In this document: positions 1-32,000 of the stretch, piece by piece | How the letters are laid out: every line of letters starts with the position of its first letter | Numbering within the stretch: the stretch's first letter is position 1 | Origin: Pseudodesulfovibrio mercurii | Lineage (GTDB): Bacteria > Desulfobacterota > Desulfovibrionia > Desulfovibrionales > Desulfovibrionaceae | Length of the DNA stretch: 32,000 nucleotides | Direction: 5' to 3' | Assembly: GCF_000189295.2 (NCBI RefSeq) | Contig: NC_016803.1 | Coordinates: 1,740,001-1,772,000 of the forward strand | The notes under the pieces: model-generated | Told to the model about the DNA's origin: nothing | Seen by the model: only the letters and a program-made list of their open reading frames with translations | Database searches by the model: none | Position numbers and translations under genes: made by a program

Positions 1-95
1 AATTGATCGCCACCTGAACCGAACCAAAGGCAAAATGGGCATCCGCCATGCCGTGCTCCACAGATGTTTCGGGCGGACAGCCGCCCGGCTGCCGG

Positions 96-881
96 TTATT
101 GCGCGTCCTCGGCCCGGTCGTAGGACCGGACGATGCGCTCGTATTTCCCGCCGTCGCGGATGGCCTTCAATCCCCGGTCGAACCGCCCGCACAGGGTCTC
201 GTCGGCAAAAGCCACCTGCCGTTCCTGTTCCGGGAAGATCCGGCTGAAGCACACGTCCTGGTTCAGGTCCACGGACCGGGCCACCGGGGAGGACTTGAGC
301 CGATTGCGCCAGTAGCGGAAGACGCGCAGTTCGGAGATGACCACGTCCACCCGCCCGGAAAAGAGCATGCGCACCTGGAGGGACTGGTCGGACAATTCGG
401 CGTAGGAACCGTTGTCCCGGGCCATGGCCGCGAATTCGGGGCCAAGGTACTGGGCCGCGTCCTGAAACCCGAGGACCGCGTGTCCCGCCAGATCCCCGAT
501 GGAAGCGATGGTCAGGTCCCGGCTCGCCAGGCTCACGGCGTAATTCTGGAAGGTCAGGGTCGGCGCCGAATAAAAGACCCGGCGTCCGGTGCGCCCGGCC
601 AGGTCGTACCCCAGGCTGATGGCCAGGCAGTCCACGTCCCCTTCGGCGAAGGCCAGGGGCAGGCGCAGGTTGGGCAGGTAGACGAACTGCGTCTCCACCC
701 CGGCCGCACGGAAGGCCGCCCGGATGAGGTCCACCTCGAGGCCGGCGTCCAGCGTGCGGATGGCGTAGGGCGCGATGGAAAAGCCGACGCCCACCCGGAC
801 CGCCTGGGCGCTGGCCGCGACCGAGCCGCAGAGTACGACGGCCAACACGACCAAGGCCAGGAGGGAACGAAATCCACGCAT
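96..881 (-). CDS. Periplasmic solute-binding protein (family 3 / amino-acid ABC-type SBP fold), signal peptide
   Basis: 261-aa ORF. N-terminus MRGFRSLLALVVLAVVLCGSVAASAQA looks like a signal peptide. Overall resemblance to PBP type 2 amino-acid binding proteins. ATG at 881 preceded by AAGGTAGGG. Confidence 0.7.
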   Translation of the reverse strand: MRGFRSLLALVVLAVVLCGSVAASAQAVRVGVGFSIAPYAIRTLDAGLEVDLIRAAFRAAGVETQFVYLPNLRLPLAFAEGDVDCLAISLGYDLAGRTGRRVFYSAPTLTFQNYAVSLASRDLTIASIGDLAGHAVLGFQDAAQYLGPEFAAMARDNGSYAELSDQSLQVRMLFSGRVDVVISELRVFRYWRNRLKSSPVARSVDLNQDVCFSRIFPEQERQVAFADETLCGRFDRGLKAIRDGGKYERIVRSYDRAEDAQ

Positions 882-931
882 ACCGGGACCCTACCTTGAG
901 TCCGGGAGGGAGTCCAGCCGGAGACGGACGG

Positions 932-1750
932 TCACAGCCAGTTCACTTCGGGTTCGGGGCGCGGAGGCAGGGTCGTGTAGCGCCGGGCCGGACGGCCGAG
1001 CATGAGCGCCCCGTAAACCGCCTCCCCGTCGGCCACGCCGAGCTGCGCCCGCACCCCGGCGTCGTGCGCCGCGGCGGCCAGCAGGTAGCCGCACCAGCAG
1101 GCCCCGAGCCCGGCGGCCGAGGCGGCCAGCTCCAGGTAGGCGGTGGCGATGACCCCGTCCTCGCGCGGAGTGATGCCCTGCCTCGGCCCCACGGCCGCGA
1201 CCAGGGCCGGGGCATGGCGGCAGATGAGATCCGCGCCCGCGTCCCAGGCACGGACGATGCCGGTCAGGTGCAGGGCGGCGGCCAGGTCCGTCCCGGCCTC
1301 GGCCTCGGCGCGCATCCAGGCGGCCACACCCCCCGCCATGCCGGCGACCTTGTCCGCGCCCGAGACCGCGACCCAGCGGGTGGGCCGGGCGTTGTGGCCC
1401 GAGGGGCAGTAGCCGGTCACGGCCAGGAGCCGCTCGAGAAGCGCGCGGTCCACGGGCTCGTCGCGGAAGGCGCGCACGGACCGGCGGCCCTTGAGAAACT
1501 GTTCGGCCTGGTCCAGGGAGATGGCCAGGGTCCGGTCCAGAGGCTCGCCGGGCCGGTCGAAGCGCGTCAGCCGGATGGCGTCCGCCGGGCAGACGGCCAT
1601 GCAGTGGCCGCAGTCCAGGCAGTAGGCCTGCTTCTTCTCGTGGGGTTCGGGCAATCCGCCCTCTTCGAAGACGATGCACCCGGCCGGGCAGTCGGCGGCG
1701 CACAGGCCGTCCCTCCTGCAGCGGGTCTCGTCGATGATGAACAATGCCAT
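932..1750 (-). CDS. 4Fe-4S ferredoxin-domain / nitroreductase-family oxidoreductase
   Basis: I chose the internal start MALFIIDETRC (ATG at 1750, GGGAGGA RBS upstream) instead of the track start at 1915. CLDCGHCMAVCP ferredoxin motif. Nitroreductase-like segment RRSVRAFRDEPV ... GHNARP. Confidence 0.8.
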   Translation of the reverse strand: MALFIIDETRCRRDGLCAADCPAGCIVFEEGGLPEPHEKKQAYCLDCGHCMAVCPADAIRLTRFDRPGEPLDRTLAISLDQAEQFLKGRRSVRAFRDEPVDRALLERLLAVTGYCPSGHNARPTRWVAVSGADKVAGMAGGVAAWMRAEAEAGTDLAAALHLTGIVRAWDAGADLICRHAPALVAAVGPRQGITPREDGVIATAYLELAASAAGLGACWCGYLLAAAAHDAGVRAQLGVADGEAVYGALMLGRPARRYTTLPPRPEPEVNWL

Positions 1751-1814
1751 GTCGGTCCTCCCGGGGTTGGTCCATACAGTCTGTCCGCTTGCCCCCTTGC
1801 AGGCAAGCATTGCG

Positions 1815-1843
1815 TTGACCGTCAAGCGGTTTTCCCGTATTTC
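1815..1843 (+). promoter_or_regulatory. Candidate sigma70-type promoter for glnS (TTGACC-N17-TATTTC)
   Basis: TTGACC at 1815-1820, 17-nt spacer, TATTTC at 1838-1843, about 85 nt upstream of the glnS ATG. Sequence pattern only. Confidence 0.3.
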
Positions 1844-1926
1844 CGTGCCACGGGCAGGATGGGAAATCTTGCCCGATTTGCGACGGTTCGACCGAAATCC
1901 GGTCAATTCATACAACGAGGTTTTTC

Positions 1927-3699
<1,773 letters not shown>

Positions 3700-3723
3700 C
3701 CGCGCACGAAAATCATCAAGAAT

Positions 3724-3747
3724 AAGGCCGCCCTGCGCGGCCTTTTT
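3724..3747 (+). terminator. Rho-independent terminator after glnS
   Basis: AAGGCCGC / GCGGCCTT stem with a 5-nt loop; the T-run (3743-3747) begins within the 3' arm of the stem. About 25 nt past the glnS stop. Confidence 0.6.
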
Positions 3748-3790
3748 CATGCCCTCCGCCCGCCCCGGCCTTAAAATCAATATTTCCCGC

Positions 3791-3871
3791 TTGACATTGA
3801 TTGCTCAATCAATCTATAGCTGACCCAACGACTGATTGCACAATCAATCGATATATGATTGGACAGTCAAT
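3791..3871 (+). promoter_or_regulatory. TetR-gene promoter (TTGACA-N18-TATAGC) overlapped and followed by three 18-bp palindromic operators
   Basis: TTGACA 3791-3796; TATAGC 3815-3820. Operators: O1 ATTGATTG-CT-CAATCAAT 3796-3813 (perfect inverted repeat), O2 ACTGATTG-CA-CAATCAAT 3831-3848, O3 TATGATTG-GA-CAGTCAAT 3854-3871. Confidence 0.55.
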
Positions 3872-3893
3872 CGAAAGCGGGATACAAGAAGTC

Positions 3894-4484
3894 ATGACCA
3901 AGAAGGAAGCCATACTCTGCGCCGCCCAGGAGGCCTTCGGGCAACTGGGGTTCCACGCCGCCACCGTCAAGGACGTGGCCGGTCGCGCCGACGTTTCCTT
4001 CGGCCTTGTCTCCCACTACTTCGGCAGCAAGCAGGACCTGTTCCTGGCCGCCGGATTCGACATGGCCGACCGGCTGGTCCTCCGCCTGAGCGAGGCCACC
4101 GCCAAGGCCAAAAACGGCATGGAGGCCATCCGGGCCTACATGACCGCGTACTTCGATTTCACCGAAGAGCACAGGACCGGCTTCCCCGTCCTGTTGCGCT
4201 GTTCCCCCTTCAGCCACATGGAGCCCGGTGTGGACGGCGCCAAGGTGATGGAGAAGTTCAGCATCTTCATTGACGAATTGAAACGCTGCGTTGCCCTGGG
4301 CATCGAGGACGGCACCATCCGTTCCCTGCCCCTGGAACAGACCGCGCTGATCATCTACGGCAACATCGTCGGCTCCGTCCGCACCAGCCTCCTGTCCCCC
4401 TACGAGTCGACGGGGCTGTTCGCCGAGACCATCAATCACGTGGAACGCAGCATCACCGTCAGCCCCGGCCAGGGCGGCTGTTGA
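3894..4484 (+). CDS. TetR/AcrR-family transcriptional regulator
   Basis: Start MTKKEAIL at ATG 3894. N-terminal HTH AAQEAFGQLGFHAATVKDVAGRADVSFGLVSHYFGSKQDLF is typical of TetR_N. Confidence 0.85.
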   Translation: MTKKEAILCAAQEAFGQLGFHAATVKDVAGRADVSFGLVSHYFGSKQDLFLAAGFDMADRLVLRLSEATAKAKNGMEAIRAYMTAYFDFTEEHRTGFPVLLRCSPFSHMEPGVDGAKVMEKFSIFIDELKRCVALGIEDGTIRSLPLEQTALIIYGNIVGSVRTSLLSPYESTGLFAETINHVERSITVSPGQGGC

Positions 4485-4557
4485 AAATCCCCTGGCATGT
4501 CGTTGGTGCAGCGAAACGGACCGACAACGAATTTGTAAAGGAAGCGAGGTAACGAAC

Positions 4558-4680
4558 ATGTTCAAGAACCTTACCGCCGCAAGAATACTGGAAATCATAC
4601 TGGGCAGCCGTGCCTGGCTGAACTACATGGATTCCTTCAAGTCCTGGTCGAACGACTGGGCCAAGAGACAGCACCCTTAG
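4558..4680 (+). CDS. Candidate 40-aa small protein (MFKNLTAARILEIILGSRAWLNYMDSFKSWSNDWAKRQHP), below the ORF-track cutoff
   Basis: ATG 4558 preceded by AAGGAAGCGAGG. By hand count 30 of 40 codons end in G/C, consistent with coding in this genome. A terminator lies downstream at 4786-4814. No family recognised. Confidence 0.3.
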   Translation: MFKNLTAARILEIILGSRAWLNYMDSFKSWSNDWAKRQHP

Positions 4681-4785
4681 TCCCGAACGGATCAACACCT
4701 CCTAAGGCGCACAGAAATGGACCGCAACCCACACCTGACAGCCTGATAGATACGTTTCGGACACCCCGGCCTCGGCCGGGTATCT

Positions 4786-4814
4786 GGGAGCCGCGCAAGC
4801 GGCTCCCTTTTTTT
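4786..4814 (+). terminator. Rho-independent terminator (GGGAGCCGC-GCAA-GCGGCTCCC-T7)
   Basis: Perfect 9-bp GC-rich stem, GCAA tetraloop, seven T residues at 4808-4814. Confidence 0.75.
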
Positions 4815-4847
4815 GCGCCCCGTGACCGGCGGACAGCCCCGAGGCGG

Positions 4848-4914
4848 TGTCGCATATGCAACATTTATGTCGCATTGTGTCGCATAGCGCGACATGTGCG
4901 ACACTCATGCGACA
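4848..4914. promoter_or_regulatory. Array of TGTCGCAT / ATGCGACA repeats; probable enhancer-binding-protein (UAS) sites
   Basis: TGTCGCAT at 4848, 4868 and 4878. Inverted copies GCGCGACA 4887-4894, GTGCGACA 4896-4903, ATGCGACA 4907-4914. 4848-4863 is itself a near-palindrome (TGTCGCAT|ATGCAACA). The array lies 80-145 bp upstream of the sigma54 promoter at 4993. Confidence 0.5.
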
Positions 4915-4992
4915 CAACCCGCGACGGAATGAATTGTTTAGACTTTTTATAACCTATGGGAATGGCAGATTATAATACAAATAACGCCATGT

Positions 4993-5008
4993 TGGCACGC
5001 CGGTTGCT
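4993..5008 (+). promoter_or_regulatory. Sigma54 (-24/-12) promoter TGGCACGCCGGTTGCT
   Basis: Matches the consensus TGGCACG-N4-TTGCW at every specified position. About 50 nt upstream of ATG 5060. An AT-rich tract lies between it and the repeat array. Confidence 0.75.
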
Positions 5009-5059
5009 TTATAGTGCTTAACGATTCGCCAAAAACTTCAGACACTGCGGGAGGGCACA

Positions 5060-5308
5060 ATGTTTGAGAAGAACGTACCCAAGGTCGTCCAGGACTGCAT
5101 CCTCGACAGCGGAATCCAGGCCAAGGTCGTGGCCCAGAAGATCAACAAGCCGTATTCGACCCTGATGCGGGAAATCAATCCCTTTGACGCCAGTGCCAAG
5201 CTGGGTGCGGAGACCCTGCTCGAAATCATGAAGGTCACCCACGACATCCGCCCGCTCCAGTTCATGGCCGCCGAGATGGGCTTCAGCCTGGAGACCGGCA
5301 ACGCCTAG
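5060..5308 (+). CDS. Small HTH protein, phage 186 CII-like (Phage_CP76-like) regulator, copy 1
   Basis: 82 aa, GGGAGGG RBS. The segment KPYSTLMREINPFDASAKLGAETLLEIMKVTHD resembles the TLRNKLNP...ELWLLTDLT region of phage 186 CII as I remember it. Paralog of 12286-12594. Confidence 0.75.
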   Translation: MFEKNVPKVVQDCILDSGIQAKVVAQKINKPYSTLMREINPFDASAKLGAETLLEIMKVTHDIRPLQFMAAEMGFSLETGNA

Positions 5309-5328
5309 TCTGTTCCGGACCGCTTTTC

Positions 5329-5357
5329 GGCCGGGCCCCGTGCCCGGCCTTTTTTTT
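5329..5357 (+). terminator. Rho-independent terminator (GGCCGGGC...GCCCGGCC-T8)
   Basis: 8-bp GC stem followed by eight T residues at 5350-5357, 20 nt after the stop of the CII-like gene. Confidence 0.75.
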
Positions 5358-5393
5358 CGGGGTGCGCACGGCGCGGGAAAGTACCCTGACTTC

Positions 5394-5422
5394 TTGCCAA
5401 TATCGTCCGTTCGGCTTAGAAA
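5394..5422 (+). promoter_or_regulatory. Candidate sigma70-type promoter for the kinase operon (TTGCCA-N17-TAGAAA)
   Basis: Hexamers at 5394-5399 and 5417-5422, downstream of the terminator and about 40 nt upstream of ATG 5463. Pattern only. Confidence 0.3.
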
Positions 5423-5462
5423 TACAAAGGTATTCTCCAACCCGAGGACGGACGCGCGACCC

Positions 5463-7473
<2,011 letters not shown>

Positions 7474-7481
<8 letters not shown>

Positions 7482-8007
7482 TCTGTCCGATTGTCGTCTG
7501 TTGTGGTGTCACGGCTCCCTGAGCCGTCCCTGGGGAACCAAGAGCATGGCCCTGGCCGACCTGGCCGGGGAGTTCGGCCTGGTCATGGAGGGCCCGGACT
7601 TCAGCGACCTCGCGGGCCCGGACGACCGGGTGGAGCGCCTGCTGACCCTCCTGGCCGGGGACGACCGGCCCGTCATCCTGGCCGGATCGTCCATGGGCGG
7701 CTACGTGGCCGCGGCCACGGCCCTGCGCACGCCGGTCCAGTCCCTGTTCCTGCTGGCCCCGGCCTTCTATTTCCCCGGCTACGCCGTGCACGTCTTTCCG
7801 GACCTGCCCGACCGCGTGACCGTGGTCCACGGCTGGGACGACGACGTGGTCCCGGCGGACAACACCATCCGCTTCGCCCGGACCCACAAGGCGACCCTGC
7901 ACATGCTCCGCGACGGCCACCGCCTGGAGGGGTCCACGGAGACCCTGTGCGTCCTGTTCGCCCGGTTCCTGGCCGGCACGAAACGGGACCTGGAGCAACA
8001 CGCATGA
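7474..8007 (+). CDS. Small alpha/beta-fold hydrolase (YqiA-like esterase family)
   Basis: ATG 7474 preceded by GAGGAGGA and overlapping the kinase stop by 8 nt. Nucleophile elbow GSSMGG; VHGWDDDVVP and DGHRL supply candidate Asp and His. Confidence 0.75.
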
Positions 8008-9167
8008 CCCGCGGCCGCCGGGTCCTGGGTCTGCTGGCGCTGTGCGCCGCCCTGGCGGTCCAGGCCCTGGCGGTCGCCCCGGTCCGGGCCGAGGGGTTTC
8101 CCCTTCGGCCCTACTACCCCGAGGTGCCGCCCATCTCCACGGACCGGCTCCTGGCCGGATACGACACGGCCGTGGTGGTCGATATCCGCTCCCGCCTGGA
8201 GTACGAGGTGGCCCACATCAACAAGGCCGTGCTCCTGCCCCTGACGGACAAGGACTTCGCCCGCAAGCTCGAGGCCCTGCGCCCCAAGGACGGACCCGAG
8301 CCGCTGGTCTTCTACTGCAACGGCCACGCCTGCGCCAAGAGCTACCAAGCGGCCCAGCTGGCCCTGTCCCTGGGATTCGGCCAGGTCTTCGCCTATGACG
8401 GCGGCATCTTCGACTGGATCACCGCCGCCCCGGACAAGGCCACGCTCATGGGCGAAACCCCGGCGCGCCGGGACCGAGTCCTGTCCAGGGAATCCCTCGA
8501 CCGGCGGATGCTCGGCCACGAGGAGTTCGAGCGGCAGGCGCGCGAACCCGGCACCCTGGTCATCGACATCCGCGACCCGTTCCAGCGGGACGTCGTCCCC
8601 CGGCTGCCGGGCATCCGGGCCATCCCCCTGGACGCCCTGCTCGACCTGGTGACCTCGCGCATCTGGACCGAGAAACGGCTGCTCTTCTTCGACGCCGTGG
8701 GCAAACAGGTCGGCTGGCTGCACTATTTCCTCAAGGCCTACGACTACTTCGACTACGGGTTCCTGGACGGCGGCGTCCGCGCCATCGCCGGTGACCCGGC
8801 CCTGGTCCGCCCGGTGGTCGAGGCCGACCGGACCGTGATCAGCGACCAGGCCATGCTCCTCCGGCTCACAGCCGACCAGCGCCTGGACAACGCGGACCGG
8901 CGCGTGATCAGCTACCTCCTGGCCAACGTCAAGTTCAACAACTACGTAGTCATCGACATGGACCGGCTCGGCGCGGAGACCGGCATCGGCAAGCCCATGC
9001 TCCTCAATTCCATGGACAAACTATCCGGGCTGGGCTATGCCGTGCATGCGCTCATGCAGGACATGCTCATCGTCCAGGTGGACCCGAGGCTGGCCTGGAA
9101 GGGCGAGCTGGGCACCGCCCTGTGGCGGGACAAGGTCCGGGAATTCAACAACGCCAGGAACAAGTAG
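8004..9167 (+). CDS. Rhodanese-like tandem-domain protein with N-terminal signal/anchor and C-terminal winged-helix-like domain
   Basis: ATGA overlap with the upstream stop. MTRGRRVLGLLALCAALAVQALAVAPVRAEG. Domain 1 has the loop FYCNGHACAKS. Domain 2 has FFDAVGKQV (no Cys). The C-terminal roughly 100 aa (RRVISYLLANVKFNNYVVIDMDRLGAETGIGKPMLLNSMDKLSGLGYA) looks wHTH-like. Confidence 0.7.
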   Translation: MTRGRRVLGLLALCAALAVQALAVAPVRAEGFPLRPYYPEVPPISTDRLLAGYDTAVVVDIRSRLEYEVAHINKAVLLPLTDKDFARKLEALRPKDGPEPLVFYCNGHACAKSYQAAQLALSLGFGQVFAYDGGIFDWITAAPDKATLMGETPARRDRVLSRESLDRRMLGHEEFERQAREPGTLVIDIRDPFQRDVVPRLPGIRAIPLDALLDLVTSRIWTEKRLLFFDAVGKQVGWLHYFLKAYDYFDYGFLDGGVRAIAGDPALVRPVVEADRTVISDQAMLLRLTADQRLDNADRRVISYLLANVKFNNYVVIDMDRLGAETGIGKPMLLNSMDKLSGLGYAVHALMQDMLIVQVDPRLAWKGELGTALWRDKVREFNNARNK

Positions 9168-9169
9168 CC

Positions 9170-10150
9170 ATGCGCAGCGCCTTTCCGAAACCGTCCGCCG
9201 TCCCAACCCTGGCCCTGGCCCTGTGCCTCGTATTCCTGCTCCCTGGCCCGGCCCGGGCCCTGGAAAAGGCGTCCCTGGTCCTGCAATGGCTGCCCCAGGC
9301 CCAGTTCGCGGGCTACTTCGTGGCCCTGGACAAGGGGTTCTACGCCGAGGAGGGCATCGACCTGACCATCCGGCCCGGCGGACCGGACATCCTGGCCAGC
9401 GAACAGCTGGAGGACGGCAGGGCGGACTTCGCCACCCTGTTCCTGACCACCGGGCTCGAACGGCACGAGTCCCTGCCCCTGGTCAACATAGCCCAGATCG
9501 TCCAGCACTCCGCGCTCATGCTCATCGCCAGGACCTCGTCCGGCATCAAGACCTTCCACGACCTGGACGGCCGGAAGGTCGGCCTGTGGGCCAACGAATT
9601 CCAGATCCAGCCCCGGGCCCTGTTCCGGCGCGAGAACATCCACGTGACCGTGGTCCCGCAGACCTCGTCCCTGGACCTGTTCATGCGCGGCGGCGTGGCC
9701 GCCTGTTCGGGCATGTGGTACAACGAATACCACACCTTGCTGACCTACGGCCTGGATGAAACGGACCTCCAGCCCCTGTTCTTCACCGACGCTGGCCTGA
9801 ATTTTCCCGAGGACGGCATCTACTGCCTGGACAAGACCGCCCGCGAGCGGCCCGAGGTCTGTGCAGGGCTGGTCCGGGCCACCCTCAAGGGCTGGCGCTG
9901 GGCCTTCGAGCACAAGGACGAGGCCCTGGACATCGTGCTCCGGCACATGGAGGCGGCCAGGGTCCCGGCCGGACGGGCGCACCAGCGCTGGATGCTCGAA
10001 CGCATGGAGGACGTGACCATGCCCGAAGGCGTGCCCATGGGCGTGCTGCGCCGAGAGGACTACGAACGGGTGGTCCGGGCCCTGACCGAAACCAGGTTCG
10101 TGGACCATCCGCCGAGCTACGAGGACTTCTACAAGGGGGAGGCGCAGTGA
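9170..10150 (+). CDS. Periplasmic substrate-binding protein, NMT1/THI5-like (nitrate/sulfonate/bicarbonate SBP family)
   Basis: ATG 9170 sits 2 nt after the upstream stop. Signal peptide MRSAFPKPSAVPTLALALCLVFLLPGPARA. LVLQWLPQAQFAGYFVALDKGFYAEEGIDL is typical of this family. Confidence 0.8.
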   Translation: MRSAFPKPSAVPTLALALCLVFLLPGPARALEKASLVLQWLPQAQFAGYFVALDKGFYAEEGIDLTIRPGGPDILASEQLEDGRADFATLFLTTGLERHESLPLVNIAQIVQHSALMLIARTSSGIKTFHDLDGRKVGLWANEFQIQPRALFRRENIHVTVVPQTSSLDLFMRGGVAACSGMWYNEYHTLLTYGLDETDLQPLFFTDAGLNFPEDGIYCLDKTARERPEVCAGLVRATLKGWRWAFEHKDEALDIVLRHMEAARVPAGRAHQRWMLERMEDVTMPEGVPMGVLRREDYERVVRALTETRFVDHPPSYEDFYKGEAQ

Positions 10151-12081
10151 AACGGTACCCCATCGCCTTCAAGCTGACCTTCCTGATCCTGTCCTGCGCC
10201 CTGGTCATCGTGGCCGCCATCGTGGCCTACAACTACGTCTCCTCCAGGGCCATCATCCTGCGTCAGGCCGAGGACAACTCCCGGCTGCTCGTGGCCGGGA
10301 CCGCCGGGCGCATCGACTCGGTCCTGTCCGGGGTGCAGAAGGTGGCCGAAAACGTGGCCTTCTCCCTGGAGGACGCCACCCTGACCAAACAGGAGATCCT
10401 CGACCTCAACCGGCGGGTCCTGGCCAACAACCCCGAGATCTACGGCATGGCCATCGCCTTCGAGCCGTACTTCCTGCAACACGACAAGCTCTACTTCGCG
10501 CCCTACCACTACCGCTCGGGCGGACGCATCGGCTTCACCATGCTCGGCGACGCCAAGTACCGCTATTTCTACATGGACTGGTACCAGATTCCCAAGGAAC
10601 TGGGCCGCAGCGCCTGGACCGAGCCGTACTTCGACGAGGGGGGCGGCGGCGTGCCCATGGCCACCTACTCCGTGCCCTTCTACCGCACCGTGGACGGCAG
10701 GGCCGTGTTCGCGGGCGTGGTCACGGCGGACATCTCCCTGAGCTGGCTGCAACAGCTGGTCGGCTCCGTGCGCCTGTACGACTCGGGCTACGCCTTCCTC
10801 CTGTCCCGGCACGGCACCTTCATCACCCACCCGGACAAGGCCCTGGTCATGAACCAGACCATCTTCTCCCTGGCCGAGGAGCGCGGCTCGAACGAGCTGC
10901 GCGAGCTGGGCCAGCGCATGCTCTCGGGCGAGGCCGCCTTCACCCCGGTGGGCACGCTCCTCGCGCCCACGGAGAGCTACATGTTCAACGACCGGCTCAA
11001 GTATGCCGGCTGGTCGCTGGGCGTGGTCTTCCCCCGCGACGAGATGCTGGCCGACGTCTTCCGCCTGTCCCGGTCCATGGTCGTCATCGGCGCGGTGGGC
11101 TTCGTGCTCCTGGTCCTGGTCACCGTGGGCATCGCCCGTCGCATCACCCACCCCCTGCGCGAGCTGTCGGCGTCCGCCCGGGAGATCGCCTCGGGCAACC
11201 TGGACCTCATGCTCCCGGACAAGCGGGCCAACGACGAGGTCGGCGACCTGGCCGATTCCTTCAAGTACATGAAGACCTCCCTCAAGGAGTTCATCCACGA
11301 TCTGACCGCCACCACGGCGGCCAAGGAGCGCATCGAGTCCGAACTGCGCATCGCCCGCGAGATCCAGATGGGCATCCTGCCAAAGCTCTTTCCGGCCTTC
11401 CCGGACCGCCGCGAATTCGAGGTCTTCGCCTCCATCGAGCCCGCCAAGGAGGTGGGGGGCGACCTGTACGATTTCTTCTTCGTGGACGAGACCCACTTCT
11501 GCTTCCTGGTGGGCGACGTGTCCGGCAAGGGCGTGCCCGCCGCCTTCTTCATGGCCGTGACCAAGACCCTGCTCAAGGTCGTGTCCGAACGCGGCCTGGA
11601 CCCCGGCGAGATTCTGACCAGGGTCAACGCCGACCTGTCCTCGGAAAACGAATCGTGCATGTTCGTGACCCTGTTCCTGGCCATCCTGGACATCGAGACC
11701 GGCGAGACCCGCTACGCCAACGCGGGGCACAACCCGCCCATCTTCCTGCCCTGCGGCGGCGAGCCCGAACTCGTCCCGCCCCTGGGCGAGCCCGTGGCGG
11801 GCATCATGGAGGGCATGCGCTACTCCACCAGGACCATGACCTTCAAGCCGGGCGACCTGCTGTTCGTCTACACCGACGGCGTGACCGAGGCCATGAACCC
11901 GGACAGCGAGCTGTTCGGCGAAGAGCGCCTGACCCGCCTGCTGGCCGGGGAGAGCGAGCCCTTCGCCCCCAAGCTGGTCAAGGACGTGGGCGCGGCCATC
12001 CACGACTTCGCGCGCGGCGCGGAACAGTCCGACGACATCACCATGCTGGCCATGCAGTTCATGGGCAAGTGCACGCCGTGA
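10147..12081 (+). CDS. Membrane sensor (Cache-like periplasmic domain)-HAMP-PP2C/SpoIIE serine phosphatase
   Basis: GTG 10147 overlaps the upstream TGA (GTGA), with a GGGGGAGG RBS. Two TM segments and a HAMP domain. GGDLYDFFFVDE, LVGDVSGKGVPAAFFMA, YTDGVTEA and SDDITMLAMQF are SpoIIE/RsbU-type motifs. Confidence 0.9.
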   Translation: MKRYPIAFKLTFLILSCALVIVAAIVAYNYVSSRAIILRQAEDNSRLLVAGTAGRIDSVLSGVQKVAENVAFSLEDATLTKQEILDLNRRVLANNPEIYGMAIAFEPYFLQHDKLYFAPYHYRSGGRIGFTMLGDAKYRYFYMDWYQIPKELGRSAWTEPYFDEGGGGVPMATYSVPFYRTVDGRAVFAGVVTADISLSWLQQLVGSVRLYDSGYAFLLSRHGTFITHPDKALVMNQTIFSLAEERGSNELRELGQRMLSGEAAFTPVGTLLAPTESYMFNDRLKYAGWSLGVVFPRDEMLADVFRLSRSMVVIGAVGFVLLVLVTVGIARRITHPLRELSASAREIASGNLDLMLPDKRANDEVGDLADSFKYMKTSLKEFIHDLTATTAAKERIESELRIAREIQMGILPKLFPAFPDRREFEVFASIEPAKEVGGDLYDFFFVDETHFCFLVGDVSGKGVPAAFFMAVTKTLLKVVSERGLDPGEILTRVNADLSSENESCMFVTLFLAILDIETGETRYANAGHNPPIFLPCGGEPELVPPLGEPVAGIMEGMRYSTRTMTFKPGDLLFVYTDGVTEAMNPDSELFGEERLTRLLAGESEPFAPKLVKDVGAAIHDFARGAEQSDDITMLAMQFMGKCTP

Positions 12082-12215
12082 CCACCCACAGGGGATAAAA
12101 CCCGCCGTGCCGTGGTGAATTAGGCCAACAACTCGAAAAATCACCCCTTTCCGCCCCACAAACCGGCTTCAAGCCTGCGTTGCGGTCGTTTTTTCCCCCA
12201 CTTTTCCAAATTTCG

Positions 12216-12245
12216 TTGACGAAAAAGGAAAAAACGGGCTAACTT
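12216..12245 (+). promoter_or_regulatory. Candidate sigma70-type promoter for CII-like copy 2 (TTGACG-N18-TAACTT)
   Basis: Hexamers at 12216-12221 and 12240-12245, about 40 nt upstream of ATG 12286. I saw no sigma54 element here. Confidence 0.3.
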
Positions 12246-12285
12246 CTCGTACTAGGCAGAATATCCAACATGTGGGGGGCCAACC

Positions 12286-12594
12286 ATGTTCGAAAAAAAT
12301 CTGACCAAGAAAATGCAGGACATCGTTCTGGAAGGACGCATCTCGGCCAAGGAGGTGTCCCGAGTGATCAAGAAGCCGTATTCCACGCTGCTCCGGGAGC
12401 TGAACCCGTTCGACGCCCACGCCAAACTCGGGGCCGAGACCATGTTCGACATCCTCAAGGCGACGCACAACATCTCGATCCTCGAATTCATGGCCAGGGA
12501 GCTGGGCTACACCCTCAGGCCGCTCGACGCCATCCGGCCCGCCGGACAGGGCGCCAGGCACCGCCGCGTCCGCGAACAGGAAACGACCATGTGA
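12286..12594 (+). CDS. Small HTH protein, phage 186 CII-like regulator, copy 2 (longer basic C-terminal tail)
   Basis: 102 aa, GGGGGG RBS. By hand alignment 47 of the first 82 residues are identical to the 5060-5308 product, including KPYSTL-RE-NPFDA-AKLGAET. Confidence 0.75.
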   Translation: MFEKNLTKKMQDIVLEGRISAKEVSRVIKKPYSTLLRELNPFDAHAKLGAETMFDILKATHNISILEFMARELGYTLRPLDAIRPAGQGARHRRVREQETTM

Positions 12595-12688
12595 CCGGCC
12601 GCATCCCGCAGGCCGACACACTGCCCGGGACGTGCGCGTCATGCCCGGGCAGTGGTGCGTGCGGAACCTGCCCGGCGCCCCTTTCATT

Positions 12689-12717
12689 TTGACTTTGCCC
12701 AATGATTGGTTTCTACT
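12689..12717 (+). promoter_or_regulatory. Candidate sigma70-type promoter for the aldolase gene (TTGACT-N17-TCTACT)
   Basis: Hexamers at 12689-12694 and 12712-12717, about 35 nt upstream of ATG 12753. Pattern only. Confidence 0.3.
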
Positions 12718-12752
12718 GTCCAAAGCAATCCAACGCTCCAAGGAGGAAGGGC

Positions 12753-14018
12753 ATGTCCCAAGATACATTCAAAAAAGCACTCGCCGTCGGCCGTCCGCCG
12801 AACGTCGTCAGAAATTTCCCCAACTCGCAGGCGCTCATCGTCAGCGGCAAGGTCATCGACCGCGCCATGCTGGCCAAGGGCCAGTGCATGACCATCGCGG
12901 CCAACGGCCGGAACATCTTCGTCATCGAAGGCGCGCTCATGGCCGCCCAGAAGGCCAACGCCGCCATCATCATCGAGATCGCCCGCTCCGAGTCCACCTA
13001 CTGCCCGACCACCCTGTGGAACGTGGCCCGGCGCGTGGACTACCTGTGCAACAAGCTCGGCATCACCGTGCCCGTGGCCGTGCACGCCGATCACTACTTC
13101 ATGAAGAAGTGGGACGACGTGGCCGAGGCCAAGGCCGAAATCCCGTCCGTGTTCGACTCCGGCGTGACCTCCATCGCCATCGACGCCTCGCACATGACCG
13201 ACGACCTCAACCTGCTCGGCAACCTGGCCGTGTCCCCGACCATCCCGTCCTGGGCGGGCTACGAGACCGAGATCGGCGAGATCAAGGGCGAGTTCGGCCT
13301 GTCCAGCCCGGTGGAGGCCAAGTACCTCATCCAGGGCCTCAACGCCCACGGCCTGTGCCCGGACTGGATCGCCCTGAACAACGGCACCACCCACGGCATC
13401 GAGGCCTCGGGCGAAGGCATCCAGGTGGACCTGACCGCCGAAATCCACAAGGCCCTCAAGCCCTACGGCACCTCCGGCGCCCAGCATGGCACCTCGGGCA
13501 ACGACTCCGCCCGCCTGCGCGAAATCGCCGCCAGGACCGCCACCACCAAGGCCAACGTGGCCACCGCCCTGCAGATGATCTCCTGGGGCGTCAAGGTCAA
13601 CGACTTCGGCAACGCCATCATGGACGGCGACAAGTTCGCCAAGGTCCCGGGCCAGGGCGTGGAAGACGCCCTCTGGGACGAGATGGTCGCCTACGCCGAC
13701 GCCAACAACATCAAGGGCGGCAACTACAAGAAACTCAACCTCGTCTTCGAACGCCGCTGGCTCGGACAGAGCGAAACCGTGCGCAACCGCATGGCCGGAG
13801 CCGTCGAAGACTTCGTCTACGACCTGCTGGTCAACGTGTTCAACGCCAAGGACACCGCGCCCCTGGCCTGCGACCTGATCCTCAAGGCGGGCTCCTACGA
13901 CCTCGGCCCCAAGGCCGAACAGTTCGAGGACCCGGCCGAATGGACCGAGGAAAAGATCAAGGCCAAGGCCGCCGCCATGGACACCGACAAGGGCCCCCAG
14001 GGCCACTTCGACGACTAA
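12753..14018 (+). CDS. fba: Class II (metal-dependent) fructose-bisphosphate aldolase family protein
   Basis: Start MSQDTFKK (ATG 12753, AAGGAGGAAGG RBS). VAVHADHY, NNGTTHG and AQHGTSG correspond to the class II aldolase metal and phosphate motifs. 421 aa. Confidence 0.8.
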   Translation: MSQDTFKKALAVGRPPNVVRNFPNSQALIVSGKVIDRAMLAKGQCMTIAANGRNIFVIEGALMAAQKANAAIIIEIARSESTYCPTTLWNVARRVDYLCNKLGITVPVAVHADHYFMKKWDDVAEAKAEIPSVFDSGVTSIAIDASHMTDDLNLLGNLAVSPTIPSWAGYETEIGEIKGEFGLSSPVEAKYLIQGLNAHGLCPDWIALNNGTTHGIEASGEGIQVDLTAEIHKALKPYGTSGAQHGTSGNDSARLREIAARTATTKANVATALQMISWGVKVNDFGNAIMDGDKFAKVPGQGVEDALWDEMVAYADANNIKGGNYKKLNLVFERRWLGQSETVRNRMAGAVEDFVYDLLVNVFNAKDTAPLACDLILKAGSYDLGPKAEQFEDPAEWTEEKIKAKAAAMDTDKGPQGHFDD

Positions 14019-14042
14019 CCGCCGTCCGCGTGACAAACAAAT

Positions 14043-14076
14043 AAAATCCCGCCCGTACACCCGGGCGGGATTTTTT
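14043..14076. terminator. Rho-independent terminator after fba (AAAATCCCGCCCG...CGGGCGGGATTTTTT)
   Basis: 9-bp GC stem TCCCGCCCG/CGGGCGGGA, T6 tail at 14071-14076, and an A-run on the 5' side. Confidence 0.7.
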
Positions 14077-14080
14077 GTTG

Positions 14081-14180
14081 CCTCCGGCGGCCGGGGGAAG
14101 GGGAGGAAAAACCCTTTGAAAAGGGTTCTTTCCTCCCCTTCCCCGGACCCCCATCCCCTTCTTTTCCTAAACTTTTTATC
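14081..14180 (+). repeat. REP-like palindromic intergenic repeat, copy A
   Basis: Starts CCTCCGGCGG. Long imperfect hairpin CCGGGGGAAGGGGAGGAAAAACCCTTT-GAA-AAGGGTTCTTTCCTCCCCTTCCCCGG at 14091-14146. Tail ...CCTAAACTTTTT. Shares its start, the AACCCTTTGAAA-GGGT core and the ACTTTT tail with copy B. Confidence 0.6.
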
Positions 14181-14266
14181 GCAGCTTCGCGGATGGTGCG
14201 GGATCGGGAGATGTCCTTTCCTATCGGGAGTTCGGGGACGCGGCTCCCGCCCCTTCTCCCCGCGAC

Positions 14267-15364
14267 CTAGACGTTGAACAGGAAGTGGACCACGTCGCCG
14301 TCCTTCATGACGTACTCCTTGCCTTCCACGCGGAGCACGCCTTCGCCGCGGCATTTGGCCTCGGAGCCGTGCTTGACGAAGTTGTCGTAGGCGATGACCT
14401 CGGCCCGGATGAAGCCGCGCTCGAAGTCCGTGTGGATGACGCCCGCCGCGCGCGGGGCCTTGTCGCCGTCGTGGATGGTCCAGGCGCGGACCTCCTTTTC
14501 CCCGGCGGTGAAATAGCTGATCAGCCCGAGGGTGTGGAACCCGGTGCGGATGATCTGGTCCAGGCCGGACTCGGTGATGCCGTAGGACTCCAGGAACTCC
14601 CGGTAGTCCTCGTCCTCGAGCCCCACCAGTTCCTCTTCCATGCGCGCGGATATCCTGACGAACTCCGCGCCGCGCTTCTCGGCCAGGCCGCGCACGGCCC
14701 GGATGTAGTCGTTGTCCTCGGTCAGCCCGTCCTCGTCCACGTTGGCGCAGTAGATGACGTTCTTGGCCGTGATCAGGCGCAGTTCATTGAGCAGGTCGGG
14801 CAGCGCCTTGGAATCGCTTTGGAAGGTGGCCGCCGGATGGGCCTGGTCCAGATGGGCCATGAGCTGCTTGGCCACCTCGATCTTCGGGGCCAGCCCCTTG
14901 TCGCCCTTGAGCATCTTCTCCATGCGCTCGATGCGGTTCTCCAGCACCTGCACGTCCGCCAGGATCAGCTCGGTCTCGATCACTTCGATGTCCCGCAACG
15001 GGTCCACGGAATTGGCCACGTGGATCACGTCGTCATCGTCGAAACAACGGACCACGTGCAGAATGGCCTGGGTCTCGCGGATGTTGGCCAGAAACTTGTT
15101 GCCCAGCCCCTCGCCCTTGCTCGCCCCGGCCACCAGCCCGGCGATGTCCACAAAATCCACGGTGGAATTGACCACCCGCTGCGGATTGACCAGACCGGCC
15201 AGCACGTCCAGCCGGATGTCCGGCACCGGCACCACCGCCTTGTTCGGCTCGATGGTGCAAAACGCATAGTTCGCGCTCTCCGCGTTCTGGGCCTTGGTCA
15301 ACGCATTGAACAACGTGGACTTGCCCACGTTGGGCAGACCGACAATTCCTATACTCAGCGACAT
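14267..15364 (-). CDS. ychF: Ribosome-binding / redox-regulated ATPase YchF
   Basis: Start MSLSIGIVGLPNVGKSTLFNALT (ATG at 15364, GGGGAG RBS). 365 aa, ending in the TGS-like C-terminus ...VMKDGDVVHFLFNV. The track start at 15625 runs through the repeat. Confidence 0.95.
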   Translation of the reverse strand: MSLSIGIVGLPNVGKSTLFNALTKAQNAESANYAFCTIEPNKAVVPVPDIRLDVLAGLVNPQRVVNSTVDFVDIAGLVAGASKGEGLGNKFLANIRETQAILHVVRCFDDDDVIHVANSVDPLRDIEVIETELILADVQVLENRIERMEKMLKGDKGLAPKIEVAKQLMAHLDQAHPAATFQSDSKALPDLLNELRLITAKNVIYCANVDEDGLTEDNDYIRAVRGLAEKRGAEFVRISARMEEELVGLEDEDYREFLESYGITESGLDQIIRTGFHTLGLISYFTAGEKEVRAWTIHDGDKAPRAAGVIHTDFERGFIRAEVIAYDNFVKHGSEAKCRGEGVLRVEGKEYVMKDGDVVHFLFNV

Positions 15365-15475
15365 GAAAACTCCCCGAAAAAAAAAGATTGCCGGAACGAC
15401 TCCTCCCGGCGCGGACCTCTCCTTACCCGTCTTCACGCCCTGAGGCAAGGCCGGGGAATGGCAGACCTCCGGCGG

Positions 15476-15560
15476 TTCCTTCGGGGGGACCTGGGCGCTG
15501 CCCTGGACCCGCCGGAGAACCCTTTGAAACGGGTCCTCCGGACTCTCCCAGACTTTTCGG
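15476..15560 (+). repeat. REP-like palindromic intergenic repeat, copy B
   Basis: Starts CCTCCGGCGG. Hairpin CCGGAGAACCC-TTTGAAA-CGGGTCCTCCGG. Tail CAGACTTTTCGG. Same orientation as copy A on the other side of ychF. Confidence 0.55.
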
Positions 15561-15662
15561 GTACCTTCCGGAGACGTGCGGACGCGCGATGACGGCGGGT
15601 TGAACGGAGAGGGAAGGAGGCGCAATCCTCAACACGCGGGGAGTACGGACCGGTATGCGCGT

Positions 15663-16394
15663 TTATAGAAACGCGTGGGCCAGACAGACCAGGGCGGCGG
15701 CGACGATAATGAGTTGGAGAATCCTTCGGAACGCATTGACATTGATCCTTTTCACGAGGGGAAAGGCGCACAGCGAGCCCAGCATGGTGGGAGGAAAGCC
15801 GTAGAGGGCATAGTGAAGAATATCCGGCGTATAATAGCCGGAATACGCCTGCAGGCCGCAGGTTATGGCCCCGCGCACGATGAAGAAGACGCCCAATGTG
15901 CCCAGGAACTCGCGCGGCTCCCATCCGGCATACAGCCCGTAGGCGCCGACAGGTGGACCATCGAAGGAAATGGACGTCCCCAGCAACCCGGACAGGAATC
16001 CCGCCGCACCACCGGCCTTCCAGGAATCCCCGCCAACCCGGCGCACGTGGAAGAAGTGCTGCCAGCACACGAAAAACACCAACAATATGCCAACGGACGC
16101 CTGCAAGATGTTTCCGGGAAGCAGCAACAAAACGAACAGCCCCGCCACGGACCCTGGCACGGCTCCCGCGAGCATGGGCAACAGGGCCGATACGCGGCAA
16201 AAACGAAAATGCATGAGCATGATCGAGCCGTCCATGGCCATGTTGAGGATGCAGCTGAGCACGATGACGTCCTGAATGGGAAGGAAAAGCGCGGCGATGG
16301 GCACGGCGAACATGGCGCCGCCGATACCGCTCGCGCCCGAGATGAACCCGCCCGCGAACCACGCGCTCATAACCACGATGACATTAGTATCCAT
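15663..16394 (-). CDS. TauE/SafE (DUF81) family anion/sulfite-exporter-like membrane protein
   Basis: Start MDTNVIVVMSAWFAGGFISGASGIGGAMFAVP (ATG at 16394). Polytopic, with repeated G-rich TM motifs (GFLSGLLGTS) typical of the family. Confidence 0.8.
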   Translation of the reverse strand: MDTNVIVVMSAWFAGGFISGASGIGGAMFAVPIAALFLPIQDVIVLSCILNMAMDGSIMLMHFRFCRVSALLPMLAGAVPGSVAGLFVLLLLPGNILQASVGILLVFFVCWQHFFHVRRVGGDSWKAGGAAGFLSGLLGTSISFDGPPVGAYGLYAGWEPREFLGTLGVFFIVRGAITCGLQAYSGYYTPDILHYALYGFPPTMLGSLCAFPLVKRINVNAFRRILQLIIVAAALVCLAHAFL

Positions 16395-16541
16395 GCACTT
16401 TCTCTCTCGTCTCTGCATCCGACCGGGAAATGCGCTCCTCTCCCGAGTCGGCGACAATTTCGGATGTCCCCCGAAGACGAAACCGCCTCCGGCCGGACAA
16501 CGCCTGCGGCGCGGTTGTGAACCGGATCCGTCCGGGTGCGA

Positions 16542-17111
16542 TCAGCCGCGAGCCCCGGCGTTTCCAGCTTCCCGGATGGCGGCCTCGCGTTGCGCCAGGG
16601 AGCCGAAGTCGAGTTTGCGCATCAGCAGCTCATAGCGCTCCATGGCAAGATTCCGATCTTCGCGCCGTGCGGCCGCAACACAGTCCGCATAGGCGGCGAT
16701 GGTGGCCGAGGAATAGGTTTGCAGTTCCGCAAACAGATAACGGCGAAAGGCGTCGCCGCCATCCGGCGCTACGACGTGGGGGAAGTCGGAGGCCACGGCG
16801 TCGCGCCAAGCGCTCTCCGTGCGCGCGATGTCGGAAATGCGGGGATCGGGGTTGAAGGGCGTGATCTGGCCCTCCATCACCGCGTATTTCTCGGTCATGA
16901 AATTTCGGCCCTCCGCTTCGCCGCGCCGCAGGTCCTGCGCATAGCTCTCCACAAAGGCGTCGGAAAGCACGGCGTGGGTGATCTCGCGCATGAGCCGGAA
17001 AGCCTCCGGCCTCTCCTGGCAGTCGGCGCGGCCGCCTCGATTGTGAACCCTCTGGAACATACCCAGTTCCCACTCGACCACTTCCGCCAATAGATCCATG
17101 CGTGTCACCAT
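16542..17111 (-). CDS. Conserved hypothetical protein (possibly DUF4125-like; family assignment from memory)
   Basis: 189 aa, ATG at 17111 with an AAGGAG RBS 6 nt upstream. Soluble, helical-looking, no recognisable catalytic motif. Confidence 0.65.
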   Translation of the reverse strand: MVTRMDLLAEVVEWELGMFQRVHNRGGRADCQERPEAFRLMREITHAVLSDAFVESYAQDLRRGEAEGRNFMTEKYAVMEGQITPFNPDPRISDIARTESAWRDAVASDFPHVVAPDGGDAFRRYLFAELQTYSSATIAAYADCVAAARREDRNLAMERYELLMRKLDFGSLAQREAAIREAGNAGARG

Positions 17112-17277
17112 GCCCGGCTCCTTCTTGTTGCTCCAATGAGTGCAGCCGGGTATGCAAGGCCGGGGCCGATATCGTGCGATTCATCAAAAAATCATTTATT
17201 TAAGTCAATTACATCAACGTGGAGACGAAAGTGCAAGACGGTTCCATGCGCAGCCATCAAGAAAAATTTGCATTCGG

Positions 17278-17310
17278 GAAAAAATCTATCCGAAAAGAAG
17301 ATTTTTTTTC
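17278..17310. promoter_or_regulatory. Candidate UAS for the locus sigma54 activator (AAAAAATCT-N11-AGATTTTTT)
   Basis: Inverted repeat centred about 95 bp upstream of the 17387 sigma54 promoter. The core AATCT-ATCCG-AAAAGAAGATT resembles AATCT-TTTCT-AAAAGAAAGATT at 21572-21593. Confidence 0.4.
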
Positions 17311-17386
17311 TTTTGGAGGATGATTACTAAGACAATTTTCTATTATTATCTCTATATATCGATAGGTTATGCTCGTGTTTGTTCTC

Positions 17387-17402
17387 TGGCACATGCGTTG
17401 CA
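17387..17402 (+). promoter_or_regulatory. Sigma54 promoter TGGCACATGCGTTGCA
   Basis: TGGCAC-N5-TTGCA with canonical GG/GC spacing, preceded by a very AT-rich tract (17320-17370). About 125 nt upstream of the permease ATG. Confidence 0.75.
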
Positions 17403-17528
17403 AATTTCAGCGCAGTCGTGACGTCCACGCCCGACTCCCGCAATCGCCCGGCCTTTCCGGACGCGGGAGTGCGGAAAAGGACTTGTGGGGAACACACCAT
17501 TTACCTAATCGAGGAGGTTAGGAGAGCT

Positions 17529-19025
17529 ATGTCCACGGAAACCCAGTTAGCAAGAACGCTTACTCCAATTCAGGTCTGCGCACTCGCGCTCGGCTCCATC
17601 GTCGGGTGGGGCTGTTTCGTACTCCCAGGCGACGTTTTCCTGCCCAACGCCGGCCCCATGGGCACTCTGATCGGTTTTGCGGTCGGCGCATTTCTGATTA
17701 GCTTTGTGGCCATCGCCTACAGCTACATGATCAAATACGCGCCGGTGGCGGGCGGCGAGTTCGCCTGGGCCTACATCGGGTTCGGCCCCACCGCCTCGTT
17801 CATCTGCGGCTGGGCGCTCATCATCGGGTACATCGCCATCATCGCCATCAACATTTCGGCCCTGTCCCTGATCTGCCGGTTCCTGATGCCGGGCTTCCTC
17901 GAGTTCGGCAGCCTCTACACCCTGGCGGGCTGGAAGGTCTACACCGGCGAGGTCCTCGTCATGAGCATCGCCGTCATCGCCTTCGGGGTCATGAATTATC
18001 GCGGCGTCAGCGCCGCCGGCAAGCTGCAGGTGGTCCTGGCCTTCATGCTCACCTTCGGCATCCTCTCGCTGTTCTTCGGCGTCAACGCGCTGGAGACCGC
18101 CCACGTCTCGAACCTGACCCCGCTTTTTGCCGAGGGCAAGTCCCCGTTCACCTGCGTCCTCATCGTCTTCGCCATCTCTCCCTTCCTTTTCGTCGGATTC
18201 GACACCGTGCCCCAGACGGCCGAGGAATTCGCCTTCAATCCCTCGAAGTCGCGCAACATCATGCTCATCGCCATCCTCGTGGGCATGGTCCTGTATAGCC
18301 TGGTGACGCTGTCCGTCGGCCTCGCCATTCCCTATCCCGACATGATCAAGCAGATGGCGGCCGAGAAGATGGCCGGCGGCACGGCCTGGGCCACCGCCGC
18401 GGCGGCCAACATGGCCTTCGGCAAGCTCGGCTCCGCCATTCTCGCCTGCGCCGTGCTGGGCGCGGTCTGCACCGGCATCAACGGCTTCTACGTCGCCTCC
18501 ACCCGCCTGCTGCTCGCCATGGCGCGCAGCAAGATTCTGCCCTCCTGGTTCGGCGACATCCACCCGAAGTTCCACACCCCGTACAAGGCCATCATATTCA
18601 CGATCATCATCGTGCTCCTGACCCCGTACGCCGGTCGCTCCGCCGTCGGCTGGACCGTGGACATGAGCGCCGTGGGCACGGCCGTGGGCTACCTGTTCAC
18701 CTGCCTGGCCGCCTACCGCATGCTGTGGCATGTCAACGAGGCGGGCGCCAGACTGAAGCGATTCTACTGCACGGTTGGCGCACTGACCTCCATCCTGTGC
18801 CTGCTCCTGCTCTGCATCCCGGGTTCGCCCGCAGCCATCGCCGAAGCGCCGGCGTGGTGCCTGGTCGTCTGGGTCGCGATGGGCATCAGCTTCTACTTCT
18901 CCAGCCGCAAGGTCTGGTCGCAAATGCCCGAGCCGGAACTTCGGCGGGATATCCTCGGAACGGAAGATATCAAGGTGTTCTTCAAGGGGGCCAAAAACCC
19001 CGAGATCGCCGTCCCCGCCGACTAG
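17529..19025 (+). CDS. APC-superfamily amino acid/polyamine-type permease
   Basis: Start MSTETQLARTLTPIQVCALALGSIVGWGCFVLPG (ATG 17529, GAGGAGG/TAGGAGAG upstream). 498 aa, about 12 TM segments. The track start at 17379 would include the promoter. Confidence 0.88.
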   Translation: MSTETQLARTLTPIQVCALALGSIVGWGCFVLPGDVFLPNAGPMGTLIGFAVGAFLISFVAIAYSYMIKYAPVAGGEFAWAYIGFGPTASFICGWALIIGYIAIIAINISALSLICRFLMPGFLEFGSLYTLAGWKVYTGEVLVMSIAVIAFGVMNYRGVSAAGKLQVVLAFMLTFGILSLFFGVNALETAHVSNLTPLFAEGKSPFTCVLIVFAISPFLFVGFDTVPQTAEEFAFNPSKSRNIMLIAILVGMVLYSLVTLSVGLAIPYPDMIKQMAAEKMAGGTAWATAAAANMAFGKLGSAILACAVLGAVCTGINGFYVASTRLLLAMARSKILPSWFGDIHPKFHTPYKAIIFTIIIVLLTPYAGRSAVGWTVDMSAVGTAVGYLFTCLAAYRMLWHVNEAGARLKRFYCTVGALTSILCLLLLCIPGSPAAIAEAPAWCLVVWVAMGISFYFSSRKVWSQMPEPELRRDILGTEDIKVFFKGAKNPEIAVPAD

Positions 19026-19088
19026 CCCCTATCGGCCATCCCCCCCGCCCCACCCGGCGGGGGGGCCAGGCCGATTGCCGGAACACTC

Positions 19089-20003
19089 ATGTTGCGGAAA
19101 TCCATCCATGCGGGCGGGCCGCTGCTCATCCTCTCCGGCGCGCTCTGTTTCAGCACCACGGGCTTCGCCTCCGCGCTGGTGGTCGCCGACGGAGCCTCCG
19201 TGCTCGCCGTCGGCGCCGTACGCATGCTGATCGGCGGCGCGGCACTGGCAGCCTGGTGCGCCTGGCGGGGCATCCTGCCGAAACGAGGCAGCTGGAGCGC
19301 GCGGGACCTGCTGCCGCCCACCCTTGCCCTGGCCGCCTATCAACTGCTTTTCTTCAAGGGAACGAATACGGCGGGCGTGGCCCTGGGCACGGTGATGAGC
19401 ATCGGCATCTCGCCCATCGCCGTCGCCGTACTGAACTGGATCGTCAACGCGGAAAGACCGGCGCGAGCGTGGTATCCGGCCACCATCGTCGCCCTGTTCG
19501 GCCTGGTGCTCCTGAACTGGACGGACGGCTCGCCGGACCGGCTTCGCTCCCTGCTGCCTTCCATCGGGGCCGGGTTCGCGTACGCCGTCTACGTGGTTTT
19601 CAGCAAGCCATTGCTGCGCTACGCCCCGGAAACCGGCATCATGGAGGTTTGTCTGCTGTGCGGCCTCTGCCTTTCGCCGTTTCTCTTCCTGTCGCCCATG
19701 CGCTGGCTGGCCTCGGGCACGGGCATTGCCGTTGCGCTGGACCTCGGCTTGGTCACGGCCGCTCTCGCGTTCACGCTCATGCTCGGCGGGCTCCGCACCA
19801 CTCCGGCTCCGACGGCCGCCACCCTGGGACTGGCCGAACCGCTCTGCGCCGCGCTGCTCGGCTTCCTTTGCCTGAACGAGGCGGTCACGCCGCATGCGGT
19901 CGTCGGCATCGCCTGTCTCATGGGAGGAGCCCTGATCCTCTCTGTCTGGCCATCTCCTTGCAATTCGTTGAACAATCGGCCAAAAATCCATAACCGGACG
20001 TGA
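19089..20003 (+). CDS. DMT-superfamily (EamA/RhaT-like) transporter
   Basis: 304 aa, about 10 TM segments, two EamA-like halves (ILSGALCFSTTG...; GAGFAYAVYVVFSKPLL...). Confidence 0.82.
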   Translation: MLRKSIHAGGPLLILSGALCFSTTGFASALVVADGASVLAVGAVRMLIGGAALAAWCAWRGILPKRGSWSARDLLPPTLALAAYQLLFFKGTNTAGVALGTVMSIGISPIAVAVLNWIVNAERPARAWYPATIVALFGLVLLNWTDGSPDRLRSLLPSIGAGFAYAVYVVFSKPLLRYAPETGIMEVCLLCGLCLSPFLFLSPMRWLASGTGIAVALDLGLVTAALAFTLMLGGLRTTPAPTAATLGLAEPLCAALLGFLCLNEAVTPHAVVGIACLMGGALILSVWPSPCNSLNNRPKIHNRT

Positions 20004-20026
20004 GAAGCGAATGGAGAGAATGAACG

Positions 20027-21523
20027 ATGAAGGACTTCGACATAGGCACACTGCGTAACGTCAGCCGAAAAATCGTTTTGACACCAGAAATGCAGGCCCT
20101 ATGGGAATCCATGGCCGTAGGGGTAGCCGTGGTCAACGCCCAGGGCGTCTGCGAATACATGAACTCCATACAGCGCCGCACGGATGGGTTCACCCACATC
20201 AACGTAGTGGGCCAACACATCACGAACCTCTATCTCCCCCACGAACGCGATCTCATTCCGACCATGGAGTGCCTCCAGAAGAAGGCCCCCCTGCTGAAAC
20301 GCGCCTACTGGTACAAGACCACGAACAACTATCTGGCCAGCACGGTCACCGATTTTTTCCCTCTCTTCGACAACGGCGAAATAGACGGCTGCATCGCGTT
20401 CATCATCTGGCTCGGCCCCACCCTGATCAATGGCAAACGGGACAGATGCAAGGCCCCGGCCTTTTCCGGCCATACCTCCGGCCTCTATACCTTTGACAGC
20501 ATCGTGGGCCGCAACGCGCAGCTGCTTGACGTCATCCATGCGGCCAAGGCCGCCGCGAAGACCTCGGCATCGGTCATGATCTGGGGAGAATCGGGTGTGG
20601 GCAAGGAGGTTTTCGCCCAAGGCATCCACTCCGAAAGCGAGCGAAGCGGCAAGCCGTTCATCCCCGTCAACTGCGCGGCCATTCCGGAGAACCTGCTGGA
20701 AGGCATTCTGTTCGGCACCGTCAAGGGAGCCTATACCGACGCCACGGACAAGGCCGGCCTTTTCGAAAAGGCCGACGGCGGCACCCTCCTGCTCGACGAG
20801 CTGAACTCCATGCCCCTGACCCTGCAGACCAAGCTGTTGCGGGTTCTGCAGGAAAAACGCGTCTGCCGCCTCGGCTCCTATTCGGAGATTCCGGTGGATG
20901 TCCGCATCGTCAGCGTGCTGAACGAGCCGCCCCTGGCCGCCGTGGAGCGCGGCATCCTGCGCCTCGATCTCTTCTACCGGCTGGCCGTGGTCGGTCTGGA
21001 GATTCCGCCCCTGCGCGAGCGCAAGGACGACATCCCCATCCTGGCCCACTCCTTCGTCGAGGTCTCGGATCTGCGCGCCGATCACAAGTCGATCCGTTTC
21101 TCGGACGACGTGTTCCAGCAATTCCTGGAATACAGCTGGCCGGGCAACATCCGCGAGTTGGCGCACGTCATCGAATGCTGTCTGGTCATGCTCGGTTCCG
21201 CGGACGTCATCACCGACTCGTGTCTGCCGCCGCACTTCCGGAAGGCGCACATGCATGCGGAACACGCTGCCGCACCGGCGGCCTCCACCGCGTCCGTTCC
21301 GGTCGAAGCGAGCGCCGTCAGGTCCTATTTCGACTACGCCGAGGTGCAGCGCGGCGAGGTCGTCCCCCTCAAGCAATGTCTGAACGACTATGAGCGCCAC
21401 TGCATCCAGAACGTGCTGCGCGTGACCGGCGGCAACGTCGCCAAGGCCGCCCGCATCTTCCGGATGACGGCGGCTGGCCTTCGGTACCGCATCAAGACGC
21501 TCGACATCTCCGACGGCTACTGA
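20027..21523 (+). CDS. Sigma54-dependent transcriptional activator (PAS sensor - AAA+ - Fis-type HTH)
   Basis: Walker A GESGVGKE. GAFTGA-region variant FGTVKGAYTDA. GGTLLLDEL, LLRVLQEKRVCRLGS, WPGNIRELAHVIE. C-terminal HTH GGNVAKAARIFRMTAAGLRYRIK. N-terminal PAS-like region, no receiver domain. Confidence 0.9.
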   Translation: MKDFDIGTLRNVSRKIVLTPEMQALWESMAVGVAVVNAQGVCEYMNSIQRRTDGFTHINVVGQHITNLYLPHERDLIPTMECLQKKAPLLKRAYWYKTTNNYLASTVTDFFPLFDNGEIDGCIAFIIWLGPTLINGKRDRCKAPAFSGHTSGLYTFDSIVGRNAQLLDVIHAAKAAAKTSASVMIWGESGVGKEVFAQGIHSESERSGKPFIPVNCAAIPENLLEGILFGTVKGAYTDATDKAGLFEKADGGTLLLDELNSMPLTLQTKLLRVLQEKRVCRLGSYSEIPVDVRIVSVLNEPPLAAVERGILRLDLFYRLAVVGLEIPPLRERKDDIPILAHSFVEVSDLRADHKSIRFSDDVFQQFLEYSWPGNIRELAHVIECCLVMLGSADVITDSCLPPHFRKAHMHAEHAAAPAASTASVPVEASAVRSYFDYAEVQRGEVVPLKQCLNDYERHCIQNVLRVTGGNVAKAARIFRMTAAGLRYRIKTLDISDGY

Positions 21524-21568
21524 GCCGCCTTCGCCGACACCACCGACCCGCCCCGGCGGCCGGGCGAA

Positions 21569-21597
21569 AGGAATCTTTTCTAAAAGAAAGATTTCCT
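21569..21597. promoter_or_regulatory. Candidate UAS (imperfect palindrome AGGAATCTTTTCT-AAA-AGAAAGATTTCCT)
   Basis: Centred about 104 bp upstream of the 21686 sigma54 promoter. Shares its core with the 17278-17310 site. Confidence 0.4.
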
Positions 21598-21685
21598 CCT
21601 AATCGCAAAGAGATATTGCTCTCCCTCATCGGGGTTTTCTCTAAAATAGTCCCAAAAATCAAGGATGTTAAGCAAAACACCCGAC

Positions 21686-21701
21686 TGGCACGCCTTGTGC
21701 T
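21686..21701 (+). promoter_or_regulatory. Sigma54 promoter TGGCACGCCTTGTGCT
   Basis: The -24 element TGGCACG is exact. The -12 element is GTGC instead of TTGC, with correct spacing. About 65 nt upstream of ATG 21767. Confidence 0.6.
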
Positions 21702-21766
21702 ACCCGGCAAGGTATTCGCCCCATTTGCGGCGTAAATGTACAAAACCCAAACCGGGAGAAATCGCT

Positions 21767-24268
21767 ATGACGCAAATCGAGTCCAACAACTCCAAGAAGC
21801 AGGCCATAGATGCAGTGGCGAGCATGCCTTTCGACATGACAAAGGTGGCCACAGGCCCCACGGCGTACAAGATCAACTGGGAGACGATTAACGCGAGGTT
21901 CAAGGAATACAAGGACTTTTTAATGGAAGCGCCTCAGGTGATGGACCCGGAGCGCCTCCAGTTCCTGCACGATGTATACACCGAGTACAACGGTGAGCCC
22001 GTTGTATACATCCGCGCCAGGCTGCTTGAGCGGGTGCTGACCCAGAAGAAGATTTTTCTCGACGGCAACCCCATCGTCGGCACCCTCACGGGCACGCGTT
22101 GCGGCGTCTATCCCTATCCGGAGTGGAACGTCCAGTGGATCAAGGACGAGATGCAGATGGCCAAGATGACGTCTCTTGGCGAAATGAAGATTCCCCGGGA
22201 GACCGAGGACCTGCTGAAGCAGACCTACAAGGAATGGAAGGGACGCACCTGCATCGACCTGAACAACAAGATGTTCAAGGATATGTTCGGGTTCGATTCG
22301 CACCCCTACCACAAGGCCGGCATGTTCTACGAGAACGTCAGCGTGGCCAGCGGCTCCGGCATCGCCGACTACCCCAAGGTCCTGAACCACGGCATGCGCG
22401 CCGTTCTCGACGACCTGAAGGAGCGCCTGCGCAATTGTCCCACCACGCTGGCGGACAAGGAGCGTTTCGACCTCTACCGTTCCATGATCGTGGTCTGCGA
22501 GGCCGTCATCGCCCATTCGCACCGCTACGCCGAACTGGTGGAAAATGCCGCCGCCGAGGAGACCGACCCCAAGAACAAGGCCGAACTCCTGGAGATCGCG
22601 GAGATCTGCCGCCGCGTGCCCGAATTCCCGGCCCGCAACTTCCGCGAGGCCATCCAGTCCTTCTGGTTCATGCACGTGTGCATCGAGACCGAGCAGATGG
22701 CCTGCGCCACCTCGCCCGGCCGTTTCGGCCAGTACATGTATCCCTTCTACAAGAAGGACATCGAAGAGGGTAAGCTGAACCGTGAGCAGGTCGTGGCCCT
22801 GCTGAAGCTGCAATGGATCAAGCACATGGAGCTGGCCGAGTACCAGGGCGGCTCCTACGCCAAGACCCTTTCCGGCCACACCGGCCAGACCATGACCATC
22901 GGCGGCCTGGACAAGGACGGACGCGACGCCAGCACCGAACTCGAGGTGTTGCTGCTCGAGACCCAGATCCAAGCGCGCGGCATCCAGCCGACCCTGACCC
23001 TGCTCTATCATCCGAAGCTGTCCGAGTCCTACATGGGCAAGGTCGTGCAGTGCATCCGCGGCGGCTCGGGCCAGCCCCAGATCCTCAACAACACCGCCGT
23101 GATCGAGCGCACCCTGGCCCGTTTCGCCCAATACAAGGACGGCATCACCCTGGAGGACGCCCGCAACTGCGGCAACTACGGCTGCGTATCCACCGGCATC
23201 TGCGGCAAGGGCAGCTTCATCACCCAGGAGGACCAGCCCTGTCTCGCCAAGATCATAGAAATGGTGATGTACAACGGCAAGGACCCGCGGACCAAGAAGC
23301 AACTGGGCGTGGAGACCGGCGACATCACCTCGTTCCAGAGCTTCGATGAGCTGTACGACGCCTACAAGTGCCAGTTGAAGCACCTCTTCACCGTCTCGCG
23401 CAAGCATTCCGACCTGTCGCAGATGGCCCGCCTCCAGGTGGTTCCCAGCGTGCTGCGCTCGGTGATGTACGACGGCTGCATCGAAAAGGGCATGTGCGAG
23501 GAGGCCGGGGGAACCCGCTATCCGCAGGTCAACCCGATCATGACCGCCGGTATCGACGCGGCGAACTCGCTGCTGGCCATCAAGCACCTCGTCTTCGACA
23601 CCAGAAAGATCACCATGGAGCAGCTCATGACGGCCATCAAGGCCAACTTCGAGGGATACGAGGACATCCGCAAGATGTGCTACGACGCGCCCAAGCACGG
23701 CAACGACTATCCGGAGATCGAGGAATTCGTGCAGCAGTACTACCACGACGTGGACGAAATCCACAATTCCATCGGCCCCGATTGTTTCGGCTACCGCACT
23801 CCGCTCGACGCCTACTCCCTGTCGTACCACAACTACTTCGGCGCGCTCATGGGAGCGCTTCCGACCGGCCGCAAGGCGGGTGTCGCCCTCACCGACGGCT
23901 CGGTCTCGGCCATGCCCGGCACGGACCACGAGGGCATAACCGCCCTGATCAAGGCCGGCGCGACGGCCATCGACACCGTCCGCTACGGCGCGAACCACTT
24001 CAACGTCAAGCTGGTCCCCGCCGCCCTTGAAGGCCCGGCCGGCACGCGTCTGCTGAGCTCGCTGCTCAAGACATACTGTGATCTCGGCGGCTCGCACATC
24101 CAGTTCAACGTGGTAACGTCCGCCACCCTGAAGAAGGCTCAGGAGGTCCCCCAGGAATACAAGGATCTCGTGGTCCGAGTGGCGGGCTTCAGCGCCTACT
24201 TCACCCGTTTGGACAAGGGCGTCCAGGATGAAATCGTGAAGCGTACCGAATACTCGCAGGCCTGTTAG
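21767..24268 (+). CDS. Glycyl radical enzyme (PFL2-type), substrate unknown
   Basis: Start MTQIESNN (ATG 21767, GGGAGA RBS), 833 aa. Glycyl radical motif VVRVAGFSAYF (Gly807 by my count). Cys loop NCGNYGCVSTG (Cys473), 334 residues upstream of the Gly. LPTGRKAG motif. Confidence 0.92.
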   Translation: MTQIESNNSKKQAIDAVASMPFDMTKVATGPTAYKINWETINARFKEYKDFLMEAPQVMDPERLQFLHDVYTEYNGEPVVYIRARLLERVLTQKKIFLDGNPIVGTLTGTRCGVYPYPEWNVQWIKDEMQMAKMTSLGEMKIPRETEDLLKQTYKEWKGRTCIDLNNKMFKDMFGFDSHPYHKAGMFYENVSVASGSGIADYPKVLNHGMRAVLDDLKERLRNCPTTLADKERFDLYRSMIVVCEAVIAHSHRYAELVENAAAEETDPKNKAELLEIAEICRRVPEFPARNFREAIQSFWFMHVCIETEQMACATSPGRFGQYMYPFYKKDIEEGKLNREQVVALLKLQWIKHMELAEYQGGSYAKTLSGHTGQTMTIGGLDKDGRDASTELEVLLLETQIQARGIQPTLTLLYHPKLSESYMGKVVQCIRGGSGQPQILNNTAVIERTLARFAQYKDGITLEDARNCGNYGCVSTGICGKGSFITQEDQPCLAKIIEMVMYNGKDPRTKKQLGVETGDITSFQSFDELYDAYKCQLKHLFTVSRKHSDLSQMARLQVVPSVLRSVMYDGCIEKGMCEEAGGTRYPQVNPIMTAGIDAANSLLAIKHLVFDTRKITMEQLMTAIKANFEGYEDIRKMCYDAPKHGNDYPEIEEFVQQYYHDVDEIHNSIGPDCFGYRTPLDAYSLSYHNYFGALMGALPTGRKAGVALTDGSVSAMPGTDHEGITALIKAGATAIDTVRYGANHFNVKLVPAALEGPAGTRLLSSLLKTYCDLGGSHIQFNVVTSATLKKAQEVPQEYKDLVVRVAGFSAYFTRLDKGVQDEIVKRTEYSQAC

Positions 24269-24283
24269 GGCTCCACTACCTCA

Positions 24284-24322
24284 GGGGGTGCGCCGCCCCC
24301 AACCTCCCGGCGGCGCACCCCC
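24284..24322 (+). promoter_or_regulatory. Strong intercistronic stem-loop between the GRE and activase genes
   Basis: Perfect 14-bp stem GGGGGTGCGCCGCC / GGCGGCGCACCCCC with an 11-nt loop and no U-tract (followed by CCTTGATCC). Confidence 0.6.
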
Positions 24323-24352
24323 CCTTGATCCACAAACGATCGGGAGCGATCC

Positions 24353-25249
24353 ATGTTGAAAGGAATGGTTTACAACATCCAGCGCATGTCGGTGCAGGAC
24401 GGACCGGGGCTGCGCACCACCGTCTTTCTGAAAGGCTGCCCGCTGCGCTGCCTCTGGTGCAGCAACCCGGAGTCCCAGGCGTTCACCCCGCAGCTGATGT
24501 ATTTCGAAAATCTCTGCACGGGATGCGGCGCCTGCGAAACGGCCTGTCCGAACGGAGCCGTGACCCGGCTGCGGAACGGCAAGTTCGGACGCGATCCGGA
24601 GCAATGCACGGACTGCGGCGCCTGTGCGTCCGTGTGCCCCAGCGGCGCGCGCGACATGTCGGGCAGGCCGATGACCGTCGAGGAGGTCATGCAGGTCGTT
24701 CGCAAGGACGGGACGTTCTACCTCAACTCCGGCGGCGGCGTGACCTTCGGCGGCGGAGAACCCACGGCAGGCGGGGATTTCTTCCTCTCCCTGCTCGAAC
24801 AGGCGCACAACGAGGCCTACCACTGCACGGTGGACACCTGCGGCCAGTGCCCGGAGGACCGCTTCCGGAAAACCATCGAGTTGGCGGACCTGCTGCTCTT
24901 CGACTGCAAACATATGGACCCCGCCCGGCACAGGGAACTGACCGGGCAGGACAACACGCTCATCCTGAAGAACCTTCGCAACGCCCTGAGCTCCGACACG
25001 CCGGTGCGCATCCGCATGCCGCTCATGCCCGGCCTGAACGATACGGAGGAAAACCTGGCGGCCATGGCCGATTTCCTGGGGGGCTTCGGCCTCCGGGAAG
25101 TCGAGGTCATGCCCTGCCACTTTTTCGGCCGCAACAAATATCTCGCCTTGAATCGGGCTCTACCCCTCGTGCGTCAGTACGAACCCGATGAGTTCAAGGC
25201 GATCAACGAACGCTTCCTGCGCCACGGCCTCAGGCCGGTCGTCGTGTAG
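24353..25249 (+). CDS. Glycyl-radical enzyme activating protein (radical SAM)
   Basis: GPGLRTTVFLKGCPLRCLWCSNPE (CX3CX2C). Two ferredoxin-like motifs, CTGCGACETACP and CTDCGACASVCP. GGGVTFGGGEP. 298 aa. Confidence 0.92.
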   Translation: MLKGMVYNIQRMSVQDGPGLRTTVFLKGCPLRCLWCSNPESQAFTPQLMYFENLCTGCGACETACPNGAVTRLRNGKFGRDPEQCTDCGACASVCPSGARDMSGRPMTVEEVMQVVRKDGTFYLNSGGGVTFGGGEPTAGGDFFLSLLEQAHNEAYHCTVDTCGQCPEDRFRKTIELADLLLFDCKHMDPARHRELTGQDNTLILKNLRNALSSDTPVRIRMPLMPGLNDTEENLAAMADFLGGFGLREVEVMPCHFFGRNKYLALNRALPLVRQYEPDEFKAINERFLRHGLRPVVV

Positions 25250-25272
25250 CGGATAAAAAAAACGAGGAACGC

Positions 25273-25569
25273 ATGTTTACCCTGAACGCGGCGGACGCCA
25301 TTCTCGAAAGGCTCCGCGAGATACTTGAGGACGAGGACGAAGGCGTCTGTGTCCGCCTGCGCGAATACAGCGTCGGCGGTGGATGACACAGCAAGGTCGT
25401 GCTTGGTCTAGGCACGGACGAACCCGATGAGGAGGACGACGAACGGATCGACGTGAAGGGCGTCCCGTTCATCGCCGAAAAGGACTTTCTGCTGAATCAC
25501 GGCGGAAACTACGAATTGACCCTGAACGAAGACCAGCAAATGGTCTTGAACGCGCTCGCGGGAGCGTGA
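25273..25569 (+). CDS. HesB/IscA-like small selenoprotein (in-frame TGA at 25384-25386 read as Sec38)
   Basis: ATG 25273 lies 23 nt after the activase stop. Hand translation: MFTLNAADAILERLREILEDEDEGVCVRLREYSVGGG-U-HSKVVLGLGTDEPDEEDDERIDVKGVPFIAEKDFLLNHGGNYELTLNEDQQMVLNALAGA, 98 codons. Collinear with the 98-aa paralog at 25634, where Cys38 aligns with the TGA. Absent from the ORF track. Confidence 0.7.
25396..25419 (+). promoter_or_regulatory. SECIS-like hairpin downstream of the TGA
   Basis: GUCGUGC / GCACG(G)AC stem of 7 bp with one bulge, and a 9-nt loop UUGGUCUAG. The stem starts 10 nt after the UGA. GGUC occupies +22 to +25 relative to the U of UGA. Confidence 0.5.
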
Positions 25570-25633
25570 CCGGAACCGGCTGCGGCGTCGGCGCGGCAGA
25601 GGGCCATCCCCGCAAGCGCGAAAAGGAGAAGAC

Positions 25634-25930
25634 ATGTTCACAGTGGATACGACGAAAGAGCTTCTCGAAAAGCTTCGCGCCCTGTTGGCGGAGGAAGACC
25701 CGGAGACCTGCGTGCGCCTGCGCGAGTACAATGCCGGATGCGGCTGCAACAGCAAGATCCGGCTCGGCCTGGGGCTGGACGAGCCTGAAGATGAGGACGA
25801 ACGGATCAGCGTGCGGGAAATCCCGTTTATCGCGGAAAAGGATTTTCTGCTGAAGCACGGCAGATCCTATGCTCTGGCTTTCGACGAAAATAGGGAAACC
25901 GTCCTCACCGCGCTGGATGCGTCGGATTAG
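25634..25930 (+). CDS. HesB/IscA-like small protein, Cys-containing paralog
   Basis: 98 aa: MFTVDTTKELLEKLRALLAEEDPETCVRLREYNAGCGCNSKIRLGLGLDEP...IPFIAEKDFLLKHG. GAAAAGGAGAAGAC upstream of the ATG. Resembles the N-terminal two thirds of IscA/HesB (xRLxVxxxGCxG) and lacks the C-terminal CGC. Confidence 0.8.
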   Translation: MFTVDTTKELLEKLRALLAEEDPETCVRLREYNAGCGCNSKIRLGLGLDEPEDEDERISVREIPFIAEKDFLLKHGRSYALAFDENRETVLTALDASD

Positions 25931-25987
25931 GCCGAAGCCGCCCGGCGAAGCCGGCCGCATTCCCGCACCGCAATCCGGCGCACCACC

Positions 25988-26027
25988 AATCCCCCTTCCG
26001 ATGGCCGGAAGGGGGATTCCCTTTTCC
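25988..26027 (+). terminator. Terminator of the GRE operon (AATCCCCCTTCCG-ATGGC-CGGAAGGGGGATT then CCCTTTTCC)
   Basis: Perfect 13-bp stem followed by an interrupted T tract. Confidence 0.6.
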
Positions 26028-26636
26028 CGCAAACCGAGCCCGGATCAAAAGACAACGTCTTCTTTGCTCAAAACGACCACAACTCGTGCCCGTACCTCAG
26101 ATGCTTTTTGCCCTGCGCCATCTTTCGGTCCTCTCCAGATCCGCAAACCGGATCGCCCCGGAGACACGTCTTTTCCGGTGATGTCTCCGATTCCTTAAGT
26201 CAAAGGCGCCGGTGCGACCAGACTGAGGGGTTGGCCGAGTTGGCGGGCGGTTTCGAGAACGCCGAAAAGAAACAGGGACTGGAAGCGACGGGCGACATGG
26301 CCTTGCCGGACTCGCAGGACCTTCGGCGGGACTACCGGCTGGACCGTGCGGACTCGAAGCCGCACGACAAGAGGACCAAACCGACGGCCCGGCGGTTGCC
26401 GGACGGCTTCGGCAAGGCCCCGTGTTCCGCGACGAACGGGAACGCCGCAAGGAGGATGAAAAAGTCGCCTGACAGTTTTTCACCCATGCGGTTTACACAC
26501 GACGACAAGACGGCTTGCGGGCGGCTGCCTGCAACCCGTTGAAAACAAGAAGCAAGACCGGACAGTCACGGATAAGGAACGCGACCATGCCCAAGGCCCT
26601 CGACCTTCAGCGGGTCCAGGGCAGCGCCCTGCCCCC

Positions 26637-29600
26637 CTATCCGCTCTCCCCTCCCCTTGGCCGTCGGGCCTCGATGGTCTTGCCCGGCTTGAGTTCGAAG
26701 GGTTGGCCGAAGATTTCCACGGGCACGATCTTGTCGCCCTGGTGGAAGGCGGTCATGTTGACGCGGTCCTGTTCGACGACGAGGTCGAACCAGATGGACC
26801 GCCAGATGAAGGACAGACGCATTTCGCCCCAGTGTACGGGCGGGTCCGGGTCGATGCGCATGGGCGTGGCGGACAGGTTGAGCCCGGCGTAGTCCTGTTT
26901 GAGGACTTCGAGGGTCCCGGCCATGACGCCGGTGTGGATGCCTTCCACGGTGGTGCCGCCCTGGGTGTCGTAGATATCGGACTGCATGGCCTCCATGAAC
27001 CAGTCCCAGGAGACGTTGCTCGGGTAGATGTACCGGGCGATGACGGCGTGGACGACCTTGGACAGGGTGGAGCCGTGGCTGGTCCGCTTTTCGTAGAAGT
27101 CGTAGTTGTCCTTGAGCAGCTTGAGGGGGTCGGGCACGTCGTGGCCGAGCTTGCGCAGGATGCGGGCCACCTCGTCGGGTTCGAGGATGTACCAGGTCAT
27201 CAGGGTGTCGGCCTGCTTGGCGACCTTGTAGTTGTCGGGCGAGTCGCCTTCGGCCTTGAGGATGCGGTCCATGCGGTGGATGGAGTAGAAGCGCTGGCGG
27301 TAGGAATCCCAGTCCAGCTCGGGCAGGTCCATGTAGCCGTCGAACTGGCTGATGATGCCGTCCTCGGAGACGATGACGTTGAGCCTGGTGGTCATATCCC
27401 GCCACTTGGCGACCTCCTCGTCGGTCAGGCCGATGTGCGCGGTGATCTGCTTCTTCAGGCGGGGCGGCAGGGTTTCGAGCACGGACAGGGCCTTTTCCAG
27501 GAGCCAGACGACCATGATGTTGGTGTAGGCGTTGTCGCGCAGGCCGGACTCGTCGGAGCCGGGCAGTTTTTCGTGGAACTCGTCCGGGCCCATGACCCCG
27601 TCGATATGGTAGGCGCCGGAGGTTTCGTCGAGGGTGGCGATGTCGCCCCAGAAGCGGGCGATGTCGAGCATCAGCTCCGCGCCGTATTCGCGCAGGAAGG
27701 CCTGGTCGCCGGTCCAGGAGACGTAACGCCAGGCGTTGACGAACACGGCGATGGACACGTGCCGCTGGCGGCGGGACAGGTCCGGCCCCCAGGTCTTGGA
27801 CTCGGGATTGTAGTGGACTTCCTGGGTCTCCTCGCTGCCGTCGTCGGCGGTCTGCCAGGGGAACATGGCCCCCGTATAGTCGTTTTCGCGGGCGTATTCG
27901 CGGGCCGCGTCGAGGCGGTTGTAGCGGTACATGAGCAGGGCCTTCGAGATGTCCGGGAAGTTGGCGTCGAAGAAGGGCAGGATGTAGACCTCGTCCCAGA
28001 AGATGTGGCCCCGGTAGGCCTCGCCGGACAGGCCACGGGCGGGCATGCCCGCGTCGCGGCCCACGTTGTGCGGGCTGGCCGTGACCAGCAGGTGGTAGAC
28101 GTGGAGGCGCAGCACGCGCTGGACGAAGCGGTCGCCCTTGACCCGTATGTCCGCCTTTTGCCAGAGGTTTTTCCATGACTTGGCGTGGGGGCCGAAGACG
28201 CCCTTGAAGGTCTTCACGCCCTTGAGCCCATCCAGGCACAGGTCGCGCAGGTCGCCGGGTTCGCGATCCAGAGAGGTGCGCACGTGGACGAACTTTTCCA
28301 GGCCGTAGCAGTGGTTCTCCTTGACCTGGACGCAGATTTCCTCGGAGACCCTGGCCCGGTCCTGGACTACCTCCTTGCGCACCTCGATGGGCTTGCCGTC
28401 CTCGAGCAGGCGGGTCTTGGCGGCCATGACGATCTGGTAGCGCGAGTGGGAGGTCTCCACGTGCAGATAGATGCCGTCGCCCGCCTTGCCGCCGCCCACC
28501 CGGTTGAGGTGGCGGGTGTTCAGGCTGGCATAACGGGCCACGCCCTCGTTGCTGACGTTGCCGTCCAGCGAGGAACGGAAAGTCAGCTTGGCGGCGTAGT
28601 TAAGCGGGGTGAAGTCGAATTGCAGGGCGAGCAGGTGGGGGTCGGCCATGGAGGCCACGCGCCGGGAGGATATGCGGGTGATGCGGCCCACCTGATCGCG
28701 GACCACGAGGTGGCGTTCCATGACCGCCACGCGCATATTCAGGCGGTGGGAATAGCTGAGGATTTCCATGGACAGGGGCGAGACGAACTCGCCGTTGCCG
28801 ATCTTGAAGGCCACGGGCAGCCAGTTGGGGCAGTTGACCAGGTCGTTGTTCCAGATCTCGCGCCCCTCCACGTCGCTGGGGGTCTTGTTGAAGATGCCCG
28901 AGACGTAGGTGCCGGGGTAGAAGTAGTAGGAAGAGCACTCGCACTCGTAGGCCCCGCGCGAGCCTAGGTAGCCGTTGCCCACGCAGGTCAGGGTCTCGCG
29001 CAGCTTCTCGTCGCCCGGCTCGAAGCCGTGGTAGGTCAGGAACCATTCGTCCGTGGCCATGCCGGACTCGAACCACTCCATGAGGTCGTCCACGGTGATC
29101 TCGCCCAGGTCGGACACGACCATGTCGGCCCCGAACCGCTTCAGCATCTCGCCGCCGATGTTCCGGGCGATGCCGAGCGTCAGGCCGAAGTTGCCCGCGC
29201 ATCCGGCCTGGACGCCGGACAGGGAGTCCTCGACCACGGCGCACTCGCCGGGATGGAGGCCCATCCTTTCGGCGGCGGCCACGAAGATGTCGGGATCGGG
29301 CTTGCCCTTGAGGTCGAGTTCGGCCGAGACCACGCCGTCCACGTGGGCGTCGAACAGGGTGGTCAGCCCGGCCAGCTCCAGAACGAGCATGCCGTTGCGG
29401 CTGGAGGTGGCCAGGGCCACGAGCACGCCGTTGCGCTTGAGCTCCCTGACCAGGGCCACGGAGGAGTCGAAGACCTCGGGCCCCTGCTCCTTGAGGATTT
29501 CCTGGAAAAGCGCGTTCTTCTTGTTGCCGATGGCGCAGACCGTGTCGTAGCCCGGCGGGTCGTCCGGCTCGCCGGGGGCCAGCCGGATGTTGCGGGACTT

Positions 29601-29819
29601 GAGGAAGCTGAGCACGCCCTCGAAGCGCGGCTTGCCGTCCACGTAGTTCTGGTAGTCGCTCGTGCGGTCAAAGGGCTCGAACGGGGTGCCGGTCTCCTCG
29701 GCCTGGTGCTTGAGAAATTCGTTGAAGGAGGCCTCCCAGGCCTGGGCGTGCACCTTTGCCGTCCGGGTGATGACGCCGTCCAGGTCGAAGACCACGCCCT
29801 TGAGTGTGATTGCTGCCAC
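26637..29819 (-). CDS. Fusion protein: N-terminal beta-phosphoglucomutase-type HAD domain + GH65 disaccharide phosphorylase (kojibiose/trehalose/maltose phosphorylase family)
   Basis: GTG start at 29819 with an AAGGAG RBS 6 nt upstream. VVFDLDGVITRT (HAD motif I), GKPDPDIF, VEDSLSGVQAG. Then GH65-like GNGYLGSRG, HIFWDEVYILPFF and MFPWQTADDGSEETQ. 1060 aa. Confidence 0.9.
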   Translation of the reverse strand: MAAITLKGVVFDLDGVITRTAKVHAQAWEASFNEFLKHQAEETGTPFEPFDRTSDYQNYVDGKPRFEGVLSFLKSRNIRLAPGEPDDPPGYDTVCAIGNKKNALFQEILKEQGPEVFDSSVALVRELKRNGVLVALATSSRNGMLVLELAGLTTLFDAHVDGVVSAELDLKGKPDPDIFVAAAERMGLHPGECAVVEDSLSGVQAGCAGNFGLTLGIARNIGGEMLKRFGADMVVSDLGEITVDDLMEWFESGMATDEWFLTYHGFEPGDEKLRETLTCVGNGYLGSRGAYECECSSYYFYPGTYVSGIFNKTPSDVEGREIWNNDLVNCPNWLPVAFKIGNGEFVSPLSMEILSYSHRLNMRVAVMERHLVVRDQVGRITRISSRRVASMADPHLLALQFDFTPLNYAAKLTFRSSLDGNVSNEGVARYASLNTRHLNRVGGGKAGDGIYLHVETSHSRYQIVMAAKTRLLEDGKPIEVRKEVVQDRARVSEEICVQVKENHCYGLEKFVHVRTSLDREPGDLRDLCLDGLKGVKTFKGVFGPHAKSWKNLWQKADIRVKGDRFVQRVLRLHVYHLLVTASPHNVGRDAGMPARGLSGEAYRGHIFWDEVYILPFFDANFPDISKALLMYRYNRLDAAREYARENDYTGAMFPWQTADDGSEETQEVHYNPESKTWGPDLSRRQRHVSIAVFVNAWRYVSWTGDQAFLREYGAELMLDIARFWGDIATLDETSGAYHIDGVMGPDEFHEKLPGSDESGLRDNAYTNIMVVWLLEKALSVLETLPPRLKKQITAHIGLTDEEVAKWRDMTTRLNVIVSEDGIISQFDGYMDLPELDWDSYRQRFYSIHRMDRILKAEGDSPDNYKVAKQADTLMTWYILEPDEVARILRKLGHDVPDPLKLLKDNYDFYEKRTSHGSTLSKVVHAVIARYIYPSNVSWDWFMEAMQSDIYDTQGGTTVEGIHTGVMAGTLEVLKQDYAGLNLSATPMRIDPDPPVHWGEMRLSFIWRSIWFDLVVEQDRVNMTAFHQGDKIVPVEIFGQPFELKPGKTIEARRPRGGESG

Positions 29820-29858
29820 GGATCACTCCTTTGAATGGTTGATTCTCCGGTGTCCGGG

Positions 29859-31055
29859 TCACAGGGTACCCAGAATGGTCACGAGCATGTCCGGCTCGGG
29901 CACGATCAGCGCCGCGTCGGTCAGGCCGGTTACCCGTTCTTCCAACTCCTTGTTTTCGGTTACGAAAATTGTCTTGGTTCCGGGCGACAGCTCCAGGGCC
30001 ACCCGAAGCATGGGCACGTCCGAGCCGGTGTCGCCGCAGATCAGGTTGCGGCCGCCCGCCATGCCCAGGGAGAGCTCGTCGTTGAGGAACCGGACGCCGT
30101 CGCCCTTGTCGAAGTCCTTGAGCCCCTCGCCCGCGGTCTCCACGGTCAGGATGATCTCCACGTCCAGCCCGGTGTCCTCGATGCGGAAGTTCCGCCCCTG
30201 CGGGTCCAGCTCGGCCACCAGGGCCTCGAGGGTGGCCAGGAAGGCCCCGGACTCGGCCGCGTCGATGGACCCGCCGATGTCCTGGCGGGCCACGGTGGAC
30301 TGGCCGAACTTGAATTGCAGGCCCGAACCGATGAGGGTGAACTTCTCGTACTCGGGCCGCTTCGTCAGCAGGGTCAGCCGGGCGTTGAGGGCGTCCATGG
30401 CCGCCTGTTTGTCCGGGGTGATGGCCAGCCGCCGGACCCGGCCGTCGCGGTCCAGGCACTCGCGCCCCTTGGAGGCGGCGTAATGGAACGCGCCCTCCGG
30501 GTTGACCGAGATTTGGATCAACCCGTCCAGGGGGGCGGAGGTCAGAAGGACCGGGTTTGCCGCGTGGGCGCGGGCGAAGCGGGTCAGGAAGACCGCGTTG
30601 TACACGGACTGGACCGAGGTCAGGTAGCGGGCGCAGTAGTTGTTGACCGTGCCGTCACGGTCCGTGACCAGGCAGTCCAGCCGCGCCCCGCGCAGCAGTT
30701 CTCGTCCCCGGCCGACGAACTCGTCGAAGCCGGGATGGAAGTCGGCCAGCATGTCCAGGAAGGCGTCCTCACCCTCCTCCAGGTAGAAGAGGTCCTTGCG
30801 CGCCTCGTCGATCTCGTAGCCCATGTCCAGGCCGATGGTCCGGCCATGGTCCAGGGCGAGGCGCTTGCGGCCCTCCTCCTCGGGGATTTCCTCCAGGGAG
30901 GCCAGCAGGTTGGACAGCGCGGCCGGAATGTCCTCGTCCACGGGTCTGCCGTCGAGCAGCGCTGTCACGGCCCGCCGCCGGACAGCGGCGGAAGCGGCCA
31001 TGAGCGCGTAGAAATCCTTCAGTGTCTCGGGTGCGACGTGTTCGATTCCGGCCAT
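29859..31055 (-). CDS. HAD-IIB-type sugar-phosphate phosphatase-like protein (trehalose-phosphatase-like) with helical N-terminal domain
   Basis: Start MAGIEHVAPE (ATG at 31055, AAGGAGGG RBS). LVTDRDGTVNNY (DxDGT), DKGDGVRF, ICGDTGSDVPM. 398 aa. Confidence 0.7.
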   Translation of the reverse strand: MAGIEHVAPETLKDFYALMAASAAVRRRAVTALLDGRPVDEDIPAALSNLLASLEEIPEEEGRKRLALDHGRTIGLDMGYEIDEARKDLFYLEEGEDAFLDMLADFHPGFDEFVGRGRELLRGARLDCLVTDRDGTVNNYCARYLTSVQSVYNAVFLTRFARAHAANPVLLTSAPLDGLIQISVNPEGAFHYAASKGRECLDRDGRVRRLAITPDKQAAMDALNARLTLLTKRPEYEKFTLIGSGLQFKFGQSTVARQDIGGSIDAAESGAFLATLEALVAELDPQGRNFRIEDTGLDVEIILTVETAGEGLKDFDKGDGVRFLNDELSLGMAGGRNLICGDTGSDVPMLRVALELSPGTKTIFVTENKELEERVTGLTDAALIVPEPDMLVTILGTL

Positions 31056-31066
31056 CGGCCCTCCTT

Positions 31067-32000
31067 CTAGTATTCGAAACGCACGGTGTATTCGACCACC
31101 GTTCCCCCCTTGCCAGCGGAGGGCGCGACGCCCTTCAGGTCGAACTCGATGGTCCCCGCGTCCTCGGCCGTGTACGGCGTGTTCGCGTTGAGTATGGTCC
31201 ACTGGCCGGACAGGGATTCCAGGAGCTTGACGTCCCTGGGCTCGGACGAGCCGTTGCGCACGGTGATGCGCCAGCCGACCTCGGCGGCGTTCTTGCCGAT
31301 GCGCTTGAAGCTCGTCTGCGCGCGCTCCACGGTGACGTCGAAGGAGCGGCCGATGACCAGCCGGACCTCCCCGCCCTCGGCCACGTGGCCCAGACGGGCC
31401 TCGCCCGCCAGGAGCTTGGCCCCGTCCGACACGGGCATGAACACCCGGACCACGCCCGCGGGCATGGGCATGCCCAGGTTGTTTTCCCTGGTGTTGGTGA
31501 AGAGCAGGGCCGACTCCACGGACTGGTCGATCCTGCCGGTGCGCTGGTTGGGGCCGCTGTGGTAGCGGCTGGAGAGCTCGGTCTTCACCGGGACGTTCGC
31601 GACCGAGAACAGCCCCACCTGCTTGGAGCCCGAGGCCGGGATGGACACGTACCGGCCCGGATCATAGACGTGGTACTGGGAAAAGGATTCCTCGGCGGCG
31701 GGGGCCGGGGCGGCGTCCATGGACGCGGCCTCGGCCATCATGACGTTGCCGCGCGCGAGCATCTTGGGTGCGGCAGCCCGCTGCACGTCCCCGGCGACCA
31801 GACGCAGGTCCGCGCCGGTAAAGGCGTGGCCCGAATCGTTGGTCACCGTGGCCCAGGCGTCCAGGTCGCCGCTGCCGCCGGTCTGGTTCACGGTCAGGTT
31901 GTAGTCCGCGCGCCAGCCCAGGCCGTCCATGAGATAGCTCAGGGCCACGTTCTTGCGCCCGGCCGTCGCGCTGCGGGTGGTCAGGGTCAGGGTCGGCTCG
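31067..32000 (-). CDS. DUF4139-domain protein (MuiA-like), 5' end outside the window
   Basis: The frame stays open to the window edge (…EPTLTLTTRSATAGRKNVALSYLMDGLGWRADYNL…). The LSYLxxGLxWxADY pattern and the beta-rich C-terminus are typical of DUF4139. Stop at 31067-31069, 11 nt upstream of the next gene's start codon. Confidence 0.7.
   Translation of the reverse strand, partial: EPTLTLTTRSATAGRKNVALSYLMDGLGWRADYNLTVNQTGGSGDLDAWATVTNDSGHAFTGADLRLVAGDVQRAAAPKMLARGNVMMAEAASMDAAPAPAAEESFSQYHVYDPGRYVSIPASGSKQVGLFSVANVPVKTELSSRYHSGPNQRTGRIDQSVESALLFTNTRENNLGMPMPAGVVRVFMPVSDGAKLLAGEARLGHVAEGGEVRLVIGRSFDVTVERAQTSFKRIGKNAAEVGWRITVRNGSSEPRDVKLLESLSGQWTILNANTPYTAEDAGTIEFDLKGVAPSAGKGGTVVEYTVRFEY

Follow-up and report, generated by a model that had tools for sequence, protein, structure and literature searches.

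A sigma-54-controlled transport and glycyl radical enzyme module of an uncharacterised clade in Pseudodesulfovibrio mercurii

What reaction is catalysed by a glycyl radical enzyme (GRE) which is encoded with its own transporters and regulator, and whose catalytic Cys loop resembles neither that of the characterised eliminases nor that of pyruvate formate-lyase (PFL), is the question raised by this locus. It lies in a window of 32,000 nt of the genome of P. mercurii, a sulfate reducer (contig NC_016803.1, positions 1,740,001 to 1,772,000). The locus is tentatively explained as an inducible uptake-and-cleavage module around an uncharacterised clade of PFL2-type GREs, the DVU2272 type; this reading is plausible, if somewhat short of probable.

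Gene Content and Extent of the Module

The following genes and key residues were annotated:
15663..16394, minus strand: TauE/SafE (TSUP) family membrane transporter (Pfam PF01925, E 4e-29)
16542..17111, minus strand: DUF4125 protein, 189 aa, all-alpha (Pfam PF13526, E 9e-45)
17529..19025, plus strand: APC-superfamily permease, 498 aa (Pfam AA_permease_2, E 3e-32)
19089..20003, plus strand: EamA/DMT transporter, 304 aa (Pfam EamA)
20027..21523, plus strand: sigma-54 activator (enhancer-binding protein, EBP; Sigma54_activat E 6e-59, HTH_8)
21767..24268, plus strand: GRE, 833 aa (PFL-like E 7e-157, Gly_radical E 2e-26)
22703-22705, 23183-23185 and 24185-24187, plus strand: GRE key residues Cys313, Cys473 and Gly807, read from the sequence
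24353..25249, plus strand: GRE activase, radical SAM, two ferredoxin-like cluster motifs (TIGR02494, 348 bits vs cutoff 174)
25273..25569, plus strand: ErpA-related (HesB-like) selenoprotein, 98 aa (NCBIfam NF033940 ErpA_rel, 142 bits vs cutoff 65)
25634..25930, plus strand: ErpA-related protein, Cys form, 98 aa (NF033940 ErpA_rel, 137 bits vs cutoff 65)

The region 17387-26027 has seven co-directional genes behind two sigma-54 promoters, in the order APC permease, EamA/DMT transporter, sigma-54 activator, GRE, activase, and two ErpA/HesB-like proteins. This arrangement in two units, given in the original prediction, was borne out by gene calls, domains, and -24/-12 sites. Genes for shell proteins and for aldehyde or alcohol dehydrogenases were not detected in the window, as had been stated, and gene content supports the view of a self-contained, sigma-54/EBP-controlled transport-plus-GRE unit. 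Its extent was underestimated, as orthologue loci also conserve the opposite-strand genes TauE and DUF4125 as parts of the module. No conserved catabolic enzyme was found downstream in the 80 GRE-family loci compared.

Conservation of the predicted neighbourhood held for the ErpA-like genes, linked to the GRE in 29/29 orthologue loci, and for the APC permease (13/15), but not for the DMT transporter (3/15), which is therefore an accessory part; TauE, within 5 kb in 11/15, is an addition. The APC, TauE, and DMT counts refer to the 15 orthologue loci with full flanks. DUF4125 is linked to the GRE in both groups of the family, and no fold relative of its AF2 model (pLDDT 92.6) was found in PDB.

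Promoters and Regulator

17153..17168, minus strand: candidate sigma-54 promoter of the DUF4125-TauE unit, CGGCCCCGGCCTTGCA, 2 mismatches, GG-N10-GC kept
17279..17307, no strand: AT-rich inverted repeat, candidate site 1 for activator binding, some 90 nt 5' of the -24 element
17387..17402, plus strand: sigma-54 promoter of the permease unit, TGGCACATGCGTTGCA, -24/-12, 0 mismatches
21570..21596, no strand: AT-rich palindrome, candidate activator binding site 2, GGAATCTTTTCTAAAAGAAAGATTTCC
21686..21701, plus strand: sigma-54 promoter of the GRE unit, TGGCACGCCTTGTGCT, 1 mismatch
25988..26018, plus strand: terminator-like hairpin, 13-bp, GC-rich, dG -26.8 kcal/mol, z -3.2

Comparable sigma-54 sites were present upstream of the APC gene in 17/18 loci and upstream of the GRE gene in 53/81 loci, against a background of 5.5%. 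The candidate promoter of the DUF4125-TauE unit is weak on its own; comparable sites precede DUF4125 in six other orthologue loci. About 90 nt upstream of both the permease and GRE promoters, the motif AAAAGAA(A)GATTT has two matches against 0.01 expected, and AAAAGAAGATTT is located at 17293-17304 inside the first inverted repeat. Orthologue loci repeatedly have elements of AAAGAAA/TTTCTTT type 5' of the GRE promoter. The terminator proposed at the end of the second unit is represented by the 13-bp hairpin, but its U-tract is weak and it was missed by a simple terminator scan. Similarly, the assignment of a PAS-type sigma-54 activator stands for the Sigma54_activat and HTH_8 domains, while the match of the N-terminal PAS-like sensor is weak (E 0.007). 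The activator shares its GAYTDA loop with 23 EBPs of related loci; among 37 EBPs of D. vulgaris, only DVU2275 has it.

The Glycyl Radical Enzyme and Its Family

The Cys loop of the GRE is NYGCVSTG (Cys473, Ser475) and the glycyl motif is VVRVAGFS (Gly807), both as originally read. The loop has neither the CXE glutamate, kept by every characterised GRE eliminase and isomerase (review PMC13450708), nor the Cys-Cys pair of PFL, which confirms the prediction. Its description as an orphan enzyme was not upheld, as 200 relatives of 45-97% identity form a large conserved family, among them proteins of Desulfovibrio piger, D. desulfuricans, Mailhella, and Bilophila. The loop is kept in the family as GCV[G/S/A/T]TG, with Gly in 89, Ser in 74, Ala in 25, and Thr in 11 relatives at Cys+2; a lone Glu comes from an outlier. 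Nor is such a loop rare, since Glu at Cys+2 is missing in 72 of the 150 nearest GRE cluster representatives. A loop of this type is absent from the 2026 GRE review (PMC13450708). By its sequence, the GRE is a member of an uncharacterised, widespread PFL2-type clade, and the module is a good lead for enzyme discovery and not a one-off oddity.

As anticipated, no characterised or solved GRE among those compared was closer than about 33% identity (PDB relatives 26-33%), and no curated family model (NCBIfam equivalogs) was passed, all scores being far under cutoff. The proposal of chemistry outside the known GRE classes is no more than possible. Source annotations name the relatives formate C-acetyltransferase, and a 2015 regulon paper concurs (PMC4641369) with the DVU2272 annotation, so that a pyruvate or 2-oxoacid formate-lyase has to be considered. 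The V-S after the catalytic Cys is PFL-like and the protein has a further Cys outside the loop, but the adjacent pair is missing, the PFL model TIGR01255 matches the C-terminal radical domain only (67 bits vs cutoff 994), PFL structures match weakly, and dedicated amino-acid-type importers are hard to square with pyruvate. A formate-lyase is thus very improbable.

Candidate Active-Site Residues and Substrate

Active-site positions were mapped by pairwise alignment of the GRE with HypD, in which all 14 marker residues were recovered; equivalences among HypD, IslA, and CutC were taken from published ones (PMC8473560). Cys313 (conserved in 199/200) aligns with HypD Asp278, Glu488 (183/200) adjoins the positions of GD Asp447 and HypD Tyr450, and Asp681 (acidic in 199/200) aligns with IslA Arg678; His371 and Arg564 are each kept in 198/200. 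The statement that there is no second Cys and no Glu therefore holds within the loop only, as invariant Cys313, Glu488, and Asp681 occur elsewhere. Cys313, His371, Glu488, and Asp681 are candidate catalytic residues, and the pocket is predicted to be acidic. These assignments are alignments to enzymes about 30% identical, and GRE barrels shift strands, making such predictions unreliable (PMC8473560). About one quarter of all columns is invariant in a 40-sequence GRE alignment, so the invariance of Cys313 and the others alone is no proof of catalysis.

An acidic pocket would suit a radical decarboxylase, for which the APC permease would import or exchange an amino-acid-like substrate and the amine would leave via DMT or APC, giving proton-motive force or pH relief. 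The nearest solved relatives of the permease are cationic amino acid transporters (E 8e-20), the DMT protein matches a carboxylate/amino acid/amine transporter model (under cutoff), no downstream enzymes are encoded, and the decarboxylase PhdB also has no Glu at Cys+2 (Gln484; PMC13450708). Known GRE decarboxylases, however, all use arylacetates that give stabilised benzylic radicals (PMC13450708), HPAD and IAD models score far under cutoff, and the DMT gene is rare in orthologue loci. Sister subfamilies have TRAP, ABC (SsuA-like), or MFS importers, and the energy-consuming TRAP and ABC types clash with an exchange-driven energy scheme. This coupling is considered distinctly improbable. The sister importers suit anionic substrates no less than amines, which counts against the uptake-and-cleavage reading.

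The conserved TauE gene would fit an organosulfonate sulfite-lyase that cleaves the C-S bond of an aminosulfonate or alkanesulfonate (cysteate, homotaurine, 3-sulfopropionate), with sulfite as respiratory electron acceptor and TauE moving sulfite or sulfonate. Cleavage could be homolytic and PFL-like, the sulfite radical anion regaining an H atom from Cys, and the Glu base would therefore be dispensable; downstream enzymes would be unnecessary as well. In sister loci, the binding protein of an ABC transporter is nearest to the SsuA family (73 bits, under cutoff), and one such locus, in Rhodomicrobium, is a compact ABC-GRE-activase operon. GRE orthologues occur in sulfate and sulfite reducers only, Bilophila and D. 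piger among them, and equal reasoning led to IseG. Against this, more distant relatives occur in non-sulfite-reducing Azoarcus, Rhodomicrobium, and Acidobacteriota, sulfate reducers have many TSUP/TauE proteins, of no predictable function, and taurine as electron acceptor did not support growth of D. piger DSM 749, which has the orthologous cluster. Also missing is the Arg/Gln/Arg triad that binds sulfonate in IslA, IseG, and HpsG, its positions being occupied by Ala/Ser194, invariant Gly198, and invariant acidic 681. A sulfite-lyase is unlikely, although it deserves some weight.

ErpA-Like Proteins

The first ErpA-like gene is open only with TGA at 25384-25386 read as selenocysteine (Sec38), and a SECIS-like hairpin is located at 25396-25419. 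In 34 homologous genes, this column is TGA in 23 and TGC or TGT in the others. The in-frame TGA was not stated in the original prediction. The second protein has Cys26, Cys36, and Cys38 and is 100% identical to DND132_1585; its Cys38 falls in the alignment column of the GGGC ligand Cys in E. coli ErpA.

In wider-family loci, ErpA_rel is linked to the GRE in 25/27 and the activase in 23/27. By this linkage the ErpA-like genes equal the activase in their tie to the GRE and are core partners; their products may therefore be functional partners, contrary to the claim that small subunits are lacking. Most likely, the Sec/Cys pair carries or supplies an Fe-S cluster for the three-cluster activase, or is a selenol/thiol redox partner.

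A redox role of the pair would be central to a two-thiol or selenol reaction, a net reductase or an isomerase/epimerase. Cys313 would be second H-atom donor or redox partner of Cys473, as in the Cys pair of anaerobic ribonucleotide reductase, and the acidic ErpA-like proteins would re-reduce the active site. In favour are Cys313 at a position that contacts substrate in HypD, the linkage given above, the retention of Cys26 and Cys/Sec38 only, with the C-terminal CGC cluster ligands of ErpA gone, and the C_GCAxxG_C_C and ferredoxin-nitroreductase proteins, putatively redox, which recur in sister loci. Selenocysteine is typical of redox sites (PMC1794560). Such chemistry has no precedent among PFL-like GREs, the fold and GGG(C/U) motif are equally compatible with Fe-S binding by a dimer, and the Rhodomicrobium operon has no ErpA-like gene; this reading is rather improbable.

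Proposed Function

By sequence, a single-component sigma-54 activator accompanies AT-rich palindromes some 90 nt 5' of -24/-12 promoters, and such promoters lead three units: the permease (with DMT and activator), GRE-activase-two ErpA-like, and probably the divergent DUF4125-TauE pair. In the preferred uptake-and-cleavage reading, a small ligand would bind the activator, the APC permease would take up this ligand, and the activase would install the radical on Gly807. Because Cys+2 is a small residue, the Glu-assisted ketyl route of eliminases and isomerases would be closed to the enzyme; the family keeps the acidic residue 681, Glu488, His371, and Cys313 at substrate-contact positions of HypD, GD, and IslA. 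The best guess is radical beta-elimination or fragmentation (C-N, or C-S) of an imported amino-bearing or cationic small molecule, in which no hydroxyl would have to be deprotonated for the leaving group to depart and the Glu base would be unused. The reaction would end in central metabolites, or its products would leave through the DMT and TauE transporters, and this is proposed as the reason that no downstream enzymes are encoded. To our knowledge, no GRE is a direct precedent for such chemistry on aliphatic amino compounds.

Comparison with Known Systems

The ErpA-like proteins share with A-type Fe-S carriers (ErpA, IscA) and HesB-like proteins the GGG(C/U) motif, which aligns with the first ErpA ligand Cys. 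They differ in their length of about 98 aa, in Cys26 instead of the CGC ligands, and in systematically adjoining this GRE family. Sec/Cys alternation and occurrence in Desulfovibrio were catalogued for the HesB-like selenoprotein family in 2006; no mention of the ErpA-like/GRE link was found in the literature consulted. The small Fe-S subunits of HPAD (gamma) and BSS/MASS (beta, gamma, delta) are likewise Cys-rich, GRE-adjacent, and conserved with the GRE, with no sequence relationship to the ErpA-like proteins.

HypD, HpyG/HpzG, GD, PD, CutC, IslA/IseG, HpsG, HplG, and YbiW/PflD have the same fold as the GRE (TM 0.83-0.88, 26-33% identity). Common to the 1,2-eliminases/isomerases and the GRE are Gly and Cys loops and an activase that carries additional ferredoxin-like clusters; a transporter and a regulator of their own are often encoded alongside. 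In the present family, the CXE glutamate is replaced by G/S/A/T, HypD Asp278 by Cys, and IslA Arg678 by Asp or Glu, and the site of HypD His160, IslA Gln193, and CutC Asp216 is an invariant Gly in a G-S-G loop. PFL (PflB/TdcE) also has V-S after the catalytic Cys and no use of a general-base Glu, and its homolytic fragmentation with a radical leaving group is a conceptual precedent, but the GRE has no adjacent second Cys and its similarity is limited to the radical domain.

The closest parallel in regulation is the DVU2275 / DVU2272-DVU2269 "PFL" regulon of D. vulgaris Hildenborough, for which sigma-54/EBP control was predicted in 2015 and the function was read as pyruvate metabolism from annotation only (Kazakov et al., PMC4641369). 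DVU2272 is probably orthologous to the present GRE. Both systems combine the rare GAYTDA loop in a single-component EBP with a palindromic, AT-rich site upstream and a sigma-54 promoter leading to a four-gene operon with the "PFL" gene and activase first. In P. mercurii, the EBP gene is not divergent but co-directional and closes the permease unit.

Gene content of the module

A gene module built around a glycyl radical enzyme (GRE) was recognized in the window, and domain and family-model searches recovered the seven plus-strand genes of the original prediction. Two minus-strand genes located just upstream of them, overlooked there, are also part of the module.

Genes of the module, in window coordinates
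15663-16394, minus strand, TauE/SafE gene
16542-17111, minus strand, DUF4125 gene
17529-19025, plus strand, APC permease (AA_permease_2)
19089-20003, plus strand, EamA/DMT transporter (EamA)
20027-21523, plus strand, sigma-54 activator (Sigma54_activat, PF00158, E 6e-59; HTH_8; PAS only at E 0.007)
21767-24268, plus strand, GRE, 833 aa (PFL-like, PF02901, E 7e-157; Gly_radical, PF01228, E 2e-26)
24353-25249, plus strand, radical-SAM activase, 85 nt downstream of the GRE gene (TIGR02494, 348 bits against a cutoff of 174)
25273-25569, plus strand, small protein A, 98 aa (NF033940 ErpA_rel, 142 bits against a cutoff of 65)
25634-25930, plus strand, small protein B, 98 aa (NF033940 ErpA_rel, 137 bits against a cutoff of 65)

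Regulatory parts, transport genes, radical machinery, and partner genes are all present. The GRE unit ends at a strong hairpin at 25988-26018, which was not called in a simple terminator scan because its U-tract is weak. Coded on the opposite strand at 26637-31202 is a disaccharide-phosphorylase locus, in which a gene for a 1060-aa fusion of HAD (beta-phosphoglucomutase-like) and GH65 phosphorylase adjoins a trehalose-6-phosphate phosphatase-like gene (T6PP). A series of three genes at 7491-12081 (plus strand), coding for a rhodanese-domain protein, an NMT1/SsuA-like binding protein, and a dCache-HAMP-SpoIIE phosphatase in this order, may be a sensing module.

Enzyme family and Cys loop

The enzyme has the PFL-like barrel and the glycine radical domain of the GRE superfamily, and its Cys loop NYG-C473-V-S475-T-G and glycine motif RVAGFS (Gly807) read exactly as predicted. 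The glycine motif with Gly807 is kept in 197 of 200 sequences compared. Cys473 at the tip of the loop, which aligns with Cys434 of HypD and Cys433 of GD, is kept in all 200. Of 1101 database relatives at E <= 1e-50, the top 120 have identities of 52% or more and bear generic names only. When one genome per species was scanned, 324 relatives were obtained. Among the best 80 of these, whose loci were examined, orthologues (at least 65% identity, 29 loci) include those of D. piger ATCC 29098, D. desulfuricans, Mailhella, Maridesulfovibrio, Halodesulfovibrio, Pseudodesulfovibrio, and Desulfobaculum. Relatives with 45-61% identity were found in Bilophila wadsworthia, Desulfosporosinus, Azoarcus, and Rhodomicrobium, and one is a second paralogue of D. 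piger.

In the motif G-C473-V-x-T-G, the Cys+2 residue is G in 89, S in 74, A in 25, and T in 11 of the 200 sequences; the lone Glu (1/200) belongs to an unrelated second GRE at one locus (L012). When 1.84 billion cluster representatives were searched with a profile, 10,596 GRE relatives were obtained, with Glu at Cys+2 in 77 and another residue in 72 of the best 150 (P0156-P0304; D 12, Q 10, S 9, H 9, G 5, and others). The window's family is one full-length representative there (P0009), and Cys313, Arg564, and the acidic residue 681 recur in its sister clusters P0156-P0159. Judged from these sequences, absence of the CXE glutamate is common in uncharacterised GRE space, and the CXE rule describes characterised enzymes only. 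The loop had been called non-canonical, which holds against characterised GREs but not against GREs at large.

The signature in the 200 sequences comprises G196-S-G198, Tyr359, and S369-G-H371-T-G-Q374. Cys313 is kept in 199, Glu488 in 183, Arg564 in 198, and an acidic residue 681 in 199 of them; further signature residues are S684, S686, H688, and N689 as well as T709-D710-G-S712-V-S714. Residues 190, 194, 368, 487, 489, 683, and 687, likely specificity-setting, form about ten signatures, and therefore the family probably spans several substrates. The window's enzyme falls in the polar group (N-A-L-S-Q-D-Q-D-Y-L-Y).

Predicted active site

High identity to a characterised GRE was sought by PDB sequence search, Foldseek, and NCBIfam equivalogs, and no close relative was found. 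PDB sequence matches were all about equally distant (33% identity to HypD), and the AF2 model of the GRE (pLDDT 87.6, pTM 0.90) superposed on every PFL2-type structure with TM 0.83-0.88 and 26-32% identity. None of the equivalogs was approached (score/cutoff: HypD 498/1100, IAD 487/1100, HpsG 470/1000, CutC 416/1050, PFL 67/994). The structure 9rco, named "glycyl radical protein", was considered as a new enzyme and rejected, as it is propanediol dehydratase.

Residues were mapped via the HypD alignment, in which all 14 marker residues were correct, and via published structural equivalences. These assignments are read from sequence at about 30% identity, and the IslA authors caution that strand shifts make such residue predictions unreliable (PMC8473560).

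Predicted residue equivalences (characterised enzymes, then the window's GRE)
HypD Arg156 / IslA Arg189: Ala194
HypD His160 / IslA Gln193 / CutC Asp216: Gly198
HypD Asp278 (contacts substrate hydroxyl and amine): Cys313
HypD Ser334...Asp339/Phe340: SGHTGQ motif
HypD Glu436: Ser475
GD Asp447: Gln487, with the conserved Glu488 as next residue
HypD Tyr450: Gln490
IslA Arg678: Asp681
HypD Thr645 / IslA Phe682: Leu685

The pocket lining is predicted to include one Cys, one His, and two acidic residues. The claimed absence of a Glu and of a second Cys is thus right for the loop, but not for the predicted pocket.

Gene neighbourhood and the ErpA-like pair

Among all 29 orthologue loci, ErpA_rel and activase genes are found in 29/29 and the sigma-54 enhancer-binding protein (EBP) in 27/29. 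In the 15 orthologue loci with full flanks of ±5 kb, ErpA_rel, activase, and EBP are each present in 15, the APC permease in 13, TauE in 11, DUF4125 in 7, and DMT in 3. The 27 wider-family loci with full flanks have ErpA_rel in 25, activase in 23, EBP in 16, and DUF4125 in 9. Counted from GRE loci, the ErpA-like genes accompany the GRE as consistently as the activase gene does, which is the most original of the present observations. A protein search with small protein B (ErpA2) reached close relatives only, and a search for contigs encoding it gave a single 2-kb contig.

In the wider family, the transporter is replaced by TRAP, by ABC with an SsuA-like binding protein, or by MFS, and genes for DUF169, TPR proteins, ferredoxin-nitroreductase, and a C_GCAxxG_C_C protein recur. 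No conserved catabolic enzyme was found in the GRE loci examined (best 80 of 324). In Rhodomicrobium udaipurense (L071:24-5002), genes for an ABC permease, an ABC ATPase, a GRE of this family (48% identity), and its activase form a compact operon that has no ErpA-like gene; for its ABC type, aliphatic sulfonate transporters were the best match, below cutoff. The DUF4125 protein, repeatedly encoded near the GRE family, gave a confident all-alpha AF2 model (pLDDT 92.6). No fold relative of this model was found in the PDB (best E 1.5, TM < 0.25), and therefore it gives no hint at function. Two GRE genes lie side by side at four loci (L012, L073, L074, and L049), and the second GRE of L012 is CXE-type and unrelated to the window's family. 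A ferredoxin-nitroreductase fusion gene is located at 932-1915 (minus strand), 20 kb from the GRE gene; its homologue directly adjoins a paralogous GRE, together with an MFS transporter, in loci of the D. piger / Bilophila type.

The reading frame of small protein A is continuous only with the TGA at 25384-25386 decoded, and automatic gene callers break the gene into pieces of 37 aa and 56 aa; selenocysteine (Sec) was missed in the original prediction. The triplet aligns with Cys38 of paralogue B. TGA occupies the same column in 23 of 34 homologous genes of related loci, with the frame kept downstream, and the other 11 have TGC/TGT. We read this in-frame TGA as a selenocysteine codon. A hairpin with a GGUCU apical loop (25396-25419) begins 12 nt past the TGA; its folding z of 0.41 is no better than shuffled. 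Presumably, its G23/U24 spacing matches the E. coli fdhF SECIS. An Rfam search of the window gave no match at all, and no SECIS model.

Both small proteins pass the NF033940 family model with Sec or Cys at the same column, as in the HesB-like selenoprotein group, and small protein B is 100% identical to DND132_1585. HesB-like selenoproteins of D. vulgaris and D. desulfuricans were catalogued in 2006 (PMC1794560). In related loci, the pair is often one Sec form and one Cys form. The only conserved cysteines are Cys26 and Cys/Sec38, of which the latter aligns with the GGGC ligand Cys of E. coli ErpA. A-type Fe-S carriers (IscA/ErpA) have three ligand cysteines; the C-terminal CGC of ErpA is without counterpart because the ErpA-like proteins end before that position, and the ErpA model PRK13623 gave 17-22 bits against a cutoff of 117. 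The pair could hold a cluster across a dimer, or serve as a redox couple.

Sigma-54-dependent control

Of two sigma-54 sites, the one at 17387-17402 (TGGCACATGCGTTGCA) is perfect and the one at 21686-21701 has one mismatch. About 90 nt upstream of each, AAAAGAA(A)GATTT stands in an AT-rich inverted repeat (two occurrences in the window, 0.01 expected). DUF4125 is preceded by a weak sigma-54-like site (17168-17153), with better ones before DUF4125 in six other orthologue loci. Of 81 loci, 53 have a sigma-54 site upstream of the GRE, and for the APC gene this holds in 17 of 18, against a background of 5.5% of random 500-nt windows; AAAGAAA/TTTCTTT AT-rich elements recur 5' of the GRE promoter in relatives' loci. 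A further perfect -24/-12 site (TGGCACGCCGGTTGCT), unrelated to the module, was found at 4993-5008 (plus strand), about 330 nt 5' of a hybrid histidine kinase/response regulator gene (5340-7481).

The activator is a sigma-54 EBP with an AAA+ sigma-54 interaction domain, a GAYTDA loop (GAFTGA-type), and HTH_8; the GAYTDA loop is common to it and 23 EBPs of related loci. In D. vulgaris, the single-component EBP DVU2275 has the sole GAYTDA loop among 37 EBPs and was predicted to activate the sigma-54 operon DVU2272-DVU2269 via an AT-rich palindrome (Kazakov et al. 2015, PMC4641369). The operon was taken to comprise "PFL", its activase, and two further genes, and was assigned to pyruvate metabolism (PMC4641369); the DVU2272 protein was found at low levels in D. 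vulgaris. The window's EBP has the same loop and its four-gene GRE unit fits the layout of this operon, and therefore the regulatory architecture is already on record.

Proposed function and significance

The original prediction is confirmed as an observation. Its interpretation, a self-contained catabolic module for an imported amino-acid-like or zwitterionic compound with chemistry outside the known GRE classes, is supported in part. The regulation was already predicted and the selenoprotein partner already catalogued. We tentatively favour, at somewhat below even chances, an amino or cationic substrate handled by ligand-switched import and GRE cleavage without a Glu-assisted ketyl. The ligand-sensing activator would turn on import and the GRE, Gly807 and Cys473 would abstract hydrogen, and cleavage would proceed without Glu-assisted ketyl formation. 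Three features favour such a substrate: the permease most closely resembles cationic amino acid transporters, the pocket is predicted to be acidic, and an acidic residue stands in for the Arg of IslA. Fragmentation may be homolytic and PFL-like, which, we infer, would account for the base not being needed.

It is a more doubtful proposal that the DVU2272-type clade forms a new functional GRE class, working without the Cys-loop glutamate via Cys313, His371, Glu488, and Asp681, needing the Sec/Cys ErpA-like pair and possibly DUF4125 as an unrecognised accessory, and opening a common amino or sulfonated metabolite to gut and marine sulfidogens (D. piger, Bilophila, Mailhella, Pseudodesulfovibrio) by undescribed chemistry. 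One option would be homolytic C-S or C-N fragmentation of a substrate without an activating hydroxyl.

GREs of gut sulfidogens are repeatedly behind health-relevant chemistry, such as H2S formation from isethionate and DHPS, the release of trimethylamine from choline, and the use of hydroxyproline. Both the main Desulfovibrionaceae of the human gut and strain ND132, a mercury-methylating model, carry the clade. Its current database name is "pyruvate formate-lyase", and a substrate assignment would close a gap in what is mapped of the metabolism of these organisms. No functional report on the clade was found in literature on DUF4125, the CXE motif, D. piger GREs, ND132, and new sulfonate GREs. 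The active site is unlike every characterised class, so the enzyme could add a new reaction type. For the HesB-like selenoprotein family, orphan for 20 years, a tight GRE link would be the first functional context. Uncharacterised GRE clades are numerous and commonly have non-CXE loops, which makes the enzyme a well-defined target rather than a surprise.

Comparison with known glycyl radical enzymes

All characterised eliminases and isomerases keep CXE (2026 review, PMC13450708), whereas the window's GRE has Ser475 in place of the Glu at Cys+2. A two-thiol/selenol reductase or isomerase is a quite unlikely reading. A decarboxylase is about as improbable. Phenylacetate decarboxylase has Gln at Cys+2 (PMC13450708). 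The window's GRE scored 405 against 1150 (NF033715) and 487 against 1100 (NF033718) with the models of HPAD and IAD, and an HpdC-like small-subunit gene is absent from its locus.

A sulfonate C-S lyase would suit the TauE gene of the module, the SsuA-like ABC systems of relatives, and the sulfidogenic hosts, and is still unlikely. The Arg/Gln/Arg sulfonate triad of the GRE C-S lyases (IslA/IseG/HpsG) appears to be missing, with Ala194, Gly198, and Asp681 at the mapped positions, and TSUP proteins are unspecific in nature. D. piger DSM 749 carries the cluster, yet does not respire taurine; with the missing triad, this led us to down-weight a taurine sulfite-lyase in particular.

X-succinate synthases have a C-M-S loop in TutD and MasD, against C-V-S here, with 26-27% identity to BSS and MASS, and no BSS-type subunits were seen near the GRE. 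Pyruvate formate-lyase has an adjacent Cys-Cys pair where the window's GRE has G-C, and its model TIGR01255 gave 67 bits against a cutoff of 994; a true formate-lyase is very improbable. Cleavage of an amino or cationic substrate remains the favoured reading, and the window's GRE is a variant inside a known enzyme superfamily.

Follow-up and report, generated by a model that had tools for sequence, protein, structure and literature searches.

A probable selenocysteine-containing relative of iron-sulfur carrier proteins, hidden by an in-frame TGA in a glycyl radical enzyme operon of Pseudodesulfovibrio mercurii

Introduction

In the stretch of Pseudodesulfovibrio mercurii DNA analysed here (32,000 nucleotides, referred to below as the window), the region 25273-25569 poses a simple question: is a gene broken at this place by an in-frame TGA, or is that TGA read as selenocysteine (Sec) and, if so, in what kind of protein? 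At the default threshold of 60 amino acids the open reading frame (ORF) list is indeed empty here, as had been remarked in the first-pass annotation, which proposed a hidden selenoprotein gene. That proposal is supported by the comparison presented here, in which 14 orthologues keep the TGA, the frame downstream of it and a hairpin in the mRNA. Judged by these alignments, the region almost certainly encodes a Sec-containing relative of iron-sulfur carrier proteins. The Sec trait is documented in Desulfovibrio species, which carry 7-8 selenoproteins apiece (PMC1794560).

Results

An open frame interrupted by a single TGA

The features of the candidate gene and of its neighbour are as follows.

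25264..25268, + strand: Shine-Dalgarno-like GAGGA, 4 nt 5' of the ATG at 25273, read from the sequence
25273..25569, + strand: putative selenoprotein gene, complete; 98 codons, Sec at codon 38, stop TGA 25567-25569
25384..25386, + strand: in-frame UGA, predicted to be read as selenocysteine (U38), aligned to the invariant Cys of the family
25634..25930, + strand: tandem Cys paralogue (GCGCNSK), 100% identical to DND132_1585 of Pseudodesulfovibrio mercurii

Translation from the ATG at 25273 confirmed the frame originally read by hand, 98 codons long with the TGA at 25384-25386 as its sole interruption; an ORF lister splits it into a 37-aa ORF (25273-25386) and a 56-aa ORF (25399-25569). The product had been described as collinear with that of the next gene (25634-25930, also 98 aa), and the two proteins are 57% identical (E 2e-39). 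In their alignment (GGGUHSK against GCGCNSK) the TGA falls on Cys38 of the paralogue, again as first proposed. The motif of the Sec forms is GGGUH[AS]K, in which Sec is always followed by His. A further, near-invariant cysteine is Cys26, and the Sec forms have no partner Cys at CxxU or UxxC spacing. The window protein, of about 10.7 kDa at full length, ends ...NALAGA, with no C-terminal Cys. The genetic code is not reassigned, TGA being the normal stop of 8 of the 19 window ORFs, that of the Sec gene itself included.

The TGA and both halves of the protein are conserved

Sec-form copies were drawn from Desulfovibrionaceae isolates, metagenome-assembled genomes and metagenomes. The 20 copies recovered (14 distinct) all have TGA at the identical codon. 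Orthologues showing a genuine stop or a decaying pseudogene had been named in the first-pass annotation among the observations that would count against a selenoprotein; among the 14 distinct orthologues there are no other stops and no frameshifts. Amino-acid identity among the Sec forms differs little across the TGA (0.70 in the part preceding it, 0.64 in the part following it), and the Cys that aligns to the TGA is invariant in the paralogue and in more than 40 Cys homologues.

The gene had been expected to be missed or split by gene callers, and in the public records inspected the TGA forms are indeed fragments or misreads. Records in Logan, ENA, JGI and NCBI hold pieces of 37 and of 50-60 aa, the latter labelled either "hypothetical protein" or with the family name at truncated length. 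The starts called for the downstream fragments differ (MLGLG..., MEEMD...) and are not preceded by a conserved ribosome-binding site. Some public gene calls place Trp at the Sec codon (P0008, P0034, P0048); since the DNA of L023/L024 has TGA at this codon, these calls are a translation-table artefact.

A conserved hairpin follows the TGA

In what follows the U of the UGA is numbered 1, so that the stem pairs 14-21 with 27-34 and the loop occupies +22 to +26.

25397..25417, + strand: candidate SECIS hairpin, helix 25397-25404 with 25410-25417, loop GGUCU at 25405-25409

A hairpin starting 10 nt after the TGA had already been proposed, and this onset stands. The stem of 7 bp with a bulge and the loop of 9 nt then drawn do not: the comparison of 14 sequences gives an uninterrupted stem of 8 bp with a 5-nt loop, in which U20, U21, A27 and G28, previously assigned to the loop, are paired. 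The position given for GGUC, +22 to +25 (25405-25408), is correct, and the register said to be shared with the E. coli fdhF element holds in the verified E. coli fdhF sequence, which has GGUCU at identical positions.

GGUCU is present at +22 to +26 in 14 of 14 Sec forms, and all share the core [GA]UGCU[CU]-GGUCU-[GA]GGCA[UC]. Across the 14 sequences 98.2% of cells are paired, a share that drops to 25-50% once the partner columns are shifted. Two pairs show two-sided compensatory changes, 15:33 (C-G, A-U, U-A, U-G) and 21:27 (U-A in the window sequence, C-G elsewhere), while at 16:32 only one side changes (G-U, A-U, G-C) with pairing kept. The covariation score was matched by 4 of 500 shuffles and has few events behind it, because the core of the hairpin is nearly invariant.

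Furthermore, the five hairpin codons (43-47) have third-position entropies of 0-0.37 bits, whereas the remaining invariant Leu, Gly and Ala codons in these genes range over 1.1-1.8 bits. The Cys paralogues are variable at the synonymous sites that are frozen in the Sec-form hairpin. This freezing calls for an explanation at the level of the RNA. In a covariance model the Sec forms reach 60-72 bits (the window copy 62.2), the Cys paralogues 16-29 bits. Hairpin energies range from -7.7 to -10.3 kcal/mol. Taken alone, the window hairpin is no more stable than shuffled sequence (minimum free energy fold, z = 0.0); single-sequence thermodynamics gives no support, and the case for the hairpin rests on the comparison.

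The criteria for bacterial SECIS elements (bSECIS) are a loop 16-37 nt from the UGA, a stem of at least 4 bp, a loop of 3-14 nt and a G opening the apical loop. The 8-bp stem begins 10 nt past the UGA and the GGUCU loop 18 nt past it, in agreement with all of these. No Rfam SECIS family matched the whole window at the gathering threshold or 25200-25650 at E<=10, and the permissive search of the latter gave only a chance snoRNA match; for short SECIS elements of bacteria such a null was regarded as uninformative.

The closest reference is the E. coli fdhF SECIS. The UGA-CAC context and GGUCU at +22 to +26 are identical in the two (5419 of 5426 E. coli genomes); both hairpins begin about 10-11 nt after the UGA, lie within coding sequence and have a loop that encodes Gly-Leu. 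In contrast, the bulged U17 of fdhF is absent here, U17 pairing with A31 in 14 of 14 sequences, and the window element differs in stem sequence and lacks the extended lower helix. SelB recognises G23 and U24 of the fdhF loop, and in the GGUCU loop of the window element G23 and U24 occupy these same positions. A scan of the window, in which no tRNA of any kind lies, and of 12 related loci found no tRNA-Sec, and nothing usable came from a literature search on ND132 or Pseudodesulfovibrio with selenocysteine.

The protein belongs to NF033940 and not to the known HesB-like selenoproteins

With U replaced by C, the Sec form scores 141.8 bits against the NCBIfam model NF033940 ("ErpA-related iron-sulfur cluster insertion protein") and the Cys paralogue 137 bits (cutoff 65), both spanning profile positions 1-94 of 95. 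The first-pass annotation had pointed to a HesB-like selenoprotein family, TIGR01911, known in delta-proteobacteria. Neither window protein matches that model at E<=1 (cutoff 66.35 bits), although the model is in the profile library and a published member matches it. The scores against NF038090, 23.5 bits for the Sec form and 34.5 for the Cys paralogue, are both under the cutoff of 85. The accompanying remark that the family was already known accordingly applies to the superfamily only; at the family level, NF033940 as opposed to TIGR01911/NF038090, it does not hold.

Knowledge of HesB-like selenoproteins goes back to 2004; the family is that of Kryukov & Gladyshev and of Zhang et al. 2006 (PMC1794560). 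In common with these selenoproteins, the window family is small (about 95-135 residues), belongs to the HesB/IscA superfamily, occurs in anaerobes including Desulfovibrio, and would carry one Sec only, in place of the first conserved Cys in the A-type-carrier loop. In a BLASTP alignment U38 and the Sec of the HesB-like protein from D. vulgaris fall together, the local similarity extending over just 28 residues. The differences are nevertheless considerable. The D. vulgaris protein scores 113.9 bits against NF038090, compared with 23.5 here. The HesB-like selenoproteins have the motif G-x-G-U-[GS]-G-P where the window family has GGGUH[AS]K; published members carry GUGGP or GUSGP and a Cys-rich C-terminal tail (for example ...GGCGSSSSCCS), whereas the window protein has UHSK and no tail. 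Cys26, the strict linkage to a glycyl radical enzyme (GRE) operon and the usual tandem Cys paralogue are particular to the window family.

In public protein sets the full-length NF033940 members retrieved are all Cys forms, whereas the TGA forms appear as fragments or Trp misreads. The name "ErpA-related" was not found in a literature search for NF033940, and ErpA, IscA and NF033940 are all absent from a 2026 review of prokaryotic selenoprotein families; the family of the window protein is not listed among known selenoproteins.

Sec would occupy a cluster-ligand position

An AF2 model of the Cys paralogue (pLDDT 84.4) has an IscA/SufA-like fold. Foldseek with this model matched 1s98, 1x0g, 2d2a and 2apn (IscA, SufA, HI1723) with probability 1.00 and TM 0.58-0.73. 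The structure nearest to it is the complex of YneR with PDH E1, YneR being a regulator without a cluster; DsrR matches too. The GGGC of the family profile aligns to the GGGC of HI1723/ErpA, and in this alignment the predicted Sec sits where IscA, SufA and ErpA have their first Fe-S-ligand Cys. The split at the TGA lies inside one folded domain, in the loop between model strands 26-34 and 41-49.

The A-type carriers IscA, SufA and ErpA thus share the fold, as seen in the model of the Cys paralogue, and the GGGC loop. They differ in having three ligand cysteines, one in the loop and two in a C-terminal CxC (C-G-C), of which only the loop residue (U38 or C38) is found here; the C-terminal Cys are absent in every NF033940 member inspected. 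The Cys paralogues do carry more Cys in the ligand loop (GCGC, GCACSC). Against Pfam PF01521 (gathering score 26.3) the Sec protein reaches 17.4, which is sub-threshold, and the Cys paralogue gave no match. Unlike the genes of the A-type carriers, the window gene does not lie among isc or suf genes.

The gene lies in a glycyl radical enzyme operon

Upstream and downstream of the two small genes the following features were identified.

20027..21523, + strand: sigma-54-dependent activator, PrdR-like, from profile search
21665..24268, + strand: glycyl radical enzyme, Cys loop GCVST, glycyl motif RVAGFSAYF; the true start is probably the ATG at 21767
24353..25249, + strand: GRE activating enzyme, radical SAM with ferredoxin-like insert (TIGR02494, 348.5 bits, cutoff 174)
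25991..26025, + strand: terminator-like hairpin CCCCCTTCCG/CGGAAGGGGG, then a T-rich tail, read from the sequence

The order of the operon is GRE, radical SAM activase, Sec form, Cys paralogue, under sigma-54 control; the Sec gene was counted as its fourth cistron. The terminator-like hairpin 3' of the Cys paralogue would close it, though a consensus terminator scan did not report 25991..26025. A strict sigma-54 promoter pattern found no match upstream of the GRE; by eye, a near-consensus site can be picked out there.

The Sec gene follows the GRE in every one of the 12 loci whose sequence extends far enough. The activase lies upstream of the ErpA-related gene in 11 of the 12 GRE-containing loci; it is absent in L017, where that gene comes directly after the GRE. 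The tandem Cys paralogue is present in most related loci, the sigma-54 activator adjoins the GRE in either orientation, and the GRE orthologues are 77-87% identical in all of them. Literature searches for "glycyl radical" with "HesB" gave nothing relevant, and for "glycyl radical enzyme" with "Pseudodesulfovibrio" nothing at all.

The GRE itself scores under every NCBIfam equivalog cutoff. HplG, HypD and IslA were considered as its identity and ruled out, since it is below all equivalog cutoffs and only distant to any solved GRE. Aligned to HypD and HplG, its Cys loop has Ser in place of the catalytic Glu of the CXE motif. The GRE clade is linked to amino-acid transporters, and the amino-acid permease together with the PrdR-like regulator points to a substrate derived from an amino acid.

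Discussion

The reading that best accounts for the locus is that it encodes a 98-residue NF033940 selenoprotein, with UGA38 decoded through a SECIS and a role as accessory in a GRE operon; its probability is put at roughly 0.88. In this reading, which draws on the comparison of orthologues, UGA38 would be decoded as selenocysteine by means of a bacterial SECIS in the mRNA downstream. The Sec/Cys pair would then probably be a dedicated cluster-handling or redox accessory of the GRE system, a function suggested by association with the neighbouring genes. One option is that the pair delivers or repairs the [4Fe-4S] clusters of the activase, where a selenolate ligand would speed cluster or iron transfer. 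Under selenium shortage, with translation ending at the UGA, the Cys paralogue would retain some activity, and it is possibly a selenium-independent partner or backup. Among specific roles for a dedicated accessory of this GRE clade, a selenolate Fe-S/Fe-Se carrier, an activase repair factor or a new GRE small subunit can be suggested only tentatively.

Alternatively, the protein may be a selenoprotein that is not an Fe-S carrier but rather a small subunit, regulator or redox partner of the GRE or its activase. It would then resemble the Fe-S small subunits of HPAD/BSS, proteins of HesB fold that have no cluster (YneR/PdhI, DsrR), or a redox protein of the selenol/thiol type. The missing C-terminal CxC ligands and the poor showing against PF01521 (sub-threshold for the Sec protein, no match for the Cys paralogue) are consistent with this, as are the structural neighbours YneR, with PDH E1, and DsrR, the strict co-location with one GRE clade in place of isc/suf genes, and the arrangement in L017, with no activase between the GRE and the gene. 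Furthermore, known selenoproteins are mostly redox proteins (PMC13188914). Yet the conserved residue is the ligand Cys of A-type carriers in the same GGG-C loop, the extra loop Cys of the Cys paralogues suggest metal ligation, and the Sec forms have no partner Cys at the spacing of a redox pair. A role other than that of a carrier is considered unlikely, though it is the most substantial of the alternatives, and it would concern only the function of the selenoprotein.

Much less probable is that the TGA is a real stop, either in a decaying pseudogene or between two small genes encoding a 37-aa peptide and, from a GTG at 25399, a 56-aa protein. Every gene caller does split the locus at the TGA, the public records hold matching pieces, and the GTG is a possible start codon. 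However, the Sec form is unlikely to be a pseudogene because a single stop at the same codon has been kept in 14 diverged lineages without frameshifts. Equal protein conservation on either side of the TGA, fragment starts that vary and lack a conserved ribosome-binding site, a break that would cut a single folded domain, and the frozen synonymous sites at the hairpin all argue against a real stop.

Read-through of the UGA without selenocysteine, by near-cognate Trp or Cys or by a local reassignment of the code, with the hairpin serving only to stimulate read-through, is the least probable reading: the Trp calls that would favour it are the artefact described above, TGA is a normal stop elsewhere in the window, the codon aligns to an invariant Cys in the classic Sec/Cys pattern and Trp is chemically inequivalent, the hairpin loop is the SelB-binding loop of fdhF in sequence and register, and published HesB-like selenoproteins carry Sec at the homologous position.

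The preferred reading, a Sec-containing member of NF033940, has several consequences. Split or misread annotation concerns roughly one in three of the family members retrieved, including the copy in the mercury-methylation model strain ND132. As the TGA forms are split or misread, selenoprotein counts in sulfate reducers are too low. The family, curated separately, would be the second branch within the HesB/IscA superfamily to have Sec at the cluster-ligand position, which strengthens the case for selection of selenolate ligation or transfer chemistry at the ligand site. The decoding mechanism is that of the textbooks and HesB-like selenoproteins are already on record; the discovery is incremental and not categorical. 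The strict linkage to one GRE clade is a biochemical lead, namely that a selenoprotein may act as accessory to such an enzyme system; if true, glycyl-radical enzymology would gain its first selenoprotein, and the tandem Cys paralogue would be a built-in backup during selenium shortage.

Among HesB-like selenoproteins Cys homologues are common, and a "fossil SECIS" has been described in Cys forms (PMC1794560). The Sec forms and Cys paralogues collected here, with one fossil SECIS, amount to a natural experiment on Sec/Cys exchange; the sequence compared with those "fossil SECIS" cases is L007:4682.

The Sec gene and its reading frame

Translation of window 25273-25569 (+) gives MFTLNAADAILERLREILEDEDEGVCVRLREYSVGGG*HSKVVLGLGTDEPDEEDDERIDVKGVPFIAEKDFLLNHGGNYELTLNEDQQMVLNALAGA*, with one internal TGA at 25384-25386; the ORF listing breaks this gene (the Sec gene, with the TGA predicted to be read as selenocysteine, U38) into ORFs of 37 and 56 amino acids. 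A ribosome-binding site (GAGGA, + strand) lies 5' of its ATG. The product is collinear with that of the tandem 98-aa gene at 25634-25930 (57% identity, E 2e-39), in which Cys38 is opposite the TGA. The coordinates and description of the gene in the first-pass annotation were correct. DND132_1585 of Pseudodesulfovibrio mercurii, previously named Desulfovibrio desulfuricans ND132, matches the Cys paralog at 100% identity.

Conservation of the in-frame TGA

Twenty-four related loci were collected from genome and metagenome scans and from look-ups of protein-search fragments, and L025 was added as the 25th. A TGA is present at exactly the same codon in 20 gene copies (14 distinct), within the motif G-[GSA]-G-U-H-[ASC]-K; these are from Halodesulfovibrio, Desulfobaculum xiamenense, several Desulfovibrionaceae MAGs and unbinned contigs. 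The residue aligned to the TGA is an invariant Cys in all of the Cys homologs. None of the 20 copies contains another stop or a frameshift, which speaks against a decaying gene. Pairwise amino-acid identity between Sec forms is 0.64 after the TGA as against 0.70 before it, so the downstream part is translated. A reassigned genetic code was excluded, since TGA is the normal stop of 8 of the 19 window ORFs, the Sec gene included. In L025 (369-662, on a single 677-bp metagenome contig) codon 480-482 is TTA (Leu) in place of the Sec codon and the hairpin is intact; a sequencing error, or a mutation that recently inactivated the gene, could account for this.

The SECIS hairpin

Counting from the U of UGA as 1, all Sec forms share the consensus UGA-CA[CU]-N7-U-N-[GA]UGCU[CU]-GGUCU-[GA]GGCA[UC]-N-G, which in the window comprises:

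25397-25404 with 25410-25417 (+): SECIS helix, positions 14-21 with 27-34, from the 14-sequence alignment
25405-25409 (+): SECIS loop GGUCU, closed by this helix

In the alignment of 14 sequences 98.2% of cells are paired, compared to 25-50% after shifting the 3' partner 1-3 columns along. Pair 15:33 occurs as C-G, A-U, U-A and U-G, pair 16:32 as G-U, A-U and G-C, and pair 21:27 as C-G, or U-A in the window; the covariation score was reached by only 4 of 500 shuffles. A more telling sign of constraint on the RNA is the third-position entropy of codons 43-47 (V-L-G-L-G), which is 0.00, 0.37, 0.00, 0.37 and 0.00 bits, compared to 1.1-1.8 bits at other invariant Leu/Gly/Ala codons of the same Sec genes; the same synonymous sites vary freely in the Cys paralogs. 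A covariance model made from the alignment gave scores of 60-72 bits for the Sec forms (62.2 for the window) and, one form at L007 apart, of 16-29 bits for the Cys paralogs (20.4 for the window paralog), with no match below E = 0.3 outside Sec/Cys genes in 148 kb; there is some circularity in this test, as the model's own training sequences are among the matches. The single-sequence folding energy is unremarkable, and the window search of Rfam found no model matching the hairpin.

The first-pass annotation had placed the GGUC loop in the register of the E. coli fdhF SECIS, and this was borne out: fdhF likewise has GGUCU at +22 to +26 and a UGA-CAC context exactly as in the window. Its bulged U17 is missing from the window hairpin. 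Of 5426 E. coli genomes, 5419 contain the fdhF check sequence, each time annotated as fdhF, with a 100% match in the listed records and at least 99% identity in 5413 of 5420. G23 and U24 are established as the SelB contacts of the fdhF SECIS, and the corresponding window residues are predicted contacts.

Based on the conserved TGA, the downstream frame and the SECIS in orthologs, the finding is real and its interpretation as a hidden selenoprotein gene was essentially right. It represents a new and apparently unannotated selenoprotein branch within a known superfamily, with textbook SECIS decoding.

Sec forms and tandem Cys paralogs

Most loci pair a Sec form with a tandem Cys paralog whose loop has additional cysteines (GCGCHSK, GSGCSSK, GGGCRSR); some have the Sec form alone (L001, L003, L017) or Cys forms alone (L004). 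These loops, together with GCACSCQ, are lineage-specific among the tandem paralogs of the window (25634-25930) and of L002, L006, L008, L012 and L015. In a rough NJ tree, weak given such short proteins, Sec forms fall beside Cys paralogs from the same lineage, which suggests repeated duplication or gene conversion of the pair.

One Cys form (L007 4577-4861, TGT at 4682; P0003 among the retrieved proteins, from Desulfovibrio sp. Fe33) has the exact SECIS core GUGCUCGGUCUGGGCAU and adjoins a Sec copy (L007 5001-5291). Its covariance-model score is 52.8 bits, against 16-29 for other Cys forms, and it looks like a fossil SECIS left by a recent Sec-to-Cys switch after duplication.

Family assignment and fold

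Membership of the HesB-like family TIGR01911, as first suggested, did not hold: neither window protein matches that model, and both belong to NF033940 ('ErpA-related iron-sulfur cluster insertion protein', NCBIfam), full-length, with 141.8 bits for the Sec protein and 137 for the Cys paralog (cutoff 65). The NF038090 cutoff of 85 was not reached by the Sec protein (23.5 bits) or the Cys paralog (34.5). Both models were in the searched library, as the published D. vulgaris HesB-like selenoprotein matches each of them (113.9 bits on NF038090, 42.5 on TIGR01911).

Published HesB-like selenoproteins have ...G-x-G-U-[GS]-G-P... and a Cys-rich tail at the end (Zhang et al. 2006, supplement 4; PMC1794560), and a 2026 review equates them with TIGR01911 and the motif UxGP (PMC13188914). 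In contrast, the window protein reads UHSK, lacks a C-terminal Cys and carries an additional conserved Cys26; its BLASTP similarity to the D. vulgaris protein covers only 28 residues, with the Sec positions aligned. The family profile matches HI1723 (ErpA-like, PDB 2apn), its GGGC lining up with the GGGC of HI1723 in which the first ligand Cys lies. An AF2 model was obtained for the Cys paralog (pLDDT 84.4, Cys loop 36-39 disordered) and resembles IscA, SufA, HI1723, DsrR and YneR at TM 0.58-0.73. These comparisons place the family on a branch of its own within the HesB/IscA superfamily, where Sec occupies the homologous ligand position. The top Foldseek neighbour of the model (25634-25927) is YneR of B. 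subtilis, in a modelled complex with pyruvate dehydrogenase E1 (9a4q); YneR has the HesB fold and is an enzyme-binding regulator, not a cluster carrier.

Operon context and possible function

The genes preceding the Sec gene, in order, and the element following the Cys paralog are:

Upstream gene 1: amino-acid permease
Upstream gene 2: EamA-type transporter
Upstream gene 3: sigma-54 activator, PrdR-like
Upstream gene 4, 21665-24268 (+): glycyl radical enzyme (GRE), below every NCBIfam equivalog cutoff
Upstream gene 5, 24353-25249 (+): GRE activating enzyme (activase; TIGR02494, 348.5 bits)
25991-26025, 3' of the Cys paralog: likely operon terminator, a 10-bp GC-rich hairpin CCCCCTTCCG/CGGAAGGGGG, then ATTCCCTTTTCC

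The consensus terminator scan missed the hairpin at 25991-26025. This arrangement makes the Sec gene the fourth cistron of a GRE operon. Convergent with the operon, 26637-29819 (-) encodes a 1060-aa protein in which a beta-phosphoglucomutase-family HAD domain is fused to a GH65 glycoside phosphorylase or hydrolase domain.

Every one of the 12 loci with sufficient sequence has the same GRE (77-87% identical) upstream of its ErpA-related gene(s), with the activase in between in 11 of these; a sigma-54 activator is also near the GRE in related loci. The exception is L017 (640-3484 of a Logan contig), in which a split Sec gene directly follows the GRE with no activase between, and an amino-acid permease lies downstream.

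The best PDB match of the GRE is only 426 bits. Its Cys loop (window ~23150-23190) reads NYGCVSTG[IV]CGKG in all orthologs (GCVST in 12/12, L001-L017) and lines up with GCVETG in HypD and GCIEPQ in HplG, which puts Ser in the place of the CXE-motif Glu. This Glu is a feature of GRE eliminases and isomerases, and the Ser suggests a different chemistry. A sigma-54-like -24/-12 element, TGGCACGCCTTGTGC, lies at 21686-21700, within a 5' extension of the 867-aa GRE ORF; since the alignment with homologs begins only around residue 42-67, the true start is probably ATG 21767 (MTQIESNN...), which is preceded by a GGGAGA ribosome-binding site.

The gene context is interesting, its meaning unproven. The most economical reading is that the Sec/Cys pair serves the GRE/activase system as a dedicated accessory for cluster handling or redox chemistry; U38-H39 would then provide the reactive site or a ligand site, with the Cys paralog as a partner, or as a backup under selenium shortage. 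Alternatively, and less likely, the two proteins could act without a cluster, as a regulator or small subunit; the absence of the CxC ligands and the presence of YneR and DsrR among the structural neighbours are in keeping with this.

Annotation status

The family profile recovered 79 proteins, of which none contains U and about 23 are 50-60-aa fragments starting just 3' of the TGA; in the NCBI records seen, fragments are named 'hypothetical protein' or carry the family name at truncated length. The literature search found the name 'ErpA-related' in no paper, and ErpA, IscA and NF033940 are absent from the 2026 selenoproteome review. The Sec position is Leu in one retrieved protein and Trp in three full-length ones, the 'GGGWHAK' gene calls P0008, P0034 and P0048, in which the TGA was translated as Trp. 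For P0048 (L023/L024 173-478) the DNA was confirmed to have TGA; the Trp is a translation-table artefact, and it conceals Sec forms in protein databases.

Follow-up and report, generated by a model that had tools for sequence, protein, structure and literature searches.

Glycyl radical enzymes (GREs) carry out key anaerobic reactions of the gut and yield trimethylamine, precursors of H2S, p-cresol and skatole. In the GRE review of June 2026 small subunits are listed for HPAD, BSS and MASS only, and selenium, HesB and ErpA are not mentioned. With about 60-100 aa these subunits (HPAD gamma or HpdC; BSS beta and gamma; MASS beta, gamma and delta) are small; they contain Cys and are encoded next to the GRE, often between the GRE and activase genes, and each is specific to one GRE class. 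They are HiPIP-like or rubredoxin-like and hold a four-ligand Fe or a [4Fe-4S] cluster, there is no known selenoprotein among them, and their role is still called enigmatic.

Small proteins related to IscA and HesB are known from other settings. The A-type carriers (IscA, SufA, ErpA; PF01521, TIGR00049) sit in isc or suf operons, and the TIGR01911 / NF038090 proteins (IscA_HesB_Se) are small HesB-related proteins of anaerobes which carry selenocysteine (Sec) for a conserved Cys. Bacillus subtilis YneR, modelled on pyruvate dehydrogenase E1 alpha, and Allochromatium DsrR have the same fold as the proteins described here and a similar size, have lost the cluster ligands and belong to other partner systems; they are examples of the IscA scaffold taking on a new task as the partner of one particular enzyme system. 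DsrR is without the conserved Cys altogether, whereas the family treated here has one invariant Cys/Sec.

Here we surveyed and analyzed a window of 32,000 nt from the genome of Pseudodesulfovibrio mercurii ND132 (NC_016803.1), in which two small genes, one of Sec type and one of Cys type, follow a GRE gene and its activase gene. The best explanation, which is put forward with moderate confidence, is that these genes encode a dedicated accessory protein of one GRE clade, acting with the GRE via Sec/Cys38, and that the Cys copy is a backup. The small proteins are, like the subunits of HPAD, BSS and MASS, small, Cys-containing and specific to one GRE class, but no sequence or fold relationship to those subunits was seen, and one of them is a selenoprotein by prediction with an IscA fold and one invariant Cys/Sec instead of four ligands. 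The initial annotation knew of no GRE system with such a partner, which agrees with the June 2026 review and with our literature searches: nothing relevant was found on GREs with HesB, ErpA, IscA or a selenoprotein, and no TIGR01911-GRE link was reported in the literature searched. The features are listed below in window positions, read on the forward strand.

16542..17111, minus strand: DUF4125 protein (PF13526, 153 bits), a possible extra member of the neighbourhood
17387..17401, plus strand: putative sigma-54 -24/-12 box TGGCACATGCGTTGC before the transporter genes, exact TGGCAC-N5-TTGC, a consensus match only
17529..19025, plus strand: APC-family amino-acid/organocation permease, from sub-threshold NCBIfam amino-acid transporter matches; probable substrate importer
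19089..20003, plus strand: EamA/DMT-family transporter (TIGR00950, 97 bits, under the cut-off), present in several orthologous loci
20027..21523, plus strand: sigma-54-dependent transcriptional activator, PrdR/NifA-like AAA+ with HTH (NCBIfam sigma-54 activator models, all below their cut-offs)
21686..21700, plus strand: sigma-54 -24/-12-like box TGGCACGCCTTGTGC, one mismatch against the consensus, 67 nt 5' of the GRE start
21767..24268, plus strand: GRE with PFL-like and Gly_radical domains (PF02901 and PF01228)
24353..25249, plus strand: GRE-activating radical-SAM enzyme, the activase (TIGR02494, 348 bits against a cut-off of 174)
25273..25569, plus strand: Sec small protein, 98 aa, Sec38, predicted IscA fold, NF033940 (ATG at 25273, stop at 25567-25569)
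25384..25386, plus strand: in-frame UGA, predicted selenocysteine, codon 38, TGA kept across orthologs
25399..25415, plus strand: predicted SECIS hairpin, 6-bp stem and GGUCU apical loop, from the centroid fold and covariation in 19 orthologs
25634..25930, plus strand: Cys paralog (DND132_1585), 98 aa, Cys26, Cys36 and Cys38, the last within a GCGC motif, NF033940
25988..26018, plus strand: 13-bp GC-rich hairpin with CCCUUUUCCC behind it (centroid at -24.6 kcal/mol, z = -2.5), 58 nt past the last stop; the likely operon end

The Sec and Cys genes lie in one operon, behind the GRE and the activase. Between the activase stop and the Sec gene there are 23 nt, and between the Sec gene and the Cys gene 64 nt; Shine-Dalgarno-like purine runs stand 7-9 nt 5' of the ATG of both small genes, and no terminator was found in the operon interior. 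The consensus terminator scan of the plus strand gave no match, also at the hairpin of 25988..26018. The three clusters which the initial annotation gave to the activase agree with its domains, a Radical_SAM domain and two ferredoxin-type (Fer4) motifs. The GRE may have its true start at an internal Met 19 codons downstream of 21767, and judged from its upstream sequence it is predicted to be sigma-54-driven; the gene of the sigma-54 activator stands beside the GRE in 20 of 24 loci (one genome per species), and the APC-family permease is kept beside the orthologous GRE in most loci. Rfam gave zero matches and tRNA genes were absent within the window, and no match to Sec-decoding families was obtained among the subset of window ORFs that was scanned.

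The product of the first small gene reads MFTLNAADAILERLREILEDEDEGVCVRLREYSVGGG, then the single in-frame TGA, then HSKVVLGLG and so on to ALAGA and the stop. On comparative evidence this UGA, codon 38, is taken to be selenocysteine in a real 98-aa gene. Of 22 orthologous loci at species level, 21 have TGA at this codon with the frame running on, and so do 60 of 95 distinct relatives from many lineages. The hairpin GUGCUU-GGUCU-AGGCAC lies downstream at nt 16-32 from the U of the UGA, with the invariant GGUCU loop at nt 22-26, which is the spacing of the E. coli fdhF SECIS. All 114 of 114 pair cells of the stem pair in 19 diverged orthologs, two pairs with compensatory changes, against only 17-48% in a slid-column control. 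Ratios of dN/dS range over 0.14-0.31 along the Sec gene and over 0.13-0.20 along its Cys counterpart, which means purifying selection on both. TGA conservation, SECIS covariation and dN/dS together rule out a true stop, a pseudogene or two mini-ORFs. Gene callers break the Sec gene into fragments of 37 aa and about 56 aa, and protein databases hold mostly Cys forms for this reason.

The Sec and Cys proteins share 57% identity over 95 residues (E = 2e-39), and both are acidic as first described (pI 4.2 and 4.5, with 23 Asp+Glu in each). Both match the NF033940 model (ErpA_rel) over the full length, with 141.8 bits for the Sec form (U read as C) and 137 bits for the Cys form against a cut-off of 65. 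The likeness to TIGR01911 proposed in the initial annotation did not hold. Neither window protein matched TIGR01911 (cut-off 66.35) at E <= 0.01, with the model present in the searched library and matching other sequences there, and NF038090 gave only 23.5 and 34.5 bits against a cut-off of 85, so membership in either family is rejected; the motif around residue 38 is GGGU[HK][SA]K, as against the UxGP listed for TIGR01911.

The AF2 model of the Cys paralog (pLDDT 89) shows a predicted IscA/SufA fold, and the search of this model by Foldseek returned 1s98, 1x0g, 1r94 and 2d2a at TM 0.63-0.74; the best match was 9a4q_B, in which YneR is modelled on the E1 alpha, and DsrR (2k4z) was found too. 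Profile alignment puts residue 38 on the first cluster-ligating Cys of the A-type carriers (GGGCSG in HI1723, SGCSG in IscA), so the fold and the Cys of the Gly-rich loop are common to both. The window proteins are, however, shorter, their homology to IscA/ErpA stops near residue 70, and the C-terminal CGC is absent from both in the sequence and in the profile alignment, as had been noticed at the outset. PF01521 gave 17.4 bits for the Sec form against a cut-off of 26.3 and no match for the Cys form, the ErpA model NF010147 gave 22 and 17 bits against 117, and TIGR00049 also stayed below its cut-off. With the CGC missing and these scores, a true A-type Fe-S carrier is rejected. Every one of the 95 relatives carries Cys or Sec at position 38, and the number of Cys/Sec per protein is 1-3; 22 of the 95 have no further Cys, and a single Cys/Sec in these members argues against autonomous binding of an Fe-S cluster by the family.

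The small-protein family is tied to one GRE clade, family-wide, and its genes sit in GRE operons, in contrast to those of the A-type carriers. When loci were found from the small protein, the GRE and activase stood directly upstream in 22 of the 24 species-level loci, with orthologous GREs of 75-87% identity, and the two others were a 2.3-kb contig and a decayed relic. Distant relatives (24-47% identity) sit in other GRE operons in all six cases looked up, and the transporters of those operons differ (TRAP, BCCT or ABC). When loci were found from the GRE, the small gene lay within 3 kb downstream on the same strand in 59 of 64 informative loci, which are not phylogenetically independent because many of the metagenome loci are near-identical gut Desulfovibrio sequences. 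It lay just upstream of the GRE in a 60th locus and was not detected in four clade loci (L097, L100, L110 and L041, the last with a prophage insertion). Chance or strain-specific adjacency is ruled out by these counts from both searches. The co-occurrence thus reaches across species, distant relatives and GRE-found loci, and gives strong support to the functional tie with the GRE system that was first proposed from one strain.

The partner GREs form a clade of their own, 47-84% identical to each other, and the window GRE carries only the name 'glycyl radical protein' in the sources. The window GRE was aligned to CutC, HpyG, PD and HypD for its active-site positions. Its glycyl motif is RVAGFSAYF, and its Cys loop (GCVSTG) carries Cys473 in the order C473-V-S475, without the CXE glutamate. 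All characterised GRE eliminases and isomerases keep CXE, and the window GRE does not conform to this signature of GRE 1,2-eliminases and isomerases. The Glu at Cys+2 is missing in 108 of 108 clade members, and all 108 have Cys313, which in the alignment stands at HypD Asp278, a residue with a catalytic role whose distance to the substrate is 3.1 A; Cys313 is the one Cys that is both clade-specific and invariant. In three GREs from outside the clade, encoded on the same contigs, position 313 is Thr or His and the Glu is retained. None of the curated NCBIfam equivalog cut-offs was reached by the partner GREs, and in the protein search orthologs scored above 1300 bits but PDB relatives about 290-430 bits. 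For these reasons and for the lack of CXE, an identity as IslA/IseG, HypD, HplG, CutC, HpsG/HpfG, PD/GD, HPAD/IAD or PflD/YbiW is rejected. Two features meet in the clade, an active site of unusual make-up and a small partner that looks obligatory and is usually a selenoprotein.

Two roles had been proposed for the small proteins at the beginning, Fe-S supply to the activase and partnership with the GRE, and the second is better supported than the first by remote activases, by a fusion and by members with a single Cys. The activase lies 2-9 kb off or on the opposite strand in six loci (L030, L080, L082, L083, L085 and L088), and the small gene or genes stand directly after the GRE there. In P0217 the small protein is fused in frame to the N-terminus of a clade GRE; the fused gene has a ribosome-binding site of its own, and there is no activase gene within 6 kb of it. 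The fusion is known from two assemblies with identical DNA and stands for a single lineage. The most distant sub-clade has the order GRE, small gene, activase with spacers of 15-100 nt, which we take to be the order of hpdB-hpdC-hpdA, and in the window's own sub-clade the small genes come after the activase rather than after the GRE. No small gene lies near the three non-clade GREs where their flank is visible, and next to each of them stands an activase of the same type. Gene order and the one fusion lineage suggest that the small protein binds the GRE physically.

In the best explanation the small protein retains the IscA/HesB fold with loss of the C-terminal ligands of the Fe-S carrier, and its one invariant functional residue, Sec/Cys38, is placed at a beta-hairpin tip within a Gly-rich loop. 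Its partner would be the GRE and not the activase, and it would probably be bound to the GRE as a small subunit; in this clade a second active-site cysteine appears in place of the usual catalytic glutamate. The selenol or thiol of residue 38 would most likely take part in redox or hydrogen-atom chemistry needed by this GRE clade, a functional role we infer from its conservation. In the selenoproteome review (2026) many selenoproteins are thiol-oxidoreductase-like or have redox-related motifs, probably with redox functions. The Sec gene of the window would be the ancestral and primary form, and the Cys gene a lineage-specific duplicate; since the latter shares the transcript of the Sec gene and is independent of selenium, a working protein would still be made when UGA decoding fails.

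A further reading, tentative and somewhat doubtful, takes the two-Cys GRE clade as a new mechanistic class and the IscA-fold protein as its dedicated seleno-/thiol-redox subunit. The thiyl-forming Cys473 and Cys313 on strand beta-1 would then form an arrangement resembling that of ribonucleotide reductases, and the enzyme would need an external hydrogen-atom or electron donor, for example for net reductive C-N, C-S or C-O cleavage. Substrates would be small zwitterions imported by APC, BCCT, TRAP or ABC transporters, and the Gly-rich Sec finger would supply or recycle reducing equivalents. If this holds, the small protein would be the first selenoprotein among the components of any GRE system, with the A-type carrier fold put to a new use.

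For the tandem itself, the initial annotation considered a Sec form and a Cys form side by side to be unusual and suggested selenium-dependent switching or a heterodimer. The pair is real in the window but is not a fixed feature: the Sec copy is present in 21 of 22 species-level loci, only seven of these add a Cys copy, and the other 14, all of the window's sub-clade, are without it. Metagenome loci with Sec only (36) or Cys only (16) are also found. In a weakly resolved neighbour-joining tree of about 95 residues, a Cys copy tends to fall beside the Sec copy from its own lineage, and the Cys copies appear to have arisen repeatedly within lineages. The Cys copy of the window is therefore most likely a lineage-specific, selenium-independent duplicate, and a backup role would fit this copy pattern better than a heterodimer.

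We consider it rather unlikely that the two window copies form an obligatory heterodimer, or two distinct subunits as BSS beta and gamma do, and not a primary form and its backup. In favour of this the A-type carriers are dimers, the entry 1x0g contains [2Fe-2S] IscA, and the two copies are in one operon with purifying selection on both. Arrays with very divergent members also recur in other sub-clades (loci L027-29, L030, L080, L084-86); the multiple copies in other lineages are only about 25-30% identical (L027-29, L030, L080), and such divergent sets look more like distinct subunits than like backups. An obligatory heterodimer is nevertheless disfavoured in the window's sub-clade because so few Sec loci add a Cys copy and because the Cys copies group by lineage, and the metagenome loci with one form only are against it too. 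For Methanococcus, PMC11097638 describes paralogs kept in one genome which have either Sec or Cys at the functional residue, such as the Fru/Frc and Vhu/Vhc hydrogenases. The members of such a pair belong to separate transcription units under selenium regulation, while the window copies are adjacent in one operon; any Sec/Cys switch here would be passive, via failed UGA decoding.

That the IscA-like proteins hold or shuttle a cluster or iron for delivery to or repair of the three-cluster activase, or share a cluster with a partner, is unlikely in our judgment. The IscA/SufA-like fold (TM 0.63-0.74) speaks for it, as do the radical-SAM site and two ferredoxin-type sites of the activase, the NCBI name of NF033940, 'ErpA-related iron-sulfur cluster insertion protein', and the fact that every known GRE small subunit is an Fe or Fe-S protein. 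Residue 38 also falls on the cluster ligand of ErpA and IscA (GGGC*SG) and may therefore have a metal or Fe-S role shared with a partner. Against this stand the missing CGC ligands and the PF01521, TIGR00049 and ErpA scores below cut-off, and in the 22 of 95 members with a single Cys/Sec even a dimer would give just two ligands. A cluster shared between the small protein and the GRE is unlikely because Cys313 is the sole clade-specific invariant Cys of the GRE, too few for the purpose. The small gene also remains beside the GRE in loci with a remote activase and is fused to a GRE in one lineage, the non-clade GREs with the same type of activase do without it where the flank is visible, and to our knowledge Sec is not a ligand in any Fe-S carrier.

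A regulatory or protective subunit without part in turnover, which gates the substrate channel or the glycyl-radical domain, or quenches or protects the radical, with Sec/Cys38 as hydrogen-atom donor (for example on oxygen exposure) in one variant, is quite improbable as a whole. It draws on the same genomic evidence for a GRE-directed partner, on IscA-fold precedents as protein-binding regulators without Fe-S ligands (YneR 9a4q_B, DsrR 2k4z), and on the proposal that BSS and HPAD small subunits regulate radical formation or reduce the glycyl radical. One invariant Cys/Sec and the frequent use of costly Sec point instead to chemistry rather than simple binding, the strict co-occurrence with the altered active site (Cys313, no Glu) suggests a catalytic link, and other oxygen-sensitive GREs do without such a protein.

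The preferred reading, a dedicated accessory protein acting with the GRE, has practical consequences if true. Reconstitution of such a GRE from the enzyme and activase alone may fail, and the missing partner is one that is routinely mis-called as two tiny ORFs. Selenium supply would be a determinant of a GRE pathway, and the Sec finger with Cys313 and Cys473 would provide a testable handle on possibly new glycyl-radical chemistry. Part of the long-unexplained HesB-like selenoproteome branch would also be placed in a genomic context and be given a partner.

When the clade GRE is clustered at 90% identity, some of the clusters contain about 780-880 member sequences, and the clade is abundant in human-gut Desulfovibrionaceae. 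The DUF4125 protein of the window had no match in PDB or NCBIfam, and its family recurs in 22 of the 117 fetched loci, remote sub-clades included.

The two small genes stand directly behind a glycyl radical enzyme (GRE) and its activating enzyme (activase), and the features of this region of the window are as follows:

upstream of the sigma-54 activator and the GRE, forward strand: APC permease, then EamA transporter, behind an exact sigma-54 box (17387-17401)
20027-21523, forward strand: sigma-54 activator
21686-21700, forward strand: sigma-54-type box TGGCACGCCTTGTGC
21767-24268, forward strand: GRE
24353-25249, forward strand: radical-SAM activase with two extra ferredoxin-type motifs
25273-25569, forward strand: first small gene (Sec), 98 codons, with a single in-frame TGA at codon 38 (25384-25386)
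25634-25930, forward strand: second small gene (Cys), 98 codons, with Cys at position 38

The two encoded proteins share 57% identity and are both strongly acidic; the sequence of the Cys paralog is that of DND132_1585 from Pseudodesulfovibrio mercurii ND132. The small genes follow spacers of 23 and 64 nt, each has a ribosome-binding site ahead of it, and 58 nt past the last stop a GC hairpin of 13 bp with CCCUUUUCCC behind it (25988-26028; z = -2.5), which was not picked up by the consensus terminator scan, probably marks the operon end. These spacers, the ribosome-binding sites and the hairpin suggest that the small genes form the end of the GRE operon.

Decoding of UGA codon 38 as selenocysteine is well supported. 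An RNA hairpin (GUGCUU-GGUCU-AGGCAC, 25399-25415) lies 3′ of the UGA, with its GGUCU loop at the position of the loop in the E. coli fdhF SECIS. The loop is invariant in 19 diverged orthologs, in which all 114 of 114 pair cells are formed, with compensatory changes in two pairs; slid pairings of the same orthologs, used as control, were formed in 17-48%. The corresponding codon is TGA in 21 of the 22 orthologous loci at species level and in 60 of the 95 distinct relatives; the dN/dS values are 0.14-0.31 (Sec gene) and 0.13-0.20 (Cys gene). A search of 1.84 billion representative proteins also gave numerous 37-aa peptides with REYKVGGG at their C-terminus, and others of about 50 aa that begin with (M)LGLG. 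These are the pieces of Sec genes that gene callers have cut in two; the Sec gene of the window is itself split in this way. The initial annotation, which had read the genes as a Sec/Cys pair of 98-aa paralogs, is thus borne out by the conserved TGA, the hairpin pairing, the dN/dS values and the Cys at the same position.

Its assignment of the pair to a TIGR01911-like family has to be replaced, since neither protein matches TIGR01911 in the NCBIfam profile search and both match NF033940 (“ErpA-related iron-sulfur cluster insertion protein”), whose cut-off of 65 bits they exceed with scores of 142 and 137. Both are far under the cut-offs of NF038090 and the ErpA models, and under the threshold of Pfam PF01521. 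AlphaFold2 models the Cys paralog with an IscA/SufA fold (pLDDT 89), for which IscA, SufA, DsrR and YneR are the top structural matches, and places residue 38 in a Gly-rich loop between two strands, a less confident part of the model. In the family profile alignment this residue corresponds to the cluster-ligand Cys of the GGGC*SG motif of ErpA and IscA; the homology does not extend beyond about residue 70, and there is no C-terminal CGC, as had been noted earlier. Identity as an A-type carrier is ruled out by these defining ligands. All 95 distinct relatives have Cys or Sec at position 38 and 56 have Cys26; 22 of the 95 have no other Cys, which makes an autonomous Fe-S site implausible in a quarter of the family.

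The adjacency of small gene and GRE is systematic. With the small protein as query and one genome per species, 24 loci were obtained, and in 22 of these a GRE 75-87% identical to that of the window lies directly upstream, together with an activase. Of the remaining two loci, one is a contig of 2.3 kb and one, in Oleidesulfovibrio, a decayed relic. This Sec-gene relic (L024, 9992-10189) lacks a start codon, is frameshifted after IAEK, retains a SECIS-like hairpin, and has no GRE within 10 kb. All six distant relatives examined (24-47% identity) sit in other GRE operons, where the regulators differ and the transporters are of the TRAP, BCCT or ABC type. With the GRE as query in metagenomes, 80 loci were found, in 64 of which the GRE end is complete and followed by 1.6 kb or more of sequence; the small gene lies within 3 kb downstream on the same strand in 59 of these 64, a count which is not independent as many are near-identical gut sequences, and just upstream in one more. 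In one exception, a gut metagenome contig (L041, 2480-6000), Mu-like prophage genes stand directly past the GRE stop, the activase is truncated and the small gene is removed. The association covers GRE identities of 45-87% and three gene orders, and the link spans many species, contrary to the adjacency in this strain only that would have spoken against the proposal of the initial annotation. It is highly probable that the small protein is a dedicated component of this GRE system.

The gene orders bear on which enzyme is the partner. In the sub-clade of the window the GRE is followed by the activase, the Sec gene and at times a Cys gene; in the most distant sub-clade the GRE is followed first by the small gene and then by the activase, with short spacers. 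In an intermediate sub-clade the GRE has one, two or three small genes right behind it and the activase is 2-9 kb off or on the opposite strand (L030, L080, L082, L083, L085, L088); no small gene staying with a detached activase was seen among the loci examined. In addition, in a protein of a single lineage, P0217 with 925 aa, a small protein of the Cys form (ErpA-related domain, residues 1-94) is fused in frame to the N-terminus of a clade GRE, whose part is 57% identical to the window GRE. Its gene (L118, 6001-8778; L119, 445-3222, is the same DNA) has its own ribosome-binding site and an upstream sigma-54-like box (TGGCAC-N5-TTTCA-like), and no activase lies within 6 kb. The remote activases, the lack of activase-only loci and the fusion favour, on genomic grounds, the GRE as the partner. 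Of the two roles suggested initially, the GRE partner is thus preferred, and Fe-S supply for the activase, with which the gene order of the window would agree, is rated lower and considered unlikely.

The partner GREs are 47-84% identical to each other, none reaches a curated equivalog cut-off, and databases name them “glycyl radical protein” or “formate C-acetyltransferase” and nothing more. In 108 of 108 clade sequences the Cys loop is Cys473-x-[S/G/T/A]-Thr, with no Glu at Cys+2 (Ser475 in the window), and Cys313 is invariant. In pairwise alignments Cys313 corresponds to Asp278 of HypD, a beta-1 residue lying 3.1 Å from the substrate and catalytically essential, and the CXE motif is kept in all characterised GRE eliminases and isomerases (2026 GRE review). 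At position 313, three unrelated GREs encoded on the same contigs have Thr or His, and they retain the Glu. Therefore the small protein marks a GRE clade with a predicted two-cysteine active site in which the usual general base is missing.

With the GRE as partner, the small protein would bind it, and its Sec/Cys finger would take part in chemistry, redox or hydrogen-atom in kind, that is linked with the Cys313/Cys473 site. That it is GRE-directed, reactive through Sec/Cys and no Fe-S carrier, the Cys copy serving as a backup, is put at an even chance as a whole; that the clade runs a net reductive or otherwise two-thiol reaction, with the small protein as its seleno-redox subunit, is a tentative proposal. 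A regulatory or radical-protecting subunit, which would likewise be GRE-bound, is more doubtful than either this or the activase supply.

The Sec copy is present in 21 of the 22 species-level loci, with a Cys copy added in seven of those; one locus has two Cys copies. The metagenome loci have Sec only (36), Cys only (16), Sec plus Cys (10), Sec plus Sec (2) and Sec plus two Cys (1). In a neighbour-joining tree of weak resolution the second Cys copies cluster with Sec copies of their own lineage, which suggests repeated duplication with Sec-to-Cys change. Under selenium shortage the first protein would be aborted at the UGA and the second would still be made from the same transcript. Between the isoform switching and the heterodimer proposed initially, a passive backup is the preferred reading for the Cys gene of the window. 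Four BCCT-type GRE operons have a Cys copy between GRE and activase and a Sec copy past the activase, which gene callers give as fragments of about 37 and 54 aa; their small-gene coordinates are:

L027: 9281-9562
L028: 9327-9608
L029: 8568-8849
L035: 9322-9600

Three further loci (L030, 3421-4505; L080, 3897-4977; L084, 6504-7193) have two or three very divergent small genes of mixed Sec/Cys form directly past the GRE, with the activase far away and some Sec copies without any cysteine. Since the copies in these other sub-clades are so divergent, distinct subunits would be the more natural reading there.

GREs with an accessory protein and HesB-like selenoproteins are kinds already known, and the protein family itself is not new, being curated by NCBI as NF033940. 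The 2026 GRE review gives accessory subunits for HPAD, BSS and MASS only, all HiPIP- or rubredoxin-like Fe proteins, unlike the IscA fold found here, and makes no mention of selenium, HesB or ErpA. The “HesB-like” family of the selenoproteome papers is TIGR01911 of unknown function with the motif UxGP, which the window proteins do not match, and those papers do not mention GREs. Searches for glycyl radical with HesB/ErpA/IscA or selenoprotein gave nothing relevant in the literature covered (subscription-only papers lie outside it), in agreement with the initial statement that no GRE system with HesB-like partners is described. The GRE-clade link, the Sec prevalence and the altered active site are likewise not described in this material, and the NF033940 description may mention the GRE neighbourhood.

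The window has two exact TGGCAC-N5-TTGC sigma-54 boxes, at 4993-5007, some 330 nt ahead of the gene for a hybrid histidine kinase (5340-7481), and at 17387-17401, preceding the APC permease. Convergent to the operon (26637-31202, reverse strand) are a 1060-aa HAD phosphatase-GH65 glycoside phosphorylase fusion and a trehalose-6-phosphate phosphatase-like gene, which appear to be without relation to it. A DUF4125 (PF13526) gene (16542-17111, reverse strand), whose protein has no PDB or NCBIfam match, is divergent from the APC permease; the family is found again in 22 of 117 fetched loci, remote sub-clades included (L025, L030, L080, L099, L114, L115), and may be a further component of the GRE system.
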